From: Candidatus Aenigmatarchaeota archaeon
GTDB lineage: Archaea > Aenigmatarchaeota > Aenigmatarchaeia > QMZP01
Length of the DNA stretch: 64,000 bases
NCBI GenBank assembly: GCA_016198585.1
Contig: JACQII010000016.1
Location: 21,078 to 85,077 of the forward strand
Direction: 5' to 3'
Positions 1 through 64,000 of this stretch are shown piece after piece. Position 1 is the stretch's first letter; each line of letters opens with the position of its first letter. Below the pieces are notes generated by a model. That model had not been told where the DNA came from. It saw only the letters and a list, made by a program, of their open reading frames with translations, and did no database searches. A program made the translations under genes and the position numbers.

Positions 1-688
1 CAACAGACTCCAGCAGCTGCGCGAGGGTTGCGATGTCCGCGGGACCCAGGTTACTGACCTGCAGGTCTGCAAGCCGGCCGAGGCCGAGGTCGGCAACGAG
101 GGCACGGCCCTGGCGCTTCGTCGCGGACTGGAGGGCCTCGCGGATCGCGTTCTTCACCTTGCTCCGCTTCTGGAGCAGGACCGCGCCGAGGACGGTCGTC
201 CGCGGCGTCGCCTGGACCAGGACGGACCGGGTCCGCGGCGACGGGGAGAACGCGGTCTTCGGAACGTCGGCAACGACCTCCGCGGCGAACCAGGCCGCGT
301 AGGGGAGCGCCTGCAGCTTCTCTGCGAAACCCGCGGGCAGGGTCACGACTGCCTCGCGGAAGTCCAGCCCAGGCAGCAGCCGGAACAGCGGCTCGGAAAT
401 CGCGTAGGGAAGGTTGGCAATGAGAGCGTCGAAGCGGACGTGCCTGATCTCCCGCAGCGCGTTGCCGGCGATGACCGTCACCCTTGGGTTGCCGGCGAAA
501 CGCGCCTGCAGCCCGCGGGCCAGATCCTGGCGCTTCTCGATCACGATGACGCGGCGCGCCCGCTGTTGGAGGGCAGCCGTGAGCTCGCCGTGGCCCCCGC
601 CGATTTCGAGGACCGTATCTCCTGGTTGGGTGTAGCCGGCGATCCGCCGGATCATATCCTGGTCGGTCATGAAGTGGAGGTCGTCCAT
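1..688 (-). CDS. ksgA: 16S rRNA adenine dimethyltransferase KsgA/Dim1, partial (3' end runs off the window)
   Basis: Not in the ORF track. My translation from ATG at 688 gives MDDLHFMTDQDMIRRIAGYTQPGDTVLEIGGGHGELT...IEKR...GNAL...ANLPYAIS...AFSPSPRTRS, with SAM motif I, NLPY motif IV and the F-x-P-x-P motif; frame is open to the window edge. Confidence 0.88.
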   Translation of the reverse strand, partial: MDDLHFMTDQDMIRRIAGYTQPGDTVLEIGGGHGELTAALQQRARRVIVIEKRQDLARGLQARFAGNPRVTVIAGNALREIRHVRFDALIANLPYAISEPLFRLLPGLDFREAVVTLPAGFAEKLQALPYAAWFAAEVVADVPKTAFSPSPRTRSVLVQATPRTTVLGAVLLQKRSKVKNAIREALQSATKRQGRALVADLGLGRLADLQVSNLGPADIATLAQLLESV

Positions 689-779
689 AGGGCCTTCTTG
701 CTTCGCCTGGTTATATGCGTCTTCCCCCTTTGCGCGGCACGCAGCCAGACGTATAAAGATGGCGACCGCATAGGTAGGT

Positions 780-1832
780 ATGGGCGTCGAAGAGCAGATC
801 AAGGACATCGAGGACGAGCTTGCCCGCACGCAGTACAACAAGGCCACGCAAGGGCACGTTGGCCGGCTGAAGGCCAAGCTGGCCCGCCTGAAAGAAGCGT
901 CGGGGAAGAAGAGCGGCGGCGCAGGCCTGGGGTACGCGGTCAAGAAGACCGGCGACGCCACGGTCATCCTGGTCGGTTTCCCTTCGGTGGGGAAGTCGAC
1001 CCTCCTGAACCAGCTGACCAACGCGGACTCGAAAGTAGCCGCGTACGAGTTCACCACCTTGACCGTCGTCCCCGGCGTTCTGGAGTTCCGCGGGGCCCGC
1101 ATCCAGACGCTCGATATTCCGGGGATCATCGAAGCCGCAGCAGCGGGGAAGGGTCGCGGGAAGGAAGTCCTCTCGGTGATTCGGAATGCCGACCTGCTGA
1201 TTGTCCTGGTTGCAGGCGAGACGTATCAGAAGCAGCGGGACATTATCGAACGGGAACTCTATGCTGGGGGCTTCCGCCTGAACGCCCGGCCGCCGGATAT
1301 CCGCATTGCGAGGAAGAGCGAAGGCGGGATCCGGGTGGAGAAGACGAAACGCGTCACCCTGGGAGCCGAAGCCGTGCGGGAGGTATTGCGCGAGTTCAGG
1401 ATCCTGAACGGGGAGATCCTCATCCGGGAGGACGTCAGCATTGACCAGCTCGTGGACTGCCTTGCGGGGAACCGCATCTATCTCCCTGCCCTGTTCATCG
1501 TGAACAAAGCCGACCTCCTCGGCGACCGGAAGCTCCCCAAGGACTACGTGCGCATCTCTGCCTTGCGCGGGCAAGGCATCGAACACCTGAAGACGCTCAT
1601 CTGGGACCGGTTGCTGTTCAAGCGGATCTACCTGAAGAAGCCCGGAAAGGAACCGGACCTGGAGGAGCCGCTCATCATGCGCGGTCCGTGCACGATCCGG
1701 TTAGTCGTGAAGAAGTTCAATTTCCGCTTCGCCTTCGCCCGGATCTGGGGCCCATCAGCACGGTTCCCAGGGCAGAAAGTCGGGATCGATCATTCCCTAC
1801 AGGACACGGACATCGTCGAGATCCACGATTGA
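780..1832 (+). CDS. drg: DRG/OBG-family GTPase with C-terminal TGS domain
   Basis: QYNKATQGH N-terminus, GFPSVGKS G1, YEFTTL G2, DIPG G3, NKAD G4, IWGPSARFPGQKVG...LQDTDIV TGS. Confidence 0.93.
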   Translation: MGVEEQIKDIEDELARTQYNKATQGHVGRLKAKLARLKEASGKKSGGAGLGYAVKKTGDATVILVGFPSVGKSTLLNQLTNADSKVAAYEFTTLTVVPGVLEFRGARIQTLDIPGIIEAAAAGKGRGKEVLSVIRNADLLIVLVAGETYQKQRDIIERELYAGGFRLNARPPDIRIARKSEGGIRVEKTKRVTLGAEAVREVLREFRILNGEILIREDVSIDQLVDCLAGNRIYLPALFIVNKADLLGDRKLPKDYVRISALRGQGIEHLKTLIWDRLLFKRIYLKKPGKEPDLEEPLIMRGPCTIRLVVKKFNFRFAFARIWGPSARFPGQKVGIDHSLQDTDIVEIHD

Positions 1833-1901
1833 ACGCCCTCCGGACGCGAGGGGTGTGCGACGCTCTCCTATCGTGATGTCTACCCAGAGCTACGGAACTG
1901 A

Positions 1902-2045
1902 CTACTTCCCGGTCAGCTCGAGGATGCCCCACAGGATGAGGAACAGCCCGACCAGCCACGACAGGAGGTTCGGGAACACGATCACGAGGATCCCGAAGAC
2001 AATCGACAGGAGGGCGGCGTGCTGGCCGGCGATCTTCGTTGCCAT
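1902..2045 (-). CDS. Small membrane protein, DUF3096-like
   Basis: 47 aa with two hydrophobic helices; GILVIVFPNLLSWLVGLFLILWG pattern. Confidence 0.65.
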   Translation of the reverse strand: MATKIAGQHAALLSIVFGILVIVFPNLLSWLVGLFLILWGILELTGK

Positions 2046-2134
2046 GCCCTTCCTTAGATCGGTGTTTGATAAAGCTGCTGGCACGCTGCGGGGATGGCAG
2101 TGATCTTATAAATCTACCCGGCAAACCGTGTACC

Positions 2135-3082
2135 ATGAGCGGGACGAGGTGCCTGTACATCGGTATCGGCGGGGGAGGCGACATCGTGGCGACGCTCGCC
2201 GACTACCTCAGGAACAAGGAGGCGTCTGTCGTTGCCGGCCTCACTTGGAAGAGGCGGTCCCATGACCCGATCGGCAGGCCGCGCAGGATAGGCGAGTTCC
2301 GGAACATCCGGAAGTACAACGATGCCATCGGCGTCGTCACCCCAGAGACGACGACCTACGAAGGCGTCCGGCACATCGAGGCCCACGTGTCCGAGCTCAT
2401 CGGCGAGCCCGTGCTCACCATCGACATCTCGGGCGGCGTGTTCGCCACGGCAGCGGCTATCGAAGACTACATGAAGAAGGAAGGCATCTCCCGCGTCTTC
2501 GGGATCGACGTAGGCGGTGACGTGCTCTGCAACGGGGACGAGCCCACGGTGCGCAGCCCGATCGCGGACCAGGTGATGCTGGGGTCCCTCGTCCTCCTAG
2601 GCACGGACAGCGGATCGGTCAGCGTGTTCGGACTGGGAGCCGACGGCGAACTCCCTCTTGCTGATTTCTATCGGCGCATCGAGCGCATCACCATGCAGTC
2701 ATTGTACGCGACCGCTGCCCGTGACCGCGACCTCGCGCTCATGGACCGGGCGATGAACGGCCAGACCGAATCCTCTGCACGCGCCGCAGAGGCGGCGAGG
2801 CGCCTCACCGAGGAGCGGCGCATGGACATCGCCGACACGATCACGGCGCAGCGGCATCCCGACCTGCGGTCCCTCGCCGGTCCTGCCCGGCCTGTTCCGC
2901 TCCGCGACGGCCGGCGGACAGGCGAATTGAGCAACCTCACCGGGCTCTATCTGCATCTCAACCCTTCCGCGGTCTACAATGCCAGTTGCTTCAGCGAGTT
3001 CGTCGGGAACTACGACAACATCCAGGACCTCGCCGCGGAGATGCGCCGACGGGGCATCGCGACCGAGTTCGACGACCAGTAA
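2135..3082 (+). CDS. DUF1152 family protein
   Basis: GIGGGGDIV N-terminal motif, GIDVGGDVL, SPIADQ, FGLGADGEL; TATA-like TTATAAA at ~2106. Confidence 0.75.
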   Translation: MSGTRCLYIGIGGGGDIVATLADYLRNKEASVVAGLTWKRRSHDPIGRPRRIGEFRNIRKYNDAIGVVTPETTTYEGVRHIEAHVSELIGEPVLTIDISGGVFATAAAIEDYMKKEGISRVFGIDVGGDVLCNGDEPTVRSPIADQVMLGSLVLLGTDSGSVSVFGLGADGELPLADFYRRIERITMQSLYATAARDRDLALMDRAMNGQTESSARAAEAARRLTEERRMDIADTITAQRHPDLRSLAGPARPVPLRDGRRTGELSNLTGLYLHLNPSAVYNASCFSEFVGNYDNIQDLAAEMRRRGIATEFDDQ

Positions 3083-3147
3083 ATCCCGGCAAGGAGACAC
3101 GGACGCGCGACGAGGCCTGTTTTAAATCCAGTCGCCCAAGAAGAGGT

Positions 3148-3618
3148 ATGAGCGTCGAGCGGCTCCTCCGCGACATGGAGGCCGAGGTTGAGCGACTGAA
3201 AGAGGCGGTCGACGATTTCTTCTCTCCGGGCATGGACAAGTACACGGCGTATGCGCCGTTCACCGAGGCGTTCGCCATCGACCCGCTGGTTCCCGAGAGC
3301 GACGTCCCTGCTCTCCGACTGGAGAACCAGGAGGGCGACCGCGACAGTCCCGAGAGCGCCCGCAACTATCGGCCGCCGCTGAATCCCTATCCAGGGATCG
3401 AGATCCGCCGCGTGGCCGGTCACGAGCTCGGCTACGGCATCCTCGGCCGCTGCTTCCCTTACTCCGGTCTCATCGAGATCCGCAGCGACCTCTACGGGGA
3501 GGAGTTCGCCGAAGTCCTGACCCACGAGCTCACGCACATGGCCAGCCCGCAACTGAGCGAGCTGGACGTCCGCGTAGCGACGCGCATGAAGCTGCCCTTC
3601 AGTCCGAAGTGGCATTAG
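3148..3618 (+). CDS. Small HEXXH putative zinc metalloprotease (minigluzincin-like)
   Basis: VLTHELTHM zinc motif preceded by LGRCFP...LIEIRSDL; TTTAAA promoter at 3121. Confidence 0.55.
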   Translation: MSVERLLRDMEAEVERLKEAVDDFFSPGMDKYTAYAPFTEAFAIDPLVPESDVPALRLENQEGDRDSPESARNYRPPLNPYPGIEIRRVAGHELGYGILGRCFPYSGLIEIRSDLYGEEFAEVLTHELTHMASPQLSELDVRVATRMKLPFSPKWH

Positions 3619-3736
3619 GCGAGGAGTATCTCCGCTATCACCACAAGCAACACAACAAGGAGCGGAATGTGATTAATTTGTCCGGTCATAGGAGCACCTC
3701 CCAAAGTCTATTTTTCTGCGGGTTTAAAAATTTTGA

Positions 3737-5203
3737 TCAGCACATCCGCAGGCGGCGCTTGTCGTTGACCTTCGTGATCGCGCCGGAGATCACGCGGTTG
3801 ACCTTCTTCTCCTTGAAGACGCGGACGACCCGCCAGCTCTGGTTGAAGACCCCTCTCGAGGGCGCGAAGACCACCACCTCCCAGAACAGGCCGTTCCCCG
3901 ACCGGGAGATGCGCGGGTCGCGCAGCAGCGGCACGAGGACGAGGACGCCCGCCCGCAGCACGAACCCGACCAGGAAGAGGAGCTGGAGTCCAGCGAACCA
4001 GAGGAACGTCGACCCCTGGAAGCTCTGGGCTAAGACGCCGCCCACCAGCGCACCGGTCAGGAGCGCGAGCTCCTTGAGGGTGTTGTGGATCGCGAGGAAG
4101 CGGGGCCGCTGGCGGTCAGGGGTGACGCCGATCAGCATCGTGAACGATGACAGGTCGAAGGCCGACCAGGCGAAGCCGCTCAGCATCTCGATCACGACGG
4201 CCTCCAGGGGGTTGGCGGCGAAAACCCACGCGAGCGGAATCACCACGATGAGGATCGAGGAGATGCGGATCATGTGCTTCTCGCCTATCCGGTCAGCCAG
4301 CCTGCCCCAGTAGGGGTGGGAGAAGATCTCGACCCCGCTCCGCAGGACAGCAGCAATCGCGAACCAGAAGTACCCGATCGCGAGGTCTTCGAGCATGAAG
4401 ACGGTGAAGAACGGTGAGGTGATCCGGACCGAGAAGTGGAAGAGCAGGATGAAGACGGTGAAGAGGAAGAAGTTCCGGTTCACCGCCAGGCTGCGCGGCA
4501 GGTCGCGGATTCCCAGGTTGAAGGTCCGGCGGTAGAAGAACGCCGACCGGAAGGGCGTCTCGAAGATGAGGGCGATGAAGAAGGTCGAGACCATCCCGAC
4601 CGCGACTGCCACCAGGAAGAGGGCGCCGAACCCGTAGACGAGCAGGACTTGACCGGCGACCAGGAGCGACACCAGGCCCGACACTCCCATGATCATGTTG
4701 CGCTTGCCGAAATACCGGCCCCGTGTCGCGCGCGGAACCGCGTCGGCCATCATGCTCGACTGGGCCGGCCAGCGGAAGCCCAGGCAGAAGCTCGAGGCTG
4801 CCAGCGAGGCGATGATCACGTAGACCGCGAAGGTGCTCGGCCCCTGTGGGATGAAGAAAGGCAATGCAGCAAGCGGGATCCAGAAGAGCCGGCTCAGGAG
4901 GGAAGCTGCGACCCAGACAGTCTTCCTGCTGCCGATCCGCTCGATCATCTTCGCGCCCGGGATCAGCGCGATCATGCTCGCGAAGGAGATCAGCGAGCTG
5001 AGGAGGCCGATTTCATAGTGCGATGCCCGGTACGAGAGCGCGAGGGGGGTGGCATAGGTGTTGACGATCTGCGTCCCTGCCGTCGAGAACGCGCCTTGCC
5101 GGTCGTAGTTCTTCAGGTTCCGGTCCTCGCTTCCCGTCTCGCCTGCCGGCCGCCGCGGCTGCTCATGGAGGCGGACGTACCACCGCTCCTTGCCCTCGAT
5201 CAT
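3737..5203 (-). CDS. MFS transporter
   Basis: About 12 hydrophobic segments; IERIGSRK and WGRLADRIGEK loop motifs; RGRYFG. Confidence 0.88.
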   Translation of the reverse strand: MIEGKERWYVRLHEQPRRPAGETGSEDRNLKNYDRQGAFSTAGTQIVNTYATPLALSYRASHYEIGLLSSLISFASMIALIPGAKMIERIGSRKTVWVAASLLSRLFWIPLAALPFFIPQGPSTFAVYVIIASLAASSFCLGFRWPAQSSMMADAVPRATRGRYFGKRNMIMGVSGLVSLLVAGQVLLVYGFGALFLVAVAVGMVSTFFIALIFETPFRSAFFYRRTFNLGIRDLPRSLAVNRNFFLFTVFILLFHFSVRITSPFFTVFMLEDLAIGYFWFAIAAVLRSGVEIFSHPYWGRLADRIGEKHMIRISSILIVVIPLAWVFAANPLEAVVIEMLSGFAWSAFDLSSFTMLIGVTPDRQRPRFLAIHNTLKELALLTGALVGGVLAQSFQGSTFLWFAGLQLLFLVGFVLRAGVLVLVPLLRDPRISRSGNGLFWEVVVFAPSRGVFNQSWRVVRVFKEKKVNRVISGAITKVNDKRRLRMC

Positions 5204-5340
5204 CCCTCTCCCTCTGGGAGTTATATCTTGCTATGAACATACTTAAATATGTTTCTGTGGGCACAGGTTCCTTTTATTATAGGTGCGACCACCGACCGCC
5301 GTGGATCAGGGAAAAGAAGCAGGCAGCGGCCATGTAGAAG

Positions 5341-5871
5341 CTAGACGTTGAGGGCTTTCTGCAGGATGAACTCGACCCGTTCTTGGACCGAGCGGGGCGG
5401 GACCGAGATCACGTCATACCCATGATCTTCGTAGGCCTCCCGGATCAGGGTCCCGAGCAGGCGGGCGTCCTCGGGGCTCTCGCGACGGACGAGATCCTGC
5501 TCATGGAAGGGGAGCGGTTCAAGCAGGAACACGCGGTGGTAGAGAACCTCCCGCGCTGCCACGGTGAGTTCAGGCGGCGGGCTCACCTTGCCCCACGCGC
5601 AGTAGGCCAGGTTGTCGATCACGCCGCGGTCGGCGAAGACCGTCCCGACCGTGTGCCGGGCCTCGCTGGCCAGCTGGACCGCGATCACCCGGCGGTTGAA
5701 GGTCAGGATGTCTTTCCATGGCAGGATTTCGCTGCCGGTCCGGAGGCCTTCCTCGATGACCGCCCGGGCCGCTTCCTCGATGATCGGGAACCCCCGTTGA
5801 CGGAGGGCTTCGACGGTCGTGGTCTTGCCGCTGCCTGGGCCGCCCGTGATGACGTGTTTTTTTAAGTCCAT
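5341..5871 (-). CDS. AAA_28 / NadR-type P-loop kinase-like ATPase
   Basis: VITGGPGSGKTT Walker A, IIEEAAR, FADRGVID, DLVRRE, YEDHGY. Confidence 0.8.
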   Translation of the reverse strand: MDLKKHVITGGPGSGKTTTVEALRQRGFPIIEEAARAVIEEGLRTGSEILPWKDILTFNRRVIAVQLASEARHTVGTVFADRGVIDNLAYCAWGKVSPPPELTVAAREVLYHRVFLLEPLPFHEQDLVRRESPEDARLLGTLIREAYEDHGYDVISVPPRSVQERVEFILQKALNV

Positions 5872-5887
5872 GACCTATCCCCATCTT

Positions 5888-6232
5888 ATGGAGCTTATCA
5901 TCCTTTTTGCTTTGGTGGTTCTTATCGTTGCGCTCGCCGGGTGGGTCCGCCACCTGCGCCGGCAGGTTTCGCGCCTGGCCTTTGACAAGCTCTCCCAGGC
6001 CGCGCGCCATGGCAGGATGGCCGAGCAATTCCTGCCGTTCGCTGCGAGCTACCCGTATGATCCCCAGGAGTTCCGCTTCCTAGGTAGCCCGATCGACGGG
6101 GTCCAGTTCAGCCCGGAGAAGATCGTGCTCGTGGAGTTCAAGGCCGGCGGCCGGCTCTCGGTCCGCCAGCGGGAGATCAAGCGCCTCGTCGAGGCCGGCA
6201 AAGTCACTTTCGAGGAGATCGCGGTCCGCTAG
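5888..6232 (+). CDS. Holliday junction resolvase-like endonuclease (PD-(D/E)XK) with N-terminal membrane anchor
   Basis: GRMAEQFLPF, FRFLGSPIDGV, IVLVEFKAG, LSVRQREIK; hydrophobic first 20 aa. Confidence 0.8.
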   Translation: MELIILFALVVLIVALAGWVRHLRRQVSRLAFDKLSQAARHGRMAEQFLPFAASYPYDPQEFRFLGSPIDGVQFSPEKIVLVEFKAGGRLSVRQREIKRLVEAGKVTFEEIAVR

Positions 6233-6272
6233 CGCATCTGCTGGGCCCGCAGGTGTGCAACAAGAACTCGCT

Positions 6273-6602
6273 TTACTTCTTCGCCGTCAAGGCCAAGATC
6301 GAACCGACCAGGCCGAGGATGAACCCGATGAGGAAGCCTGCCCCGCCGATGATCGAGAGTATGGAGAAGATCAGCACGAGGATGCCACCGGTCTGGGCCT
6401 TCCCCTGCTTTTTCATCAGGGTCGAGCCGTAGATGACGATCAAACCGAAGATGATCCCGACGACACCCATGGCCATGATCATCGCCCCGGCGAAGGGGAT
6501 GACCATGAAGACGCCGCCCATGGCAGCGGTCACGATGCTGCTGAGAACGATGAGGATGCCGGCCACCAGAGAAAGGATCGATGCGGTGTGCAAATCTGCC
6601 AT
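6273..6602 (-). CDS. Small Gly-rich membrane protein (DUF4064-like)
   Basis: 109 aa, 3-4 TM helices, GAGFLIGFILGLVGSILAL C-terminus. Confidence 0.6.
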   Translation of the reverse strand: MADLHTASILSLVAGILIVLSSIVTAAMGGVFMVIPFAGAMIMAMGVVGIIFGLIVIYGSTLMKKQGKAQTGGILVLIFSILSIIGGAGFLIGFILGLVGSILALTAKK

Positions 6603-6659
6603 ACTTTTTCTTGGATCGGGTCCTTATATACTTTTGTCCGGGGCTCTCGAGATCCCTGG

Positions 6660-7955
6660 TTACTCGTCAAAGATGCCCTTCTTCTTCAAGGCTGAAGGCG
6701 AGCCGCCCGCGTGCCAGGTCAGCCGGGGCCGGACCTGGATCGGGTAGATGCGCTCGGAGTTGTCGTCGAGGACGATGGCCGCGCCCTTGACCCGCGGCAG
6801 GGAATTGATATACTCCTGGATGTCCTCGAAGAGATAGGTCTGCATGATCCCGCGGAGCGCCTCGAGATCGGCCCGTGAGGTGAGGCGGTGGGCGACCACG
6901 ATGTCTGCTTGGGAGAGCGCCGCTTCGTGCAGCTTGTTGGGCCGCTGCGTGATCAGGAGGAGCGAGATCCCTGGTTCGCGGCCCTGGCGCACCAGGGTCA
7001 GGAGCGGTTCGCTCGCTGCCGTTTTCCCGTGGGAAGGCAGGAACTCGTGGGCCTCGTCGATCATCACCCAGACCATGGGGATGGTCTTCTTGCGCTCACC
7101 GGTCATGACTTCAAATTCTTCGGCTTTGCGGGCCATGAGACGCTCTTGAAAGATCTTCCGCGTCAGCATGCCGACGAGCATGGACTTGACCGACCAGCCC
7201 TCGCTGACCGAGAGGAAGTGCGAGACGTCGATGACCGTGATGCCTCCCGGTCGGAAGAGGCCGGTCACGGGCGTTCCAGCCTTCTCGAAGATGCCCCACT
7301 CGATCGCCGCAAGGAAGCGGTTCACCAAGGCGTCTTTCGTGCGCGGGTCGGTGGTCTTGTCGGCCTGGATCTCGTAGATGATGTCCTCGATGCCATACCG
7401 GGGAACGCGCGATTGGACCTTCTTGATGACGCGCTCGATGACGATCCCGAAGTCGTCGATGGGGGAGAAGCCGAAGGTCAGGATCCAGTCCAGTGCGGTG
7501 AGGTCGGCCACGGGCAAACTCAGGACGCCGTCCACCTCGACGCCCGCCTCCTGATAGGCGGCGACGTAGCCTTTCGGGACCAGCAGCCGGATCGGCAGCC
7601 CTTTGGGCACGAGCCCCCAGTCGCGGAGCGCTCCTGCCTCTTTCGTGTTCGCATGCTTCATCGACCAGTAGATCCCCATCGTGTCGAAGAGCAGGACGGA
7701 GAGGTTGTTCCGCACTTCCGTGGGAAGGAGCGCGATCTCCTCGGCGACGATGCCGCCTGAGTAGCTCTTCCCGGTCCCGCGCTTGCCGCAGACCAGGACG
7801 ATGTGCGGCCTGCTCACGTCGAGCTGGACCGCGTTGGTGAGGTGGGCCTCGTCGCCCTCACCCACGACGTGCTTGCCGATGAAGGCCGTTCCTTGGAGGC
7901 CGAAGTCTTTCAGGTCGGCCTTGTCCCGGCCGATGACGATCTTCTGGACAGGCAC
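6660..7955 (-). CDS. HerA/FtsK-superfamily ATPase (DUF87)
   Basis: GKRGTGKSYS Walker A, FDTMG, MIDEAHEF Walker B, QGREPG Arg finger, ITQRP; GTG start at 7955 downstream of a TATA-like element. Confidence 0.85.
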   Translation of the reverse strand: MPVQKIVIGRDKADLKDFGLQGTAFIGKHVVGEGDEAHLTNAVQLDVSRPHIVLVCGKRGTGKSYSGGIVAEEIALLPTEVRNNLSVLLFDTMGIYWSMKHANTKEAGALRDWGLVPKGLPIRLLVPKGYVAAYQEAGVEVDGVLSLPVADLTALDWILTFGFSPIDDFGIVIERVIKKVQSRVPRYGIEDIIYEIQADKTTDPRTKDALVNRFLAAIEWGIFEKAGTPVTGLFRPGGITVIDVSHFLSVSEGWSVKSMLVGMLTRKIFQERLMARKAEEFEVMTGERKKTIPMVWVMIDEAHEFLPSHGKTAASEPLLTLVRQGREPGISLLLITQRPNKLHEAALSQADIVVAHRLTSRADLEALRGIMQTYLFEDIQEYINSLPRVKGAAIVLDDNSERIYPIQVRPRLTWHAGGSPSALKKKGIFDE

Positions 7956-8006
7956 GCATCCACCAGTTTTATATATGCTCCGGACCATTAATAAGCAGGG
8001 AATTGC

Positions 8007-8201
8007 ATGGGACTGCTGGAAGAGATCCTCAAAAACCGGGAAGAGTTGCTGATCAAGCTGCTGGAGATCCTGGAAGGCCGCGAGTCGCGCGCCAAGGTCG
8101 ACCTGCACGGGGTCGAGTTCCACGTCGGCAAGTCCCTGGTCCGCATGGACGGCACGGTCGACCTCACCTTCGTACCCCTCGAGAAGAAAGCGAAGAAGTA
8201 A
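8007..8201 (+). CDS. Small hypothetical protein
   Basis: 64 aa ORF with host-like codon bias, divergent from the HerA gene, AT-rich promoter upstream. Confidence 0.6.
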   Translation: MGLLEEILKNREELLIKLLEILEGRESRAKVDLHGVEFHVGKSLVRMDGTVDLTFVPLEKKAKK

Positions 8202-8275
8202 TTCTGGCAACGCAACCCGCGGGATGCGGCCCCGCTCTATATATTAATAAGCGGAAACGCCAAAAGGATGACGTT

Positions 8276-8400
8276 GCCTCGGTAGCTCAGTCGGTCGGCT
8301 GGAGCCCGATAAAGAGCGTTGCCTTGGTAAGAGCCTTTTTGGCAGTCAGGAAGGCTTTACGATAAGGCAAAGGTCGCGAGTTCGATTCTCGCCCGGGGCT
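8276..8400 (+). tRNA. tRNA-Thr(GGT) with two introns (D-loop 8297-8311; canonical 37/38 8330-8364)
   Basis: Acceptor GCCTCGG/CCGGGGC with T73; D-stem GCTC/GAGC; anticodon stem TTGCC/GGCAA with TT-GGT-AA loop after splicing; T-arm GCGAG-TTCGATT-CTCGC; bulge-helix-bulge TCGG/CCGA in the D-loop. Confidence 0.88.
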
Positions 8401-8430
8401 CTCAGAGCGGCTGGCAACGCGGCCGCTCAC

Positions 8431-8541
8431 GGGGTCATAGGCTAGTGGCAGACCGGCTGGCTCCAGTCCTGGAGAACGGACGCGAAATGCGGATGACCGT
8501 GAAGCAACCAGCATGTGGGAGTTCGATTCTCCCTGACCCCA
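8431..8541 (+). tRNA. tRNA-Trp(CCA) with ~40-nt intron at 37/38 (8467-8506)
   Basis: Acceptor GGGGTCA/TGACCCC with A73; anticodon stem GCTGG/CCAGC with CT-CCA-G; T-arm GGGAG-TTCGATT-CTCCC. Confidence 0.88.
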
Positions 8542-8559
8542 TCCTGGCCCCTGCGGCCG

Positions 8560-9084
8560 CTAATTCCAGAGCCGGAAGACCATGCGCACCAGCGAGCCTC
8601 CCAGGACGGCGTAGCGGTCCACGTCGACCACATTCTTCGCGGCTGCGGTGGGCTCGACGCCCGCGGTCAGGCCCGTCCCCTGCAGCGTCATGACTGTCCC
8701 GTTGAGGTGCTCCATGCGGAAGAAGTAGTCGTAATTCGAGATGCCCATGAGCTGTTGGCTGGTGTCATAATCCAGGCCGACGAAGGCTATCACCTTGGTG
8801 TCGTTGAGGATGTTCTCGAAGACGTCGATCGAGAAATTGGTCACCGGGACCTGCCTCGCAAAGCCGATGACCTCGACCGTCCCGGCAGTCCACCCGTCCG
8901 GAACGCCTGGACTGCGCAGCAGGCCGTCCGTCACTTCCAGGCCGACGTCCTGCATCACGGTCAGTCGCTGCTGGCTCGCGGCGTCCGCTAGCAGGAGGTT
9001 GAAGGCGAAGAGCAACAGCACGACCGTGGTGACGAAGATCACCAGCGAGGCGGTGAAGTCCAGCGACCAGACCTGGCCTCTCAC
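8560..9084 (-). CDS. Pilin-like protein with class III signal peptide
   Basis: MRG|QVWSLDF followed by a hydrophobic helix; GTG start overlaps the upstream stop. Confidence 0.72.
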   Translation of the reverse strand: MRGQVWSLDFTASLVIFVTTVVLLLFAFNLLLADAASQQRLTVMQDVGLEVTDGLLRSPGVPDGWTAGTVEVIGFARQVPVTNFSIDVFENILNDTKVIAFVGLDYDTSQQLMGISNYDYFFRMEHLNGTVMTLQGTGLTAGVEPTAAAKNVVDVDRYAVLGGSLVRMVFRLWN

Positions 9085-9464
9085 AGGATCTTCACCTCCC
9101 CCTTGCTGTTGAGCACGGCGTTCGTGCCGACCTTGAACTGGCCGGAGACGTTCTTGGTCAGGAGCGTCGCCGGATAGGTCACGCTGTTCACCGAGACGAG
9201 GACGAGATTCCCGGTCACGGAGACGTTGAAGGGGGCGCCGCTGAGGCTGGAGGGCACGGTCACGTTGGTGCCGAAGCCGTCACCCTCGAGGTGGGCGGTG
9301 TTGATCGTGCCACCGAGTTCGCGCGCGAGGCCCTCGGCCTGCTGCTGTTGAGTGAAGGCCTTGATCTCGAGGGTCTTCGCGAAGCTCGCGCCGCCGGCGA
9401 CGCTCATGGCGCCGACAAGGAAGACCATGACCATGAGGAATTCCACCGAGACCGAGCCCCGCAT
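9081..9464 (-). CDS. Minor pilin-like protein with class III signal peptide
   Basis: MRG|SVSVEFLMVMVFL with E+5 and a hydrophobic helix. Confidence 0.72.
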   Translation of the reverse strand: MRGSVSVEFLMVMVFLVGAMSVAGGASFAKTLEIKAFTQQQQAEGLARELGGTINTAHLEGDGFGTNVTVPSSLSGAPFNVSVTGNLVLVSVNSVTYPATLLTKNVSGQFKVGTNAVLNSKGEVKIL

Positions 9465-9555
9465 ACCTATTCTTCGTCCTGGGATAAAAAAGCGGCATTC
9501 GCCTGGGCGTGCGGGACCGCCAAGCATATACCGGCTCGCGGCCAATACTATGGTG

Positions 9556-11466
9556 ATGCGTGGCTTCATCCTGTCCCTCGACGCGATCGTCGCTTCCGGC
9601 CTGCTCCTGCTGCTGGCACTGTTCATCGCGGGCTTCTCCCTCAGCTTCTCGGCCGAGGACCTGGACGCGAAGCGGGTCTTCTACGTGAGCAAGGACATCA
9701 CTACCGTCCTCTTCGACGCAACCCTCCGCGACGTCAAGGAGTTCACGACCGTCAAGAACGCCCTCGCCACCGGCGCCATCGTGCAGGACGACCTGAACAA
9801 GACCCTGATCGAGGCCCTGGGATTCTGGTGGGCGACCGGCAACCAGTCGCTCGCCGAGAACCTGACCGGCGAGATCCTCAACCAGACCCTCAACAACTCG
9901 CTCTTCGGCGCGGAGGTCCTCCTCGACGAGACCGTCATCTACCGCCGGGACCTGCCCCAGCAGCGGCTCCTCGCGAAGACCCAGGCCGTGGTGAGCGGCC
10001 TCGAGCTGGGCAAGAAGCCCGAGGGCTACGTCGCCTCGGCAGTCGCGACGCAGCTGAAGAAGAACACGACCCTGATCTTCCCATTCGACCCGGAAGGATC
10101 AGGCATCGAGCAGGGGACCCGGGTCCTGGTCACCAAGAAGTTCTACCTCAACTCCTCGGAAGTCCTCACCATCAACAACGCGACCCTCTACGTCTCGATC
10201 CACTACGGCAACCAGGACCTGAGCGCGCAGAAGTTCTACGTCAACGCGCAGATCATCCAGAGCAGTGACGTCACCTGGTTCTATGAGCACATCCCGAAGA
10301 CCATCAACGGCCACGCGACCCACCTGTCCGTCGGGAAGGTCGACGTGAAGGACAGCCTCCAGTTCGGCTGGAACACCATCCGGGTCGACCTCAAGGGTGA
10401 CACCGAGTGGTACTCGCACATCCACCCCGGCTTCCGGCTGGAGATGGACGTCGAGGAGAACGCGACCAACGTCGACGTCTCGCCGAACGAGAGCATCACC
10501 TACTACTTCGACAAGATCGACAGCGAGGCTTCCGGGTCGAAAGACACCGGAGTCTGGTCGACCCTGTCCTTCTTCCTACCGAAGGGCGCCCAGGTCATCA
10601 ACGCGACCCTGTACGTGAAGGGCATCGGGATCAACAACATCTCCGCCGACGACATCCCCGTGGGCGCGCCCAAGGCCAACGTCCAGATCTACCTCAACAA
10701 CCTGACGGTCGCCCTCGCCGACCCAGTCAGCCAGGACGATGATGATGAACTGAACATCACCCTGAACTTCAGCCTGAAGGAAAACGTCACCTCAGGCACG
10801 AACATCATCTCCGTCTACCTGAACAGCTACGCGAACGACTACTGGGGCAAGCTCGACACGATCCTCTACTCCGATCCCCAGAACGACCCGACGAACTCGA
10901 GCCGGTTGGTGGTGGAGTACGTGAAGCCGCCGACCGAGATCAAGTTCGGCAACATCCAGGTCGGGGTCAAGGAGAAGCTGGGCGGGGAGACCCTGAACCC
11001 GAAGGAGTACAACAAGACGTTCAATGGGAGCGTCCTCTTCCGGACCTTCCTCCACCTCATGACCCTGGACAACGAGAACGTCACGGTCAACACCAGCTAT
11101 CCCGGCTTCCTGCAGCAGGTCTTCCGGACTCCCCGGCAGTTCGCCACGCCCACGACGGTCTTCGTCGACCCCCAGTACCTGAGCGCGACGCAGAAGAACA
11201 CCATCCGCATCGGCGACGACTGCACCGACCTCTGCAACATCACCAACGAGTCGTCATATGAGTACTTCCTCTGGATCCCCTCGTTCGTGGGCTACAACGA
11301 CACCTTCCCCAACTCCTCGGCGGCCACGGAAGACGCCCAGAAGCGGCTGGAGATCGTCCTCGGGCCGTACCTCGAAGCGGTCGAGGTCGTGAACAGCACC
11401 GTGTTCATCCCGGACATTCCCTCGCTCTGGGGTCCGGCGAAGATGGAGGTCCGGATATGGCTCTGA
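9556..11466 (+). CDS. Large pilin-like surface protein/adhesin, heavily N-glycosylatable
   Basis: MRG|FILSLDAIVA class III-like signal; about 25 N-x-S/T sequons; internal repeat NATLYV. Confidence 0.7.
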   Translation: MRGFILSLDAIVASGLLLLLALFIAGFSLSFSAEDLDAKRVFYVSKDITTVLFDATLRDVKEFTTVKNALATGAIVQDDLNKTLIEALGFWWATGNQSLAENLTGEILNQTLNNSLFGAEVLLDETVIYRRDLPQQRLLAKTQAVVSGLELGKKPEGYVASAVATQLKKNTTLIFPFDPEGSGIEQGTRVLVTKKFYLNSSEVLTINNATLYVSIHYGNQDLSAQKFYVNAQIIQSSDVTWFYEHIPKTINGHATHLSVGKVDVKDSLQFGWNTIRVDLKGDTEWYSHIHPGFRLEMDVEENATNVDVSPNESITYYFDKIDSEASGSKDTGVWSTLSFFLPKGAQVINATLYVKGIGINNISADDIPVGAPKANVQIYLNNLTVALADPVSQDDDDELNITLNFSLKENVTSGTNIISVYLNSYANDYWGKLDTILYSDPQNDPTNSSRLVVEYVKPPTEIKFGNIQVGVKEKLGGETLNPKEYNKTFNGSVLFRTFLHLMTLDNENVTVNTSYPGFLQQVFRTPRQFATPTTVFVDPQYLSATQKNTIRIGDDCTDLCNITNESSYEYFLWIPSFVGYNDTFPNSSAATEDAQKRLEIVLGPYLEAVEVVNSTVFIPDIPSLWGPAKMEVRIWL

Positions 11467-12677
11467 ACCGCCGGCGCCGGGGACAGGTCTACTCCCTGAT
11501 CGCGATCCTGCTCTCGGTCCCGGTCGTCCTCTTCATGACCGCGACCCTCTCCAGCCTCCAGGAGGCCAAGTCGTCGGTCACGGAGAAGATCGTCGCCGAC
11601 CAGCTCGCCCTGGTGGCGAAAAGCATCGAGGAGGACTTCAACAAGGCCGTCGAGACCTCGATCAAGCGGGCGTTCATCGCGGCCACCAACTACGTCTTCA
11701 CCAACAGCAGCTACTTCAGCATCGACTCGACCTACTACGTCGTCGAGGCCATGCTCAACGGCTCGATCAACGGCCAGCCCCAATACGTCATGGTCAACAA
11801 CACCCTCAAGGACTGGAAGGACCGGCTCCTCGCCGTCCAGAGCGGCTTCGAGGTGGACTTCAACTACACGACGCCGGCCGGCAACTTCAACCGGACGGAC
11901 ATCGTCGGCGACTACGGCCTCACCCTCCGCGTGGCCGACCGGTTCGGGATCGCCCGGATCGAGAAGACCGATGTGCGGAAGAAGTTCACGGTCTCGATCG
12001 AGGGCCTGGAAGACCCGGTGTTCGCGCTGGAGACCAACGGCCTGATCAGGAGGACGTACAAGATGTACGAGTACGCGTTCTATGCGCGGCGTTTCAGCGG
12101 ATTGATCGCGTCGCGAAACTTCACCGGCAACGTCAGCTTCAACGCCTCGCTCCCGACGTCCCAGCGCGCCACCAGGATACTGGTCAACGAGACGCTGACC
12201 GGTCATCGCAGCTGGGGATGCGTGATCGCGGAGTCGGGCACGCCGAACCCCGGCCAGCAGCCGTGCTACGTTCTTGGCGTGGCCTCGCCGGTGGCGACGA
12301 TCAATGCCACGATCAACGAGCTCAGCGGCTACAACGTCCTCTACGTCGACAACGTGACCAATGCGGCGTGGTCGCTGCCACTGAACCGCAGTCTGGAGCC
12401 CGGCAACGAGCGGTACTACGAATTCCGGGGGCCCGACCCGTTCGAGCGGCTCTCGGGGGACGTGGCGAACTCGAGCGACGTCGGCATCATGGCCATCCTG
12501 AACACCGACCAACTCAAGGCGAAGGGCGGCGGGGTGACCGAAGGTGTGACGAGAGTGGAGTGGGTCTACTTCTGGACGCCGGGAAAGCTGGGCCACCAAT
12601 TCCGCAGCTTCCCGTCCTGGTTCCTGCTCGACGACAACACCACGACGTTCTTCAACGTCACCGACCTCCAGATCTAG
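11457..12677 (+). CDS. Pilin-like surface protein with class III signal peptide
   Basis: RRRRG|QVYSLIAILL signal; IEGLEDP motif typical of these loci; many sequons. Confidence 0.7.
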   Translation: MALNRRRRGQVYSLIAILLSVPVVLFMTATLSSLQEAKSSVTEKIVADQLALVAKSIEEDFNKAVETSIKRAFIAATNYVFTNSSYFSIDSTYYVVEAMLNGSINGQPQYVMVNNTLKDWKDRLLAVQSGFEVDFNYTTPAGNFNRTDIVGDYGLTLRVADRFGIARIEKTDVRKKFTVSIEGLEDPVFALETNGLIRRTYKMYEYAFYARRFSGLIASRNFTGNVSFNASLPTSQRATRILVNETLTGHRSWGCVIAESGTPNPGQQPCYVLGVASPVATINATINELSGYNVLYVDNVTNAAWSLPLNRSLEPGNERYYEFRGPDPFERLSGDVANSSDVGIMAILNTDQLKAKGGGVTEGVTRVEWVYFWTPGKLGHQFRSFPSWFLLDDNTTTFFNVTDLQI

Positions 12678-12751
12678 CGCGCAGCGGCTGGGAGCGGGAG
12701 GTTTTGCTGGTCAGGTTCCGGGCTTATATAGCGGCCGCCGAATAATAGTAC

Positions 12752-13789
12752 ATGGCGAAGAGAGCCAAGAAGCATCCTGCGCCGAAGCACCGCGTCAAGA
12801 AGCTGGTCGTCCGGCGCGCCAAGCCGCACCACCGCCCACAATCGCATGAGGCTGCCCCGGAATCGATCACCCAGCTCGAACGGGAAATCATCTCCATTCT
12901 CAAGGAATCGGACAAGGCCAAGCCGCCCCTCCCGGTGAAGGACACTCCCCAGGAGACGACGATCGTCGCGCCCATGGTGGACACGGAAGCAGCCGCCAAG
13001 GCCCCGCCGCGCGAGCTGCTCGAGACTAGCCCGGACAAGCTCTATCGCATGGTGAAGGAACGGAAGCGGGTCACGATCGCCGAGGCCGCGGCCGATTTCG
13101 GCCTAGAGGAGCGGCTGATCGAGGAGTGGGGGACCATCCTCGAGGACCACCGCCTGGTGCGTGTCCACTACCCGCCGTTCGGCAAGCCCGTCCTGCTCCT
13201 TCCGCTGGAGAAGAAAATCCCCGGTAAGGCGCGCCAGAAAAGCCCTGAGCAGCCCGCGGCGCCGCGCCTGCCGCCCCTGCGGAAGCGGCGGTCAAGGAAG
13301 AAGCCGGTCGCGGCTGTCCTCACCCTCGCCATAGCCTTCCTGGTGCTGAACACCTTTGTCCCGGCATTCTCACTCGCGGTCCAGTCCTTGAAGAATCAGC
13401 TGATTGCCGCCGTCCAGAGCAGTCCCGCGGTGCTGGCTGGCCTCGTGGTCGTCGTCGCCCTGGTCGTGGTCATCCTGATCCTGCTCGTCAAGCGGCGGCA
13501 CGGCCCCCGGAAGCTCCACCCGCCCAAGGCCGCGCCAGCCAAGACCGCACGCCATGCCCGGCGCCTGCCCGGTCGACGGGTGGCCGCGCTCCTGCTGCTG
13601 GCCTGCGCCGCCGGCCTTGTCGGCTGGATTGTGGCCACGGGTCAGACCCTGACCATCCCGGCCGGCCTCTTCACCGGCGGGGTGCAAGGTACTTATGGCG
13701 CTGCGGCTATCATCAGTATGATTGCCGTCGCCGTCTTGGTGGCGGCGCGGCGGCGGGCCGGGCGGACGACACGGAGGCGGAAACGATGA
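12752..13789 (+). CDS. Membrane protein with basic N-terminus, central winged-HTH-like segment and four C-terminal TM helices
   Basis: DKLYRMVKERKRVTIAEAAADFG...IEEWGTILEDHRLV pattern; overlaps the ATPase start (ATGA). Confidence 0.55.
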   Translation: MAKRAKKHPAPKHRVKKLVVRRAKPHHRPQSHEAAPESITQLEREIISILKESDKAKPPLPVKDTPQETTIVAPMVDTEAAAKAPPRELLETSPDKLYRMVKERKRVTIAEAAADFGLEERLIEEWGTILEDHRLVRVHYPPFGKPVLLLPLEKKIPGKARQKSPEQPAAPRLPPLRKRRSRKKPVAAVLTLAIAFLVLNTFVPAFSLAVQSLKNQLIAAVQSSPAVLAGLVVVVALVVVILILLVKRRHGPRKLHPPKAAPAKTARHARRLPGRRVAALLLLACAAGLVGWIVATGQTLTIPAGLFTGGVQGTYGAAAIISMIAVAVLVAARRRAGRTTRRRKR

Positions 13790-15276
13790 AGAAGGAAGAC
13801 GTCGCACAGAAGTATGTGGTGACCGCGGACGGGATCGCGGCTGACGTGAACATCGGCTTCGCGCCCGGCGAATTCGTCCCGATCTACCGCGTCCGGTACC
13901 CGAAGATCGAGATCGCCACCCGGGCCATCCTGGAAGCGATCCGCGAGAAGCTGATCAGCGAGATCGACATCCGGCCGAGCCAGACCCTGGTCCCCGAGGA
14001 GATCGAGGCCATGAAGGCCCGCTTCTTCGCCGCTTCCAAGCAGCACATCAAGAGGGAACTCCCCAAGACCCCGGCCGACAAGCAGGACGTCCTCGCCGGC
14101 ATCCTCCTGCACAATTCCCTCGGCCTCGGCCCGATCGAAATCCTGCTCAACGACCAGAACCTCGAGGAGATCGTCATCAACAGCGCGCGCGAGCCCGTCT
14201 GGGTCTACCATCGGAAGCTGGGCTGGCTCAAGACCGACATCACTCTGCCGTCGGAGACGGAGATCTACAACTACGCGGCCATGATCGGCCGGCGCGTCGG
14301 GACCCAGATCACCTACCTGACCCCGCTCATGGACGCCTACCTGACCACCGGCGACCGCGCGAACGCCACCCTGTTCCCCATCAGCTCGCAGGGCAATACC
14401 CTGACGATCCGGAAGTTCGCCCGGCGGCCCTGGACCATCACCGATTTCATCGAGGCCAACACCCTCTCGGTCAAGGTCGCTGCGTTCCTCTGGCTCGGCC
14501 TCCAGTACGAGATGAACGTCCTCATTGCGGGGGGGACGGCCTCGGGGAAGACTTCGCTGCTCAACGTCCTCTCCAACTTCATACCACCAAACCAGCGCAT
14601 CATCTCGATCGAGGACACTAGGGAAGTCCAGCTGCCCGACTTCCTCCACTGGGTCCCGCTCACGACGCGACCGGCCAACCCGGAGGGGAAGGGTGAGGTC
14701 TCGATGCTCGAGCTGATGGTGAACTCCCTGCGGATGCGGCCTGACCGGATCCTGGTGGGGGAGATCAGACGGTCGCGGGAGGCCGAAGTCCTGTTCGAGG
14801 CGATCCACACCGGCCACTCCGTGTACTCGACGCTGCACGCGAACACCGCCGAGGAGACCGTGCGCCGGCTGACGCACCCGCCGATCAACATCCCGGTCAC
14901 GCTGCTGAGCTCGCTGCAACTGGTGGCGGTGATGCACCGCGACCGGCGGCGGGAGATCCGGCGCGTGATCCAGGTCTCGGAGATCATGTCCGGTCCCCAA
15001 CTGGAACTGAACACGGTCTTCGAGTGGCTGCCGACCAAGGACACCTTCATGGAGGTCTCCAAATCCTCGCGGGTGATGGACGAGATCGGCATGTACACGG
15101 GCATGACCCGCGACGACCTCGCCCGCGACCTCCGGAACAAGGAGAAGATCCTGACCTGGCTGGTGAAGAAGCAGGTCAAGGACATCAACCGGGTCGGCAA
15201 GATCATTTCCACCTACTACCTCGACCCGGACAAGGTCCTGGAGGCCATCTCCACCGGGAAAGACCTCTCACTATGA
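13786..15276 (+). CDS. Type IV pilus/Tad assembly ATPase (CpaF/VirB11 family)
   Basis: GGTASGKTS Walker A, IEDTRE Asp box, LRMRPDRILVGEIR, TGHSVYSTLHA His box. Confidence 0.93.
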   Translation: MKKEDVAQKYVVTADGIAADVNIGFAPGEFVPIYRVRYPKIEIATRAILEAIREKLISEIDIRPSQTLVPEEIEAMKARFFAASKQHIKRELPKTPADKQDVLAGILLHNSLGLGPIEILLNDQNLEEIVINSAREPVWVYHRKLGWLKTDITLPSETEIYNYAAMIGRRVGTQITYLTPLMDAYLTTGDRANATLFPISSQGNTLTIRKFARRPWTITDFIEANTLSVKVAAFLWLGLQYEMNVLIAGGTASGKTSLLNVLSNFIPPNQRIISIEDTREVQLPDFLHWVPLTTRPANPEGKGEVSMLELMVNSLRMRPDRILVGEIRRSREAEVLFEAIHTGHSVYSTLHANTAEETVRRLTHPPINIPVTLLSSLQLVAVMHRDRRREIRRVIQVSEIMSGPQLELNTVFEWLPTKDTFMEVSKSSRVMDEIGMYTGMTRDDLARDLRNKEKILTWLVKKQVKDINRVGKIISTYYLDPDKVLEAISTGKDLSL

Positions 15277-16160
15277 AACGCCTTCCGTTCCTCTTCCTGC
15301 ATCCAGACCGGGGGAAGAGCCTGGCGCACCACTTCCAAGGCTTCGGCGAGACCGCTTCCCACCTGTTCCCCGGGGCGGACTTCAGCCTGCAGCAGGCCGA
15401 GGTCGACATGGACGCGAAGGAATGGCTCGGGCTCGCGTTCTTCGCGGGCGTCATCTACTTCGTGATCGGCTTCAGCGCCCTGCTCGTGGCGACGTTCCCG
15501 CTCATTTCACCGCCCGCCCGGGCATTCGGGCTGGCGTTCGGCGGCGGCGCCGGGGTCGGCGGCGCCGTGTTCTTCTACTTCTCCCTCTACCCGAAGATGG
15601 CCCTTAAGAAGAAGATCAAGGACCTGGAGCACAACCTGCCCCACGCCCTCAACCACCTGCTCATCCAAGTCCGCGCAGGGGTGACGCTCTTCAATGCGCT
15701 GCACTCGATCTCCCTGAGCGGCTACGGCACGCTGTCCGAGGAGTTCGGGAAGGCCGTCAGCCAGATCACGACCGGCAAGTCAGACGTCGAGGCGATCGAG
15801 ACGATCGCCCGGAACAACCCGTCCCTCTTCTTCCGGCGGATCGCCTGGCAGATGGTCAACGCCCTGAAGTCGGGAGCGGACATCGGGAACGTCCTGACCG
15901 AGATCGTGAGCGCGATCGCGGACGAGCAGAAGACCGCGATCAAGAAATACGGGTCGGAACTGAATCCGCTCTCGCTGTTCTACATGATGCTGGTGGTGAT
16001 CTTCCCGACCATGGGCATCGTCTTCCTCCTGGTGTTGTTCTCGTTCGTCGGCGCGGCGATCGATGTCTACGTCATCCTCTACGGGATCCTCGCGCTGATC
16101 CTCCTGGTCCAGGTCATGTTCATGGGGCTCATCAAGAACAAGAGGCCGATCGGACTATGA
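15273..16160 (+). CDS. Type II secretion F / TadC-like platform protein
   Basis: LPHALNHLLIQVRAGVTL, YGTLSEEF, KSGADI, TM helices; overlaps the ATPase stop. Confidence 0.88.
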   Translation: MKRLPFLFLHPDRGKSLAHHFQGFGETASHLFPGADFSLQQAEVDMDAKEWLGLAFFAGVIYFVIGFSALLVATFPLISPPARAFGLAFGGGAGVGGAVFFYFSLYPKMALKKKIKDLEHNLPHALNHLLIQVRAGVTLFNALHSISLSGYGTLSEEFGKAVSQITTGKSDVEAIETIARNNPSLFFRRIAWQMVNALKSGADIGNVLTEIVSAIADEQKTAIKKYGSELNPLSLFYMMLVVIFPTMGIVFLLVLFSFVGAAIDVYVILYGILALILLVQVMFMGLIKNKRPIGL

Positions 16161-17113
16161 TCTACCGCCTGATGCCGGACCGGTACAAGCACGCGATCCA
16201 CGAGTTGCTGCAGAACGCGGGCAGTAAGCGGACGCCGCAGAACTTCACCAACTCCACCTTCATGATCTCGCTCATCCTGGCCGTGGTGGCCGGCCTGGTC
16301 AGCGGCGGGATCGGCCTCTACGTCGGACTGGGGGCCTTCGCGGCCGCCTTCGGCCTGCTGCACGGCTTCCTCACCTTGGCAGTCGACCGGCGCGCGGGCT
16401 TCGTGGAGTCGATCCTGCCCGACGCGCTCCAGCTGATGGCTGCCAACTCCCGCGCGGGCTACATCCCCTCCCGGGCGCTGACGATGAGCGCGCGGAAGGA
16501 GTTCGGTCCCCTGTCGGAGGCGATCAAGGGCGCGGGGAAGGAGATGATGACCGGGAAAGGCCTCGATGAGAGCCTGGCCGTCATCCCCCGGTACATCAAG
16601 TCCGACGTCCTGGCCAAGACCATGAAGCTCATCGTGGAAGGCATCAGGTCCGGCGGGCAGTTCGCCGAACTGCTCGAGCAAAACGCCGAGGACATCCGGC
16701 GGAACCAGGCGATCAAGAAGGAGATCAAGGCCAACATCACCATGTACATCATCTTCATCGGCTTCGCCGGCTGCGTCGGCGCGCCCGTGCTCTACGCCCT
16801 GTCGTCGTTCCTGATCGTGACGATCGGCGCGCTGGGCGCGTCGGCCCAGCTCCCTGAGACCGTGGCAGCCCAGGTCCCGTTCGGCGACTTTTCAGGCGTG
16901 GCGATCTCCGCGGACTTCCTCTTCCTGTTCAGCCTCGCCGCGATCGCGATCACCACCTTCTTCAGCGGCCTGATCATCGGCACGATCTCCACCGGGAAGG
17001 AGAAGGCGGGCATCAAGTTCATCCCCATCTTCATGGTCGTCGGCCTCGGGGTCTTCTTCGCGGCCCGGGTCTTCATCAGCGGCATCTTCGGGACGCTCAT
17101 TCCCGGCGGGTGA
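16157..17113 (+). CDS. Second type II secretion F / TadB-C-like platform protein
   Basis: LPDALQLMAANSRAG, FGPLSEAI, RSGGQFAELLE, TM helices. Confidence 0.88.
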   Translation: MIYRLMPDRYKHAIHELLQNAGSKRTPQNFTNSTFMISLILAVVAGLVSGGIGLYVGLGAFAAAFGLLHGFLTLAVDRRAGFVESILPDALQLMAANSRAGYIPSRALTMSARKEFGPLSEAIKGAGKEMMTGKGLDESLAVIPRYIKSDVLAKTMKLIVEGIRSGGQFAELLEQNAEDIRRNQAIKKEIKANITMYIIFIGFAGCVGAPVLYALSSFLIVTIGALGASAQLPETVAAQVPFGDFSGVAISADFLFLFSLAAIAITTFFSGLIIGTISTGKEKAGIKFIPIFMVVGLGVFFAARVFISGIFGTLIPGG

Positions 17114-17268
17114 CCCGCCGGCGGGAGATGTGAGGATGCGCGGAGGCCGGCCCTGCATAACGATGTTATATGTGCCCGACTGCTTCCTGTTTGCACCCGA
17201 TGAACAGAACACCGTCCACCGGAACAACGCTCCGTATGCTTAAATAGGGGAACTGCCAATACTGTGGT

Positions 17269-17748
17269 ATGAGGACACACGTACCGCGAAAGGGACAGTC
17301 CGCCATGGAATACCTCATGACGTATGGCTGGGCGATCCTGATCGTGATCATCGTGGCAGCAGTTCTCTTCTCGCTGGGGGTCTTTGATCCGGCAACCTAC
17401 ACCACTACCGCAGCCGTGGGTTTTTCCGGGTTCAACGTCCCTTCTGGAGGGTTCCAGCTAAGCTCTGGCGGGACCTTGACCGTGCAGATGACCAACGGTG
17501 TCGGTGCAACCATTCGCATCGCTGGGGCTGAAGCGGTTGTAGGGGCCACCAAAGCATCGAACACGAGCGCGATCAACGGCCAGCAAAACGTAGCCCCGGG
17601 GGACACCATCACCATTACCATCCCCAGCTTGGGAACCAAGACCGCTGGAAGCGCATACACAGCCGACGTGAAAATCAACTTCACCAACATCAACACCGGC
17701 CTCGATGGATTTAAAACAACCGGAACCCTCTCGGGAACTGTCTCATAA
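17269..17748 (+). CDS. Major archaeal type IV pilin
   Basis: RKG|QSAMEYLMTYGWAILIVIIV class III signal; own TATA (CTTAAATA ~17239) and T-rich terminator. Confidence 0.88.
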   Translation: MRTHVPRKGQSAMEYLMTYGWAILIVIIVAAVLFSLGVFDPATYTTTAAVGFSGFNVPSGGFQLSSGGTLTVQMTNGVGATIRIAGAEAVVGATKASNTSAINGQQNVAPGDTITITIPSLGTKTAGSAYTADVKINFTNINTGLDGFKTTGTLSGTVS

Positions 17749-17749
17749 G

Positions 17750-17781
17750 CTTTTCTTTTTTCCCTTCTTTTTGTTTTTCTC
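17750..17781 (+). terminator. Archaeal oligo-T terminator after the major pilin
   Basis: Run CTTTTCTTTTTTCCCTTCTTTTTGTTTTTCT immediately after the stop codon. Confidence 0.65.
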
Positions 17782-17829
17782 TGACCTAGGTCTCGGAGCA
17801 TTTATACCCGGCCGGAACAATAGCTATGC

Positions 17830-18234
17830 ATGAAGGCCCAGGCCGCCCTCGAGTACATGATCATCGTCGCCATCGTCTTCACCTTCATCATCCCCATCTG
17901 GTCTCACCTCGCCACGGTCAACGAGAGCTCGCAACAGTCCCTTTCTATCTCGCAGGCTCAGAATGCCGCCAGGAAGATCACCTCAGCGGCCGACCTGGTG
18001 TGGGCCCAGGGGCCGCCCGCGATGCTCACTATCGACGTCTACATCCCCGAAGGCGTCGCCAGCGCCCGGATGCAGAACACCTCGGTCATCTTCACCCTCT
18101 ACTTCGGCGCCGGAAGCACGACAGATGTGGCGTCCACCTCGATCGGCCCGCTGAACGGCTCGCTCCCGACGAACGAGGGCCTCTACAAGTTCGTGGTCCG
18201 CGCGAACACGACCTTCGTGAACGTGACCTACTGA
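17830..18234 (+). CDS. Minor pilin with class III signal peptide
   Basis: MKA|QAALEYMIIVAIV. Confidence 0.78.
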   Translation: MKAQAALEYMIIVAIVFTFIIPIWSHLATVNESSQQSLSISQAQNAARKITSAADLVWAQGPPAMLTIDVYIPEGVASARMQNTSVIFTLYFGAGSTTDVASTSIGPLNGSLPTNEGLYKFVVRANTTFVNVTY

Positions 18235-18277
18235 CGGGGAGCGATCGGGATTTAAAGGCAAAGGACAATCCTTTGGC

Positions 18278-19273
18278 ATGAAAGCCTCGGCCATCGCCCA
18301 CGCGAACATCGCCCTCGTGAAGTACTGGGGCAAGCGCGATAACGGGCTCATGCTGCCCCACAACGGCAGCATCTCCATGACGACGGACGACTTCGCCGCC
18401 CACACGACCGTGGAGTTCGGCGTCCCCGAGGACGTCCTCGTCCTGAACGGCACGCAGCTGGGGAAGGGGACCGAGGAGTATGACGAGTATGTCGGCAACT
18501 TCCTTGCCGCCCTCCGGGAGATGACCGGCCGGCGGGAACGGGTCAAGATCGTCAGCAAGAACGACTTCCCCACCGCAGCCGGGCTCGCCTCATCTGCAGC
18601 GGGATTCGCTGCGTTGGCCACGGCCGTGAACGAGGCCCTCGGCCTCAACCTGGACCAGCAAGCTCTCAGCGTCCTCGCCCGGCGCGGCTCCGGGTCGGCT
18701 ACCCGGTCGATCTACGGCGGCTTCGTCGAGTGGCTCCGCGGCAGCAACCAGGACGGCCGGGACTCCATCGCGCTCCAGATCGCCCCGCCCAGCCACTGGC
18801 CGGCCTTCCGCATGATTGCCTGCATCACCTCGTTCCAGGCGAAGAAGGTCAAATCCCGCGCAGGGATGTCCCAGACCGTCAAGACCTCGGCCCTCTACAA
18901 GGGCTGGCTGGACAGCGTCAAGCACGACCTTGACGCCGTGCGGTCAGGCATCCAGAGCCGCGACTTCAGCCTCGTCGGCCGGACCGCGGAGGAGAACTGC
19001 CTCAAGATGCACGCCACCATGATGACCACCAGGCCGCCGATCATCTACTGGAACGCCGGAACCTTGGAGCTGATCCACTCGATCCTCGACTGGCGCGACG
19101 AGGGCCTGGAGTGCTACTTCACCATCGATGCCGGCCCCCAGGTTAAGATCATGTGCCTCTCCAAGGACGCCGAGGAGATCATGAAGCGCGCCAAGGAGTT
19201 CCCCGGCATCGAGGACGTCCGCCTGGCGCGGCCGGGGCCGGACGCGCGCGTCGTCCGCGAACATCTGTTCTGA
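18278..19273 (+). CDS. mvaD: Diphosphomevalonate decarboxylase
   Basis: AHANIALVKYWGKRD, SISMT, FPTAAGLASSAAG, ARRGSGSATRS, TIDAGP. Confidence 0.92.
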   Translation: MKASAIAHANIALVKYWGKRDNGLMLPHNGSISMTTDDFAAHTTVEFGVPEDVLVLNGTQLGKGTEEYDEYVGNFLAALREMTGRRERVKIVSKNDFPTAAGLASSAAGFAALATAVNEALGLNLDQQALSVLARRGSGSATRSIYGGFVEWLRGSNQDGRDSIALQIAPPSHWPAFRMIACITSFQAKKVKSRAGMSQTVKTSALYKGWLDSVKHDLDAVRSGIQSRDFSLVGRTAEENCLKMHATMMTTRPPIIYWNAGTLELIHSILDWRDEGLECYFTIDAGPQVKIMCLSKDAEEIMKRAKEFPGIEDVRLARPGPDARVVREHLF

Positions 19274-19290
19274 CCATGTCCGGAGGCCCC

Positions 19291-19704
19291 ATGAAGAACA
19301 GCAAGCCGCCTCTTGACCAGCATGACACCACCGCGATTCTGATCGAGCGCAATGGCAGGTTTCTCCTCGTGCGGCGCGCCAATCCCCCGGAGCAGGGATT
19401 CTGGGCTGTCCCCGGAGGCCACCGCACGGCAGGGGAGACGATCAGGGCATGCGCGATCCGCGAATGCCAGGAAGAAGTAGGGAAAGGTCAGATCGAGAAG
19501 AAACCCTTCATCATCTTCGTCCACGACGTCAAAGTCGGTCACCGCCACCGGGCCCACGTTTTCCGGGGAACGCTAGTAGGGGAGCCACGAGCCGGGTCTG
19601 ATGCCGCGGAAGCCCGCTGGTTCAGCTTCGAGGAGATGCACGAGATCGAGCTCACGCATTACACGAAGAAGATCCTCAACGCCATCCTCTACGGGGAGAT
19701 CTAG
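19291..19704 (+). CDS. Nudix hydrolase
   Basis: Complete Nudix box GGHRTAGETIRACAIRECQEEVG; GGAGG SD before the ATG. Confidence 0.85.
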   Translation: MKNSKPPLDQHDTTAILIERNGRFLLVRRANPPEQGFWAVPGGHRTAGETIRACAIRECQEEVGKGQIEKKPFIIFVHDVKVGHRHRAHVFRGTLVGEPRAGSDAAEARWFSFEEMHEIELTHYTKKILNAILYGEI

Positions 19705-20330
19705 ACCGCCTGCTTCAGGTCGAGCAGCGAGTCCACGACCAGGTCCGCCCCCGCAGCCTCGAGTTGCCGCTCGTTGTAGTAGCCGGTAGTGATCCCGATC
19801 GCCAGGACGCCGGCCCGGTGGGCGGCTTCCATGTCCGACGGCGAGTCGCCGATGTAGCAGGACTGGATGTTCTTGACCGCCAGCTCGCGCATGGCCTGGA
19901 TGAGGCCGTCAGGCGCGGGCTTCGGCTTCTGGATGTCCTCGTAGGTGAGGATGGTCTTGAACTTTTCCCGAAGGTCTGGTGGGAAGAGGGCAGTCAACTG
20001 GCGGCGCGTGGTCGAGGTGATGATAGCAAGTCGGCGGACGCGGGCGAGCGATTCGATGACGTCGCGCGTCGCGGGGAAGAGGTACGGATCATCCTTCGCC
20101 ATCGAGAAGAAGAGGTCTTCCTTCTCCCGTAGCAGCGCGTCGACCTGGGCGGGGTTGCTCGTTCCTGCGAGCATCTCGATCTTCACGCGGGCCGGCAGGT
20201 GCATGACCTTCTGGAGCCGGTCGCGTGAGAGGGGGTAGCCGTGGGCCTTGGCGACCGCCAGGTAGGCGTTCTCGTGCAGCCGCAGGTCGTTGACCAGGAC
20301 GCCGTTGTAGTCGAACAGCACGGCCTTCAT
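19701..20330 (-). CDS. HAD-superfamily phosphatase (Gph-like)
   Basis: FDYNGVL motif I, ITS motif II, KPKPAPD, YIGDSPSD motif IV. Confidence 0.88.
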   Translation of the reverse strand: MKAVLFDYNGVLVNDLRLHENAYLAVAKAHGYPLSRDRLQKVMHLPARVKIEMLAGTSNPAQVDALLREKEDLFFSMAKDDPYLFPATRDVIESLARVRRLAIITSTTRRQLTALFPPDLREKFKTILTYEDIQKPKPAPDGLIQAMRELAVKNIQSCYIGDSPSDMEAAHRAGVLAIGITTGYYNERQLEAAGADLVVDSLLDLKQAV

Positions 20331-20376
20331 GCCTTCTTTTTAGGGGCGAGATTTTATATGCGCGAATGCTCCGATT

Positions 20377-21411
20377 TCATGGCTTCTGCCCGACCGTCAC
20401 CATGAGCAACCGGCTGTCGGGCAGGACCTGGTGCGGGTTGCCGTTCATCACTTGGTCGCGGACCAGACGGCGGGTGGCGATCGTGTCGAGCTGGAAGCCA
20501 GCCTGCTCCATCTCCTGGAGGTAGCGCTCGACCGGTCGGTGGCCTTCGAGGAGGTACATCTCGTCCGCCTTCCGGAACCCGTGGGCGGCCACGGCCTCCC
20601 GGCGGACCTCTGCCCAGCCCGTCCAGAAGCGCCGGATCATCTCGTTCGCGTTCTCGTCGTGACCCAGCGTTTGCCCGGGTTCGCGGGCGTATCGGGGAAA
20701 GGCCCGTCGGAAGGCGTCCATGTCCTGTTTCTTGGTGTCCCACTCCAAGCCCATCAGGAACTGGTACACGCGGCGCGGGTGCTCCCACATCGAGTTGTGC
20801 CAGTCCGCGGTCACGAAGAAGCCGCCGGGCCGCACGACGTAGGCGACCTGGGAGAACGTCGGTTCCAGGTAGGCGTGCGCGTGCACGCCGGCGACGGATG
20901 TGGCGACGGCGAACGCGCCCTCTTCGAAGCGCTCGGCGATCTGGGTGTCGTTCGCGAGCTCGATCGCGTAGTCCGTGATCCCCTCTTCCTGGAGCAGGGC
21001 CTCGGCAGCGTCGAGGCGGTGACGCGCGCCGTCCAGCAGGGTGTAGCGCGCCCGGTCACGGGCGTTGCCGTCCAAGGCGCGGTGGATTTCCCGCGCGGAG
21101 TGACCAGCCCCTGCGCCGACGTCGAGGATCGTGACCAGCCCGGCCGTCTCCTGAATGAGAGAGGCGACGACGCGGGCGTTCTCGGCCCGCAACCGCTGGG
21201 GAAAGTCGCCGAGGCCTGCCCGCACCGAGGCGTCGCTCACGTATTGCATCCATCGCGGGCTGCCTTCCACGAACTCGACGTCGTAGGCCTGCTCGCTCTC
21301 CCGGTGGTAGTTCCCTTCCGCGAGGCCCCACGCGGGGTAGGCGTAGCTGGGCACGCGCAGGACTGACCCCAGGCGGAATGGCAGGTGCCGGTCGTCCATC
21401 TCCGGGATCAT
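20377..21411 (-). CDS. Class I SAM-dependent methyltransferase
   Basis: ILDVGAGAG motif I, YTLLD, VVRPGGFFVTAD. Confidence 0.78.
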   Translation of the reverse strand: MIPEMDDRHLPFRLGSVLRVPSYAYPAWGLAEGNYHRESEQAYDVEFVEGSPRWMQYVSDASVRAGLGDFPQRLRAENARVVASLIQETAGLVTILDVGAGAGHSAREIHRALDGNARDRARYTLLDGARHRLDAAEALLQEEGITDYAIELANDTQIAERFEEGAFAVATSVAGVHAHAYLEPTFSQVAYVVRPGGFFVTADWHNSMWEHPRRVYQFLMGLEWDTKKQDMDAFRRAFPRYAREPGQTLGHDENANEMIRRFWTGWAEVRREAVAAHGFRKADEMYLLEGHRPVERYLQEMEQAGFQLDTIATRRLVRDQVMNGNPHQVLPDSRLLMVTVGQKP

Positions 21412-22256
21412 ACGCAGAGGTCCTCCACGGCCCGCGGATCCCGCACGATCTCGCCGAACGGCTCGAGCGCCCGCCCACGCAGAATGGGGATGCGCTCCCG
21501 CCGGAACGCATCTTCGTCGAGGGGGTTGAACCCGACTGCGACCCCGCCGCCCTGCTGGATCTTCTTGAGCGTGGGGATGTTTGCGGCCGAATCGTCGATC
21601 GCCGCGACCTCGGTCAAGGTATAGCCCGCGACCTCGAGATGGTCGAACAGGGCTATGCTCTTATCGTATCGGTCGACGATGCCGGTGAGCACCACATCGT
21701 CGCGATCGAGCATCTCATCGGAGAAGAGCGTCTTGCGGTTGCCCGCGATAACAGCCGCAGGCACGACACCCCAGTGGTCCATGCCCTCGCGGCGCGCCAC
21801 GTAGGAGACGAACGGTCCCAGCCCATCAGAGAATGCGGCCTGGTAGACCCCGCAGCCACGGAGCGAGGCGACGGTCTCGCGGAAACCGGGAGTGAGTGGG
21901 ACGCCGTCGGCGATCGCGCGGATCTCGGACATGGTGGTCCCCGTGAGCAGGGACTGCTTGCCCTCGACAGCCTGGGGTTTGCTTAGGACCGGTCGCCCGC
22001 CAGACTTCAGTTCGTAGAAGAAGTCCGTCAGCATCGCCGCGAGGTCTGCCATTCGAGCGATCGGCGCATCCGGATCCTTGCCCCGGTAGGCGGCCCATGC
22101 CGCGACATCGGCCGGCGTGAACCAGCCGCGATCGAGGAATCCTTCGAGGTAGGGCCGGGGATTGCTGACCGATTGGTCGGCGCAGTAGGAGGTCGAGATC
22201 CCGGGATACCATACCCGGTCCACGTCCCAACAGACAACGCGTTGCATGGTGGTCAT
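21408..22256 (-). CDS. HAD-like hydrolase (SerB-like, divergent)
   Basis: WDVDRV DxD, LTPGFRE, FSDG, DK, AIDDSAANI. Confidence 0.65.
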   Translation of the reverse strand: MTTMQRVVCWDVDRVWYPGISTSYCADQSVSNPRPYLEGFLDRGWFTPADVAAWAAYRGKDPDAPIARMADLAAMLTDFFYELKSGGRPVLSKPQAVEGKQSLLTGTTMSEIRAIADGVPLTPGFRETVASLRGCGVYQAAFSDGLGPFVSYVARREGMDHWGVVPAAVIAGNRKTLFSDEMLDRDDVVLTGIVDRYDKSIALFDHLEVAGYTLTEVAAIDDSAANIPTLKKIQQGGGVAVGFNPLDEDAFRRERIPILRGRALEPFGEIVRDPRAVEDLCV

Positions 22257-22326
22257 TAGGGGTTATTCTTTTAAACCATGCTGTAGCGGCTCCGACGGCG
22301 CTGCTTTTTAAGCGGAACCTCCAAGC

Positions 22327-23346
22327 ATGGGCATGGTGACGGTGTCTGCCCCGGGAAAAGTCCACCTCATCGGCGAGCACGCCGTGGTCTATGGCAAGCC
22401 CGCGATCCTCGCGGCCGTGGGCCGCCGGATCCTGGTGACGGCGGCGAAGGCCGACCAGGTGGAAGTCTCGGACAAGGAGATGGAGTTTCCTAACCAGTCC
22501 TGGACCGCCCAGGAGTGCAGGGAAGCGGCCGCCCAGGCGTTCCGGGCCTGGGATACCGGGTCGCGGGAGAAGGACTTTTCCCGCGTCTTCGCCCTCTCCC
22601 ACGGCAACAACTTCAAGAAGATCGGCATCGGCCATGCGCTTTCCCGGCTCGGCATCGACGGCGGCGTCCGCCTGGAGATCAGCGGCGGCGTCCCGGTCGG
22701 GTCCGGCCTGGGATCGTCAGCCTCGCTCGCGGTCGCGCTGGTGAAGGCGATCGCCGAGGCGTACCACAAGCCGCTACCGCTCGCCGAGGTCAATGCCCTG
22801 GCCTACGACATCGAGAAGGTGATGCACGGCTCCCCGTCCGGCGGCGACAACACTGCCTGCTGTTATGGAGGGTTGTCCTGGTTCGTGAAGGGCCAGCTGG
22901 TGGAGCCACTGCACCTCGCCCGGCCGCTGGAGAACGTCATGTTCGTCTACACCCGCAAGCCGGTCAAGACCACGGGAGAGCTAGTGCAGCTGGTGCGCGA
23001 CCTGGACGTCCGGATCCGCGAGCCCCACATCGAAGCCCTCGGTCGGGCCGCGTTCGCGATGCGCGATGCCCTCCTGGCCGGCGACCACGCGAAGATCATG
23101 TCCCTCATCAACGCGGCCCAGGAGCACCTCGCGCGGTTAGGGGTATCGGTCCCGGAAATCGACCGCGTCCACGAGCGTATGCAGGAGATCGGCGGCGCGG
23201 CCAAGGGCTGCGGCGCGATGGGCGGCGGCATTGTGCTCTGCTACCATCCTGACAAGGCCAGGATGACCGAAACCCTCCGGGCGATGGGCTTCTCGCCGTG
23301 GGACGCCCCGCTCGCGGTCGAGGGCGTCCGCGTCGAACACAGCTGA
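22327..23346 (+). CDS. mvk: Mevalonate kinase
   Basis: APGKVHLIGEHAVVYG, PVGSGLGSSAS, EKVMHGSPSGGD, KGCGAMGGG. Confidence 0.92.
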   Translation: MGMVTVSAPGKVHLIGEHAVVYGKPAILAAVGRRILVTAAKADQVEVSDKEMEFPNQSWTAQECREAAAQAFRAWDTGSREKDFSRVFALSHGNNFKKIGIGHALSRLGIDGGVRLEISGGVPVGSGLGSSASLAVALVKAIAEAYHKPLPLAEVNALAYDIEKVMHGSPSGGDNTACCYGGLSWFVKGQLVEPLHLARPLENVMFVYTRKPVKTTGELVQLVRDLDVRIREPHIEALGRAAFAMRDALLAGDHAKIMSLINAAQEHLARLGVSVPEIDRVHERMQEIGGAAKGCGAMGGGIVLCYHPDKARMTETLRAMGFSPWDAPLAVEGVRVEHS

Positions 23347-23385
23347 CTCGGCAAAGGTTTTAAAGATTGTGACCAAGGAGAAGGC

Positions 23386-24513
23386 ATGATCACGGTCTCC
23401 GCACCGGGCAAGCTGTTTATCGCCGGCGAGTGGGCCATCCTCGAACTGGGCAACGCGGGCATCGTGACCGCGGTGAACAAGCGCGTGAGCGCCGAGGTCT
23501 CCCCCCTGGCGGGCAAGTACATCTCTGTCCACATCGATGACTTCCGGATCAAGGACCTGCGCTTCTCGTGGGACGGTCAGGCCCTGAAGCTGTTCCCTAA
23601 CTACAAGGTCGATGAAGACCTCATCAAGTTCACCCGGGTGTCGATCGAAACTGCCCTGCGCTTCCTGCAGGAGAAATCCATTCCGTTCAAGCCCTTTAAG
23701 ATCCGCACCAAGGGGGAAGACACCAAAGTCCAGGTCGACGGGAAAGCCGTGAAACTGGGCTTCGGCTCCTCGGCGGCCTCGACCGTGGCTGTCGTGAAGG
23801 CCATCCTGGACTTCCACGGCTACCCGGCCACCAAGGACGAGGTCTTCAAGCTGGCCACCATCGCCCACTACTTCGTGCAGGGCAAGGCGGGCAGCGGTTT
23901 CGACGTCGCGGCCTCGACCTACGGCGGCGTCTTCATGTACAAGCGGTTCGACGGCGACTGGCTGGTGCGCAAGGTGGAGGAGGGGAAATCCCTCGCCAAG
24001 ATCGTGGCGGACACCTGGCCGCGCCTCGAAGTCGAGCCGCTCCAAGTCCCGCCGGGCATGTTCCTCGACATCGGATGGACCCGCGCGCCCGCATCGACCG
24101 TCAACCTGGTCAAGCAGGTCAATGAGTGGGCCAAGAGCAACCGCTCCGCTGCCCGGGCCAGCTACACCAGCATCGGCCGGCTGATGATGGAGCTCCTGCC
24201 CGCCTGGCGGGCGAAGAAGCCTGTCCGCATCGTCGAGCTGCTCCGCAAGAACGAGGACCTGCTCCGCGAGCTGGGCCAGAAGGCGGGCGTCGAGATCGAA
24301 ACCCAGGACCTGCGCACGCTGAGCGAGCAGGCGAACCGGGCTGGCGGGGCCGGGAAGCTCTCCGGCGCAGGCGGCGGCGACTGCGGCATCGCGGTCAGCT
24401 TCAGCCCCGAGGTCTCGAAGAAGATCCGCCAGTCATGGACAGAAGCGGGCTTCCCGATCATCGACGCGGCCATCGATCCCCAGGGCGTCCTCAGCCAGCA
24501 GGCTCCCGATTGA
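23386..24513 (+). CDS. mvaK2: Phosphomevalonate kinase (GHMP family, ERG8/MvaK2-like)
   Basis: APGKLFIAGEWAILE, KLGFGSSAA, GSGFDVAAS, KLSGAGGGDCGIA; directly after mvk. Confidence 0.85.
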   Translation: MITVSAPGKLFIAGEWAILELGNAGIVTAVNKRVSAEVSPLAGKYISVHIDDFRIKDLRFSWDGQALKLFPNYKVDEDLIKFTRVSIETALRFLQEKSIPFKPFKIRTKGEDTKVQVDGKAVKLGFGSSAASTVAVVKAILDFHGYPATKDEVFKLATIAHYFVQGKAGSGFDVAASTYGGVFMYKRFDGDWLVRKVEEGKSLAKIVADTWPRLEVEPLQVPPGMFLDIGWTRAPASTVNLVKQVNEWAKSNRSAARASYTSIGRLMMELLPAWRAKKPVRIVELLRKNEDLLRELGQKAGVEIETQDLRTLSEQANRAGGAGKLSGAGGGDCGIAVSFSPEVSKKIRQSWTEAGFPIIDAAIDPQGVLSQQAPD

Positions 24514-24608
24514 ATGCATCCCCCACTCCTGGCGCTGGCACGGCCCAGGTTACCACAGAGCAACTAGCCTCATGAACCTTCTTTAGGAGGCAGAATGAAT
24601 ATGAGTAT

Positions 24609-25082
24609 ATGACCGCCCTGCGCAGAGGCCAGTCCACGGTGGAATACCTCATGACGTACGGTTGGGTGATCCTGATTGTCGTCATCGTGGCTGCCGTCCT
24701 CCTCGCGCTCGGGGTCTTCGACTCGACCAGCTACACCACGACGGCAGCGGTCGGATTCACCGAGTTCCAGATTCCCGTCGGCGGCTTCAAGCTGGGGTCT
24801 GACGGCGTGCTGATCCTCCAGGTGGTCAATCAGGTCGGCGGAGATGTCCTGGTCACCGGCTCCATGGCGACCGTCAGTAGCGTGGTCCAGCCGAATAGGT
24901 TTCCGATCAATGGCGGCAATGTCCTCGGCCCCAAGCAGACCGCGGTCATCACGTACATCGGCCTCCCGAAGAAGCCCGCCGGCTCGCCCTACAGCGCCCG
25001 CGTGAACATCACCTATACGAACGTGAAGACCGGCCTGGCCGGCTTTGTCGTCACAGGCACCCTCACAGGCTTCGTGTCATAA
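24609..25082 (+). CDS. Second archaeal type IV pilin
   Basis: RRG|QSTVEYLMTYGWVILIV; clear paralog of 17269-17748. Confidence 0.85.
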   Translation: MTALRRGQSTVEYLMTYGWVILIVVIVAAVLLALGVFDSTSYTTTAAVGFTEFQIPVGGFKLGSDGVLILQVVNQVGGDVLVTGSMATVSSVVQPNRFPINGGNVLGPKQTAVITYIGLPKKPAGSPYSARVNITYTNVKTGLAGFVVTGTLTGFVS

Positions 25083-25172
25083 CCGGCTGGGTGTCAGCCC
25101 GAGGAACAGGAAAGACTGGAAAGAAGTGGAAATTTTCTGGGTTTCTTGGTTAAACTTCTTTCTCAAAGAAGT

Positions 25173-26267
25173 TTATTCGATGAAGTCGACGCCGAGGACG
25201 CGCTCCATTTCCTTCTGCTTCTCGGCGGTGATGGTCTTAGCCGGGCCGAAGATCTGCGCGCTCTTCACGCCGGTCAGGATCAGCATCGAGCGGATGGTGT
25301 CGCCAAGTTCCTTCACGATCTGGGCTCCCCAGATGATCTTGGCGTCCGCGTTGATCTTGGTGGAGACGGCCTCGACGATCTCCTGGCACTCGCGGATCGT
25401 GACGTCGCTGCCCCCGGAGACATTGACCAAGGCGCCGACTGCCCCGTCGATGTCGACATCAAGCAGCGGGTTGTTCAGGGCCTTCTCGACCGATTCCGCT
25501 GCGCGGTTCTCGGTGTCCGACTCGCCCATCCCGATCATGGCCAGTCCGCCCGAGCCCATCACGGCCCGGATGTCAGCGAAGTCCAGGTTCACCAAACCAG
25601 GTTTCGTGATCAGCTCGGCGATGCCCTTCACGGCGTTCACCAGGATCTCGTCGGCGACCTTGAACGCCGTGGTCACCGAGACGTCGGGCACGATGTCCAG
25701 AAGCTTGTCGTTGGGGATCATGATGAGGGTGTCGACCACGCCTTCGAGGTTCTCAAGGCCTTCCTGCGCGTTGCGCGCGCGCTGCCGGCCTTCCATGGAG
25801 AAAGGCAGCGTCACGATCGCCACGGTGAGGGCGCCGAGCTTCTTGGCGATGTCGGCGATGATCGGCGCGCTGCCGGTTCCCGTTCCTCCTCCGAGTCCGC
25901 AGTTGATGAAGACCATATCCGCCCCTTCGAGGGCGGTCTTGATCTCTTCCTTGGACTCTTTCGCAGCTTCCATGCCGATCTTCGGATCGGCGCCGGCGCC
26001 GAGGCCGCCGGTGATGTCCTTGCCGATGAGGACCTTCCGGTCCGCGTCGCTGTAGAGCAAATCCTGTGCGTCGGTGTTGATCGCGATGGTCTCCGCCCCC
26101 ACGATGCCGACCTGCATCAGGCGGGAGACGGTGTTGCCGCCGGCGCCGCCGGCGCCGACAACCTTGATCTCGGCCTTGCGGGATTCGAGAATCTTGCGGA
26201 GTTCGTCGTCAACCTGGTTCCTTTTCTCAGGATATTCTGCCTGTGGGGTCAGAAACATTTCCGCCAT
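25173..26267 (-). CDS. ftsZ: Cell division protein FtsZ
   Basis: [24 protein letters not shown] tubulin signature, NLDFAD. Confidence 0.97.
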
Positions 26268-26314
26268 AGCTGTTCACGCATGATCTTATTTATCCAACTC
26301 TATACGAGTAAGAT

Positions 26315-26986
26315 TTAAATACCTTTAGCGACACCGGAATTTTTTGCCGGCTCCGCCCGCGGTGCGAACGACACCTCGCGCACGTCCTTTACCCAGCGCA
26401 GGACCATCTCCCTGATCGCCTGCTGCTCAGGCTCGGGGACGTCGCCGTGGACAGTCAGGACTTTGTCGGCAAGCGCGGTCTCGCGCGCGACGCCGAAGTG
26501 CGCGAACAGCTCCTTGACTTTCTCGGCCGGGTCGCGGACGACGGCGACAACCTTCACCCAGTAGTCGAGGGGCTTGCCCGCAAGCGGATGGTTGAAGTCG
26601 ACCCTCACGCGGCCGCCCGAGACTGATTGGATCCGGCCGCGCAGGCCTTCGATGTGCACGTACCCGCCAACAACGGGCGAGATGTTCTGCTTCAGGAAGT
26701 GCGTCATCGAGAACACTTTCACCAGCCGCGGGTTGCGCGCGCCGAAGCCGTCTGCGGGCTCGAGACGGAAGCGGCGCTCCTCTCCGTCTTGCATCCCGAG
26801 GAGCTGCTTCTCCACGCCGGGGATGACCATGTGCGCGCCGATGATCACCAGCTCCGGCTGGTAGGACTTCTTGGGGTCGAGGATCCCTTCCTGCCGGGCC
26901 ACCTCGGCCTGCGTGAAGTCGAACACCTGGCCAGTATCAGCGATCCTGCCGGTGAATTCGATCTTCAGGAAGTCCGCATGTTGCAT
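26315..26986 (-). CDS. FKBP-type peptidyl-prolyl isomerase (archaeal SlyD-like, long form)
   Basis: KIEFTGR...FD, IPGVEKQL, GFGAR, VDFNHPLAGK. Confidence 0.88.
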   Translation of the reverse strand: MQHADFLKIEFTGRIADTGQVFDFTQAEVARQEGILDPKKSYQPELVIIGAHMVIPGVEKQLLGMQDGEERRFRLEPADGFGARNPRLVKVFSMTHFLKQNISPVVGGYVHIEGLRGRIQSVSGGRVRVDFNHPLAGKPLDYWVKVVAVVRDPAEKVKELFAHFGVARETALADKVLTVHGDVPEPEQQAIREMVLRWVKDVREVSFAPRAEPAKNSGVAKGI

Positions 26987-27033
26987 AGTCCATATTGCTG
27001 ACTCCCGTTTATAAACGCTGCCCCGCCATGCGA

Positions 27034-27870
27034 CTATGGATAGGTGTAGTTGAGGACGACCGCGCCCGCCGCATCGCGCAGCAGGACCTGGTCGCCGTCG
27101 TTGTTCCAGACCGCGACGTCGCGTCCCCAGTAGAGGTCAGTCGCATTGTCCGCTCCCGGACCGCTGTGCAGCGTCACGGCCGTCTTCGCGGCAAGCGAGA
27201 ACGGCCTGAAGACGTACGCGCTCTTCCCGCTGTCCTGAAGCGTCCAGCCCGTCAGGTCGAGCGGATGCGTGCACTTGTTCCTGAAGCTGACCCATTCGCG
27301 GTTGAGGTGTTCGTTATCGTTGCCCCAGGGATTGTGGCGCAGCGAGAAGATACCGATGCAGGCCTCGGTCTCCGAGCTCCAGATCCCGAGGCCCTTCTCT
27401 CGAGCGTACGCCTCGTGGGCGAGGAGGTCGTCGGCCAGCAGGATCTCGGGCCCGATGAGCAGGACCGACGCGTAGCCGTTGCGGATGAGCTCGCGGTTCA
27501 CGAAGGTCTGGTTGGCGAAGACGTACCGCAGCAGGCGGTCGTACTTGTCACGGTCGTCCAGGTCGGCGACGAGGGTCACGTTCTTGTCTTCCACCAGGCC
27601 ACGCAGGAGGTCTGTCGCTTCCTTCGCGAACGGCTGGCCTTTCTCCGGCGTGTCGATGCCCAGCAACCGGACGTATTCCTTGGTCGCGAGCACGACCGTG
27701 TCGCCATCGACGACGCGATCCACGACCGCCGGTTCACCTTTGAGTGTTAGGATTGTGGCAGGCTCCGCACCCACTGGTTCCTGCGCGAAGAGCATCCCCG
27801 TCAGCGACAGGCCAGAGAACAGCAGCGCGAGCAACGCGACCAGGACAACAAGGGAGACCAGACGGTTCAT
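27034..27870 (-). CDS. Secreted thermonuclease (SNase) fused to a lamin-tail domain
   Basis: Signal/anchor helix; VVDGDT, VRLLGIDTPE, DKYDRLLRYV; EWV...DLTGWTL...VWNNDGDQVLLRD (LTD). Confidence 0.88.
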   Translation of the reverse strand: MNRLVSLVVLVALLALLFSGLSLTGMLFAQEPVGAEPATILTLKGEPAVVDRVVDGDTVVLATKEYVRLLGIDTPEKGQPFAKEATDLLRGLVEDKNVTLVADLDDRDKYDRLLRYVFANQTFVNRELIRNGYASVLLIGPEILLADDLLAHEAYAREKGLGIWSSETEACIGIFSLRHNPWGNDNEHLNREWVSFRNKCTHPLDLTGWTLQDSGKSAYVFRPFSLAAKTAVTLHSGPGADNATDLYWGRDVAVWNNDGDQVLLRDAAGAVVLNYTYP

Positions 27871-28193
27871 GTCTTTCCACTCGTGCGGATCAGGGCGAGG
27901 ATCAGCTTCGCGGTCTTGAGGACGTCGTCCTCGTCGTCCGCAGCCCGGATGGTTACCTCGCCCGAGGAGAAGATCAGGATGTGCTTGCCGCCGAGCCGGG
28001 CAGTCGCCATGCCCATGGCCGGGAAGGGCTTGATCTCGTCGAACGCGCCTGCAGCCGCGAGACGGCCGATCAGGTCGGGCGGCGGCGAGGTGAGCCTGAG
28101 CTTTGCCATCTTCTTTCCCTTCTCCATGGTGCAGGGCCGGATCGCGTGGATGGTGTAGTCCCGGTTGACCAGGGTCAGTGATTCGCCGTCCAT
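27867..28193 (-). CDS. Hypothetical protein
   Basis: 108 aa ORF with host codon bias whose stop overlaps the nuclease start; function not recognised. Confidence 0.5.
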   Translation of the reverse strand: MDGESLTLVNRDYTIHAIRPCTMEKGKKMAKLRLTSPPPDLIGRLAAAGAFDEIKPFPAMGMATARLGGKHILIFSSGEVTIRAADDEDDVLKTAKLILALIRTSGKT

Positions 28194-28348
28194 GACATGA
28201 TCCTGTGGACTCGCGGGCTTAAATCCTGGCCGCCCACTCACCGAAAGGAAACGCGGGTCGGAACAGGGATGCAGCAGCCACGAGCCAGGGGCTTAAAAGC
28301 CGTATTTAACGGTGTTATATATAAAGCCGCAGAACCCTAGATATATAC

Positions 28349-28651
28349 ATGAAAACCGTTTTCGAGGTGGTCTCCCAGGAGGTTCTCCCGTGCGTGCGGG
28401 CCCTGGTGGCAAAGAAACTCATCGAAAACGGGTTCTCGCAAAAGCAGGTCGCGGACAAGCTCAAGGTCTCGCAGCCGGCGATCTCCCAGTACAAGCGCGA
28501 CCTACGCGGCCACCGGACTGGCATCTTCGTGAACTATCCGCGCCTGCTCGAGGACGTCGACGCGGTCGCCAAGCGGGTCGCCTCTGGAGAACTCTCCATG
28601 GAACAGGCGACGACGCAGCTCTTCGAGACCTGCCGCACGCTGATCGAATAA
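28349..28651 (+). CDS. Predicted HTH transcriptional regulator
   Basis: VLPCVRALVAKKLIE, SQKQVADKLKVSQPAISQY HTH; TATA box at ~28316. Confidence 0.8.
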   Translation: MKTVFEVVSQEVLPCVRALVAKKLIENGFSQKQVADKLKVSQPAISQYKRDLRGHRTGIFVNYPRLLEDVDAVAKRVASGELSMEQATTQLFETCRTLIE

Positions 28652-28697
28652 GTGACTCTCCGTTCACATTTATACGGGAGAAGAACGAAGCATCCTC

Positions 28698-29222
28698 ATG
28701 GCAAGCGCGCTGATCGTCATCGACGTGCAGAACTATTTCGTGCGCGGAAGCTCCAGGAGTCTGCCCCGGAAGATCGCCGCCTTCGTCAGAAAAAACAGGT
28801 ATGACGTCGTGCTGTTCACGAAGTTCGTGAACAGGGAAGGCTCCAACTTCTTCAGGACACTCGGCTGGAAGAAGTGCACCCGTCCTCCGGAAACTGACCT
28901 CCACCCCGCGCTCACTGCGCTCGCCAGGAAACACCATGTCTTCGAGAAGTCGACGTATTCCGCCTTCAAGTCCCCCGGCCTCGTCGCGTTCCTGAAGAAG
29001 CACCGGGTCACCAGCGTGGCGCTCTGCGGGACGAACACGGACGCCTGCGTCCTCGCTTCAGCGTTCGAGGGGTTTGACCTCGGATATCGCATGGAGATCC
29101 TGACCGACCTCTGCAGCAGCCGCGGCGGACCTGGACTGCACGCGTCCGCAGGGAAAATCATCAGGGAGAACCTGCGGAGAGGGAAGGCTACGCGAACTCG
29201 AGGTGCAGCTTCCCGTCCTTGA
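28698..29222 (+). CDS. Cysteine hydrolase / isochorismatase family protein
   Basis: LIVIDVQNYF, FEKSTYSAF, CGTNTDACV. Confidence 0.85.
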   Translation: MASALIVIDVQNYFVRGSSRSLPRKIAAFVRKNRYDVVLFTKFVNREGSNFFRTLGWKKCTRPPETDLHPALTALARKHHVFEKSTYSAFKSPGLVAFLKKHRVTSVALCGTNTDACVLASAFEGFDLGYRMEILTDLCSSRGGPGLHASAGKIIRENLRRGKATRTRGAASRP

Positions 29223-29832
29223 ACGACCGCTGCACGATGGCAGAATCCTGCGGCTTCGTGAGGATCTTGAAGTAGGCCTTGTCGCCGGCGACGGCCTTGA
29301 CCTCGACCGAGGATTCCAGGTCGGTGATCTCGATGTCCCGGTCGCCCTTCACCCCCGGCAGGTTCAGGTCCACCGCGACCTTGGTCCCGAGCTGCCGGAT
29401 CTCGGTTGCCGGCTCTTCCGTCATCTTCGGGAGGACCAGGGACTTCCGCTGCGGCGCAGGGATGGCCAAGGGTTTCTCTGTGGGAGTTTTCGCCGACCGG
29501 TAGCCGAGCTGTCGCTCGAGCTGCTGCTGGATGGTCTGGCGGTCGACGTCGCCGAAGGTCTGGACGTCGATCCTCGGCTCCCTTCCGGTCCCCGAGACGA
29601 TCTTGATGGTGAATCCCTGGCCCCGCGGCCGCTTGAAGTAGGGGGAGAGGTCGAGAGCCTCAATCTCCTTGTCGAAGTCGCGGTCCATCTCGCGGCTGAG
29701 GACTTCCATCTCCTTGCGCATGCGCGAGAAGAGGTCGCTGATGTTGAAGAAGCCGCGCGACTGCTGGGACCCGCAGCTGGGGCAGAACTTCCATCCCTTC
29801 TCCAGGCGGGCACCACAGGCTTCGCATGCCAT
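29188..29832 (-). CDS. Hsp20/alpha-crystallin-like protein with N-terminal zinc ribbon
   Basis: CEACG...FCPSCG; TEEP...LNLPGV...FKDGKLHLEF. Confidence 0.72.
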   Translation of the reverse strand: MACEACGARLEKGWKFCPSCGSQQSRGFFNISDLFSRMRKEMEVLSREMDRDFDKEIEALDLSPYFKRPRGQGFTIKIVSGTGREPRIDVQTFGDVDRQTIQQQLERQLGYRSAKTPTEKPLAIPAPQRKSLVLPKMTEEPATEIRQLGTKVAVDLNLPGVKGDRDIEITDLESSVEVKAVAGDKAYFKILTKPQDSAIVQRSFKDGKLHLEFA

Positions 29833-29947
29833 GGTGAGTATACGGCAGCCAGGGTTTTTATTCCTTCGCCCAGCAGCTCCCGGGGAACCGGCCCTCCCGG
29901 CACCCTGCACTCGGCGGCTTCTTTAAGCTGCAAACTCATCATGGTGC

Positions 29948-31129
29948 ATGGTCCAGGTCCCGCCCTGCCCGGTCTGCAGCGGCCGCCGGCCGTTCTGCAT
30001 CCACCGCAGCTACCCCCTCCCCAACCCGCGCGAGGTGGAGCAGCAGGTCCGGGAGAAGCTCAGCAAGGAGTTCTTCGGCCCGAGCTACTCTGTCTTCGTG
30101 GGCCGCCACGGCTACCCGGATGTCGCCGCAGGGCCGATGGTGGGCATCGAGGCCCGTGCATCCATCGACTCACCTGCGGACTGGATCCAGATGGACTATG
30201 CCCGCATCATCGAGCTCCGGTCGTTCCTCCTCCGCACCAAGAAGGGAGAGAACGTGCATGCACGCTCGCGGTTCACCCAGGAACTCCAAGAACTGGCCCT
30301 CGCCTCCCGGCCCGCAGACGTCGAGCTCAGTTTCAAGAAGACGCCGGTCTTCTCGTTCAAGCTCTCGGAGGCGCTCCAGCCGATGGGCCCGTCGGGCGAG
30401 ATGGAACGCATGCGCATCACCGAGAACGTGAAGATCAGCCCGAAGGTCGAGCGGACTTCCGGGCTGCCGGCAACCGAAGCGACGCTGCAGCTGTATCGCG
30501 CTGGCCTGGACGTGCACCGGATCTCTTCCATCTTCGCTTCCGGCGCGCTCGGCGGCGAGGGCAGGAAGCTGGTGCCGTCCAGATGGAGCGTCACGGCAAT
30601 CGATGACATCCTCGCGAAGCAACTCCTGGAGCAGGTCAGGGACTTCCCTGAGATCCAGGACTACCAGGTTTTCGAGGCCCAGCATTTCGACAACCGCTTC
30701 GTGATCATGCTCATGCCAGGGAGCTGGGAGTTCGAGAACTTCGAGACCTGGGCGCCGGGCAGCAACTGGTCCGCCCAGACCCAGTCACGCATCATCGAGG
30801 AGTATGAACCGTTCGCGGGCCGGACCGCCTACGCAGAGTCGCAGGCAGGAGGGTATTACGCCTCGCGCATCTCCGCGGTCCGCTACCTCGCGCGCGAGCA
30901 CAAGCAGGCCAAGGTGGTCGCGTTCCGCGAGGTCTATGAAGGGTACACAATTCCGATGGGAGTCTGGGTGGTCCGCGGCGTCTCCGAGCAGGCCTTCCAG
31001 CAGCAGCCGCAGCGGTTCGCGACCAAGGAAGAAGCCCTCGCCTATGCGGCGACACGCCTGCGCGTCCCGATGGCCGCCTATCGCAAGAAGAGCGTCATCC
31101 TCAGGCAGCGCCGACTGTTCGAATTCTGA
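29948..31129 (+). CDS. nreA: Nre family DNA repair protein
   Basis: N-terminal CxxC; SVFVGRHGYPDV, LVPSRWSVTAIDD, GGYYASR; C-terminal PIP box QRRLFEF. Confidence 0.88.
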   Translation: MVQVPPCPVCSGRRPFCIHRSYPLPNPREVEQQVREKLSKEFFGPSYSVFVGRHGYPDVAAGPMVGIEARASIDSPADWIQMDYARIIELRSFLLRTKKGENVHARSRFTQELQELALASRPADVELSFKKTPVFSFKLSEALQPMGPSGEMERMRITENVKISPKVERTSGLPATEATLQLYRAGLDVHRISSIFASGALGGEGRKLVPSRWSVTAIDDILAKQLLEQVRDFPEIQDYQVFEAQHFDNRFVIMLMPGSWEFENFETWAPGSNWSAQTQSRIIEEYEPFAGRTAYAESQAGGYYASRISAVRYLAREHKQAKVVAFREVYEGYTIPMGVWVVRGVSEQAFQQQPQRFATKEEALAYAATRLRVPMAAYRKKSVILRQRRLFEF

Positions 31130-31159
31130 CGCATTTAAGCGCCCGAGCCAAGGGAACAC

Positions 31160-31663
31160 ATGGACCTGCGGCGCTTCATCCGTGACGTTCCCGACTTCCC
31201 CCGACCGGGCATCGTGTTCAAGGACATCACGCCCCTCCTCCAGCACCCGAAAGCCCTCGACGTCGCCGTCCAGAAGATGAAGCAGCCTTGGATGGACGTT
31301 GCCCTCGTTGCTGGTATCGAGGCGCGCGGCTTCATCTTCGGGTCGCTGCTTGCGCGAGCGCTCAATGTGGGATTCGTCCCCATCCGCAAGGCAGGCAAGC
31401 TGCCGCTCCCGGCCGCTGCAGTCCGGTACGCGCTCGAGTACGGGACTGGCGCGCTGGAACTCCACCGGGACGCGATCGCGCCTGGCCAGCGCGTCCTCAT
31501 CGTCGACGACCTGCTCGCCACCGGCGGGACGGCCGCGGCTGCGGGCGAGCTCGTGAAGCGGGCAGGCGGGACAGTCGCAGGCTTCAGCTTCCTGATCGAA
31601 CTCCGCGCCCTTGCGGGAAGGAAGAAGCTGCGCGGCCAGATCGAGAGCGTGCTCGTCTACTGA
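31160..31663 (+). CDS. apt: Adenine phosphoribosyltransferase
   Basis: PDFPRPGIVFKDITPLL, EARGF, RKAGKLP, YALEYG, VDDLLATGGT. Confidence 0.95.
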   Translation: MDLRRFIRDVPDFPRPGIVFKDITPLLQHPKALDVAVQKMKQPWMDVALVAGIEARGFIFGSLLARALNVGFVPIRKAGKLPLPAAAVRYALEYGTGALELHRDAIAPGQRVLIVDDLLATGGTAAAAGELVKRAGGTVAGFSFLIELRALAGRKKLRGQIESVLVY

Positions 31664-31670
31664 ACGGCTG

Positions 31671-32102
31671 TCAGGAATTGATCATGACGCCGCCGAGGCC
31701 GGCGCGGGCGAACTTGTGGACCAGGTCGGCGACCGAGACCAGCAAGCCCTGGGCCTCATTCATCTTGATCGTCAGCTTCGGGGGGTGGAGGATCTCCACG
31801 CTCGTGGGCGCGTAGTTCATCACCAGGTAGACCAGGCTCTCGAGGGACTCGGCCACCAGCTCGACCTCGACGATGATGGAGTAGCCGACCGGGACCGTCG
31901 GGAGCGGGTTCTCCATCCGGCGGGAGGGCTTGAAGTCCTGGCGGAACACCAGGGACTTCTTCTCCTTCGCCATCTTCTCGACATGTTTCTCCAGAGCGGA
32001 GCGGGCCGCTTCCTCGGTGACGGCGAGGACCTCGATCAGCATGACGCTGTGGATCCAGCCTTCCTTGACCCGCTTTTCCGCCTGCCGCTTCAGGTCGTCC
32101 AT
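31671..32102 (-). CDS. Conserved hypothetical protein
   Basis: 143 aa ORF with strong host codon bias; no recognised motif. Confidence 0.6.
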   Translation of the reverse strand: MDDLKRQAEKRVKEGWIHSVMLIEVLAVTEEAARSALEKHVEKMAKEKKSLVFRQDFKPSRRMENPLPTVPVGYSIIVEVELVAESLESLVYLVMNYAPTSVEILHPPKLTIKMNEAQGLLVSVADLVHKFARAGLGGVMINS

Positions 32103-32136
32103 GCCTTTTATACTCCCCCCTATAAATAAACACCAC

Positions 32137-32256
32137 GCCTCCGTAGCTCAGCCGGTTGACTTTCTTGGGGAGAAAGCCGACAGAGAACCAGAAGGTCCGG
32201 CAGAGAGCACGAGTTTCGTAAACTCGGGGTCGAGGGTTCGATTCCCTCCGGGGGCT
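32137..32256 (+). tRNA. tRNA-Thr(CGT) with ~45-nt D-loop intron (32158-32202)
   Basis: Acceptor GCCTCCG/CGGGGGC with T73; anticodon stem CGAGT/ACTCG with TT-CGT-AA; BHB helix CCGG/CCGG with TTG and CAG bulges. Confidence 0.9.
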
Positions 32257-32433
32257 CTCGCCTCAGCTGCGGTAGGTGACGCCCACCGGCTCGATAATGA
32301 CCTGCCGGTCGCCGCGCTCGACCGGATCGAGTTTCCCGTAGTCGACCACGTCCGTGTACTCCCGGTCCATCATCTTTCTTCGTGCGCAATTTTTTAAAGA
32401 GGTTTATATGCTCCGTCGCGAAATTCCATCCAC

Positions 32434-32554
32434 GGGGCCATGGTGTAATGGCCAGCATTGGAGCTTTGGGTGACCCTTTCTTCCGAAGAAAGCGTCAACG
32501 GAAAGACGGGGTGAAAAAGAGCTTCCGATCCCGGTTCGAGTCCGGGTGGCCCCA
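32434..32554 (+). tRNA. tRNA-Pro(TGG) with ~49-nt intron at 37/38 (32471-32519)
   Basis: Acceptor GGGGCCA/TGGCCCC; anticodon stem GGAGC/GCTTC with TT-TGG-G; T-arm CCCGG-TTCGAGT-CCGGG. Confidence 0.85.
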
Positions 32555-32583
32555 TTTAAATAGATGACCGGGGTAATCTGTAT

Positions 32584-33144
32584 ATGGTCGATCCCAAGGA
32601 CTGCCTCTTCTGCAGGATCGTGCAAGGCGAAATCCCCTCCAAAAAGGTCTACGAAGATTCAGGCGCCCTAGCCTTCCTGGACATCAATCCCCGCAATCCG
32701 GGCCACACTCTCGTCATCCCCAAGCGGCACGCCGAAACGATCTTCGATCTCCCTGAAGCTGAGGCTGCGCGGCTCTTCCCAGCGGTGAAGAAGGTCGCCG
32801 CCATGGTCAAGTCAGGGATGCAGGCCCAGGGCATCTCCATCTGCCAGAACAACGGCTCGGCCGCCGGCCAGGTGGTCGGCCACCTCTACGTCCATGTCAT
32901 CCCCCGTTTCCTGAGCGAGGGCCCGCCCGCGCTCGAGAACATGCTGCCCATCAAGAAGATGGATGAGAAGGCTCTCGACAAGATCGCCGCGTCCATCAAA
33001 GGCGCGCCCGCGACCGGCGCGCGCCTGGAGGAGCCACCGCGGGCAGCGGAGAAGCCAGCAGCCCCCGCCGAGGAGCGGCGCCAGAAGCCGGCCTCGGACG
33101 ACGAGGAAAGCGGCGACTTCGAAGAGATCGACTTCAATTTCTGA
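32584..33144 (+). CDS. HIT family protein with variant motif HxYxH and acidic tail
   Basis: CLFCRI, FLDINP, GHTLVIPKRH, GQVVGHLYVHVIPR. Confidence 0.85.
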   Translation: MVDPKDCLFCRIVQGEIPSKKVYEDSGALAFLDINPRNPGHTLVIPKRHAETIFDLPEAEAARLFPAVKKVAAMVKSGMQAQGISICQNNGSAAGQVVGHLYVHVIPRFLSEGPPALENMLPIKKMDEKALDKIAASIKGAPATGARLEEPPRAAEKPAAPAEERRQKPASDDEESGDFEEIDFNF

Positions 33145-33169
33145 CCCGTTCCTGGAAGGCGCAGGCCTG

Positions 33170-33589
33170 CTAGACAGGCGGCCGTTTCTGTTCCTGGGCT
33201 GCACGGATCCGTCCGGCCAGGTCTTGGAGCGCCGCGGGGTCTGCTTTTTTCCCGCCGCCGGCGACGAACGGCCGGCCGGCGGGCAGCGGGTAGAGCTTGA
33301 GGTGCGCGTGGGGGACTTCCAGCCCTTCGGCCAGCAGGATGACACGTGGGACCTGGAGCGCCCGTTCCAGGAGCGTGCCCACGGTCCGGGCCGCGGCAAG
33401 GAAAGCCAGGTACCTGGACTCGGGTAGCCGGAAGACGTACGAGTCTTCGTGGGCCTTGGTCATCAGGACCGTCATCCCTTCCGTCGTGGGGAAGAGGTCG
33501 AGGATCGCGAGAAAGTCAGCGGACTCCCAGACCTTCGCTGCCGGGAGATCGCCGCGTGCGATCCTGCAGAAGGCGCAGTCCATGCACAC
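33170..33589 (-). CDS. HIT family protein with variant motif HxHxK
   Basis: CAFCRI, ILDLFP, EVPHAHLKLYP. Confidence 0.82.
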   Translation of the reverse strand: MCMDCAFCRIARGDLPAAKVWESADFLAILDLFPTTEGMTVLMTKAHEDSYVFRLPESRYLAFLAAARTVGTLLERALQVPRVILLAEGLEVPHAHLKLYPLPAGRPFVAGGGKKADPAALQDLAGRIRAAQEQKRPPV

Positions 33590-33659
33590 ACCTGCGCTCC
33601 GGGACTTAAATGGTTGCGGGCCTCCCTTTTAATTCCCCTGCACGCCAATATGAAGCACC

Positions 33660-33775
33660 GCGCCGGTAGTCTAGCGGTAGGATCCAGATCGTTGGAAGCG
33701 GTGAGCCACGGCGATGACCTTCCCAAGGAGAAGCCTTCCAAGCCTGTGACGCGGGTTCGATTCCCGCCCGGCGCA
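33660..33775 (+). tRNA. tRNA-Gly(TCC) with ~45-nt intron at non-canonical position 29/30 (33688-33732)
   Basis: Acceptor GCGCCGG/CCGGCGC with A73; removing 33688-33732 restores anticodon stem CAGGC/GCCTG with CT-TCC-AA loop; T-arm GCGGG-TTCGATT-CCCGC. Confidence 0.85.
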
Positions 33776-33822
33776 TCCGTGGGAGCAACTCCCTTTAAAT
33801 AGACAGACGCCAAGAAAGGCCC

Positions 33823-34122
33823 ATGCACCCGCCCTGCCCCACCTGCAACGCGAAGCAGGTTGTCTACCGCGGCTACCGGTACAACCGCAAGACCCGCAAG
33901 CGGCTCCGGCTCTGCACGGCCTGCGGCAGGAAGTTCACCCCCGACGACGGCTTCTTCCGGATGCGCTTCTCCCCCAAGGAGATCACCAAAGCCGTCGCCC
34001 TCTACAAGAAAGGATTCTCCCTTGCCGAGGTGAAGGTGCGCATGGAGCAGGACGACGTCAAGGTCTCGCGCTGGACTATCCTGCGCTGGAGCAGGAAGTA
34101 CCATCTCCGGAAGGGCGTCTGA
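33823..34122 (+). CDS. IS1/IS6-like N-terminal zinc finger + HTH protein, no catalytic domain
   Basis: CPTC...GYR...LCTACGRKFT, then AVALYKKGFSLAEV...VSRWTILRW HTH; no DDE ORF follows. Confidence 0.7.
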   Translation: MHPPCPTCNAKQVVYRGYRYNRKTRKRLRLCTACGRKFTPDDGFFRMRFSPKEITKAVALYKKGFSLAEVKVRMEQDDVKVSRWTILRWSRKYHLRKGV

Positions 34123-34699
34123 TCCTGCCCGCCCATCCCCTGCCCAGCGGACCGGGCAGCATATCCCGTAAAGATGACAGATAAAAGGAGAAGGGTGGTC
34201 GTCTGGCACGAGCCCGGCCACCCCCCTCCCCCATGTTGGTCAGCGACGCGCCCGTGCGGCCGGGATTGCCGCAGGTGCGAAGGTCCGACCACGGCGTCCG
34301 TGGTTGTGCACGTAGGCAGGTTTTGGGCCCCTGTCCGATGTGGATGGGCGGTCCTGGTCGCCTACGGTCCGATGGCTCTTCTGCGTCGTTCGCTGCTTTC
34401 CCATGTCCTGCCTCGCGGAGTCAGCTGCCACGCGGCCGCTGCCCGTCCCCGCGAACAGGGGTCCTCCCGTCCGGGTTCTCGACCTGTCGCAGGCCCTCCT
34501 CCTGTGCAGTCGGGGTGGCGCGTCGAGCGTCTTCCCTGTCGACTGCTGCAGAGTGGACTCTGGCGCCGGCAAGCCGCGGACCGCGGCCGGAGAGGTGCTT
34601 TGGGTGCATGATCGCGAATCTCCGCACGAGGGAACGGAACGTGAACCCGGGACTCCTGCATCCCGTCGCAGGAGGCCCCACACAAAGGCGGGAAAAGGG

Positions 34700-34773
34700 A
34701 ACCAGCCGGGGATTTTTTTTTGGGAAAGGGGAAGAGGGTTTTACGCACCGTCACGGCGCAACCCCGGCTGATT
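34700..34773 (-). ncRNA. Candidate structured RNA, sibling copy 1
   Basis: On the minus strand: 12-bp stem AATCAGCCGGGG/CCCCGGCTGGTT, inner hairpin GCGCCG-TGA-CGGTGC and a C/U-rich loop. Confidence 0.45.
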
Positions 34774-34826
34774 CCTGCACGACCCGTGGACGCGGGCGCA
34801 ACCCACGGTAGAGAAAGGGGAAAAAC

Positions 34827-34898
34827 AACCAGCCGAGGAATTTCGGGAAAGGGGGAGGAGGGTTTTACGCACCGGTCAAGGCGCAACCTCGGCTGATT
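34827..34898 (-). ncRNA. Candidate structured RNA, sibling copy 2
   Basis: On the minus strand: stem AATCAGCCGAGG/CCTCGGCTGGTT (compensatory G-C to A-T versus copy 1), same inner hairpin, loop containing CCCTCCTCCCCC. Confidence 0.45.
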
Positions 34899-36019
34899 GT
34901 CAATACGGTATGGGCACGAACGCAACCCACCAGAAACTTCAGGGGGGAAAGGAAGGCCGGCGAGGACACTGCTCGCCTAGGTACGAGCAGAACCTCAGGT
35001 TGGTTATTTCCGCCTCCGCCGTTGTCGAGGGACACGGAGCGTGAGGACCTGTTCCCAAATACCGGCCCCCCTTTCCCGAATCGCCATGCGATGAAGGCGC
35101 GGGCCGGCCCCAGGATGCGGCACACATCCGGAACCGGCTCGCGCGGCTGCCACCCACCATGTCCCCTTGGATGCTGCGGGAGAGGGGTCGATGACAGCAG
35201 AACGAATGTGCGTGGGCAGGAGGACTTCTAGCCTTCTAGCGAGTTTTGCGGCCCCTGACCTTCCTTCGCGTGTTGCCGGACGCGACCGGCAAGGAGGGGG
35301 AGGCCAACCTGCCCGATTCAATGCGGTGACTATGCGGTGGAAGGCGGGAGCCGGCCCAGAGTCGCTGAGGGGTTTGGGGAGGGACAGCGGACTGCTGGGA
35401 CCGGCTCGACGCCGCGGAGGAGGGAGGCCTGACCTGCCAGTCCAGACCACTCCGCCGCAAGGAAGCCTCGCCTGGTTTAAGGGACCCACCACTACCATCC
35501 AGGTGGCGCTTCCGGAGAACAAGCTACGAACAGACAGACAAGAAGAGGTGCCGGCCTTCGGGGAGCCAGCATCTCGCTCTTTCACGCTCGCTTTCACGCG
35601 CAGGGTGGTGCGTGACCTTGCGGCCTTGGTCTTGGCAATGCAACACGAAGCAACACGAAGAGAAATCGATCAGGCGCGGACAGGCCTCCTGTCGTCAAGG
35701 CGTACGCCTCTCAGCGGCAGATGAACCCTCATTCCGCAGAACGCGTGCAGACACCGAACACGCCCCACAACCGCCTCCTGACCGAATGCGGACCAGTGGT
35801 CAGCCATGGACCATCATGTGGAGGATGGGCCCGGTCGGCCAGAGAAGTCGACGGAAGACAGGACCAGGGGCTCGCAGCGCACGACGGAAGTCCGCGCAGG
35901 AACGCGCAGAGTCAACCGCAAGCGTAAGGGAATGTCCCTTGCGAGCCGGTGTGCCAATGATGGCAGATGAACAGCGTTCAGGGAACGATGTTCGGTTGGT
36001 GATGTCTGGTGAAGCATGA

Positions 36020-38002
36020 TCAGCGGAATTCGATCCGTTCGAAGTCCGCTTTCCTGGCAAATTGCTCCGGGGCAGCGACGAAGACGGTGAGTGACCCGCT
36101 CTCGTAGGCCGCACGGGCGGCCTCTTGGAGCAGCGCATTCCTCACCCCCTCGGTCACGCAGATGAAATGCGGGGTTTCCCGGAGATCTGCCCGGATCTTG
36201 GTTCGGTCCGGGCTGGTCTCGATGGCGACGACCATCCTTTTATTGGCGTCTTCAAATATAAGCTTTTCCCCCTGCCGGTCGAAGATCCAGCCCGCCTCCT
36301 CGAGGTTGGAGATCACGAGGCTGATGTCCTTGGTCGACCGCTGCTGCGGCCTCGGGAAGTGGGCGTCGAATACCTTGTCGCCGGCCTCGGTGAGGAAGAA
36401 GAAGTGTAGCACGTTCCTGCCGATCTTGGCCTTCTTCCGGCCCACCAGGCCGGTCTCGATGAGCCGGCCGGCGGACTTCTCGAAGGTCTTGCCCGACATC
36501 TTCGCCTGGGTGTAGATCTGGGAGGCGAAGCTGCCTGCTGCGGCCCCGAGCGCCTGGACAATCTTCATACCCTGCTCGTCCGGTTCCTCAACTTCCAGGA
36601 CGGCGACCGCCCGCTGCGGCCGGACCGGAGGCAGCCTGGCCTTCATGATGCGCGCGATGTCCTCGTCCGTGACTTTCCCCTTTTCAAGCGGGTAGCGGGG
36701 AAATCCGATGGCAAACGGCTCGCGGAGCGACATCCTGCACATGATCAGGCCGTGGCCCACCGGGAGCAGCCGCAGGTAGGGCGTCTCCTCCTCGTCCAGG
36801 CCGAGCATGTTGCTCGCGTCCTGGATGTCCGAGGACTGCCTGGTGTCGAGACCGAGGTTCATGTAGATGTGGGTCGAGGTGTTGCCCAGCGCAGGGAAGG
36901 AGACCAGCGACGGATGCTGGTCGAGGTAGACTATGCCCATCCCCAGCTCGCGGACCTCACGGAACAGCAGCTCCATCACCGTCTCCGAACCGAGCTTGCG
37001 CGACTTCTCGCGGTTGAGCACGTGGTGGGCTTCCTCGAGGATGACCACGGCCTGGAGCTGCTCCTTCTGCCCCTTCACGAGGAGCCAGTCACGGATCCAT
37101 TGCAGGATGATCTCGATGAAGAAGGTCTTGTCGTTGACGTCCAGGGCGTCCAGCTCCAGGACCGTCACCCGGCCCGGCCGAAAGAAGTCCGAGGGCATCG
37201 ATCCCTCGGCGACGTCGAAGACCTCGCCGATCTCCTTGAAGCAGAGGCTCTCGAGCGGCCGCTCGGCCGTGGCAAGCCAGTTCCTCTCCCGGGAGCTGAC
37301 ACCCTCGGTCCCGTAGTCCGCGAGCCAGCGCCGCAGGTCTTGCATCCGCGGGTGCTGGTTCTCGAGGAAGACGTTGTCGAGGGCCTTGAGGATGACTGCC
37401 CGCCCGCCCCCGAGGAGCCAGTAGGCGTGGTCGAAGATCGAGGAGAACTCCTTCATCCACTGCGAGAGCTGGATGCCGGGCGGCGGCAGGAGCGGGTTGA
37501 ACCGGAAGGGAGAGACGTTCCTCCCGATCGTGAACAGGTCGATGCGGTCCCGCAGCCGCGTGGCTAGGAGGTCTTTGTAGTTCCGCTTGGAGAAGTCGAA
37601 CACGATGACCGGCACGTTCTGGTCGGAAAGCCGCTCGATCAGGGTGTAGGCGATGTTCGTCTTCCCGTAGCCTGACGACCCGAAGACGCCCAGGTGCGCG
37701 AGCAGGTCCTGCTTCTTGATGGCGAACGGGTAGAGCCGTTTCCGGCCGTAGAGCGCGTCGCCGATGACGATCTCGCCCTTCGACTCGGCCGGGTTGGGCG
37801 GCTCGCGGAGGATCGCGCTTTTCAGGTCAGGATCGGCGAACACCGCTGCCTTGATCACGTCGACGAGCTCGAAGATCCGCTGCTTGGTATCCTCGTCCGC
37901 GAGGAGGTAGGCCCTGCTGAGCCGGGCCGCATTCTCCCTTCCCAGGACCGGGACCAGCCGCCGGATCTCGTCGCTGACGAGCTTCTCCTGCATTCCGATC
38001 AT
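36020..38002 (-). CDS. HerA/VirB4-like ATPase (DUF87) with C-terminal winged-helix region
   Basis: GSSGYGKTN Walker A, FDFS, ILEEAHHVL Walker B, REVRELG, LDQHP. Confidence 0.82.
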   Translation of the reverse strand: MIGMQEKLVSDEIRRLVPVLGRENAARLSRAYLLADEDTKQRIFELVDVIKAAVFADPDLKSAILREPPNPAESKGEIVIGDALYGRKRLYPFAIKKQDLLAHLGVFGSSGYGKTNIAYTLIERLSDQNVPVIVFDFSKRNYKDLLATRLRDRIDLFTIGRNVSPFRFNPLLPPPGIQLSQWMKEFSSIFDHAYWLLGGGRAVILKALDNVFLENQHPRMQDLRRWLADYGTEGVSSRERNWLATAERPLESLCFKEIGEVFDVAEGSMPSDFFRPGRVTVLELDALDVNDKTFFIEIILQWIRDWLLVKGQKEQLQAVVILEEAHHVLNREKSRKLGSETVMELLFREVRELGMGIVYLDQHPSLVSFPALGNTSTHIYMNLGLDTRQSSDIQDASNMLGLDEEETPYLRLLPVGHGLIMCRMSLREPFAIGFPRYPLEKGKVTDEDIARIMKARLPPVRPQRAVAVLEVEEPDEQGMKIVQALGAAAGSFASQIYTQAKMSGKTFEKSAGRLIETGLVGRKKAKIGRNVLHFFFLTEAGDKVFDAHFPRPQQRSTKDISLVISNLEEAGWIFDRQGEKLIFEDANKRMVVAIETSPDRTKIRADLRETPHFICVTEGVRNALLQEAARAAYESGSLTVFVAAPEQFARKADFERIEFR

Positions 38003-38577
38003 ACCGGCTCGCCTCCGATGCTCGTGAAGAGGGCCACGATCTTAGACTCGGTCTCGAACTTCTCCAGGAATTCGCGCAGCTCGCTCTTCAGCTCGACGAC
38101 GTCGCGCCAGTACTGGACGTTCTCGTTCCTTTTCTCTTTGCGGAGCACGGACATGTCCATCTTCAGGTTCCGCCGCTCGTTGAGGTCAGCGGCCCGGGCC
38201 GCCATCTCTTGCTTCTCGCGGACGTCCTGGTCGATCTCCTCCATCATCTGGCGGTGGATCGTCTCCCGGAGGGCCAGCGAGCCTTGGATCTCCTCGATGC
38301 GCGTCTTCAGGAAGCCGACGCGGTCGAAAATGCTGCCGATCACCTCGGCGCCGATGAGCTTGAGCGGCTTGATCGCCGTCTCTTCCAGACGAGGCATGGT
38401 CTGGGGGACCTCGCGAATGATCTCGCGGGCCTCTTTCTCCGGCCGCAGCGGCTTCTCCTCGAACAGTGGCCGCTCCGTCCCCTGGAACTCCAGGTCATAC
38501 TCCCGGAGCTTCCGCTCGCGGTACTCGTTCTCGGTGTCGAACTTGGCTCCGGTTTCGGGCGGCTTGTATTTCGGCAT
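37999..38577 (-). CDS. Coiled-coil hypothetical protein translationally coupled to the ATPase
   Basis: Charged heptad-rich 192 aa; stop overlaps the ATPase start. Confidence 0.65.
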   Translation of the reverse strand: MPKYKPPETGAKFDTENEYRERKLREYDLEFQGTERPLFEEKPLRPEKEAREIIREVPQTMPRLEETAIKPLKLIGAEVIGSIFDRVGFLKTRIEEIQGSLALRETIHRQMMEEIDQDVREKQEMAARAADLNERRNLKMDMSVLRKEKRNENVQYWRDVVELKSELREFLEKFETESKIVALFTSIGGEPV

Positions 38578-38817
38578 CGTTCCTCTTCTGCCTCGCGGTC
38601 GCGGGCGCTTCTCCCCTGACCCAGGGAGCGCACTTTCGCCGCCGCACGAGGAAAGTCTTCAGGTCGGCGACAAAAGACACCCTGGGTCTGACTTGCGTAT
38701 TCCTTGGCGCTGAAGCTAATAAAGGGCGGTCTCTCCGGAACCAGAGCGCCACCGGGAACCGGCCAAGCTATTTATGTCTGCGCACTAACAGGAGCCTATA
38801 AGAGTTTTGTGAGTGCC

Positions 38818-39447
38818 ATGGTGTTCCGAGGCCTGAAAAAGATGCTCACCCGCATCTCCGCCCTGTTCAAGAAGCGGGGGGAAGTCAAGATCGGCCTCTA
38901 CGGGCCCGTGAACTCAGGCAAGACCACCCTCGCTAACCGCATCTGCAAGGACTGGATCGGCCAGGAGATGGGCACAGCCTCGATCATCCCCCACGAGACC
39001 CGCGAGATCCAGATGAAGGAGAAGGTTACCATCAAGCGCGGCAAGAAGTCGCTCATGTTCAACCTCGTCGACACTCCTGGGATCGCCACCAAGATCGATT
39101 ACGAAGACTTCCTAAAGCACGGCCTCGGGAAGAAGCAGGCGAAGACCCGGGCGCGGGAAGCCACCAAAGGCGTGATCGAGGCCATCAAGTGGCTGGACGA
39201 CATGGACCTGGTCCTGGTCGTCCTGGACTCCACGCAGGATCCGCTCACCCAGGTGAACCTCACCATCCTCGGCAACCTCGACGCACGCGGCATCCCCTTC
39301 CTGATCGTGGCCAACAAGGCCGACAAGGGCGACCACCACACGAAGAAGGTCAAGGAAGCGTTCCAGAGCTACAAGACCGTCGCCGTCTCCGCGAAGGACG
39401 GCATCAACATTGAGGGCCTGTACGACGCCCTCCTGGAGCAGCTATGA
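38818..39447 (+). CDS. oapA: Era-like small GTPase OapA
   Basis: GPVNSGKTTLANRI, PHETR, DTPG, ANKAD, SAK; followed by DUF2073 and Zn-ribbon genes. Confidence 0.82.
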   Translation: MVFRGLKKMLTRISALFKKRGEVKIGLYGPVNSGKTTLANRICKDWIGQEMGTASIIPHETREIQMKEKVTIKRGKKSLMFNLVDTPGIATKIDYEDFLKHGLGKKQAKTRAREATKGVIEAIKWLDDMDLVLVVLDSTQDPLTQVNLTILGNLDARGIPFLIVANKADKGDHHTKKVKEAFQSYKTVAVSAKDGINIEGLYDALLEQL

Positions 39448-39472
39448 TCCCCGAGACAGGCAAGGAGCCGGC

Positions 39473-39814
39473 ATGATCAAGATCAAGCTCCTCCCCTACG
39501 AGAGCGTCCGCGGCGATTTCAAGAAGGTCTTCAAGGCCCTCCAGGACGACCACATCGTCCTCATCGACGCGAAGCTCGACCCCGACCAGGAGGCCGGCCT
39601 GATCAAGGACACGATGGAGCGTTTCTCCGACCGGTTCGCCGGCATCGAGCTCTCCTCGCTCGAGAGCCCACTCCAGACCGGTGGGCTGGACAAGGTGAAG
39701 TCTGCCCTCGCCGAGATGCTCACCGGCAAGAAGCGCGGCTTCACCATCATCGGGCCAGCCAGCATCGTGCGCAAGATCAAGAAGAACCCGCAAGAACTGC
39801 TCGTGTATATGTGA
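39473..39814 (+). CDS. oapB: DUF2073 family protein OapB
   Basis: LDPDQEAGLIKDTM...FAGIEL...GFTIIGPA pattern; operon context. Confidence 0.75.
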   Translation: MIKIKLLPYESVRGDFKKVFKALQDDHIVLIDAKLDPDQEAGLIKDTMERFSDRFAGIELSSLESPLQTGGLDKVKSALAEMLTGKKRGFTIIGPASIVRKIKKNPQELLVYM

Positions 39815-39872
39815 CCGCCCTCCCGGGGGCCAGGGCGCGCGCCAATAAATAGCTTCTTTCCCAACTATCCTC

Positions 39873-40277
39873 ATGCCGAACAAGTGCACGCACTGCGGGA
39901 CCGTCCACCCGGACGACGCCACCTACCTGCTGTCGGGATGCAGCCAGTGCGGCTCGAAGTTCTTCTTCTACGTGCGCCAGGACGTGCTGGAAAGGATCGA
40001 GAAGGAGGTCGAGGAGATCACCCAGGACCAGATCAAGGAGATCGAGCAGGACGTCCGTGAGATCGCTGGCGTCGAGGACGAGACCGTCATTCTCGACCTC
40101 GAGGCCATCCGCGTGGTGCAGCCAGGGAAGTACAAGATCGATGTCACCACCCTCTTCAACCAACGCCCGCTCGTCATCCGGACCGGCGAGGGCAAGTACA
40201 AGCTCGACCTCTCGACCATCAGCCGCCAAAAGGACAGGAAAACCCCGGCGCCGCAGTCCGAGGAGAAGGATGAGTAG
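39873..40277 (+). CDS. oapC: Zn-ribbon protein OapC
   Basis: MPNKCTHCG...LSGCSQCGSKFFFY; GKYKID motifs. Confidence 0.8.
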   Translation: MPNKCTHCGTVHPDDATYLLSGCSQCGSKFFFYVRQDVLERIEKEVEEITQDQIKEIEQDVREIAGVEDETVILDLEAIRVVQPGKYKIDVTTLFNQRPLVIRTGEGKYKLDLSTISRQKDRKTPAPQSEEKDE

Positions 40278-40369
40278 CGGCCACGACGCGGCGCAACGCC
40301 CAGGATGCTGAAAACGTTTATAAAGGCTGGCGCCTATTATATTCAAAACTCATTCTCACCGTGAACCAT

Positions 40370-40999
40370 ATGATGGACGAGATCAAGCAACTCAAGACCG
40401 GCACCACCACCGTAGGCGTCGTGTGTTCGGACGGCATTGTCATCGCCGCCGAGCGGAAGGCCACGATGGGCTACCTGGTCGCGAGCAAGAAGACCGAGAA
40501 GATCAGGAAGATCGCCGACCACATGGGCATGACCATTGCCGGATCGGTCGGCGACGCCCAAGCCCTGGAACGGTACATCAAGGCAGAGGTCAAACTCTAC
40601 AACCTCAAGGAGGAGCGCCGCATCGACGTCGCTGCTGCTGCTCACCTCATCGCCAACATCCTCTACGCCCGGCGCTACTACCCCTACTACGTCCAGCTGA
40701 TCGTGGGCGGCTACGACAAGAAGCCGCAGCTCTTCTCCTTCGCGCCCGACGGGTCGGTGATCGAGGAGGACGAGTTCTACTCGTCCGGTTCGGGAAGCCC
40801 GATGGCCTTCGGCGTCCTGGAGAATGATTACCACAAGGGCCTCACCACCGACGAAGCCAAGCGCCTGGTCGTCCGGGCGATCCGGGCTGCGGTCCAGCGG
40901 GACATCGCCTCCGGCGGGAGCGGCATCGACGTCGCGATCATCGACGCGAAGGGCTTCCGCAAGGTCCCGGACGGCGAGGTCCAGCAGCTGGCGAAGTAG
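40370..40999 (+). CDS. psmB: Proteasome beta subunit
   Basis: KTG|TTTVG propeptide cleavage site, AERKAT, GSVGDAQ, SSGSGS, RDIASG. Confidence 0.95.
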   Translation: MMDEIKQLKTGTTTVGVVCSDGIVIAAERKATMGYLVASKKTEKIRKIADHMGMTIAGSVGDAQALERYIKAEVKLYNLKEERRIDVAAAAHLIANILYARRYYPYYVQLIVGGYDKKPQLFSFAPDGSVIEEDEFYSSGSGSPMAFGVLENDYHKGLTTDEAKRLVVRAIRAAVQRDIASGGSGIDVAIIDAKGFRKVPDGEVQQLAK

Positions 41000-41032
41000 C
41001 CCCTGACCCCCCGCACTGGGCCATTGATCCTT

Positions 41033-42901
41033 ATGTCTACGATCCTCAAGGAGCTGGCGAAGAAGCTGCCGGCCGATGCGGACATCTCCGAAGTCAAGTT
41101 CGAGGCCTCGGACATCGTCCTGTACACGCGGAACAAGGAGTTCTTCCAGAACGGCGAACCGGCCATCAAGTCGATCGTCCGCGAGCTGAAGAAGCGCATG
41201 GAACTCCGGCCAGACCTCTCGATCACCCTCGACCCCGAGAAGACCAAGGAGATCGTCCAGCAGCTCGTCCCTGCTGAAGCGGGGATCCAGGCCATCTACT
41301 TCGAACCCGAGCTCGGGAAGGTCATCATCGAGTGCGACAAGCCCGGCCTGGTCATCGGCAAGGGCGGCGAGACCTACCGCGAGATCAAGGCCAAGACCTG
41401 CTGGCTGCCCAAGATCGAGCGCGCCCCGGGGATGAAATCCACGGTCGTCCGGGCCGTCCGCAACCTCCTGCACTCGGAGATCGAGTACCGCAAGAAGTTC
41501 CTCAACAAGGTCGGCCAGAAGATCGCCACCGAGGTCGACCTCAGCGACGACTGGGCCCGCCTCTCCTGCCTCGGGGCGTCTCGCCAGGTCGGCCGGAGCA
41601 GCTTCCTGCTCCAGACCAAGCACTCCAACGTGATGCTCGACTGCGGCATCGTGCCCGGGACCGGGGAGTTCCCGCTGTTCAACGCGCCCGAGTACAACCT
41701 CGACAACCTCGACGCGGTCGTGCTCTCGCACTCGCACATCGACCACGGCGCCCTGATCCCGTTCCTCTACGAGCAGGGCTTCACCGGCCCGATGTATGCG
41801 ACTGCGCCGACCCGGGACACCATCGTGCTGCTCTGCCTGGACTACATCGACATCTGCCAGAAGAACGGCAAGACCCCGCCCTACTCCAAGAAGGCGGTGG
41901 AAAAGATGGTCAAACACTCGATCGCCCTGGACTACGGCGAGGTCTCCGACATCACGCCCGACATCCGGCTCACCCTCCAGCCCGCGGGCCACCTCCTGGG
42001 GAGTTCGCTCGTCCACCTCCACATCGGGGAAGGCCTGCACAACATCCTCTACACCGGCGACTTCAAGTACGGCCCCACCCGGCTGTTCGACCCGGCTTGG
42101 ACCGACTTCCAGCGCATCGAGACCCTCGTGATGGAGTCGACCTACGGGTCGGCCCGGGACATGCTCCCGCCGCGCCAGGAAGTGGAGCGGTCGCTCATGG
42201 ATCTCATCACCCGGACGGTCGAGCGCGGCGGGAAGGCCCTGGTCCCCAGCTTCGCGGTCGGCCGCGGGCAGGAGGTCATGGCGATCCTCGAGGCCCACAA
42301 CTTCCAGCACCCGGTCTGGATGGAAGGCATGGTCTGGGACGCGACCGCGATCCACACCGCCTACCCCGAATTCCTCTCGCAGCAGATGCAGCGGAACATC
42401 TTCCGCTACGGCCGGAACCCGTTCGTCAACGACATGTTCAAGCACGTCGCTCCCAAGGAAAGGGACGGCATCATCGACTCGGCCGAACCCGGCGTCATCA
42501 TCGCCACCTCGGGCATGCTGATCGGCGGGCCGGCGATCGAATACCTGAAGGGGCTGGCGCCGAACCCGAAGAACTCCCTGGTCTTCGTGGGCTGGCAGCA
42601 TCCGGCGACCCTCGGGTCGCGCATCCAGAAGGGCTGGAAGGAGATCCCCATCGAGGCCCCCGGCGGCCGCATGCGCGGCCTGAAGATCGAGATGGAGGTC
42701 GGCACGATCCATGGGATGACCGGCCACTCCGGCCGGCAGGAACTGGTCAACTTCGTGCGCCGCCTGAGCTCGAAGCCCGAACGCATCGCGGTCGTCCACG
42801 GCGACGCCAAGAAGTGCCAGGAGCTCGCGCGCGACCTGCACTCGTACTTCCGGGCAGACGCCTTCGCGCCCCGGCCCATGGACGCGATCCGGCTGAAGTG
42901 A
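41033..42901 (+). CDS. aCPSF1/FttA beta-CASP ribonuclease with KH domains
   Basis: KPGLVIGKGG KH motif; LSHSHIDH metallo-beta-lactamase motif, AGHLLGS, MESTYG, GHSG; conserved psmB linkage. Confidence 0.95.
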   Translation: MSTILKELAKKLPADADISEVKFEASDIVLYTRNKEFFQNGEPAIKSIVRELKKRMELRPDLSITLDPEKTKEIVQQLVPAEAGIQAIYFEPELGKVIIECDKPGLVIGKGGETYREIKAKTCWLPKIERAPGMKSTVVRAVRNLLHSEIEYRKKFLNKVGQKIATEVDLSDDWARLSCLGASRQVGRSSFLLQTKHSNVMLDCGIVPGTGEFPLFNAPEYNLDNLDAVVLSHSHIDHGALIPFLYEQGFTGPMYATAPTRDTIVLLCLDYIDICQKNGKTPPYSKKAVEKMVKHSIALDYGEVSDITPDIRLTLQPAGHLLGSSLVHLHIGEGLHNILYTGDFKYGPTRLFDPAWTDFQRIETLVMESTYGSARDMLPPRQEVERSLMDLITRTVERGGKALVPSFAVGRGQEVMAILEAHNFQHPVWMEGMVWDATAIHTAYPEFLSQQMQRNIFRYGRNPFVNDMFKHVAPKERDGIIDSAEPGVIIATSGMLIGGPAIEYLKGLAPNPKNSLVFVGWQHPATLGSRIQKGWKEIPIEAPGGRMRGLKIEMEVGTIHGMTGHSGRQELVNFVRRLSSKPERIAVVHGDAKKCQELARDLHSYFRADAFAPRPMDAIRLK

Positions 42902-42974
42902 GGGCAGTGGGTCCCCTGCATCTGCAATCAGGGCTTTCCCCGTGGAAAGCAAAAAACGGAAAAAAGAAACCAGG

Positions 42975-43316
42975 TTAGCGCTCGACGTTGACCGTGTCAG
43001 GCGTCAGGATCAGCCAGTCCTGCTCGATGCCGGCAATGTCGCCGTTGTTGGCCATGACGGCTTTCTTCAGCTTCTCGACCGCCCGCTTAAGCTCGCCGAT
43101 GTCTTTCTCGCGCAGTCCCTTGATCTTGAGGAACACGACGTTCCCCTTCCGGATCGACCGGAGGATGCGCTCGCTGTCTGCGAACTCGTTCAGGCGCTCG
43201 ATGGTGATGCCCGTGCGGCCGGAGGGCGCGTTGACGTCAGTGATGTCCACCTCGACGTACGATCCCTCTTCCTGCATGGGTTCTTGGTACTCGTTGCCGA
43301 AAAGTTTGATCTTCAT
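42975..43316 (-). CDS. sepF: Archaeal SepF (FtsZ anchor)
   Basis: IRKGNVVFLKI, LKRAVEKLK...GDIAG...LILTP; GGAGGT SD. Confidence 0.82.
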   Translation of the reverse strand: MKIKLFGNEYQEPMQEEGSYVEVDITDVNAPSGRTGITIERLNEFADSERILRSIRKGNVVFLKIKGLREKDIGELKRAVEKLKKAVMANNGDIAGIEQDWLILTPDTVNVER

Positions 43317-43429
43317 GATTACCTCCCGTCTCAACCGCTGCGGATGCAGTGTATACTTAATGGGCGCGCAGTTTTATAAGCTTTCGAGCAGCAGCTCTTT
43401 TCCCAAAAGGGCTGGCGCGCCGGCCGGAC

Positions 43430-43669
43430 TCACTTGCGCATCGCGACTTCCAGGGCAGAGACCGTGTTCCAGATCGCTGTCCGCGCCCCCATGGTGAGGT
43501 TGGGATTGGTGGAAGCCTCGTCCAGGATGAAGAGGATCTGGGACAGGCCGTCGTCGGGCGACCGCTGCAGCTGGGCGAGGTAGCTCTCCAGCTCGTCTTT
43601 CACCCTCCGAGGGATGCCGTGATCGGACAATATCCCCCCCACCAACGTGATGATCTCCTGCCTGTCCAT
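43430..43669 (-). CDS. UPF0147 family protein
   Basis: DHGIPRRVK...LDEASTNPNL...RTAIWNTVSALE. Confidence 0.8.
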   Translation of the reverse strand: MDRQEIITLVGGILSDHGIPRRVKDELESYLAQLQRSPDDGLSQILFILDEASTNPNLTMGARTAIWNTVSALEVAMRK

Positions 43670-43690
43670 CTGATGACCCGTGCAACCCGT

Positions 43691-44014
43691 TTATCCTGCT
43701 TTGGTGAGCCGCTCGCGCAGCTCGTCGACTTTCGTCTTGATCTTGTGCTCGCTCTTCTCCAGGACTTGCAGCCGCGTGTGGATGAGCTCTTTCTTCTCGG
43801 CCATGTCCTTCTGGACCTCTTCCCGGTCACTTTTCAAAATGAGCGGCCCGGCGATCTTGTAGACCTCCTTGCTCGCGGTCTTCTCGAGCTCGTCCAACGC
43901 GCTGGAGATCTCCATCAGCTGCATGTTGAGCGCCTCCTTCTGGGCGGCGATGCCCTGCATCTGCTGCTGGTAGAGGGCTGCCTGGCTGAGAAGTTGCTGT
44001 GACTGGTCGGTCAT
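43691..44014 (-). CDS. pfdB: Prefoldin beta subunit
   Basis: QQQMQ...ALDELEK...VYKIAGPLILK coiled-coil/hairpin; superoperon position. Confidence 0.9.
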   Translation of the reverse strand: MTDQSQQLLSQAALYQQQMQGIAAQKEALNMQLMEISSALDELEKTASKEVYKIAGPLILKSDREEVQKDMAEKKELIHTRLQVLEKSEHKIKTKVDELRERLTKAG

Positions 44015-44081
44015 AGCTACTATATGGCGATGGTCTATTTATAGGGCTCGCCAGAAACTGGCCGCAAAAGAACCTGGTCGT

Positions 44082-44222
44082 TCACACCGCGGAGAGCCGC
44101 TTCGCCACGGGCGGGCGCAGCTTTTCCAGGATTCGGTAGCCGCAGTAGCTGCATTGGATTTTCTTCGCGGCCTTGAGGTCCAAGTCGACCTGTTTCCCGC
44201 AATTCAAGCACTGGTAGGACAT
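44082..44222 (-). CDS. rpoP: RNA polymerase subunit Rpo12 (P)
   Basis: Below the ORF-track cutoff. Translates as MSYQCLNCGKQVDLDLKAAKKIQCSYCGYRILEKLRPPVAKRLSAV. Confidence 0.92.
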   Translation of the reverse strand: MSYQCLNCGKQVDLDLKAAKKIQCSYCGYRILEKLRPPVAKRLSAV

Positions 44223-44233
44223 ATCCTTCCTTC

Positions 44234-44446
44234 TCACGCGGGTTTATAAGCCTTGCCGGCGAACTTCCGGCCGCACTTGCCGCACTGCCAGATGCCCGCC
44301 GAGACCCGATTCACGGAGAAGCGGAGGCAGGCGTCGCACTTGTGGGAGATGGTCAGGCCTTCCGTGGCCTTGATCACCCGCTCCTTGATCATCCGGCCGT
44401 AGCGCACGCCATATTTCCCGGTGATGCCGACCTTTTTCGTGGCCAT
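44234..44446 (-). CDS. rpl37ae: 50S ribosomal protein L37Ae (eL43)
   Basis: GKYGVRYG, CxxC, RVSAGIWQCGKC. Confidence 0.93.
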   Translation of the reverse strand: MATKKVGITGKYGVRYGRMIKERVIKATEGLTISHKCDACLRFSVNRVSAGIWQCGKCGRKFAGKAYKPA

Positions 44447-44447
44447 A

Positions 44448-45224
44448 TCAGATCAGCGCGCGGAGCTCCTTGCCTTTCGCGAGCGACCACTGGATGGCCT
44501 GCTCGACCTCTTCGAGCGTGAACGGCTCCGCCTCGCCTTTCTGGAGGGCGGCGACGTGGCCGTCGTCCATGGTGCTCACGGTGAGCCGGGCGGTGGCGGC
44601 GTCCTCCTCCTCGCGGGTCGGGTCGACCAGGAGGTAGGCGGGCTGCCTGCCGATCTTATGGACGGTGACGGCAATGGGCGTGGCGGTCATCGGCAGCTTC
44701 TCCGTCGTCTTGGTGAACCAGTCCACCCGGGTCCCGTCGTAGGCCGGGAAGACCGCGTAGCTCAGTGCAGCGATGGAGGCGAGCGAGCAGGCGTCGATCA
44801 GGTTGCCGTCGTGGTTGAGGATCTGGAGGTCGATGAACACGGTCCAGACCTTCTCCTTGGGCGTGATGCAGAGCTTCTTGGCGTCGATCGCCCCCGATTC
44901 TCGAATCCCGCGGTCGACGACCCGGGACAGCTCAATGGCGTTCTCCCGCGGCGGCCCCAGCTCGAAGTCCGGGGAAGCGATCGGCGACAGCTCAGCCGAG
45001 ACGATGAGCGTCCCCTCGTCGGGTTTGTCCGGGAACGGCGTCCCGACGTCGAGTTTGACGCCGGCGATCACCTCTGTGTTGCCCATCCGTACCCGGGCCG
45101 ACCCTTCGGCCTTGCTGATGGGGTTCTTCTCGATCGTGACCGGCCTGAAGTCCGCGAGGCCGCGCTTGTCGAGCCGCGTCCCCTTGGCCGCGAGCCCGAT
45201 CATGTACTCTTCCTGGAGATTCAT
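44448..45224 (-). CDS. rrp42: Exosome subunit Rrp42
   Basis: RLDKRGLADFR, AEGSA, PFPDKPDEG, ELSRVVDRGIRES, HDGNLIDA. Confidence 0.95.
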   Translation of the reverse strand: MNLQEEYMIGLAAKGTRLDKRGLADFRPVTIEKNPISKAEGSARVRMGNTEVIAGVKLDVGTPFPDKPDEGTLIVSAELSPIASPDFELGPPRENAIELSRVVDRGIRESGAIDAKKLCITPKEKVWTVFIDLQILNHDGNLIDACSLASIAALSYAVFPAYDGTRVDWFTKTTEKLPMTATPIAVTVHKIGRQPAYLLVDPTREEEDAATARLTVSTMDDGHVAALQKGEAEPFTLEEVEQAIQWSLAKGKELRALI

Positions 45225-45901
45225 AGTTTCCACCTCTTCCGGAGGGCTTCGACCTGGAGGGCGTAGATCTTCTCGCAGCCCTGGAGCGACAGCTGGATAA
45301 TGCCCTTGATGTCCTGGGGCGGCAGGTCGCCGTCCATCTGGAGCAGCGTGATCTTCTTCGTGCGGGGCATGCAGGCGATCGGCATGTCCGCCGCGGTCGC
45401 CTCTTCCTCCTTGCCGGCGAGGTCGAGGACGTAGTGGTCGCCGATCTTGCCCGACGCGACCGAAGCGACGAGGTCGCGCATCGGGATGCCCGCGTCGGCG
45501 AGCGCGACCGAGGCCGCGTTGATGCCCGCGGTCCTGGTCCCGGCGTCTGCCTGGATGATGTTGATGAACACGTCGATGACGGTCTTCGGGAACTCCTCCA
45601 GGAAGATCGCGGGCTGCAGCGCGTGGGTCGTGACTAGTGAGATTTCAGTCGACCGACGGGAGGGACCTGGCCGCACGCGCTCGTCGGTGGAGAAGGGGAC
45701 CATCTGGTAGACGCAACGGAGGACGCCCCGGTCAGACCGTTGCTTGTGCTTCGGGAGGTATTCTCGCGGGCCGTAGACCCCGGCAACTGCCACGGTCCTG
45801 CCCATGCGCACCATGGCCGACCCATCTGCATTTTTGATCACGCCGGCGACGATCTCCATCGGCCGGATTTCGTCGACCTTGCGGCCGTCGTCGCGCTTCA
45901 T
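45221..45901 (-). CDS. rrp41: Exosome subunit Rrp41
   Basis: RDDGRKVDEIRP, GVYGPRE, PFSTDER, QADAGTR. Confidence 0.95.
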   Translation of the reverse strand: MKRDDGRKVDEIRPMEIVAGVIKNADGSAMVRMGRTVAVAGVYGPREYLPKHKQRSDRGVLRCVYQMVPFSTDERVRPGPSRRSTEISLVTTHALQPAIFLEEFPKTVIDVFINIIQADAGTRTAGINAASVALADAGIPMRDLVASVASGKIGDHYVLDLAGKEEEATAADMPIACMPRTKKITLLQMDGDLPPQDIKGIIQLSLQGCEKIYALQVEALRKRWKL

Positions 45902-46602
45902 TCCAGGACCTCCTGGCTCTCCTGACTCTTGTCAATCGTGACGCCGAGCATGGCCGAGATCTTGTCCGTCAGCCCTTCGGCAGCGGCCTCGCGCTCAATG
46001 AGTCCGATCACCTCGATGCACTTCTCCATGCCCTCGCCCTCGAGCCAGATCAGGCCGTTCTGGCCGGCGTTGATCTTGCAGCCCGTCCCGTCCTTGATGA
46101 TGTTGATCATCGAGCCCTGCTTGCCGATCAGGCGGGGGACCTTGGTCGGACTGATCCGCACGAGGCGGCCGCCGTGGAACTTGCGGGCCTTGATGTCCTG
46201 CATGGACAGGTAGATAGACGTCCCCTGAAGGCCGTTGACTTTCGCGTAGATGATGTCGCCGACGTCATAGTAGCGGTTGAGGCTGGTTTTCCGGGTGTCG
46301 ATGTACTCCTTCACCCCGGCGAGGGGGAGGAACGCGTCGGACGGAGCGTGCACGTCAACCACCCAGCCGTTGTTCTGGATGTCGGTGACCTTGCCGATGA
46401 CCATGTCGCCTTCGCGCGGGATGTAGGCCCCGCTCAACGGGACGACAGAGATCGCGCGGCCGTTGATGCTGACCAGGCCGACCCGCTTCGAGAGGATAGC
46501 CTCATTCTCGCGGAACGTGTTCCGGCCAGGGAGGAACTCCATCGATTCGACAATGATGTCTCCCGGGATGACCACATCCCGCTCCTTCTTGAGCAATTCC
46601 AT
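45898..46602 (-). CDS. rrp4: Exosome RNA-binding subunit Rrp4
   Basis: VIPGD, YIPREGDMVIG S1 domain, KVPRLIGKQGSM KH domain, GQNGLIW. Confidence 0.95.
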   Translation of the reverse strand: MELLKKERDVVIPGDIIVESMEFLPGRNTFRENEAILSKRVGLVSINGRAISVVPLSGAYIPREGDMVIGKVTDIQNNGWVVDVHAPSDAFLPLAGVKEYIDTRKTSLNRYYDVGDIIYAKVNGLQGTSIYLSMQDIKARKFHGGRLVRISPTKVPRLIGKQGSMINIIKDGTGCKINAGQNGLIWLEGEGMEKCIEVIGLIEREAAAEGLTDKISAMLGVTIDKSQESQEVLE

Positions 46603-46789
46603 GATGTCTCCATGTGCGGGTTCTTGATGATGTACAGAGAGAAAGCACTCCCGCACGTCTTTTATTTTCTCCTGTCTTGAGCGGATATAGGGGGTTTGGG
46701 TATTTAAAGGTTGCTGTCCCCCGGACGCCGGCGCGCCGGCCGGGAGGTCCGGTCCGACAACGTCAGGTTCATGACGCCGACCGCAAGCG

Positions 46790-46801
46790 TATATAAAGTT
46801 T
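46790..46801 (+). promoter_or_regulatory. Archaeal TATA box facing into the island
   Basis: TATATAAAG with purine-containing upstream flank (CGCAAG); ~200 nt before the first island ORF. Confidence 0.55.
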
Positions 46802-46999
46802 CATGGGTAACAGAAATATCCACTCGGGGATAGTGAAACCGATGTGCATCGCTCATGTTCCCACACCATTCACGTCGCGCTGAGCATCCGCTGAGCGTTC
46901 CCGCACGGGCACAGGTCCTGCGCAGTTGAACTGCTCCCCACCTGGACCGCCGAGAAGACTCCCGCGCGACAGGTCCCTGTCTTTCGTGAGCACCATACC

Positions 47000-47152
47000 A
47001 TGAGTCCGCGTTCCCGGCTCGTGTGCTGGATCCTCTTCTGCCTGTTCTGCTTCGGGTTCCACTGGTGGGCAGTCGTCTACGGCTGGCTCATCCACACGGC
47101 GACCGTCGACCTGGACGCCGACCAGGAACCTCCTCCCCCGTCCACCGAGTGA
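47000..47152 (+). CDS. Small membrane protein (50 aa)
   Basis: Below the ORF-track cutoff. MSPRSRLVCWILFCLFCFGFHWWAVVYGWLIHTATVDLDADQEPPPPSTE; its stop abuts the SD of the next gene. Confidence 0.5.
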   Translation: MSPRSRLVCWILFCLFCFGFHWWAVVYGWLIHTATVDLDADQEPPPPSTE

Positions 47153-47164
47153 AAGGAGTTGCCC

Positions 47165-47401
47165 ATGCATCGCCTTCGCGTGTTTCTCTCCTCCCTTCGT
47201 GCGTTCTTCTCCCGTGCCCACCGGGGCTTCCGCCTCGCCATCTGCACGTCCATGGGCGCGCTGATCCTCACCTGGGCGTGGCTGTTTGACGTCGTCGCCC
47301 GCGAGGACCTGCTCGACTTCGTCCTCGGGCTCGCGTTCTTCCTGACCGTGTCATACATTGCCACGAGCCCGGCCGTCATGCGGCGGACGGGAGGAGAATG
47401 A
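47165..47401 (+). CDS. Small membrane protein
   Basis: AAGGAG SD; two hydrophobic segments. Confidence 0.5.
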   Translation: MHRLRVFLSSLRAFFSRAHRGFRLAICTSMGALILTWAWLFDVVAREDLLDFVLGLAFFLTVSYIATSPAVMRRTGGE

Positions 47402-47402
47402 G

Positions 47403-47720
47403 ATGAACCAGACGCATCTGCTCGAGCTGCTCACGACGGCCGCTGCGTCCGGCTCCGACGCGGAACTTGGGAGCATCCACGCCACGCTCCGGAGCGCGTG
47501 TGGCCACCAGCATCCCGTCGTCGGGAACTTCATGAGCCGCCTTTTCGACAGCGCCACCAAGCACCGGCCGGACCTGCTCCCGACCCTGTTCCCGGCCTTC
47601 GCCCTCCTCTGCGGCGACCGGGACCCCGCGTTCGATTTCGCCGACATCGACTGGACACTCATGCCGCCGGCCTCCGAGAAGCCGCACAAGCCGAGGAGGA
47701 AGGCGAGGAAGGACACGTGA
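47403..47720 (+). CDS. Hypothetical protein
   Basis: GGAGGAG SD; strong GC3 bias; packed operon spacing. Confidence 0.55.
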   Translation: MNQTHLLELLTTAAASGSDAELGSIHATLRSACGHQHPVVGNFMSRLFDSATKHRPDLLPTLFPAFALLCGDRDPAFDFADIDWTLMPPASEKPHKPRRKARKDT

Positions 47721-47722
47721 CC

Positions 47723-47974
47723 ATGAACCGACCCTGGACACTCGAGGGCTATGACACCTTCAGCAGCGAGTGGTACATGCTCCCGGGCGAGTACGCGACC
47801 GAGGAAGCGGCCCGGGCCGCGGCAACGGCGCGCCTCCTGGAGCTGGAGGAGACCCAGCCGACCAGGACCAGCGGCGGCCAGGCCGAGACGGGCATCCAGG
47901 ACCGCGTCTACGTCGTGCGGCCCGACGGCTCCAAGTACCGCTTCACCCTGCCCACCCTCCCCGACAGACCCTGA
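47723..47974 (+). CDS. Small hypothetical protein (YDTFS...SGGQ...GIQDRV)
   Basis: Strong GC3 bias; starts 2 nt after the previous stop. Confidence 0.6.
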   Translation: MNRPWTLEGYDTFSSEWYMLPGEYATEEAARAAATARLLELEETQPTRTSGGQAETGIQDRVYVVRPDGSKYRFTLPTLPDRP

Positions 47975-47991
47975 CAGGAAAGGAGACGACC

Positions 47992-48783
47992 ATGCGCTCG
48001 CACATCCTCGACCCTGGCAAGCCCGTCCGCCTCTCCCGCGGCGACCCGCGCGACACCGACGGCGTGAAGGAAGGTGATGCCCGCGAGGAGCTCGAAGCCC
48101 TGCGCGAGCAGATCATCGCCCTGCAGAACCGCCTCTTCTTCGACGGCCGGCGCGCCCTCTTGCTCGTGCTCCAGGGCATGGACACCAGCGGCAAGGACGG
48201 GACCGTGCGCCGCGTGCTCTCGGGCGTCACGCCCCAGGGCATGCAGGTCCACGCCTTCAAGGTCCCGACCCCCGAGGAGCGGGCTCACGACTTCCTCTGG
48301 CGTGTCCACGCCCGCGTTCCGGGCAAGGGGATGCTGGGCGTCTTCATCAGGTCGCACTACGAGGACGTGCTGGTGCCGCGGGTGAACGGCGACCTCGATG
48401 ACGACCAGGTCGAGGGCCGGTTCGACCAGATCAACGACTTCGAAGCGACCCTCGTCGGGACGGGCACGACGGTCGTCAAGTGCTTCCTCCACATCAGCCG
48501 AGCGGAGCAGGCTGAGCGGCTCCGGGAGCGGCTGCGGGAGAAGCCCTGGAAGTTCAACCCCGGCGACCTGGCCGTCCGCGGCCAGTGGGACGCGTACCTG
48601 GCGGCCTACGAGGCCCTGCTGGCCCGCTGCACGACGCACCATGCGCCGTGGACGGTCGTGCCGGCGGACCGCAAGTGGTTCCGCGACCTCGTCGTCGCCC
48701 GCCTGCTGGTCCAGACCCTGGAGGGGATGGACCTCCGGTTCCCCAAGCCGGCGTTCGACCCGGCTGCCATCGTCATCCGCTGA
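47992..48783 (+). CDS. ppk2: Polyphosphate kinase 2 (class III-like)
   Basis: LQGMDTSGKDGT Walker A, FKVPTPEERAHDFLWR, RSHYEDVL, QAERLRER, VPADRKWFR. Confidence 0.92.
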   Translation: MRSHILDPGKPVRLSRGDPRDTDGVKEGDAREELEALREQIIALQNRLFFDGRRALLLVLQGMDTSGKDGTVRRVLSGVTPQGMQVHAFKVPTPEERAHDFLWRVHARVPGKGMLGVFIRSHYEDVLVPRVNGDLDDDQVEGRFDQINDFEATLVGTGTTVVKCFLHISRAEQAERLRERLREKPWKFNPGDLAVRGQWDAYLAAYEALLARCTTHHAPWTVVPADRKWFRDLVVARLLVQTLEGMDLRFPKPAFDPAAIVIR

Positions 48784-48793
48784 GGAGGAGACC

Positions 48794-49057
48794 ATGAAGG
48801 ACAAGACCCTGACCGACAAGATGGTGGACGTCACCGTCACGGCGCGACGGGGCTGCCTGGAGGAGGTCGTGAGCCGTCTCCGCCAGATCAGCCCTGCCCT
48901 GACCATCACCGACCTGGCTCGCAGCGGACCCGAAGACGACGTCTACTGGACGGTCTCCATCCGCTACCCGGAGGGCCAGTGCATCTCGGTTGCCCTGCGC
49001 TCCGCCCTCGCGGAACTCAGGGCCCGCGGGCTGCTGTATGAGCGTGGCAGGACATAA
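48794..49057 (+). CDS. Small hypothetical protein (possible ACT/ferredoxin-like fold)
   Basis: GAGGAGGAG SD; beta-alpha-beta-beta-alpha pattern by eye only. Confidence 0.5.
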   Translation: MKDKTLTDKMVDVTVTARRGCLEEVVSRLRQISPALTITDLARSGPEDDVYWTVSIRYPEGQCISVALRSALAELRARGLLYERGRT

Positions 49058-49103
49058 GCCAGAAGCGCCCCACGAACCGATCGCGGGGCCAGGGGAGGGA
49101 CCC

Positions 49104-49877
49104 ATGGACATCGACACGGACGAGGCGTGGAAAGAGTACATCAGGACGAGAGACCCGGTGCTCCGCAACCAGCTTGCTGAGCACTACCTGCCCCTGGTGA
49201 GCATCATCGCCGGCAGTCTGGCGCGGACTCTCCCGCGCTCGGTGGATATCGGCGACCTGAACGGCAACGGGACGATCGGCCTGATCGACGCGGTCGAGCA
49301 CTTCGATCCCGACCGGGGCGTGAAGTTCAACACGTACGGGTCACTGCGCATCCGGGGGGCGATGCTTGACGGCCTCAGGAAAGAGGACTGGACTCCGCGC
49401 CTGACCCGCACGCGCCAGAAGCTCCTGAAGGAAGCGGGGCAGGAGTTGTTCGCGTCCCTGCGCCGTCAGCCGACCCACCAGGAACTCGCCGACTTCCTCG
49501 GGATGACCGCGGACGAACTGACGGCACTGCACGCGGAAGCTGAGAGCGCGCAGGTGTTCTCCCTGTTTGACACCTGGACGGCTGGGATGGACGACCAGGA
49601 AGTGGAACGCAAGGACTTCATCCCCGACCCGGGAGAAGGCCCGGAGCAGCAGCTCTTGGACCGGGAGGCGGTGGAGGAGATCCGGAAGCGGATCGGGAAG
49701 GCGTTCCCCCGGACGGACCGCGTGATCACCGATCTGTACTTCTTCGAGGGGTACACGATGCGCCGGATCGCGGACCTCCTGGGGCTGACGGAGTCGAGGG
49801 TATGCCAGCGCCTCAGCGCGGTGGCGACGAGGCTGGAGGAAATCTTCCTGTCCCTGAAGGAGAAGGAGGCCAGATGA
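49104..49877 (+). CDS. FliA/WhiG-family RNA polymerase sigma factor
   Basis: RNQLAEHYLPLV, DLNGNGTIGLIDAVEHFDPDRGVKFNTYGSLRIRGAMLDGLRKEDW (region 2), PTHQELA (region 3), YTMRRIADLLGLTESRVCQ (region 4). Confidence 0.92.
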   Translation: MDIDTDEAWKEYIRTRDPVLRNQLAEHYLPLVSIIAGSLARTLPRSVDIGDLNGNGTIGLIDAVEHFDPDRGVKFNTYGSLRIRGAMLDGLRKEDWTPRLTRTRQKLLKEAGQELFASLRRQPTHQELADFLGMTADELTALHAEAESAQVFSLFDTWTAGMDDQEVERKDFIPDPGEGPEQQLLDREAVEEIRKRIGKAFPRTDRVITDLYFFEGYTMRRIADLLGLTESRVCQRLSAVATRLEEIFLSLKEKEAR

Positions 49878-50776
49878 GCGCGACGTCGAACTACCTGGAA
49901 GGCGCCAAGGTCCTGATGGTGCGGCGGAACCGCATCCGGCCGTTCCCCGGCCAACCGCGCACCTTCTTCGACCAGACGTACCTCGAGGCCCTGGCCAAGA
50001 GCATCGCAACGGTCGGGCAGAAGGTGCCCATCATCGTCCGCCGGATCACCGGCGATCCCGGCCACGACTACGAGCTCGTGGACGGGCAGCAGCGCTGGCA
50101 CGCGTGCGGCATGATCGGCAAGGACTCCATGATCGCCATCGTCACGGAGCTGGACGACCCGGAGGACCAGTTCACGTCGTCGATGGTGGCCAACTACAGC
50201 CGTTCGCCGCATACGGTCATGGACACCGCCCACGCCCTCAAGCGCATGCTGGTCAGCGGCCGCACGGAAGCGGACATCGCGGCGGTGCTCGGGAGGTCCC
50301 AGGGATGGGTGTCCAAGCACCTGTGCATCCTGCGCCTCTGCCCCGAGGTGCAGCAGCTGCTGGATCCCACGCGCCCCAAGGACAAGCGGCTGTCCTTCAC
50401 CGTCGCATACCTCCTGTCCGAACTCCCGCCAGAGCGGCAGGTGGAGGCCGCCCGCGTGATCGAGTCCCGGGGCATGCTGTCCCACGAGGCACGGACCCAT
50501 GTCCGGCTTGCGGCAGTGAGGCTGGGCGTCCAGAGGGGGAGAACGCGCACACGGAGCGACGAAGCCCGCAAGCTGATGGAGTTCCTGCAGCGAGTGGAGA
50601 GGGATGCCCGGATCTTCCTGGCGATGCCTCGTCGAACTGTCGCGCAGCTGTTCGCCCACCGCAAGCCGGAGGATGCCGAGAAGATCGGCCGGGCGATGGA
50701 TGAGGCTATCGCCAGGCTCACCGAGCTCCGCGACGTCGTGAAGCGTGACCTCCCCGCCCAGCGCGAGTCCGCGTGA
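49874..50776 (+). CDS. ParB/Spo0J family protein
   Basis: IRPFPGQPRTFFD, LAKSIATVGQKVPIIV, YELVDGQQRWHA, HTH TEADIAAVLGRSQGWVSKHL. Confidence 0.9.
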   Translation: MSATSNYLEGAKVLMVRRNRIRPFPGQPRTFFDQTYLEALAKSIATVGQKVPIIVRRITGDPGHDYELVDGQQRWHACGMIGKDSMIAIVTELDDPEDQFTSSMVANYSRSPHTVMDTAHALKRMLVSGRTEADIAAVLGRSQGWVSKHLCILRLCPEVQQLLDPTRPKDKRLSFTVAYLLSELPPERQVEAARVIESRGMLSHEARTHVRLAAVRLGVQRGRTRTRSDEARKLMEFLQRVERDARIFLAMPRRTVAQLFAHRKPEDAEKIGRAMDEAIARLTELRDVVKRDLPAQRESA

Positions 50777-50837
50777 TCAACAGCAGGTACGAAGTCGTGA
50801 ACAGTCGTGAACAACCCCACCAGACGAGGAAGAACCC

Positions 50838-51206
50838 ATGAGAATCCTGCCGACCATCGTGCTCGGCGTGTGCTTCGCGGCGGTCACCGCCTGCGGAAAG
50901 GAAGAGCTGACGCCCGAGGAGTTCACCGCGCTTGCCAAGGACCACGAGCAGGCCTTGTCCTCGGAAGCGGCCCAGATCGCCTACGATCGTGAGCGCGACC
51001 GGGTGAACGCCCTTCTCGAGGAGGCCCGGGAGGAGGGAGGCGTGGTCGACCTGGAGAACGGCACGGCCATCGTCAGGCACCGGCTGGGTGTGAAGCACGA
51101 CACTCCCGAAGCGGCAACCGCGGCGCTGGAAGAAGCCCGGGACGCCTGGGCCGGAACCCGGAAGGTCACGATCACGAAGAGCACCGTGGTCACGGGGCAC
51201 ACCTGA
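50838..51206 (+). CDS. Predicted lipoprotein
   Basis: MRILPTIVLGVCFAAVTA|C lipobox-type signal. Confidence 0.6.
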   Translation: MRILPTIVLGVCFAAVTACGKEELTPEEFTALAKDHEQALSSEAAQIAYDRERDRVNALLEEAREEGGVVDLENGTAIVRHRLGVKHDTPEAATAALEEARDAWAGTRKVTITKSTVVTGHT

Positions 51207-51296
51207 GCGTCTGTCTCTCGGGGGCCGGTCGGCCTCCTGATCCAGTACGAATTCCCTTCCCCGTCGCCCGGGCTCTGATCCGGAGGAAGAGGCAGC

Positions 51297-52040
51297 ATGA
51301 AGTTCCAGATCGCCGGCGGCTCGATCGCGGGCCGCGACCACCGCCACCCGCTGAATCCCCACAACAACAAGGACGCGTTTGCCTGGCGAACCAGTGAGGG
51401 CGCCACGGCCATCGTCGTCGCCGACGGCTGCAGCAGCGGCAGCCACAACGAGGTCGGCGCCAAGCTCGGGGCGCGCCTGATGGTCGAAGCCCTGCTCCGC
51501 CAGTGGCGGCGTTCCCCGGACTCCGCGGACATCCTGCTCGAGCAGGCCATGCAGGACCTGCTCGCCCAGATCCGGGTCCTGGCCCACGCCATGGGCGGCA
51601 GCTTCAGCGAGACCATCGGCGACTGCTTCCTCTTCACCCTCGGCGGCGCCGTCCTGACGGAGGACCGGTCGCTGGTCTTCTCCGTCGGCGATCCGCTCAT
51701 CATCGTCAACGGCGATGTCGTCCGGTCGGGCGGCTACCCGGGCAACGAACCCCCATACCCGGCCTACGCCCTCCTGGGCGATGAACCGGAGATGAACCGG
51801 CAGGTGGTCAGCGGCGTCGAGTCCGTCCTGATCGGCACGGACGGCGCCGAGGACTTCCGGGCCGCGGAAGGCGCGCATGTGGGCACTGCCCTGATCGGGC
51901 CGATCAGCCAGTTCTGGACGCAGGAACAGTACTTCGCGAACCCGGACAGCGTCCGCCGCACCCTCGCGCTCGCGGCGGCCGCGGCGGGCAGCCCGCTCCA
52001 CGACGACACCACCCTGGTCGTCGCCCGCCGGTGGTCGTAA
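51297..52040 (+). CDS. PP2C-like protein phosphatase (TerY-P triad type)
   Basis: GRDH, NNKDA, VADGCSS, VGD, GTDG, DDTT metal-binding motifs. Confidence 0.88.
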   Translation: MKFQIAGGSIAGRDHRHPLNPHNNKDAFAWRTSEGATAIVVADGCSSGSHNEVGAKLGARLMVEALLRQWRRSPDSADILLEQAMQDLLAQIRVLAHAMGGSFSETIGDCFLFTLGGAVLTEDRSLVFSVGDPLIIVNGDVVRSGGYPGNEPPYPAYALLGDEPEMNRQVVSGVESVLIGTDGAEDFRAAEGAHVGTALIGPISQFWTQEQYFANPDSVRRTLALAAAAAGSPLHDDTTLVVARRWS

Positions 52041-52077
52041 GCACCGGTCCCGGGCGACGACGCGGAGGACAGCGACC

Positions 52078-53934
52078 ATGGACGTGTACATCGGCGGCGT
52101 GAAGCACACGCTGCGCCCCCAGGACTCTGTCGGCAAGGGCGGCGAGGCCGACGTCTACCGCATCAGCGGCAGTCGGGTGGTGAAGGTCTTCAAGGCGCCG
52201 GACCACCCGGACTACGCCAACGAGCCCGGGGAGCAGGCCGCAGCCCGACAGCGCCTCGCCGAGCATCAGGACAAGCTGCCGGCGTTCCCGCGCGGCCTCC
52301 CCGCCCGCGTGATCGCCCCGGAAGAACTCGCCACCTCGCGCGACCACCGCATCGTGGGCTACGCCATGCCCTTCGTGGACGGGGCGGAAGTCCTCTCGAT
52401 GCTGAGCGAGCGGTCGTACCGGGCGGCCGGCTTTCCCACCAGCAGGGTGCTGGAGGTCTTCACCGACCTCCACGGGTCCGTCGCCGGCCTGCACCAGAAA
52501 GGCGTGGTGATCGGGGACTGCAACGACCTGAACGTGCTGGTCAAGGGGAGCCAGGCCTTCCTGATCGACGCGGACAGCTTCCAGTTCGGCCGCTTCCTCT
52601 GCCGCCTGTTCACCGCCCGGTTCGTCGACCCGCTCCTGTGCGATCCGAGGGCCCACGCCCCGATGCTCATCAAGCCGCACACCGAGCTGTCGGACTGGTA
52701 TGCCTTCACCGTCATGGTGATGCAGTCGCTGCTGTTCGTCGACCCCTACGGCGGGGTCTACCGCCCGAGGAAGGGCAAGCCGGTCCCGCACGGGCAGCGG
52801 CCGCTGCTGCGCATCACGGTCTTCCACCCGGAGGTCAGGTATCCGAAGCCCGCTGTCCACTATCGCGTCCTCCCGGACGACCTGCTGCACCTCTTCCACC
52901 AGACCTTCGAGAAGGACCAGCGGCAGCCGTTCCCGGTCGGTCTCCTCCAGCACATGCGCTGGACGGCCTGCGCGCAGTGCGGCCTTGAGCACGCCCGTTC
53001 CAGCTGCCCGCAGTGCGGGGTCACCCCGCCCGCGGCGGTCGTGAAGGAGGTGATCCGCGGCACCGTGAAATCCCGACGCATCTTCACCACCGAGGGCCTC
53101 ATCCTCTTCGCGGCCCACCAGGGCGGGAAGCTCCGCTGGCTGGTCCACGAGAAAGGTGCAATCCGTCGGGAGGACGGCGCCCCTGCCGTGCAGGGCGACC
53201 CCACGCCGCAGATGCGCTTCCGCATCCGCGGCGACGCGACCCTCATCGGTGCTGGCGACCGGCTCCTGACCCTCCTGCCGGGCCAGCCGGCGTCCACCGT
53301 CATCGTCGACCAGTACGGGCAACTCCCGGTGTTCGACGCCAACGAGCAGCGGACGTTCTGGCTCCGGGACGGCAACCTGCTCCGCGAGGGCAGGTTCGGC
53401 CCCGAGACTGTCGGGACCGTGCTCGCGCGCCAGACCCTGTTCTGGGCCGGCCCATCCTTCGGGTTCGGCTTCTACCGTGCGGGCCAGCTCTGCGTCGGCT
53501 TCGTGTTCGATGCCGACGCCCGCGGGATCAACGACTCCGTGCAGCTGCCGCCCATCCGGGGCCAGCTGGTGGATTCGACCTGCGTGTTCGGGAAGGATTG
53601 CTGCTGGTTCCTGGTCTCCACTCGCCACCAGGGCCGGACCGTCAACCAGTGCGTGCAGATCAGCCGCCGGGGCGCTGTCCTGGCGACCGCCGAAGCCGAG
53701 GCCGGCGACGGCTCGTGGCTGGGCAGCCTGCGCGGCAAGTGCGGTGGCACGCCCCTGTTTTCGGCGACCGACGACGGGATCGTCCGGATCGAGGCCGCCG
53801 GAACAGCGTTGCAGGTGGTCCGGGAGTTCCCGGACACGGAGCCGTTCGTGGATGCCGGCTCCCACCTCTTCCCCGCCAAGGAAGGCATCTACGTCGTCGG
53901 CCGGCAGGAGATCCACCTGCTGACCATCGGGTAG
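52078..53934 (+). CDS. Ser/Thr kinase-like protein (TerY-P type) with zinc ribbon and beta-rich C-terminal domain
   Basis: GKGGEADVY, VVKVF, IGDCNDLNVLV catalytic loop, IDADSFQ; CAQC...CPQC. Confidence 0.85.
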   Translation: MDVYIGGVKHTLRPQDSVGKGGEADVYRISGSRVVKVFKAPDHPDYANEPGEQAAARQRLAEHQDKLPAFPRGLPARVIAPEELATSRDHRIVGYAMPFVDGAEVLSMLSERSYRAAGFPTSRVLEVFTDLHGSVAGLHQKGVVIGDCNDLNVLVKGSQAFLIDADSFQFGRFLCRLFTARFVDPLLCDPRAHAPMLIKPHTELSDWYAFTVMVMQSLLFVDPYGGVYRPRKGKPVPHGQRPLLRITVFHPEVRYPKPAVHYRVLPDDLLHLFHQTFEKDQRQPFPVGLLQHMRWTACAQCGLEHARSSCPQCGVTPPAAVVKEVIRGTVKSRRIFTTEGLILFAAHQGGKLRWLVHEKGAIRREDGAPAVQGDPTPQMRFRIRGDATLIGAGDRLLTLLPGQPASTVIVDQYGQLPVFDANEQRTFWLRDGNLLREGRFGPETVGTVLARQTLFWAGPSFGFGFYRAGQLCVGFVFDADARGINDSVQLPPIRGQLVDSTCVFGKDCCWFLVSTRHQGRTVNQCVQISRRGAVLATAEAEAGDGSWLGSLRGKCGGTPLFSATDDGIVRIEAAGTALQVVREFPDTEPFVDAGSHLFPAKEGIYVVGRQEIHLLTIG

Positions 53935-54028
53935 AAGGGAAGGTACACAAGAGCACACGGTCAGGTTTCGCTTCTGTTCTCGTTCTGTTCCCTGTTTTCC
54001 TCTCCTCTTTTCGAGGTCATCACCAGTC

Positions 54029-55120
54029 ATGAAGACGTTGCCCGTTCCCCCCTTCTTCAAGCCGGCCCACGCCGCGGAGTGGGGTTTCAGCCCCAACCAG
54101 CAGCAGCTGGCCGACGAGGCTGCGAAGTGGCGGAAGCAGCACGGCATCAGGCCGTCCGGCTCCGACCGCTTCAAGGCTCACCTGCTCATCATCGACGCCC
54201 AGCGCGACTTCTGCTTCCCCCAGGGGACCCTCTACGTGGGCGGCAGGAGCGGCCAGGGAGCGATCGAGGACAACGTCCGGACGGCCCAGTTCATCTACCG
54301 GAACCTGGGCCTGATCACGGACATCTCCACCACGTTCGACACCCACTTCGCCTTCCAGATCTTCTTCCCGTGGTTCTGGCAGGACCAGCAGGGCAACCCG
54401 CTGCAGGCCCACACCATGATCAAGCTGGGCGGCAAGGACGGCAGCCGGCTCGACAACGTCGGCCTGGACGGGAAGCTCCTGCACGAGGGCGTCCAGCCCA
54501 ACCCGGCCATGGCCCGGTGGCTCTGCAACGGCAACGTGGCCTGGCTCCAGAAGCAGGCGCACTTCTACTGCCAGCAGCTCGACGCGGGCGGCAAGTACGT
54601 CCTCTACCTCTGGCCGCCCCACTGCCTCCTGGGCAGCGACGGCCACGCCCTGGCCGGCGTGATCCACGAGGCGCGGTTCTTCCACAGCCTCTGCCGGTTC
54701 TCGCAGTCCACGGGCGAGGTCAAGGGCGGCCACCCGTTGACGGAGAACTACTCCGTCCTCGCTCCCGAGGTCCTGATGCGGTGGGACGGCAGGCCGCTCG
54801 CGCAGCGGAACACCGCGTTCCTGGAGACGCTGATGGCGGCGGACGCCGTCCTCGTCGCCGGCCAGGCGGCCAGCCACTGCGTCAAGTCCTCCATCGCCGA
54901 CCTTCTGGACCAGCTCGTGGCGAAGGACCCCGAGCTGGCGAAGAAGGTCTTCATCCTCCGGGACTGCATGTCCGCGGTGGCGGTTCCGGACGGTGCCGGC
55001 GGCTTCGCGGCGGACTTCACGCCGCAGGCCGAGGAAGCCCTGGAGAAGTTCGCCGCCGCCGGCATGAACGTGATCCGCTCCACCGACCCGGTGGACAGCT
55101 GGCTCACGGTCCCGGCCTGA
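54029..55120 (+). CDS. Nicotinamidase-like cysteine hydrolase (long form)
   Basis: IIDAQRDF (Asp), FDTH and WPPHC (metal), VKG (Lys), AGQAASHCV (Cys). Confidence 0.85.
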   Translation: MKTLPVPPFFKPAHAAEWGFSPNQQQLADEAAKWRKQHGIRPSGSDRFKAHLLIIDAQRDFCFPQGTLYVGGRSGQGAIEDNVRTAQFIYRNLGLITDISTTFDTHFAFQIFFPWFWQDQQGNPLQAHTMIKLGGKDGSRLDNVGLDGKLLHEGVQPNPAMARWLCNGNVAWLQKQAHFYCQQLDAGGKYVLYLWPPHCLLGSDGHALAGVIHEARFFHSLCRFSQSTGEVKGGHPLTENYSVLAPEVLMRWDGRPLAQRNTAFLETLMAADAVLVAGQAASHCVKSSIADLLDQLVAKDPELAKKVFILRDCMSAVAVPDGAGGFAADFTPQAEEALEKFAAAGMNVIRSTDPVDSWLTVPA

Positions 55121-55157
55121 CCCTGTCCCTTTGTTCCCTGTTCCACGGAGACCAACC

Positions 55158-55961
55158 ATGACCAGTTCCAGCGCCGCTCCCAACGTGGGAGCTCTCCTCA
55201 CCGGGGCGGGCCTGTCGGCCCAGGCCGCCCAGGTCCTCACCATCCCTGACCTGGGTGCCCGGATCCAGGCCGGGATGGGAATCAAGGTGGACAACGTCCC
55301 GGCCAGCGAGGTGACCCTCGTGACGATGCTGGTCGACGACTCGGGGTCGATCAGCGCCGCGGGCAACACCAGGGTGGTGCGCGACGGCCACAACATGGTG
55401 CTCGATGCCCTCGGCAAGGCCAAGAGGCGGGACGGCATCCTGGCCCATACCCTGTACCTGAACGGCACGGTGCTGTTCCCGTACGCCCCGCTGGACCAGG
55501 CGGTGCGGATGGACGACAGCAACTACGACCCGAACCTGGGCACGCCGCTCTACGACCAGGCGGTGGTGCTCCTCGGGACCGTGCTGGCGAAGGCCCAGCA
55601 GTTCGAGGACGCGGGCGTGCCCGTCCGGACGGTGACCCTGATCGTCACCGACGGCCAGGACGAGCACTCGTCCGCGGCCCACGGCGGACGTGGCACCACC
55701 GCGGCGGACGTGGCCAAGGTGGCGAGGGACATGCTCCGCAAGGAGACCCACATCATCGCCGCCATGGGCATCGACAACGGGGCCACGGACTTCCGGCGGG
55801 TGTTCGCGGAGATGGGGATCCAGGACAAGTGGATCCTCACCCCCGGCAACACGCAGCAGGAGATCCGCCGGGCCTTCCTGCTGTTCTCGCAGTCCGCGGT
55901 CCGCGCCAGCCAGGGCGCGGCCCCGTTCTCGCAGTCGGCGATGGGCGGCTTCGGCAAGTGA
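55158..55961 (+). CDS. vWA-domain protein (TerY-like)
   Basis: Complete MIDAS: DDSGS, GTPLYD, VTDG. Confidence 0.85.
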   Translation: MTSSSAAPNVGALLTGAGLSAQAAQVLTIPDLGARIQAGMGIKVDNVPASEVTLVTMLVDDSGSISAAGNTRVVRDGHNMVLDALGKAKRRDGILAHTLYLNGTVLFPYAPLDQAVRMDDSNYDPNLGTPLYDQAVVLLGTVLAKAQQFEDAGVPVRTVTLIVTDGQDEHSSAAHGGRGTTAADVAKVARDMLRKETHIIAAMGIDNGATDFRRVFAEMGIQDKWILTPGNTQQEIRRAFLLFSQSAVRASQGAAPFSQSAMGGFGK

Positions 55962-56057
55962 CCGCCTGAGCGCGCGCTCGTGAGCGAATGGCGGGGGGAG
56001 GGTCCTGCATCGGGCGGGCCCTCTCCCCGTCACCTTTCCTCTGGAAGGAGGGATACC

Positions 56058-56804
56058 ATGGATCATCCGATCCGCACCGTCCCCTCCCTCTACGTCCAGA
56101 GGACAGGGGAACAGTCCGTCAAGGTCGCGCTCACTCTCACCCGGGCGCGCGACCGCGTCGTCGTCCGGCTCACCGGCGGTTGCGGCGCCATGGCCGCTGC
56201 CGATGCGGCCGGGATGGCCGACCTGTTCTGCGCCGCCTTCTCCGGCTTCGGCGGCGCGATGCTGTTCGGGGGGACGCGGATGGTCGCCAGGGCGGACCCG
56301 AGGGTCGTCGTCCCCGGCATCACGGAGATTCCGCCCCTCGTGCGCGCGCAGAACCCCTGCGTCATCCTCGGCGTCGTCCCGAAGACCGGCGACCTCCGGC
56401 TCGCGGAGATCGGGATGGTGGTGTCGGACGATGCTGCAGGCTACGTGACGATCGTCCATCCGGACCAGGACGTCTGCGTGGTGGTCCAGCCCTCCGCGGA
56501 CGGGATCGCCACCTGGGACGACGAGGCGCGCGTGTGCCGGGAGATCGCCACCGAACTGCGCACGTCCGCCGGGTGGCAGTCCGTCCTCATCGCCTACAAC
56601 GGCGGCGGGACCACCGAGCGGGAAATCCGCGCGTGGGCACCGCACGCCCCCGTGATCCTGATCAAGGGCAGCGGCCGCGCGGCCGACTGCCTTGGCAGCG
56701 ATGCCGCGTTCCTCGCCGCACATCCGCAAGTCAGGGCGGTCCCGAAAGACCGCCAGGCTCTGCGCACCGCACTGATCGTGTGCGGTGTCCTCCCTGTTTC
56801 GTGA
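56058..56804 (+). CDS. SLOG-superfamily protein (TRPM/LSDAT-like), paralog 1
   Basis: RLTGGCGAM, FGGTR, LGVVP, AYNGGGTTEREI, PVILIKGSGRAAD. Confidence 0.72.
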   Translation: MDHPIRTVPSLYVQRTGEQSVKVALTLTRARDRVVVRLTGGCGAMAAADAAGMADLFCAAFSGFGGAMLFGGTRMVARADPRVVVPGITEIPPLVRAQNPCVILGVVPKTGDLRLAEIGMVVSDDAAGYVTIVHPDQDVCVVVQPSADGIATWDDEARVCREIATELRTSAGWQSVLIAYNGGGTTEREIRAWAPHAPVILIKGSGRAADCLGSDAAFLAAHPQVRAVPKDRQALRTALIVCGVLPVS

Positions 56805-56828
56805 GTCCCCCATTCTGGAGTGCGTTCC

Positions 56829-57629
56829 ATGTCCACGCCCTTGACCGTGACTGCTCCCGGCAACAAGGTCCACCTCACCGTGATGAACGCGGACGACGGC
56901 CTGCCGACCGCCTTCGCCCTGATGGGCACGCGCGCGGCGGAGAAGGTCGCCATCCGCATCACCGGTGGCTGCAAGAACATGGGCCCGGAGGACAAGACGG
57001 CGATGCTCGGATACTTCGCCGCCGCGTTCGCGGGCTACCGCGGCGTCGCCTGGTCGGGCGGCACCCGCCAGCTCACGCCGGCCGGGGAGCTCGACCCGAT
57101 GGTCACCGACGTGCCCGGCGTCATCGCCGCCGGCAACGAGGGCTGCGTGGCCCTTGGCACGGTCCCGCGGACCGAGTTCCTTACCCTGCAGGGCGACTCC
57201 CGCCTCGTCCTCGACCAGTGGGGAGCTCTCCCGAACCCCACCATGTCCGGCATCCTGATCGTGCAGAAGGATCCGGATGGGACCCTGGGCTGGGACGGCG
57301 ACCTGAGCGTCTACGTCCAGCTTATGGAGAACTGGAAGCAGTACGCGGGCTTCGCCGCCCTGGGCCTCGTCGTCTGGAACGGCGGCGACGTGACCCTCGA
57401 CGAGATCGTCCTCGCCGCCGCGCGCGGCTGGCCCGTGTTCATCGTCCGCGGTTCCCAGCGCATCGCGGATGCGGTCCTGGCCGCGGTCGAGCGCAACGGG
57501 CTGGTCGCGTACGAGCGCCGCCCGGGCGCGGTGGCGATCCCGAACAAGAGCGTCATCGTCCCCGTGGAGAAGGGCGACCCGGCGACGCTCCGGGCCGCTC
57601 TCCTCACGCACCAGTTCATCGCCGGGTAG
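56829..57629 (+). CDS. SLOG-superfamily protein (TRPM/LSDAT-like), paralog 2
   Basis: RITGGCKNM, SGGTR, LGTVP, VWNGGDVTLDEI, PVFIVRGSQRIAD. Confidence 0.72.
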   Translation: MSTPLTVTAPGNKVHLTVMNADDGLPTAFALMGTRAAEKVAIRITGGCKNMGPEDKTAMLGYFAAAFAGYRGVAWSGGTRQLTPAGELDPMVTDVPGVIAAGNEGCVALGTVPRTEFLTLQGDSRLVLDQWGALPNPTMSGILIVQKDPDGTLGWDGDLSVYVQLMENWKQYAGFAALGLVVWNGGDVTLDEIVLAAARGWPVFIVRGSQRIADAVLAAVERNGLVAYERRPGAVAIPNKSVIVPVEKGDPATLRAALLTHQFIAG

Positions 57630-57774
57630 GGCGGACCCCTCGCCTTCCCCTGGCGGAGCAGGGGACTGGACGCCCCGGGGGCTGCTGTTCGCGAAGCTCG
57701 ACACGCATGCGCGCGAGCGGGCGGCGCAGCGGCAGCTCCCGGGACCCCGAGGCCGCTTTTCGGAGTATCTGACC

Positions 57775-59019
57775 ATGAAGACCGACATGCCGATCATCAA
57801 CTCGCTGCTGGACGTCGACTTCTACAAGTTCACCATGGGCCAGCTGGTGTTCCACCGGCACCGGGACGTGAAGGTGGCCTACGGCTTCACCTGCCGGACC
57901 AAGGGTGTGCACCTCGCGCGGGAGATCGACCTCGGGCAGCTCCGGGAGGAACTCGGACACGTCCGCAGCCTGCGGTTCGGGACCAGTGACCTGCACTACC
58001 TGCGCGGGACCAACGAGTACGGGGAACGCATGTTCCGGGAGGACTACCTGACGTTCCTCCGCGGCCTGCGGCTCCCGAAGTTCCACATCGACTCCACCCC
58101 CGAAGGCGACCTGGTGATGTTGTTCCCGGGGCGCTGGTGCGAGGCGATCTACTGGGAGACCATCGCCCTGGCGATCGTCAACGAGCTCTACGCGCGCTCG
58201 CTGCTGCGCGGGATGGGCACGTTCGCCCGGAAGGCCGTGCATGCCGAAGGCATCCTCCGGCTGCGGCAGAAGATCGCGGCCCTGCGGGATGCGGACTTCA
58301 CCTTCAGCGACTTCGGGACGCGGCGCCGCTTCTCCGGGGCGTGGCAGCGCGAGGTCGTGGAGGCTGTCGCGGCGGAGCTGCCCCGCCAGTTCCGCGGCAC
58401 GTCGAATACGCTGCTGGCCATGCAACTCAGCGTGCTGCCGATGGGCACCTCTGCCCACGAGCTGCCGATGGTGCTGGCTGCCGCGACCGACGACGGGCAC
58501 GACGACGTGGTCCGCGCTTCCCACAACCGGGTCCTGCAGGAGTGGTGGCAAGAGTACGGGGAGGGCCTCTCCATCGCCCTCGCGGACACCTTCGGCACGG
58601 ACTTCTTCCTCAGCGACTTCCAGCGCGAACAGGCTGTCGCGTGGAAGGGCGTGCGCCAGGACTCAGGGGACCCGATCGCGATCGGGGACAAGGTCGTCGC
58701 GTTCTACGAGCGGCACGGGATTGATCCGCGCGGGAAGCTGCTCGTGCCGAGCGACGGCCTCGACCTCGAGGCGATGCTCCGGATCGCGGACCACTTCCGT
58801 GGCCGGATCCGGGTCAGCTTCGGGTGGGGCACCAACCTCACCAACGACCTCGGACTGCCTGCCCTGTCGATCGTCATCAAGGCCGTGCAGGCAAACGGCA
58901 GGGGGACGGTCAAGCTGAGCGACAACCTCGCGAAGGCGACCGGGAGCCCCGCGGACATCGACCGGTACAAGCGGATCTTCGGCTACACCGGCACGCTCAC
59001 TGCGGCGTGCCGCTATTAG
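57775..59019 (+). CDS. pncB: Nicotinate phosphoribosyltransferase
   Basis: LLDVDFYKFTM, DFGTRRR, GTSN, GTSAHE, DTFGT, RQDSGDP, SDGL, FGWGTNL, KLSD. Confidence 0.93.
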   Translation: MKTDMPIINSLLDVDFYKFTMGQLVFHRHRDVKVAYGFTCRTKGVHLAREIDLGQLREELGHVRSLRFGTSDLHYLRGTNEYGERMFREDYLTFLRGLRLPKFHIDSTPEGDLVMLFPGRWCEAIYWETIALAIVNELYARSLLRGMGTFARKAVHAEGILRLRQKIAALRDADFTFSDFGTRRRFSGAWQREVVEAVAAELPRQFRGTSNTLLAMQLSVLPMGTSAHELPMVLAAATDDGHDDVVRASHNRVLQEWWQEYGEGLSIALADTFGTDFFLSDFQREQAVAWKGVRQDSGDPIAIGDKVVAFYERHGIDPRGKLLVPSDGLDLEAMLRIADHFRGRIRVSFGWGTNLTNDLGLPALSIVIKAVQANGRGTVKLSDNLAKATGSPADIDRYKRIFGYTGTLTAACRY

Positions 59020-59029
59020 GGAGCGATCC

Positions 59030-59959
59030 ATGCGCATCCAGACCTTCAGCATCGTCGTCGGCACGCGGGCGTGCAACGCCCACTGCCCGTTCTGCGTCTC
59101 CAAGATGACCGGCTTCAGCGTCCTCCCCAAGGTAGCAGGGATCAACGAGCCGAACCTCGCGAAGGCGTGCCGGTTGGCCCAGCTGGCCGGCACCACCACG
59201 GTCCTGCTCACTGGCAAGGGGGAGCCCACGCTCTACCCGCGCCAGATCACGCGCTACCTGCAGCTGCTGCAGCCCTGGAACTTCCCCTTCATCGAGCTCC
59301 AGACCAACGGCCTGGAGATCGGCGACCTCGCGACTGGCAGGAATTGTCGGCTGACCTTCGAGGACATCGGGACCTGGAAGCAGCTCGGGCTGAACACCGT
59401 CGCTCTCTCCACGGTCGGCGTCAACGACGGCGCGAATGCGATGGTGTACCGGATGACGTACCCTGACCTGGCGACGACGATCTCGTTCCTCCACTCCCAG
59501 GGCTTCACCGTGCGCCTCTGCGTCATGATGCTGCACGGCGATGTCAGTTCCCCGGCCAATGTGAAGGAGCTGATCAGGTACTGCAAGGACCACGGCGTGG
59601 AACAGCTCAAGATCTCGCCCATCCGCAGGCCTGAGTCGTCGGCGAATGCCGAGGTGTCCGCTTTCGTGCGGGAACGCGGCCTGTCCGAGGAGGAGATCGC
59701 GGCCATCGCGACGTGGCTCGACACCAACGGCACCCGCCTGCTGACGCTGATGCACGGCGCCACGGTCTACGACGTCGCTGGCCAGAACGTCTGCCTCAGC
59801 GACTGCCTGACGGTGGGCGGCGCGGACGACGACGTCCGGACCCTGATCTTCTACGCCGACGGCCGCCTGGCCTACGACTGGCAGTACCCCGGCGCGGTCC
59901 TGCTCGGCGGCCTCGAGCCGCCCGAGCAGGCAGCTGCCGCAACGGAGCCCACGCCATGA
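59030..59959 (+). CDS. Radical SAM protein of unknown function
   Basis: CNAHCPFC cluster motif, LTGKGEPTL, LQTNG. Confidence 0.88.
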   Translation: MRIQTFSIVVGTRACNAHCPFCVSKMTGFSVLPKVAGINEPNLAKACRLAQLAGTTTVLLTGKGEPTLYPRQITRYLQLLQPWNFPFIELQTNGLEIGDLATGRNCRLTFEDIGTWKQLGLNTVALSTVGVNDGANAMVYRMTYPDLATTISFLHSQGFTVRLCVMMLHGDVSSPANVKELIRYCKDHGVEQLKISPIRRPESSANAEVSAFVRERGLSEEEIAAIATWLDTNGTRLLTLMHGATVYDVAGQNVCLSDCLTVGGADDDVRTLIFYADGRLAYDWQYPGAVLLGGLEPPEQAAAATEPTP

Positions 59960-60288
59960 AGTTCCGCAACCTGACCCCGCACGAGGTGGTCGTGCAGCTG
60001 TCCGACGGCACCACGCGGGCCTTCCCCTCCGAGGGCGTCGCCCGATTGGATGTCCTGCCCGAGTCCCCTTTCGTGGTCGACGGCATCCCGATCCTGCCGG
60101 CGGTCCGGTACGGCTCGCCGGTCGACCTGCCCCCGGCGGCCGAGGGGACGATGCTCATCGTCTCGCTCATCGTGGCCCAGGCGCTGCCTGGCCGGAACGA
60201 CCTGCTCGCGCCTGCGAGCGACCTCGCCAACGCGATCCGGGGACCGGACGGCATGATCGTCGCTGTCCGGGCCCTGCGGCGCGGCTGA
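59956..60288 (+). CDS. Small NLTPH-motif protein
   Basis: MKFRNLTPHEV...FPSEGVARL...LPPAAEGTMLIVS...RNDLLAP; coupled to the radical SAM gene (ATGA). Confidence 0.7.
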   Translation: MKFRNLTPHEVVVQLSDGTTRAFPSEGVARLDVLPESPFVVDGIPILPAVRYGSPVDLPPAAEGTMLIVSLIVAQALPGRNDLLAPASDLANAIRGPDGMIVAVRALRRG

Positions 60289-60299
60289 CAGATAAGGAG

Positions 60300-60601
60300 A
60301 TGTCCATGAAGATCATCAAGAAGCGGCAGCAGCATCCTACCCTGGCAGCGCTGCGGCGGTTGGCTGGCTGCCAGCCCCGCCGGCGGATCAAGGTGGGAAC
60401 CATCGGCGACCCCGCCAAAGCGACGCTGTGGCTTACCGCGCGCGGCTTGCTTGAGGAGTACCATGTCTATGCCGCAGGAGCGTTCTTTCTCGGAGGGGGG
60501 TACACGCCGCCGTCCCTCTGGCTGGTCCGCCGCTACGGTCTCACCACCTCGGCCTTGAGAGCGCTCCGTTCCCGCGTGGCGGGACAGCGAAGGAGAGCGT
60601 C

Positions 60602-60605
<4 letters not shown>
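60300..60605 (+). CDS. Small basic hypothetical protein
   Basis: AAGGAG SD; stop overlaps the nadE start. Confidence 0.5.
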
Positions 60606-62596
<1,991 letters not shown>

Positions 62597-62600
62597 TCCC

Positions 62601-62639
62601 CAGGAAGGTGCGGTGGTCTCTCCCCACCCCGCCTTCCTG
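62601..62639 (+). terminator. Hairpin after nadE (putative terminator, right edge of island)
   Basis: CAGGAAGG...CCTTCCTG inverted repeat with additional inner pairing; only a weak U-tail. Confidence 0.45.
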
Positions 62640-62720
62640 CGTTGATGTCATCTTAGAGGGATATCCAATCCCGGCGCTTTCCGGAAAACCTTTTAATCCT
62701 TCCCTAGCCAACAAAATTAC

Positions 62721-63200
62721 ATGCCCCACCCCGTTCCCCTGCAAATCTACCGCGACATCCTGGAGTTCGCGCCCAACGCCTGCGTAGACGTAGTGATCAT
62801 GCACCAGGACCGCGTCCTCATGGTGTACCGCGAGCGCGAGCCTGCGAAGCACCAGTGGTGGTTCCCCGGCGGCCGGATCTACAAGAACGAGCTCCTCGAA
62901 GACGCGATCATCCGCAAGGCCCGTGAGGAGGTTGGCCTCGATGTTCGCGTGGTCCGCAAGGTCGGCGTCTATGAAACCCTCTTCCCCCAGGCTGCCCTGC
63001 CTGAGGTCAAATCAGGGGCGCACACCATCAATATCGCCTTCCTCGCCGCCCCACTCACGAGGCAGCCCGAGGTCGTGCTCGACCAGGACCATTCATCGTT
63101 TGTCTGGTGCGCCAGCCCGGCAAAGGATTGGAACCCGTACCTGAAGCAGGTGCTGAAAGATCTGGGCTGGCCGCCCACGAAAGCGGGAAAGAAGCGCTAG
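62721..63200 (+). CDS. Nudix hydrolase (GDP-mannose hydrolase-like)
   Basis: ACVDVVI, EPAKHQWWFPGGRIYKNE...RKAREEVG; TTTTAA element upstream. Confidence 0.82.
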   Translation: MPHPVPLQIYRDILEFAPNACVDVVIMHQDRVLMVYREREPAKHQWWFPGGRIYKNELLEDAIIRKAREEVGLDVRVVRKVGVYETLFPQAALPEVKSGAHTINIAFLAAPLTRQPEVVLDQDHSSFVWCASPAKDWNPYLKQVLKDLGWPPTKAGKKR

Positions 63201-63892
63201 CGCTTCTCCATGACCTTGACGTCGGCCTTGCCATGGGTGAGGTCGTTGATCTTCGCGTAGATGTCCCCCTGCATGCCCGCAGGGATCTCGAGCAGGGCGT
63301 ACCAGCCGTCCCCGCGCCATTCCTCTTCCTTCAGCTGGGCGATGGTGCGGATGATGGACGATGCCCGGCCGGCGGATTCCATCGGCACGTGGACGGCGAT
63401 CTGGAGCCGCTCCATCCGCAGCGGGATGATCGGCTCGAGTTTCTTCAGGATCTCCTCCAACTGGGCTTCTGCTGACTTGAACGGGTCGATCGAGACCTTG
63501 GCCTGCTCCATGGCGTTCATGATCCGCTGGGGCGGATGCGGCAGCCGGGTCTTCGGATCGATGGCTTGGCGCGAGATCAGGGTCGCGAGTTGCTTGCGCT
63601 TCTCCTCGACCATGGTCCGCCGCTGCTCGGTCGTCAGCTGGAGTTCTCCATCACGGAGGATGACCTCGGCGATCTTCACCACGTCGGTCGTTCCGAAGGC
63701 CTTCGTGAGGTCGCTGTCCGGCGCGTGGTCGCCCTTGCGCGCGTCGTTGAAGATTCCCCGCACGGCAAGGATGTTGTCGATCGAGCCGGGCTTGCCCTTC
63801 TTGAAGTTGAGCGCGAGGTCCGGGTCGACGAGGATCTGGAACTCCTTGGTCCGGTGGATCTTCGCAATCACGGCCTTGTCAAGGGAGACCAT
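63197..63892 (-). CDS. sdo1: Ribosome maturation factor SBDS/Sdo1
   Basis: FQILVDPD, IFNDARKG, GELQLTTEQRR, IDPKTRLPHPPQRI, EIPAGMQ. Confidence 0.95.
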   Translation of the reverse strand: MVSLDKAVIAKIHRTKEFQILVDPDLALNFKKGKPGSIDNILAVRGIFNDARKGDHAPDSDLTKAFGTTDVVKIAEVILRDGELQLTTEQRRTMVEEKRKQLATLISRQAIDPKTRLPHPPQRIMNAMEQAKVSIDPFKSAEAQLEEILKKLEPIIPLRMERLQIAVHVPMESAGRASSIIRTIAQLKEEEWRGDGWYALLEIPAGMQGDIYAKINDLTHGKADVKVMEKR

Positions 63893-63914
63893 GCTTCACT
63901 CCAGGAACGAAGCA

Positions 63915-64000
63915 TTAAAAGGATTTCCTCACCTGCGAGGCGGGCAGCACGGTCGCAGTCTTCTCGGTCACGTGCAGGACCTCGATCAGCTCCGGGCTGG
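63915..64000 (-). CDS. C-terminus of a gene entering from outside the window, possibly proteasome alpha subunit
   Basis: ...SPELIEVLHVTEKTATVLPASQVRKSF*; psmA normally precedes SBDS in archaea. Only 27 codons visible. Confidence 0.35.
   Translation of the reverse strand, partial: SPELIEVLHVTEKTATVLPASQVRKSF

Follow-up and report, generated by a model that had tools for sequence, protein, structure and literature searches.

A tandem pair of structured RNA modules in a DPANN-type archaeon with close homologues beside ruvC in Planctomycetota

The DNA analysed here, called the window throughout, is a stretch of 64,000 nucleotides from a DPANN-type archaeon. The host assembly comprises 0.94 Mb, has a GC content of 63% and is 76% complete. 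The window encodes two tRNAs with introns of 44 and 56 nt, a proteasome subunit, FttA/aCPSF1, OapC and a HerA-like ATPase. The features of interest lie in the long spacer that adjoins the herA-like gene (Table 1). Open reading frames in this spacer lack coding composition in a GC3 screen (real genes have a GC3 of about 0.85 and a GC2 of about 0.4), and none has a Pfam match; the spacer, with the features c1 and c2 inside it, is therefore regarded as non-coding. Both flanking genes are conserved across the archaeal family. The spacer itself is not: in the related genus G004 it measures only about 270 nt, and the same-genus genome G001 has 2.5 kb of unrelated sequence at this position. A Logan contig (run SRR12113383), which is an independent assembly, is 100% identical to window positions 32230-37468; the junctions with archaeal genes are thus not a binning artefact.

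Two tandem hairpin units, c1 and c2, are found at positions 34690-34942, with a period of about 125 nt. A repeat search of the window returned direct-repeat families D1-D3 and D5, spaced 124-127 nt apart, and inverted repeats I5 and I6, which have 14-nt arms (93% complementary) with 48-50 nt between them. On the minus strand, RNA folding gives each unit an outer stem of 14-15 bp, an inner hairpin of 6 bp and a long unpaired loop rich in C and U; the loop sequences CCCUCUUCCCCUUUCCC and CCCUCCUCCCCCUUUCCC were verified in the two units. The fold energies are -34.3 (c1) and -31.1 kcal/mol, with z scores of -4.3 and -4.9, and none of 200 shuffled sequences equalled the fold of either unit. The plus-strand fold of the same two units is weaker (z = -2.3 and -1.5). 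The feature is real and beyond chance. An earlier note, made from the sequence alone, had described two sibling units resembling structured RNA on the minus strand. This description is right in its essentials, fold and strand alike; the dimensions needed correction, as the outer stem has 14-15 bp rather than 12 and the units reach about 85 nt when the tails are included.

Table 1. Positions of the hairpin units, their parts and related features (window coordinates unless a contig is named)
Feature	Position	Strand	Remarks
Non-coding spacer	34123..36019		1.9 kb, between a 99-aa zinc-ribbon gene and the 3' end of the herA-like gene
c1	34690..34775	minus	Covariance model R2, 96.5 bits, E 7.5e-28; fold -34.3 kcal/mol, z -4.3
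c1 outer stem	34775-34762 paired with 34711-34698	minus	
c1 inner hairpin	34759-34745	minus	Followed by GUAAAA
c1 C/U loop	complement of 34722-34738	minus	Followed by a run of nine A
c1 U/C-rich tail	34697-34690	minus	
c2	34817..34900	minus	Covariance model R2, 93.3 bits; architecture as c1, loop CCCUCCUCCCCCUUUCCC, tail UUUUUCCCC
Spacer hairpin B1, upstream of c1	34776..34816	minus	ACCGUGGGUUGCGCCCGCGUCCACGGGU, then GUCGUGCAGG; repeat family D5
Spacer unit B2, upstream of c2	34901..34942	minus	80% identical to B1 over 20 nt
Possible decayed third tandem copy	34915..35006	minus	AACCAACCUGAGGUU, 7-bp hairpin, CCUUCCUUUCCCCCCUGA; closing stem lost
Inverted partial copy	35045..35090	plus	Inverted repeats I2, I3 and I9; nhmmer 35045-35079 (+), E 0.73
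c3	C14:62942-63026		Follows a membrane-protein gene (26 nt past its stop codon) and precedes a 103-aa gene by about 40 nt; same strand throughout
c4, diverged	C15:14042-14130		18.9 bits with model R1

A B element and a c element together make up the tandem unit of about 125 nt, and nhmmer with a two-unit profile scored the two units at 123 and 119 bits. The motif GGTTGCG is present four times, as the earlier note had counted; the second small hairpins that it had drawn around this motif are weak (z = -0.7 for B1 and +0.4 for the other). The 3' end of B1 resembles, when the alignment is compared by eye, a stretch (GAGUCGUGAAUAUU) that lies just upstream of the 3' domain in the bacterial loci described below. 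The possible third tandem copy is a weak match to model R2 (7.3 bits, E 0.32, with filters off). In the inverted partial copy, the plus-strand sequence CCCCCTTTCCCGAA is a perfect 14-nt complement of the plus-strand box of c2 at 34842-34855, and this stretch is most likely an inverted copy that has decayed. A reading of the whole 1.9-kb spacer as decayed tandem units was rejected: nhmmer gave only the two intact units and one marginal inverted fragment.

Besides the tandem pair, the same genome has two further copies, c3 and c4. Both are on archaeal contigs. C14 encodes RadA with an intein (translated sequence read by eye), and C15 encodes an archaeal-type AlaRS together with proteins that have many N-glycosylation sequons, as archaeal surface proteins do (also by eye). 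Copies c1, c2 and c3 score 90-97 bits with model R2 and align end to end. These three intact copies are all downstream of genes on the same strand; c1 and c2 lie 1.1-1.3 kb after herA. Copy c4 overlaps the 5' end of an XRE-type ORF, which is now without a canonical start codon, and this looks like insertion damage rather than function. It also adjoins a gene for an ECF-type sigma factor and is divergent from a gene which, by its N-terminal sequence, was read as hsdM. No target-site duplications were seen in the flanking sequence of any of the four copies, and with four copies in all the element is not a high-copy MITE. An archaeal TATA or BRE box is not evident by eye upstream of any of these copies.

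Rfam 15 gives no family for the element. At the gathering threshold, the whole window matches only the two tRNAs; at E <= 10, positions 34300-35400 yield only chance matches of miRNA type elsewhere in that region, and the bacterial homologue loci return only tRNAs. Relatives were sought with covariance models, the first of which (R1) was built from c1-c3. In 40 relatives, BLAST with the 256-nt region as query returned nothing beyond chance matches within coding sequences, and the model from c1-c3 found no homologue in 47 genomes of the family or in 91 of the order. With a later model, the element is present in one of 371 genomes of the phylum, which is this genome. Its absence from the same-genus genome G001 means that it is either recent or dispensable. 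The earlier note had recognised no exact family, and none is matched; its expectation of archaeal relatives failed, since every homologue found outside this genome is bacterial. 'Novel archaeal small RNA' is the wrong label for an element with bacterial relatives.

An exact-pattern scan of metagenome contigs followed by a covariance-model filter recovered six contigs with full-length matches (88-93 bits with R1). The bacterial homologues read GCTGGA or GCTGAA where a pattern scan of genome contigs had demanded GCTGKT, and the matches listed by that scan were all due to chance. These contigs come from soil, have a GC content of 73-76% and encode RuvC, IspD, IspF and large secreted proteins. Planctomycetota MAGs account for nearly all of their nearest named RuvC relatives (60-63% identity). 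Among 401 sampled Planctomycetota genomes, 25 match a model that combines archaeal and bacterial sequences, nearly always in one copy per genome; 37 arbitrary genomes from other bacterial phyla gave no convincing match and one weak one (56 nt, 27.6 bits). The bacterial homologues are up to 90% identical to the archaeal copies. The planctomycete small-RNA family is absent from Rfam 15, and no earlier description of a ruvC-convergent family of this kind in planctomycetes was found in literature searches.

In bacteria the element has a fixed address. In 20 of 27 loci, among them every main-type locus, it faces ruvC in convergent orientation and directly adjoins the 3' end of that gene, and this placement is kept while RuvC identity ranges from 42 to 88%. 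A tRNA gene is present on the other side in every bacterial locus scanned. Other sub-types occupy other fixed sites, one of them between smc and an lpxL-like gene; this smc-lpxL-linked sub-type is found in opposite orientations at one intergenic site in two planctomycete genomes. The five closest contigs have a conserved and structured non-coding region, some 190 nt long, in which the element makes up the 3' domain. RNAalifold predicts 57 pairs for the region, eight of them with compensatory changes, and its upstream part folds as a long hairpin with the invariant loop GAACUGCCCGACGA. Further upstream boxes are conserved with variable sequence between them: RTGCAA-N17-TAGTCT in one clade and TTGACC-N16/17-TTATTT in another. 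These boxes are predicted promoters. A sigma-70 consensus scan called no promoter in the bacterial loci, so the prediction is one of conservation in the alignment only; a terminator consensus scan likewise called none at the element.

The archaeal copies share with the planctomycete family the 14-bp clamp stem, the GGUUG junction, the variable and covarying hairpin, CGUAAAA, a pyrimidine tract ending in CCCCUUU(U)CCCGA, the closing stem and the U-rich tail. The full gene has, in addition, a structured 5' domain with its ACUGCCCGR loop, promoter-like boxes upstream and the convergent ruvC; near the archaeal copies there is no 5'-domain motif, and their flanks contain no ruvC remnant.

The helices are conserved through compensatory change. 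In an alignment of seven sequences, 98.6% of cells pair and six of the 14 outer-stem pairs show double changes; with 27 sequences, standard pairing is seen in 97.1% of stem cells, and double changes occur in 11 of 20 pairs. None of 500 shuffles of the larger alignment reached the observed values, and sliding the partner by 1-3 columns lowered pairing to 28-47%. On the strand with the C/U loop, the stem cells contain 43 G-U pairs against five A-C; the helix is therefore formed by that strand, which is the minus strand of the window. A G-C to A-U exchange between the copies and the asymmetry of G-U and A-C between strands, both noticed in the earlier note, were verified. Conservation also extends beyond the helices, to GGUUG, CGUAAAA and CCCCUUU(U)CCCGA; the pyrimidine tract between these boxes varies from 13 to 35 nt.

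The archaeal copies have kept this fold while diverging. Copies c1 and c2 differ by about 22% overall, and their six stem differences all fall within three compensated pairs. Copy c3 has lost a wobble pair by a change on both sides. The distal stems are unlike all bacterial versions and still pair: GGAAU/GUUCC in c1, ACAAU/GUUGU in c2 and GCGAA/UUC.. in c3. DNA-level processes can keep palindromes symmetric. However, the retention of G-U positions argues against homogenisation of a palindrome at the DNA level. The pattern suggests, and supports without proving, that the fold is still under selection at the RNA level in the archaeon.

Copy c2 is the archaeal copy nearest to the bacterial sequences. 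In the model alignment it is 84.7% identical to the metagenome loci L120 and L119, compared with 78.2% to c1 and 76.7% to c3; a BLAST alignment of 81 nt with L120 shows 90% identity. Copy c4 is 80.5% identical to L170, a member of the smc-linked bacterial sub-type. Two bacterial sub-types are thus represented among the archaeal copies, and transfer may have happened more than once. Homology to the bacterial loci covers about 85 nt plus about 15 nt upstream; the flanks, ruvC and the 5' domain are not shared, and no remnants of ruvC or of the 5' domain were found beside the archaeal copies. Since only this much is common, the archaeal copies are partial modules and not whole genes. The deep, syntenic spread in bacteria, set against a single archaeal genome, indicates the direction of movement: the module was apparently transferred horizontally from a bacterium to the archaeon. 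Other DNA of bacterial type adjoins the copies: beside c4 there is the ECF sigma factor gene, and the 103-aa gene that follows c3 has its best homologues (58-60%) on contigs of 67-73% GC which also carry bacterial-type genes (IspD, glycogen synthase); the element is absent upstream of these bacterial homologues.

The explanation that accounts best for these observations, and one that we consider probable, is that c1 and c2 represent the 3'-terminal module of a Planctomycetota small RNA, acquired horizontally and amplified in the archaeon, and belonging to the class that acts through a C-rich loop. Acquisition from Planctomycetota would have been followed by amplification, giving the tandem pair, its decayed neighbours and the two copies elsewhere. 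In the archaeon, RNA would be made from the minus strand, through read-through from herA or from a promoter that was not recognised; read-through is possible because all three intact copies are downstream of same-strand genes. In bacteria, the RNA would be transcribed from its own conserved promoter-like boxes. The 14-bp clamp and the small hairpin would hold open a loop of 30-50 nt, so that the C/U tract (CCUCCUCCCCC, CCCCUUUCCC; of CCUCC type and resembling an anti-Shine-Dalgarno (SD) sequence) could pair with SD-like mRNA tracts rich in G and A, in the manner of the C-rich-loop RNAs 6C, sX13, RsaE and CcsR/cuckoo. The exact CCUCC core is present in neither c1 nor c4. Alternatively, the tract may be bound by a protein that recognises pyrimidine tracts. 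The stem and U-rich tail would form the 3' end of the transcript or a terminator.

It is also a serious possibility, albeit an unlikely one, that the copies are inert relics of transferred bacterial DNA, duplicated by slippage in a fast-evolving spacer and functionless in the archaeon. Pairing would then persist because little time has elapsed or because palindromes correct themselves at the DNA level. This would fit the absence of the element from the same-genus genome and the rest of the 371 genomes of the phylum, the decayed copies adjoining intact ones, the hypervariability of the spacer among close relatives, the position of c3 and c4 beside bacterial-type genes and the lack of any visible archaeal promoter. 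It is harder to reconcile with two copies that are only 78.2% identical and yet have all six stem differences compensated, with G-U pairs (A-C mismatches in DNA) that have been retained and not homogenised, or with the keeping of four copies of two sub-types in a streamlined genome of 0.94 Mb. A second reading, which we regard as improbable, makes the element a small mobile palindrome, with stem arms that are terminal inverted repeats recognised by a transposase. There is a general likeness to Correia/NEMIS, REP and MITE elements, which are also short palindromes in several intergenic copies at gene ends, with terminator-like hairpins. The dispersed copies and local amplification, the disrupted start of the XRE gene, the two orientations of the smc-lpxL sub-type at one site in two planctomycete genomes and the crossing between domains could all be explained in this way. 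On the other hand, target-site duplications are seen at none of the four copies, and the outermost stem pairs covary, whereas ends bound by a transposase would be conserved. The copy number is very low for such an element (just four), and no transposase with matching ends was found. In the donor phylum, moreover, the element is single-copy, remains syntenic by ruvC down to 42% RuvC identity and is embedded in a longer conserved region that resembles RNA.

A purely mechanical role is conceivable too. The element could be mainly a hairpin terminator or 3'-end stabiliser, working in either direction and with an incidental C/U loop; the bacterial small RNA and the convergent ruvC would both terminate there, and in the archaeon it would end or stabilise transcripts such as the 3' UTR of herA or that of the membrane-protein gene upstream of c3. 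The U-rich tails after the stem (UUUUC, UUUUUCCCC), the abutment on the ruvC stop codon in every main-type locus and the position of c3, 26 nt past a stop codon, are as expected for a terminator. Pyrimidine tracts are, moreover, common in the host genome: there are 144 homopurine or homopyrimidine runs of at least 15 nt, some of them intergenic by eye. Yet the loop sequences GGUUG, CGUAAAA and CCCCUUU(U)CCCGAA show much stronger conservation than termination would require, intrinsic terminators do not typically have a loop of 50 nt (the terminator scan called none), and more than 1 kb separates c1 and c2 from the stop codon of herA; we give this role very little credence. Hardly any weight is given to a protein-binding site in DNA, such as the ORB boxes or iterons of a replication origin or the operator of a regulator. 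A purine box resembling a G-string (TTCGGGAAAGGGGG) does occur in direct and inverted orientation in the long non-coding spacer, and OapC and a GTPase that is possibly OapA-like are encoded 4-5 kb away. Both orc1/cdc6 genes, however, are on other contigs (C5 and C6), and the box is not enriched near either. An AT-rich unwinding element is absent, the lowest GC content being 0.59; the asymmetry of G-U and A-C and the covariation point to pairing in RNA; and the homologues are in bacteria, where ORB and Orc1 do not exist. Guide RNAs of the C/D-box or H/ACA type were considered and rejected, as box C and a k-turn are missing on both strands, no ANA box recurs consistently 3' of the stem and Rfam gives no snoRNA match; readings as a BHB motif or an integron attC site were rejected by eye because the required boxes are absent. 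A more speculative extension, to which we give only a very slim chance, is that the archaeon retains and multiplies a mimic of a bacterial small RNA because of a life on, or an exchange of material with, a planctomycete-like bacterium, and that the modules could act on bacterial rather than archaeal targets. They might titrate the partner or the targets of the host RNA, and the ECF-type sigma factor gene beside c4 may be cited in this connection. If true, a DPANN symbiont would be mimicking a regulatory RNA across domains, which would hint that its host is a bacterium.

Under the preferred reading, that of an acquired and amplified planctomycete module, the implications are twofold. Almost no RNA regulation is known in Planctomycetota, and a conserved, covarying family with a fixed address at ruvC offers an entry point. 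Transfer of a non-coding RNA from Bacteria to Archaea, with amplification and apparent maintenance of the fold, is rarely documented; it raises the questions of how compatible the module is with archaeal machinery and which organism is the ecological partner of the DPANN archaeon.

The element can be compared with several known RNAs. Like Y RNA and YrlA, it has a long terminal stem that clamps a large pyrimidine-rich internal loop and is followed by a U-rich tail. Unlike them, it has no helix signature for Ro binding, no tRNA-like module and no Rfam match; TROVE/Ro60 (PF05731) also has no match in the 76%-complete genome of the archaeon, in which the controls were positive. The Y-RNA analogy drawn in the earlier note is thereby lost. 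Small RNAs that pair through C-rich loops include 6C of Actinobacteria (PMC6486639) and sX13 of Xanthomonas (PMC3771888). With these and with RsaE/RoxS of Firmicutes, the element has in common a high-GC host and a single-stranded, C-rich loop, the functional pairing surface in those RNAs and presumably here, and their organisation as stand-alone genes with terminator hairpins is counted as a further likeness. It differs in having no sequence or covariance-model similarity to them, another architecture and a loop that is rich in C and U rather than a run of C. 6C has two hairpins with loops of at least six C, whereas the module here has one C/U loop.

The exposed, anti-SD-like C/U loop led the earlier note to the cuckoo and LhrC class of small RNAs, and by analogy this placement holds. 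The CcsR1-4 or cuckoo RNAs (alpha-r14) are multicopy, partly tandem modules of Alphaproteobacteria which expose CCUCCUCCC in a loop (PMC3927594, PMC4615179, PMC8034643). Each of their short, serially arranged hairpins presents the motif at its tip, in a small loop; here, there is instead a 14-bp clamp around a multi-element loop of 30-50 nt, with a second hairpin and the boxes GGUUG, CGUAAAA and CCCGAA. The hosts also differ, being Planctomycetota and one archaeon, and there is no Rfam match even at E <= 10. Copies c1 (CCCUCUUCCCC) and c4 are without the exact cuckoo motif. As in cuckoo, pairing is presumed to be with G-rich, SD-like tracts in mRNA, and the motif itself is found in c2 (CCCUCCUCCCCC) and in the closest (clade-1) bacterial homologues (CCUCCUCCCCC).

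The spacer between the gene for a 99-aa zinc-ribbon protein and herA is a non-coding hypervariable hotspot in genomes that are compact elsewhere. The zinc-ribbon gene itself is also found beside herA in related genera, with 74% nucleotide identity. Its product resembles InsA of IS1, with a zinc ribbon and, after it, a helix-turn-helix-like tail; DNA repeats might be a binding target of this protein. GGGGAGGAGG/CCTCCTCCCC hairpins are abundant in the spacer of G001, a genome of the same genus. Coordinates are collected in the table below.

Features of the window, of other contigs of the same genome (C14, C15) and of related loci
Feature	Location	Remarks
99-aa protein gene	window 33823-34122	zinc ribbon CxxC...CxxC, then helix-turn-helix-like tail
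Zinc-ribbon gene-herA spacer	window 34123-36019	1.9 kb
Same spacer, G001 (same genus)	L042 1273-3839	2.5 kb; sequence unrelated to window spacer
Same spacer, G004 (other genus)	L041 ~4340-4610	only ~270 nt
Intron-containing tRNA genes (2)	window 8431-8541 and 33660-33775	long introns, 44 and 56 nt; Rfam
MMR_HSR1 GTPase gene	window 38704-39447	possibly OapA-like
OapC 'origin-associated protein' gene	window 39873-40277	
103-aa gene	C14:62591-62902 (L026 2092-2403)	directly downstream of c3
RadA recombinase gene	C14:12510-14708	apparent homing-endonuclease-like insert
XRE-type HTH ORF	C15:13875-14066 (L072)	N-terminus overlapped by c4
Conserved terminator-like hairpin (bacterial contigs)	L120 699-716; aligned block in L136, L119, L140, L134	ATGGCG..CGCCAT, then AAGTTTTCC

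The C/U-loop hairpin module has two further copies in this genome, c3 and the diverged c4. The 103-aa gene beside c3 is a candidate for a further acquisition from bacteria: its best homologues (58-60%) lie on contigs of 67-73% GC with bacterial-type genes, and are flanked by LMW phosphatase and Kelch-repeat genes. The XRE-type ORF beside c4 has no ATG, GTG or TTG start. Next come a 154-aa gene and an ECF-type sigma-70 gene, on what is an archaeal contig, and the ORF's divergent neighbour is likely the hsdM gene of a type I R-M system.

In two planctomycete genomes, the smc-lpxL-linked module sub-type (positions 1501-1587 of both L170, from G274, and L171, from G114) has the same pair of genes on either side but is oriented oppositely with respect to them, which suggests either an inversion between the two arms of the stem or separate insertion events. 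At the bacterial small-RNA gene, the terminator-like hairpin lies ~40 nt upstream of the promoter-like boxes; it may be another small transcript, or mark where an upstream unit ends.

Both orc1/cdc6 genes are located outside the window contig (C5, ~88.4 kb; C6, ~30 kb); the OapC and MMR_HSR1 GTPase genes are nevertheless in the window. The two intron-bearing tRNA genes of the window were undetected by ARAGORN and detected by Rfam. The RadA gene on C14 seems to be split by an intein.

Follow-up and report, generated by a model that had tools for sequence, protein, structure and literature searches.

The window, a stretch of 64,000 nucleotides, covers a block of bacterial-type genes in the middle of a 183-kb contig from a 62%-GC Aenigmatarchaeota (DPANN) chromosome. 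Within this block, a gene for a sigma-70 family protein is directly followed by a gene for a ParB-fold protein. The host genome, a MAG of 16 contigs and 0.94 Mb at 76% completeness, is small and symbiont-like, and it holds several bacterial-type islands. The features of the locus are as follows.

45898..46656, minus strand: archaeal exosome subunit Rrp4, the left flank (Pfam RRP4_S1, ECR1_N and KH; synteny in relatives)
46720..62600, plus strand for all genes: bacterial-type island of about 16 kb between rrp4 and NUDIX/SBDS (GC profile, synteny, junction contigs)
46790..46797, plus strand: TATATAAA, TATA-like box, candidate archaeal promoter (AT-run scan)
47000..47152, plus strand: small hydrophobic ORF of 50 aa, first gene of the left operon (called as a gene in contig L245; no family)
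47165..47401, plus strand: small hydrophobic ORF of 78 aa (called as a gene in L245; GC3 0.84; no family)
47403..47720, plus strand: orphan ORF hypA, 105 aa (no family)
47723..47974, plus strand: orphan ORF hypB, 83 aa (no family)
47992..48783, plus strand: PPK2-family polyphosphate kinase, 263 aa (Pfam PPK2, 2.4e-65)
48794..49057, plus strand: orphan ORF hypC, 87 aa, directly upstream of sigma (no family)
49104..49877, plus strand: FliA/WhiG-type sigma-70 family protein with regions 2, 3 and 4, 257 aa (Pfam, NCBIfam, conserved positions)
49874..50776, plus strand: ParB/Noc/KorB-fold protein of a rare subfamily, 300 aa (Pfam, TIGR00180, motifs, AF2 model)
50794..50813, plus strand: tandem direct repeat, GTCGTGAACA twice, just past the ParB stop
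50838..51206, plus strand: bacterial-type lipoprotein-like ORF, 122 aa (signal peptide and VTAC lipobox-like motif, from the translation; no family)
62721..63200, plus strand: NUDIX hydrolase, native, the right limit of the island (Pfam NUDIX; its own TATA-like box TTTTAAT upstream)
63197..63892, minus strand: archaeal SBDS/Sdo1, the right flank (Pfam SBDS_N, II and C)

The sigma gene is intact. Its product of 257 residues matches Sigma70_r2 (5e-13), r3 (1.5e-8) and r4 (7e-8) in Pfam, with all three regions on one polypeptide and no region 1.1. It passes the NCBIfam model FliA_WhiG (TIGR02479) by a small margin, with 191.5 bits against a cut-off of 189.6, and its scores fall short of the equivalog models WhiG and FliA. 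It keeps 44 of the 50 positions at which 119 FliA-family relatives show conservation of 90% or more, and region 4.2 carries the changes E221R and H237L. The solved structures closest by sequence are WhiG 6pfj (8e-43) and FliA 6pmi/1rp3; the closest database relatives reach 46% identity at most, and the protein occupies a long branch (1.7-1.9 vs a median of 0.2). The window sigma therefore resembles the FliA/WhiG sigma-28 factors, represented by the E. coli FliA holoenzyme (6pmi), the Aquifex FliA-FlgM complex (1rp3) and the actinobacterial WhiG-RsiG complex (6pfj), in its set of regions, its TIGR02479 score, its conserved positions and its best PDB matches. It departs from them in its branch length and altered region 4.2, and in the lack of a flagellar or developmental regulon, FlgM, RsiG, a nearby sigma-28 promoter and a bacterial core polymerase. 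No flagellin is present in the genome. No FlgM or RsiG anti-sigma partner was recognised among the neighbouring small ORFs, which belong to no family in Pfam, PHROGs, NCBIfam or PADLOC, and no anti-sigma signature was detected in hypC. A search of the island for sigma-28 promoters (TAAA-N15-GCCGATAA) gave 0 matches vs 0.4 expected, and the scan for generic sigma-70 promoters and terminators returned 0 sites.

The ParB protein matches ParB_N (9e-14) followed by HTH_ParB (1.5e-7), and scores 92.7 bits on TIGR00180 against a cut-off of 58.45. Its AF2 model (pLDDT 90) has Noc, ParB and KorB as top fold matches (7nfu, 6t1f, 8qa9, 6sdk). The KorB-KorA co-complex 8qa9 is among the best of these, with a TM of 0.72 on the target; in sequence, the protein is closer to Noc or ParB than to KorB (1e-36 vs 3e-18). 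Database relatives reach 42% identity at most, and the branch length is ordinary (0.63 vs a median of 0.67). The motifs of the CTP-binding domain are partly altered. Box I keeps QPR. Box II, canonically GERRxR, reads GQQR (GQQRWH), an R73Q substitution unique to the window ParB in an arginine patch that is kept in 16 of 17 members, the other 16 reading G(E/Q)RR. Box III, canonically ENxQR, reads ANYSR, and its glutamate is replaced by alanine or serine in all 17 subfamily members. Judged from these motifs, the protein plausibly binds CTP, and its hydrolysis of CTP is doubtful. In the model, a long helical C-terminus takes the place of the canonical dimerisation domain. Compared with the chromosomal ParB/Spo0J and Noc CTP-switch clamps (6sdk, 7bnk, 6t1f, 7nfu), the window ParB is alike in its N-terminal CTP-binding domain fold, its helix-turn-helix and its box I QPR, and the box II arginines are common to these clamps and to its subfamily. 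It differs in the R73Q change, the subfamily-wide loss of the box III glutamate, the long helical C-terminus and the absence of ParA and parS.

ParA is missing among the island genes, the nearest ParA/MinD-like (AAA_31) gene lying about 88 kb off on the contig, so that the original prediction of a locus devoid of both ParA and flagellar genes is borne out. ParA is also absent at the other loci of the ParB subfamily that were examined, and parS-like palindromes with arms of at least 8 are lacking between 46.7 and 51.3 kb. Membership of type Ia ParABS systems fails on both counts. Rather than a partition protein that has lost its ParA, the window ParB is a member of a subfamily without ParA at every locus examined.

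The two genes are closely joined. The sigma stop overlaps the ParB start in an ATGA (...GGAGAAGGAGGCCAGATGAGC, read from the sequence), and a Shine-Dalgarno motif lies inside the 3' end of sigma. The full-length sigma and its overlap with ParB had both been proposed before, and Pfam together with the sequence confirms them.

The island around the pair is composite, with the pair in its left part, and it also carries NAD-salvage and kinase genes. Its GC content is 66-70%, compared with about 62% in the flanks. The PPK2 gene upstream of the pair is well supported (TIGR03709, 325 bits vs a cut-off of 247), and its best relatives, at 55-58% identity, come from diverse bacteria. The closest relatives of sigma (46%), ParB (42%) and PPK2 (58%) are too distant for a donor to be named. 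Mobile-element hallmarks were sought: the island ORFs include no recombinase, integrase or transposase, no att repeats flank the block, and no tRNA lies at its borders. The island is accordingly not a recognisable prophage, ICE or other integrative element. The 10-mer GTCGTGAACA, repeated past the ParB stop, occurs 8 times in the genome.

The surroundings are archaeal, with rrp4-rrp41-rrp42-L37ae on one side and SBDS-psmA on the other. SBDS is present in 13 of 13 relatives, and four relatives have SBDS-rrp4-rrp41-rrp42-L37ae-prefoldin contiguous, with the site empty. In the same-genus relative G001, a NUDIX copy of 53% identity adjoins SBDS. Two independent, single-run Logan contigs, L245 and L246, cross both junctions. 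The block is a genuine inter-domain insertion into an archaeal chromosome, which settles in the affirmative the claim that the sigma gene lies inside one.

The pairing is found beyond this genome. The ParB subfamily is represented in Patescibacteria-like chromosomes and in mobile-element contexts, namely a Mu-like prophage, an element with integrase and excisionase, and a phage-like contig that carries a serine recombinase. In five further loci (L160, L025, L166, L162 and L078), the ParB-subfamily gene directly adjoins a sigma-domain gene. Sigma adjacency thus holds for 6 of 20 loci of the subfamily and for 0 of 148 generic ParB loci (Fisher p = 1.4e-6). In five loci the two genes lie on one strand, separated by -4 to 41 nt, and at L160 both partners are full-length, with 38% and 40% identity to the window pair. 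The partner differs by locus, being FliA-like, short, reduced to region 4 or RpoD-like; that of L166 also matches KORA weakly (E = 0.004), without reaching the cut-off. At the other 14 loci no sigma gene neighbours ParB. A clade of ParB-linked sigmas is not rejected (p-AU 0.5), and the ParB tree is star-like and resolves no sigma-linked clade, so it cannot show whether the sigma linkage is ancestral. The annotated phage collection contained only distant ParB and sigma matches, at no more than 37% identity, and a scan of viral contigs with ParB found nothing. Homologues of the window's small neighbouring ORFs were absent from the other sigma-ParB loci. The literature searched contained no description of a sigma-ParB module, and the pair is a recurring bacterial two-gene unit that apparently has not been described previously. 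The original prediction had called a sigma28-ParB pair without ParA an odd module. Its recurrence shows that the pairing is real, and ParA is absent from all loci of the subfamily that were examined.

Recent work has established a role in transcription regulation for CTP switches of the ParB family, as in KorB (PDB 8qa8/8qa9), VirB and Noc. A sigma-linked ParB would carry this theme further. The newer point of this locus is the genetic linkage of sigma-70-family genes, across bacteria, mobile elements and Patescibacteria-like genomes, with a distinct ParB subfamily that is ParA-less and without the box III glutamate. The nearest known arrangement is KorA-KorB of the IncP plasmid RK2 (8qa8, 8qa9), in which a ParB-family CTP-dependent clamp works with a small helix-turn-helix partner as a transcriptional repressor. 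Like KorB, the window protein has a ParB fold without a dedicated partition role, and its gene stands beside that of a small transcription protein bearing a helix-turn-helix. Unlike KorA, the window partner is a sigma-70 family protein, and no operator sites were found. The likeness is one of analogy and extends to fold and gene order only. A second point of comparison is provided by Mu-like transposable phages, in which one member of the subfamily (36% identity) lies in the early region between gam and gemA/mor and is ParA-less like the window ParB. This prophage ParB has no sigma partner, while transposase, integrase and phage structural genes are all absent from the window island.

Within the archaeon, the means to use a sigma factor as bacteria do are missing. 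The only RNA polymerase found in the genome, which is 76% complete, is represented by an archaeal split RpoB that scores below the bacterial rpoB cut-off, and TFB is present. Since the host's RNA polymerase is solely archaeal and works with TFB, the sigma cannot act as an initiation factor there. AT runs of at least 7 were scanned over 46.65-62.72 kb for TATA-like boxes. The scan yielded the box at 46790, boxes on the rrp4 side at 46660 and 46701, and the NUDIX box at 62691, and nothing else. TATATAAA is thus the sole TATA-like box on the island's coding strand, and it may serve as a promoter for read-through of the left operon.

On balance, we consider it probable that the pair is an imported bacterial transcription-control cassette of KorA/KorB-like design. 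In the archaeon it would most likely be a passenger that is still intact, or no more than a pair of DNA-binding proteins with the island as its target. Sigma and ParB would have been one pre-assembled, translationally coupled bacterial cassette, and in its bacterial setting the pair would form a transcription-control unit. The ParB-like protein may load on DNA as a CTP-gated clamp that probably hydrolyses CTP only weakly, given that no member of the subfamily has the box III glutamate. Promoter recognition or contact with RNA polymerase would fall to the sigma-type partner, in which the helix-turn-helix of region 4 is the constant element. The cassette presumably arrived as the left part of the composite island of about 16 kb, between SBDS/NUDIX and rrp4. 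Its transcription probably starts at the one TATA-like box, on the left edge of the island, and reads through into the pair. Since a role in initiation is impossible in this host, the pair would most likely be a passenger, with DNA binding on the island as the most it could do. No close donor is available (sigma at most 46%, ParB at most 42%, PPK2 at most 58% identity), so the word "recent" for this arrival rests only on GC content and on absence from a rather distant congener, whose SBDS is 70% identical. The intactness of both genes, the ordinary ParB branch and the 44 of 50 positions kept by sigma fit continued selection as well as recency.

Sigma-70 genes on DPANN archaeal chromosomes, their function unexplained, have already been published as fam00359, for which mis-binning was excluded and no anti-sigma factor was found (Castelle et al. 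2021, PMC8204110). The presence of a sigma gene in an archaeon is consequently not new, and the window offers a well-verified further case of an unexplained but published phenomenon. A survey of the phylum for sigma-70 family genes, which had been suggested as a check, found them in 30 of 371 genomes. The copies in related genomes are mostly RpoD-like with long extensions, and most sigma-70 genes of the phylum have a GC content equal to that of their flanks (ameliorated). In a congeneric pair of RpoD-like sigmas, a different sigma from the window copy, dN/dS over the sigma regions is 0.23-0.35. The amelioration and purifying selection of these phylum genes imply that these archaea may have a use for sigma proteins.

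It could therefore be argued that the window sigma, with or without ParB, serves the archaeon itself, repressing or activating genes as a free DNA-binding protein or docking as an accessory factor on the clamp of the archaeal RNA polymerase, with the NAD-salvage and kinase genes of the island or host genes as targets. We regard this as unlikely, although not negligible. The GC-matched copies across the phylum, the dN/dS of the RpoD-like pair and the published DPANN sigmas without known function all speak for it, as do the intactness of both window genes, their preserved translational coupling and the ordinary rate of ParB. The window sigma, however, does not share its ancestry with the archaeal sigmas that look native. 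In the tree, the phylum's three FliA-type sigmas fail to group together, which rules out one ancient acquisition of FliA; the three copies have three different origins and arrived repeatedly and independently. The window sigma is absent from the same-genus genome, and the window ParB is absent from 44 of 46 genomes of the family, the two weak matches being unrelated. The pair is thus unique to one genome and not inherited from other archaeal sigmas. Like fam00359, the window sigma is of bacterial type and lies on a genuine DPANN contig with archaeal neighbours; unlike the fam00359 copies in relatives, it is FliA/WhiG-type, coupled to ParB and confined to a non-ameliorated island in one genome. 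A lineage-conserved, host-adapted gene is rejected, given its absence from the congener, the lack of a clade with the other two FliA-type copies and a local GC content of 0.66-0.68, as opposed to 0.62 for the host. Moreover, the bacterial core-binding residues are retained without remodelling, the ParB carries its unique R73Q in the arginine patch, and the scans for binding sites (sigma-28 promoters and parS-like palindromes) were negative.

A more specific proposal, which we hold to be a long shot, is that the pair is a self-contained DNA-control module independent of polymerase. A DNA-reading head made of sigma regions 4 and 2 would recruit or license a CTP-gated ParB clamp with poor hydrolysis, and the module would govern the imported island of NAD-salvage and kinase genes. 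Having no need for the bacterial core enzyme, such a module would keep working after crossing into an archaeon. If true, a bacterial device for transcription control would have been transplanted across domains in working order, and the role of sigma proteins in DPANN archaea would have a concrete answer.

It is very improbable that the archaeon delivers the sigma, and possibly ParB, into a bacterial host or partner, where sigma would engage the bacterial core polymerase and reprogram transcription. The core-binding and promoter-recognition positions that sigma keeps, useless inside an archaeon, would make sense in this way, and the small, symbiont-like genome with its several bacterial-type islands is compatible with it. 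The same retention is, however, expected of a recently arrived passenger. The translations of sigma and ParB contain no signal peptide or recognisable secretion tag, the island has no secretion apparatus, and the known hosts of DPANN are mostly archaea.

Equally hard to credit is the idea that sigma and ParB are unrelated passengers that have no joint function anywhere. The 14 subfamily loci without a sigma neighbour, the variable type of the partner and the unresolved ParB tree would allow it, but it conflicts with the excess over generic ParB loci, the shared strand and short gaps, and the full-length pair at L160. Finally, contamination or a chimeric join, which a GC step of about 7 points, the bacterial gene content, the Shine-Dalgarno use and the 16-contig MAG might suggest, is scarcely conceivable, given archaeal core genes on both sides of the block within one 183-kb contig and flanks that, put together, restore exactly a gene order contiguous in relatives. 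The contamination check called for by the original prediction thus finds the island real. It is neither contamination nor a mis-join, because separate single-run contigs span both junctions at 99.98% identity, L245 showing 1 mismatch in 5937 bp.

A sigma factor gene and a ParB gene, intact and translationally coupled, lie in a bacterial-type block inserted at about 46.72-62.6 kb of the window (C10:21078-85077, C10 being the window's contig in a 0.94-Mb genome of 16 contigs, 76% complete). The block is entirely on the plus strand, and its genes and neighbours are ordered as follows:

Left of the block, minus strand: rpl37ae, rrp42, rrp41, rrp4
Plus strand, first in the block: two small hydrophobic ORFs
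Plus strand: two orphan ORFs
Plus strand: PPK2
Plus strand: one orphan ORF
49104-49877, plus strand: sigma gene
49874-50776, plus strand: ParB gene
Plus strand: lipoprotein-like ORF
Plus strand: PP2C
Plus strand: kinase-like protein
Plus strand: isochorismatase-like protein
Plus strand: vWA-like ORF
Plus strand: two SLOG proteins
Plus strand: NAPRTase
Plus strand: radical-SAM protein
Plus strand, last in the block: NadE
Right of the block: NUDIX gene (has a TATA-like box of its own), followed by SBDS (minus strand)

GC content runs at about 0.62 as far as 46.7 kb, rises to 0.66-0.70 over 47-62.6 kb and then falls to 0.61-0.64. The order SBDS-rrp4-rrp41-rrp42-L37ae-prefoldin is uninterrupted in four related genomes, with just 80-160 bp from SBDS to rrp4. 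In a genome of the same genus (G001), SBDS is followed by a NUDIX homologue (53% identical), a low-GC HsdS-like gene and the contig end. Since its homologue adjoins SBDS there, the NUDIX gene is native, and because of the HsdS-like gene the SBDS/rrp4 gap seems to have received insertions more than once in the genus. That HsdS-like gene (locus L043, G001:C9, 5808-7325) is a type I restriction specificity gene standing in rrp4's place after SBDS-NUDIX. Between the radical-SAM gene and nadE, 642 bp (59960-60601) carry no assigned gene; this stretch has an AGGAG-ATG start (MKIIKKRQQH...) and continuing high GC.

The sigma gene, an open frame 257 codons long, is preceded by GGGGAGGG; its product matches Sigma70_r2 (5e-13), r3 (1.5e-8) and r4 (7e-8) in Pfam. 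The original prediction of a full-length sigma factor with regions 2, 3 and 4, overlapping ParB through ATGA, is thereby borne out, the sigma stop codon overlapping the ParB ATG. The protein lies just over the cut-off of NCBIfam FliA_WhiG (TIGR02479; 191.5 bits against 189.6), and its closest solved relatives are WhiG (6pfj, 8e-43) and FliA (6pmi and 1rp3). It retains 44 of the 50 columns conserved at >=90% in 119 FliA-family relatives, with the GLI.A...FD...G.KF.TY...RIRGA..D.LR...W.PR block and the ESRV.Q recognition helix kept and departures at R38S, P181E, L201F, Y213F, E221R and H237L. Flagellar genes had been noted as absent, and the genome search gave no flagellin.

The ParB gene (300 codons), with GGAGAAGGAGG immediately 5', encodes ParB_N (9e-14) and HTH_ParB (1.5e-7) domains in Pfam and passes TIGR00180 (92.7 against a cut-off of 58.45). 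An AlphaFold2 model built from 17 relatives (mean pLDDT 90) has as its top fold matches Noc (7nfu), ParB (6t1f, 6sdk, 7bnk) and the KorB-KorA co-complex (8qa9); in place of the canonical C-terminal domain, the model gives the final ~75 residues as long helices. In the subfamily alignment, box I (QPR..F[DN]) is kept in 17/17 members, and box II reads G(E/Q)RR, the window protein alone having GQQR (R73Q). Box III is (A/S)N(F/Y).R in all 17, compared with EN.QR in canonical ParB, Noc and KorB. The glutamates of boxes II and III are both implicated in CTP hydrolysis, and the structures 7bnr and 7o0n, titled as M. xanthus Q52A and E93A mutants, are part of that work. Because the box III glutamate is replaced, the subfamily likely binds CTP and hydrolyses it poorly, judging by these motifs. 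Of 40 positions strongly conserved in the subfamily, the window protein differs from the consensus at 6 (0-10 in the others), and its branch length is ordinary in a star-like tree, in which it weakly joins two mobile-element copies (87/76).

Only seven relatives of the window ParB exceed 30% identity among 5.8 billion proteins. Their genes occur between gam and gemA/mor among the early genes of a Mu-type prophage; in an element carrying a tyrosine integrase and an excisionase; on a phage-like contig that also encodes a serine recombinase and an Acb2/Tad1-like protein; on small-genome bacterial contigs; and on a contig with a Sigma70_r2 gene 31 nt upstream. Profile scans of species genomes and metagenomes added members from Patescibacteria and Paceibacterota and several metagenome contigs. 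When a sigma profile was run against all ORFs of 19 subfamily loci, followed by a Pfam check, a sigma-domain gene directly adjoined the ParB gene in five:

L160: full-length sigma with regions 2 and 4, 38% identical to the window sigma; ParB 40% identical to the window ParB; flanks rplJ, rplL and mltG
L025: sigma with regions 2 and 4, 196 aa, upstream of ParB
L166: sigma with regions 2 and 4, 194 aa, upstream of ParB
L162, 3301-3939: partner cut down to region 4, which follows an N-terminus that is CxxC-rich and zinc-ribbon-like
L078: RpoD-like sigma, placed after ParB

With the window included, adjacency is found in 6 of 20 subfamily loci (three with incomplete upstream sequence) as against 0 of 148 ordinary ParB loci (1.1 Mb) under the same profile (Fisher p = 1.4e-6). 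No ParA was found at any subfamily locus examined, the island genes include none, and the ParA/MinD-like genes of this genome are far from the pair. The sigma-ParB pair without ParA, earlier singled out as an odd module, is thus a recurrent one. Judging by the L162 partner, pairing may depend on region 4 in particular. All ParB-linked sigmas are long-branched, and a tree constrained to group them fares no worse than the free tree (p-AU 0.5). No description of the linkage, or of this ParB subfamily lacking both the Glu and a ParA, appeared in the literature searched; they are the part worth following.

The host is an archaeon, and the transcription machinery found in it is archaeal only: TFB is present, and the only RpoB found in the 76%-complete genome is an archaeal split RpoB under the bacterial cut-off. 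The sigma protein cannot serve as an initiation factor there, since a bacterial core enzyme is lacking. The SBDS of the congener is deposited under Candidatus Aenigmarchaeota. Rfam detects tRNA genes at 8431-8541 (111 nt) and 33660-33775 (116 nt) that ARAGORN misses; both are probably intron-bearing archaeal tRNAs. Island genes are tightly packed behind Shine-Dalgarno motifs, and the sole TATA-like element on the island coding strand is TATATAAA at 46790, ~210 nt before the first small ORF. Separate scans yielded no sigma-28-type promoter in the island, no sigma-70-type promoter or intrinsic terminator, and no parS-like palindrome in 46.7-51.3 kb. A tandem direct repeat, GTCGTGAACA GTCGTGAACA (50794-50813), begins 18 nt past the ParB stop codon; this 10-mer has just 8 occurrences in the genome and could be a protein-binding site.

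In bacteria, the pair would act as a transcription-control unit, in which a ParB-type clamp may work together with a sigma-type protein that has region 4 as its single constant element; KorB/KorA provides a parallel to the proposed cooperation. In the archaeon, the pair is probably a cassette of foreign origin that is now carried as a passenger, or that at most binds DNA locally; read-through transcription from the TATATAAA box would be its simplest expression route. The observation in the original prediction was right in every detail, and its interpretation (recent passenger, repurposed regulator or protein for a bacterial partner cell) is partly supported. Domestication by the archaeon is unlikely. 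The pair's intactness is a sign of neither recency nor selection, because the GC gap between island and flanks is only about 7 points, the island-free congener is a distant one (SBDS 70% identical) with a genome 74% complete, and relative searches gave no close donor for any island gene. That the sigma factor is meant for a bacterial partner cell is very improbable.

Chance adjacency, set against the locus counts, and artefact, set against independent assembly, are each very improbable. The identical sigma protein occurs on a separate 5,974-bp Logan contig (run SRR12113384), which aligns to window 44876-50812 with a single mismatch; on it, rrp42 (part)-rrp41-rrp4 is followed by the small ORFs, PPK2, sigma and ParB. 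A second contig of the run carries the nadE end, NUDIX, SBDS, psmA, a CARDB protein, serS and a TrmB gene, so both junctions are reproduced by a separate assembly. Contamination, named earlier as what would overturn the finding, is ruled against by these contigs.

That archaea can carry sigma factor genes has been reported before. Castelle et al. 2021 (PMC8204110) described sigma-70 genes in DPANN genomes, excluding mis-binning, finding no anti-sigma factors and leaving function open, and a 2025 paper (PMC12647753) described rpoS-like genes in DPANN viruses. Sigma-70-family matches (E <= 1e-10) occur in 30 of 371 genomes of this phylum, only three of them passing the FliA_WhiG cut-off. Most are RpoD-like with long extensions (N- or C-terminal in the G012 and G027 loci), lie between archaeal housekeeping genes and share the GC of their flanks; dN/dS over the sigma regions is 0.23-0.35 in one congeneric pair (G012/G322 orthologues). 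Locus L018 (G012:C20, 9216-15993) holds three RpoD-like copies in ~7 kb, and L016 (G027:C1, 9445-11952) one of 835 aa adjoining ribosomal protein genes, both at native GC.

The three FliA-type genes do not group in the tree and, on that placement, are independent acquisitions. The G026 gene nests in Planctomycetota-like sequences (55% identity), the G009 gene is placed elsewhere and has a foreign GC content (0.50 against 0.37), and the window sigma stands by itself, its branch reaching 1.7-1.9 substitutions per site where the median is 0.2. The window ParB was not found in 44 of the 46 genomes of the family. The G009 gene (L011, G009:C5, 9477-10307; MFH1977805.1) is a single-gene FliA/WhiG insertion of foreign composition amid archaeal housekeeping genes. 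Additionally, the genome holding the window has a second bacterial-type island (contig C15, ~1-21000, GC 0.65-0.74), which encodes an ECF-size sigma of 164 aa (L001, C15:12832-13326, minus strand), HerA/VirB4-like ATPases, a C5 DNA methyltransferase and a GHKL-type ATPase.
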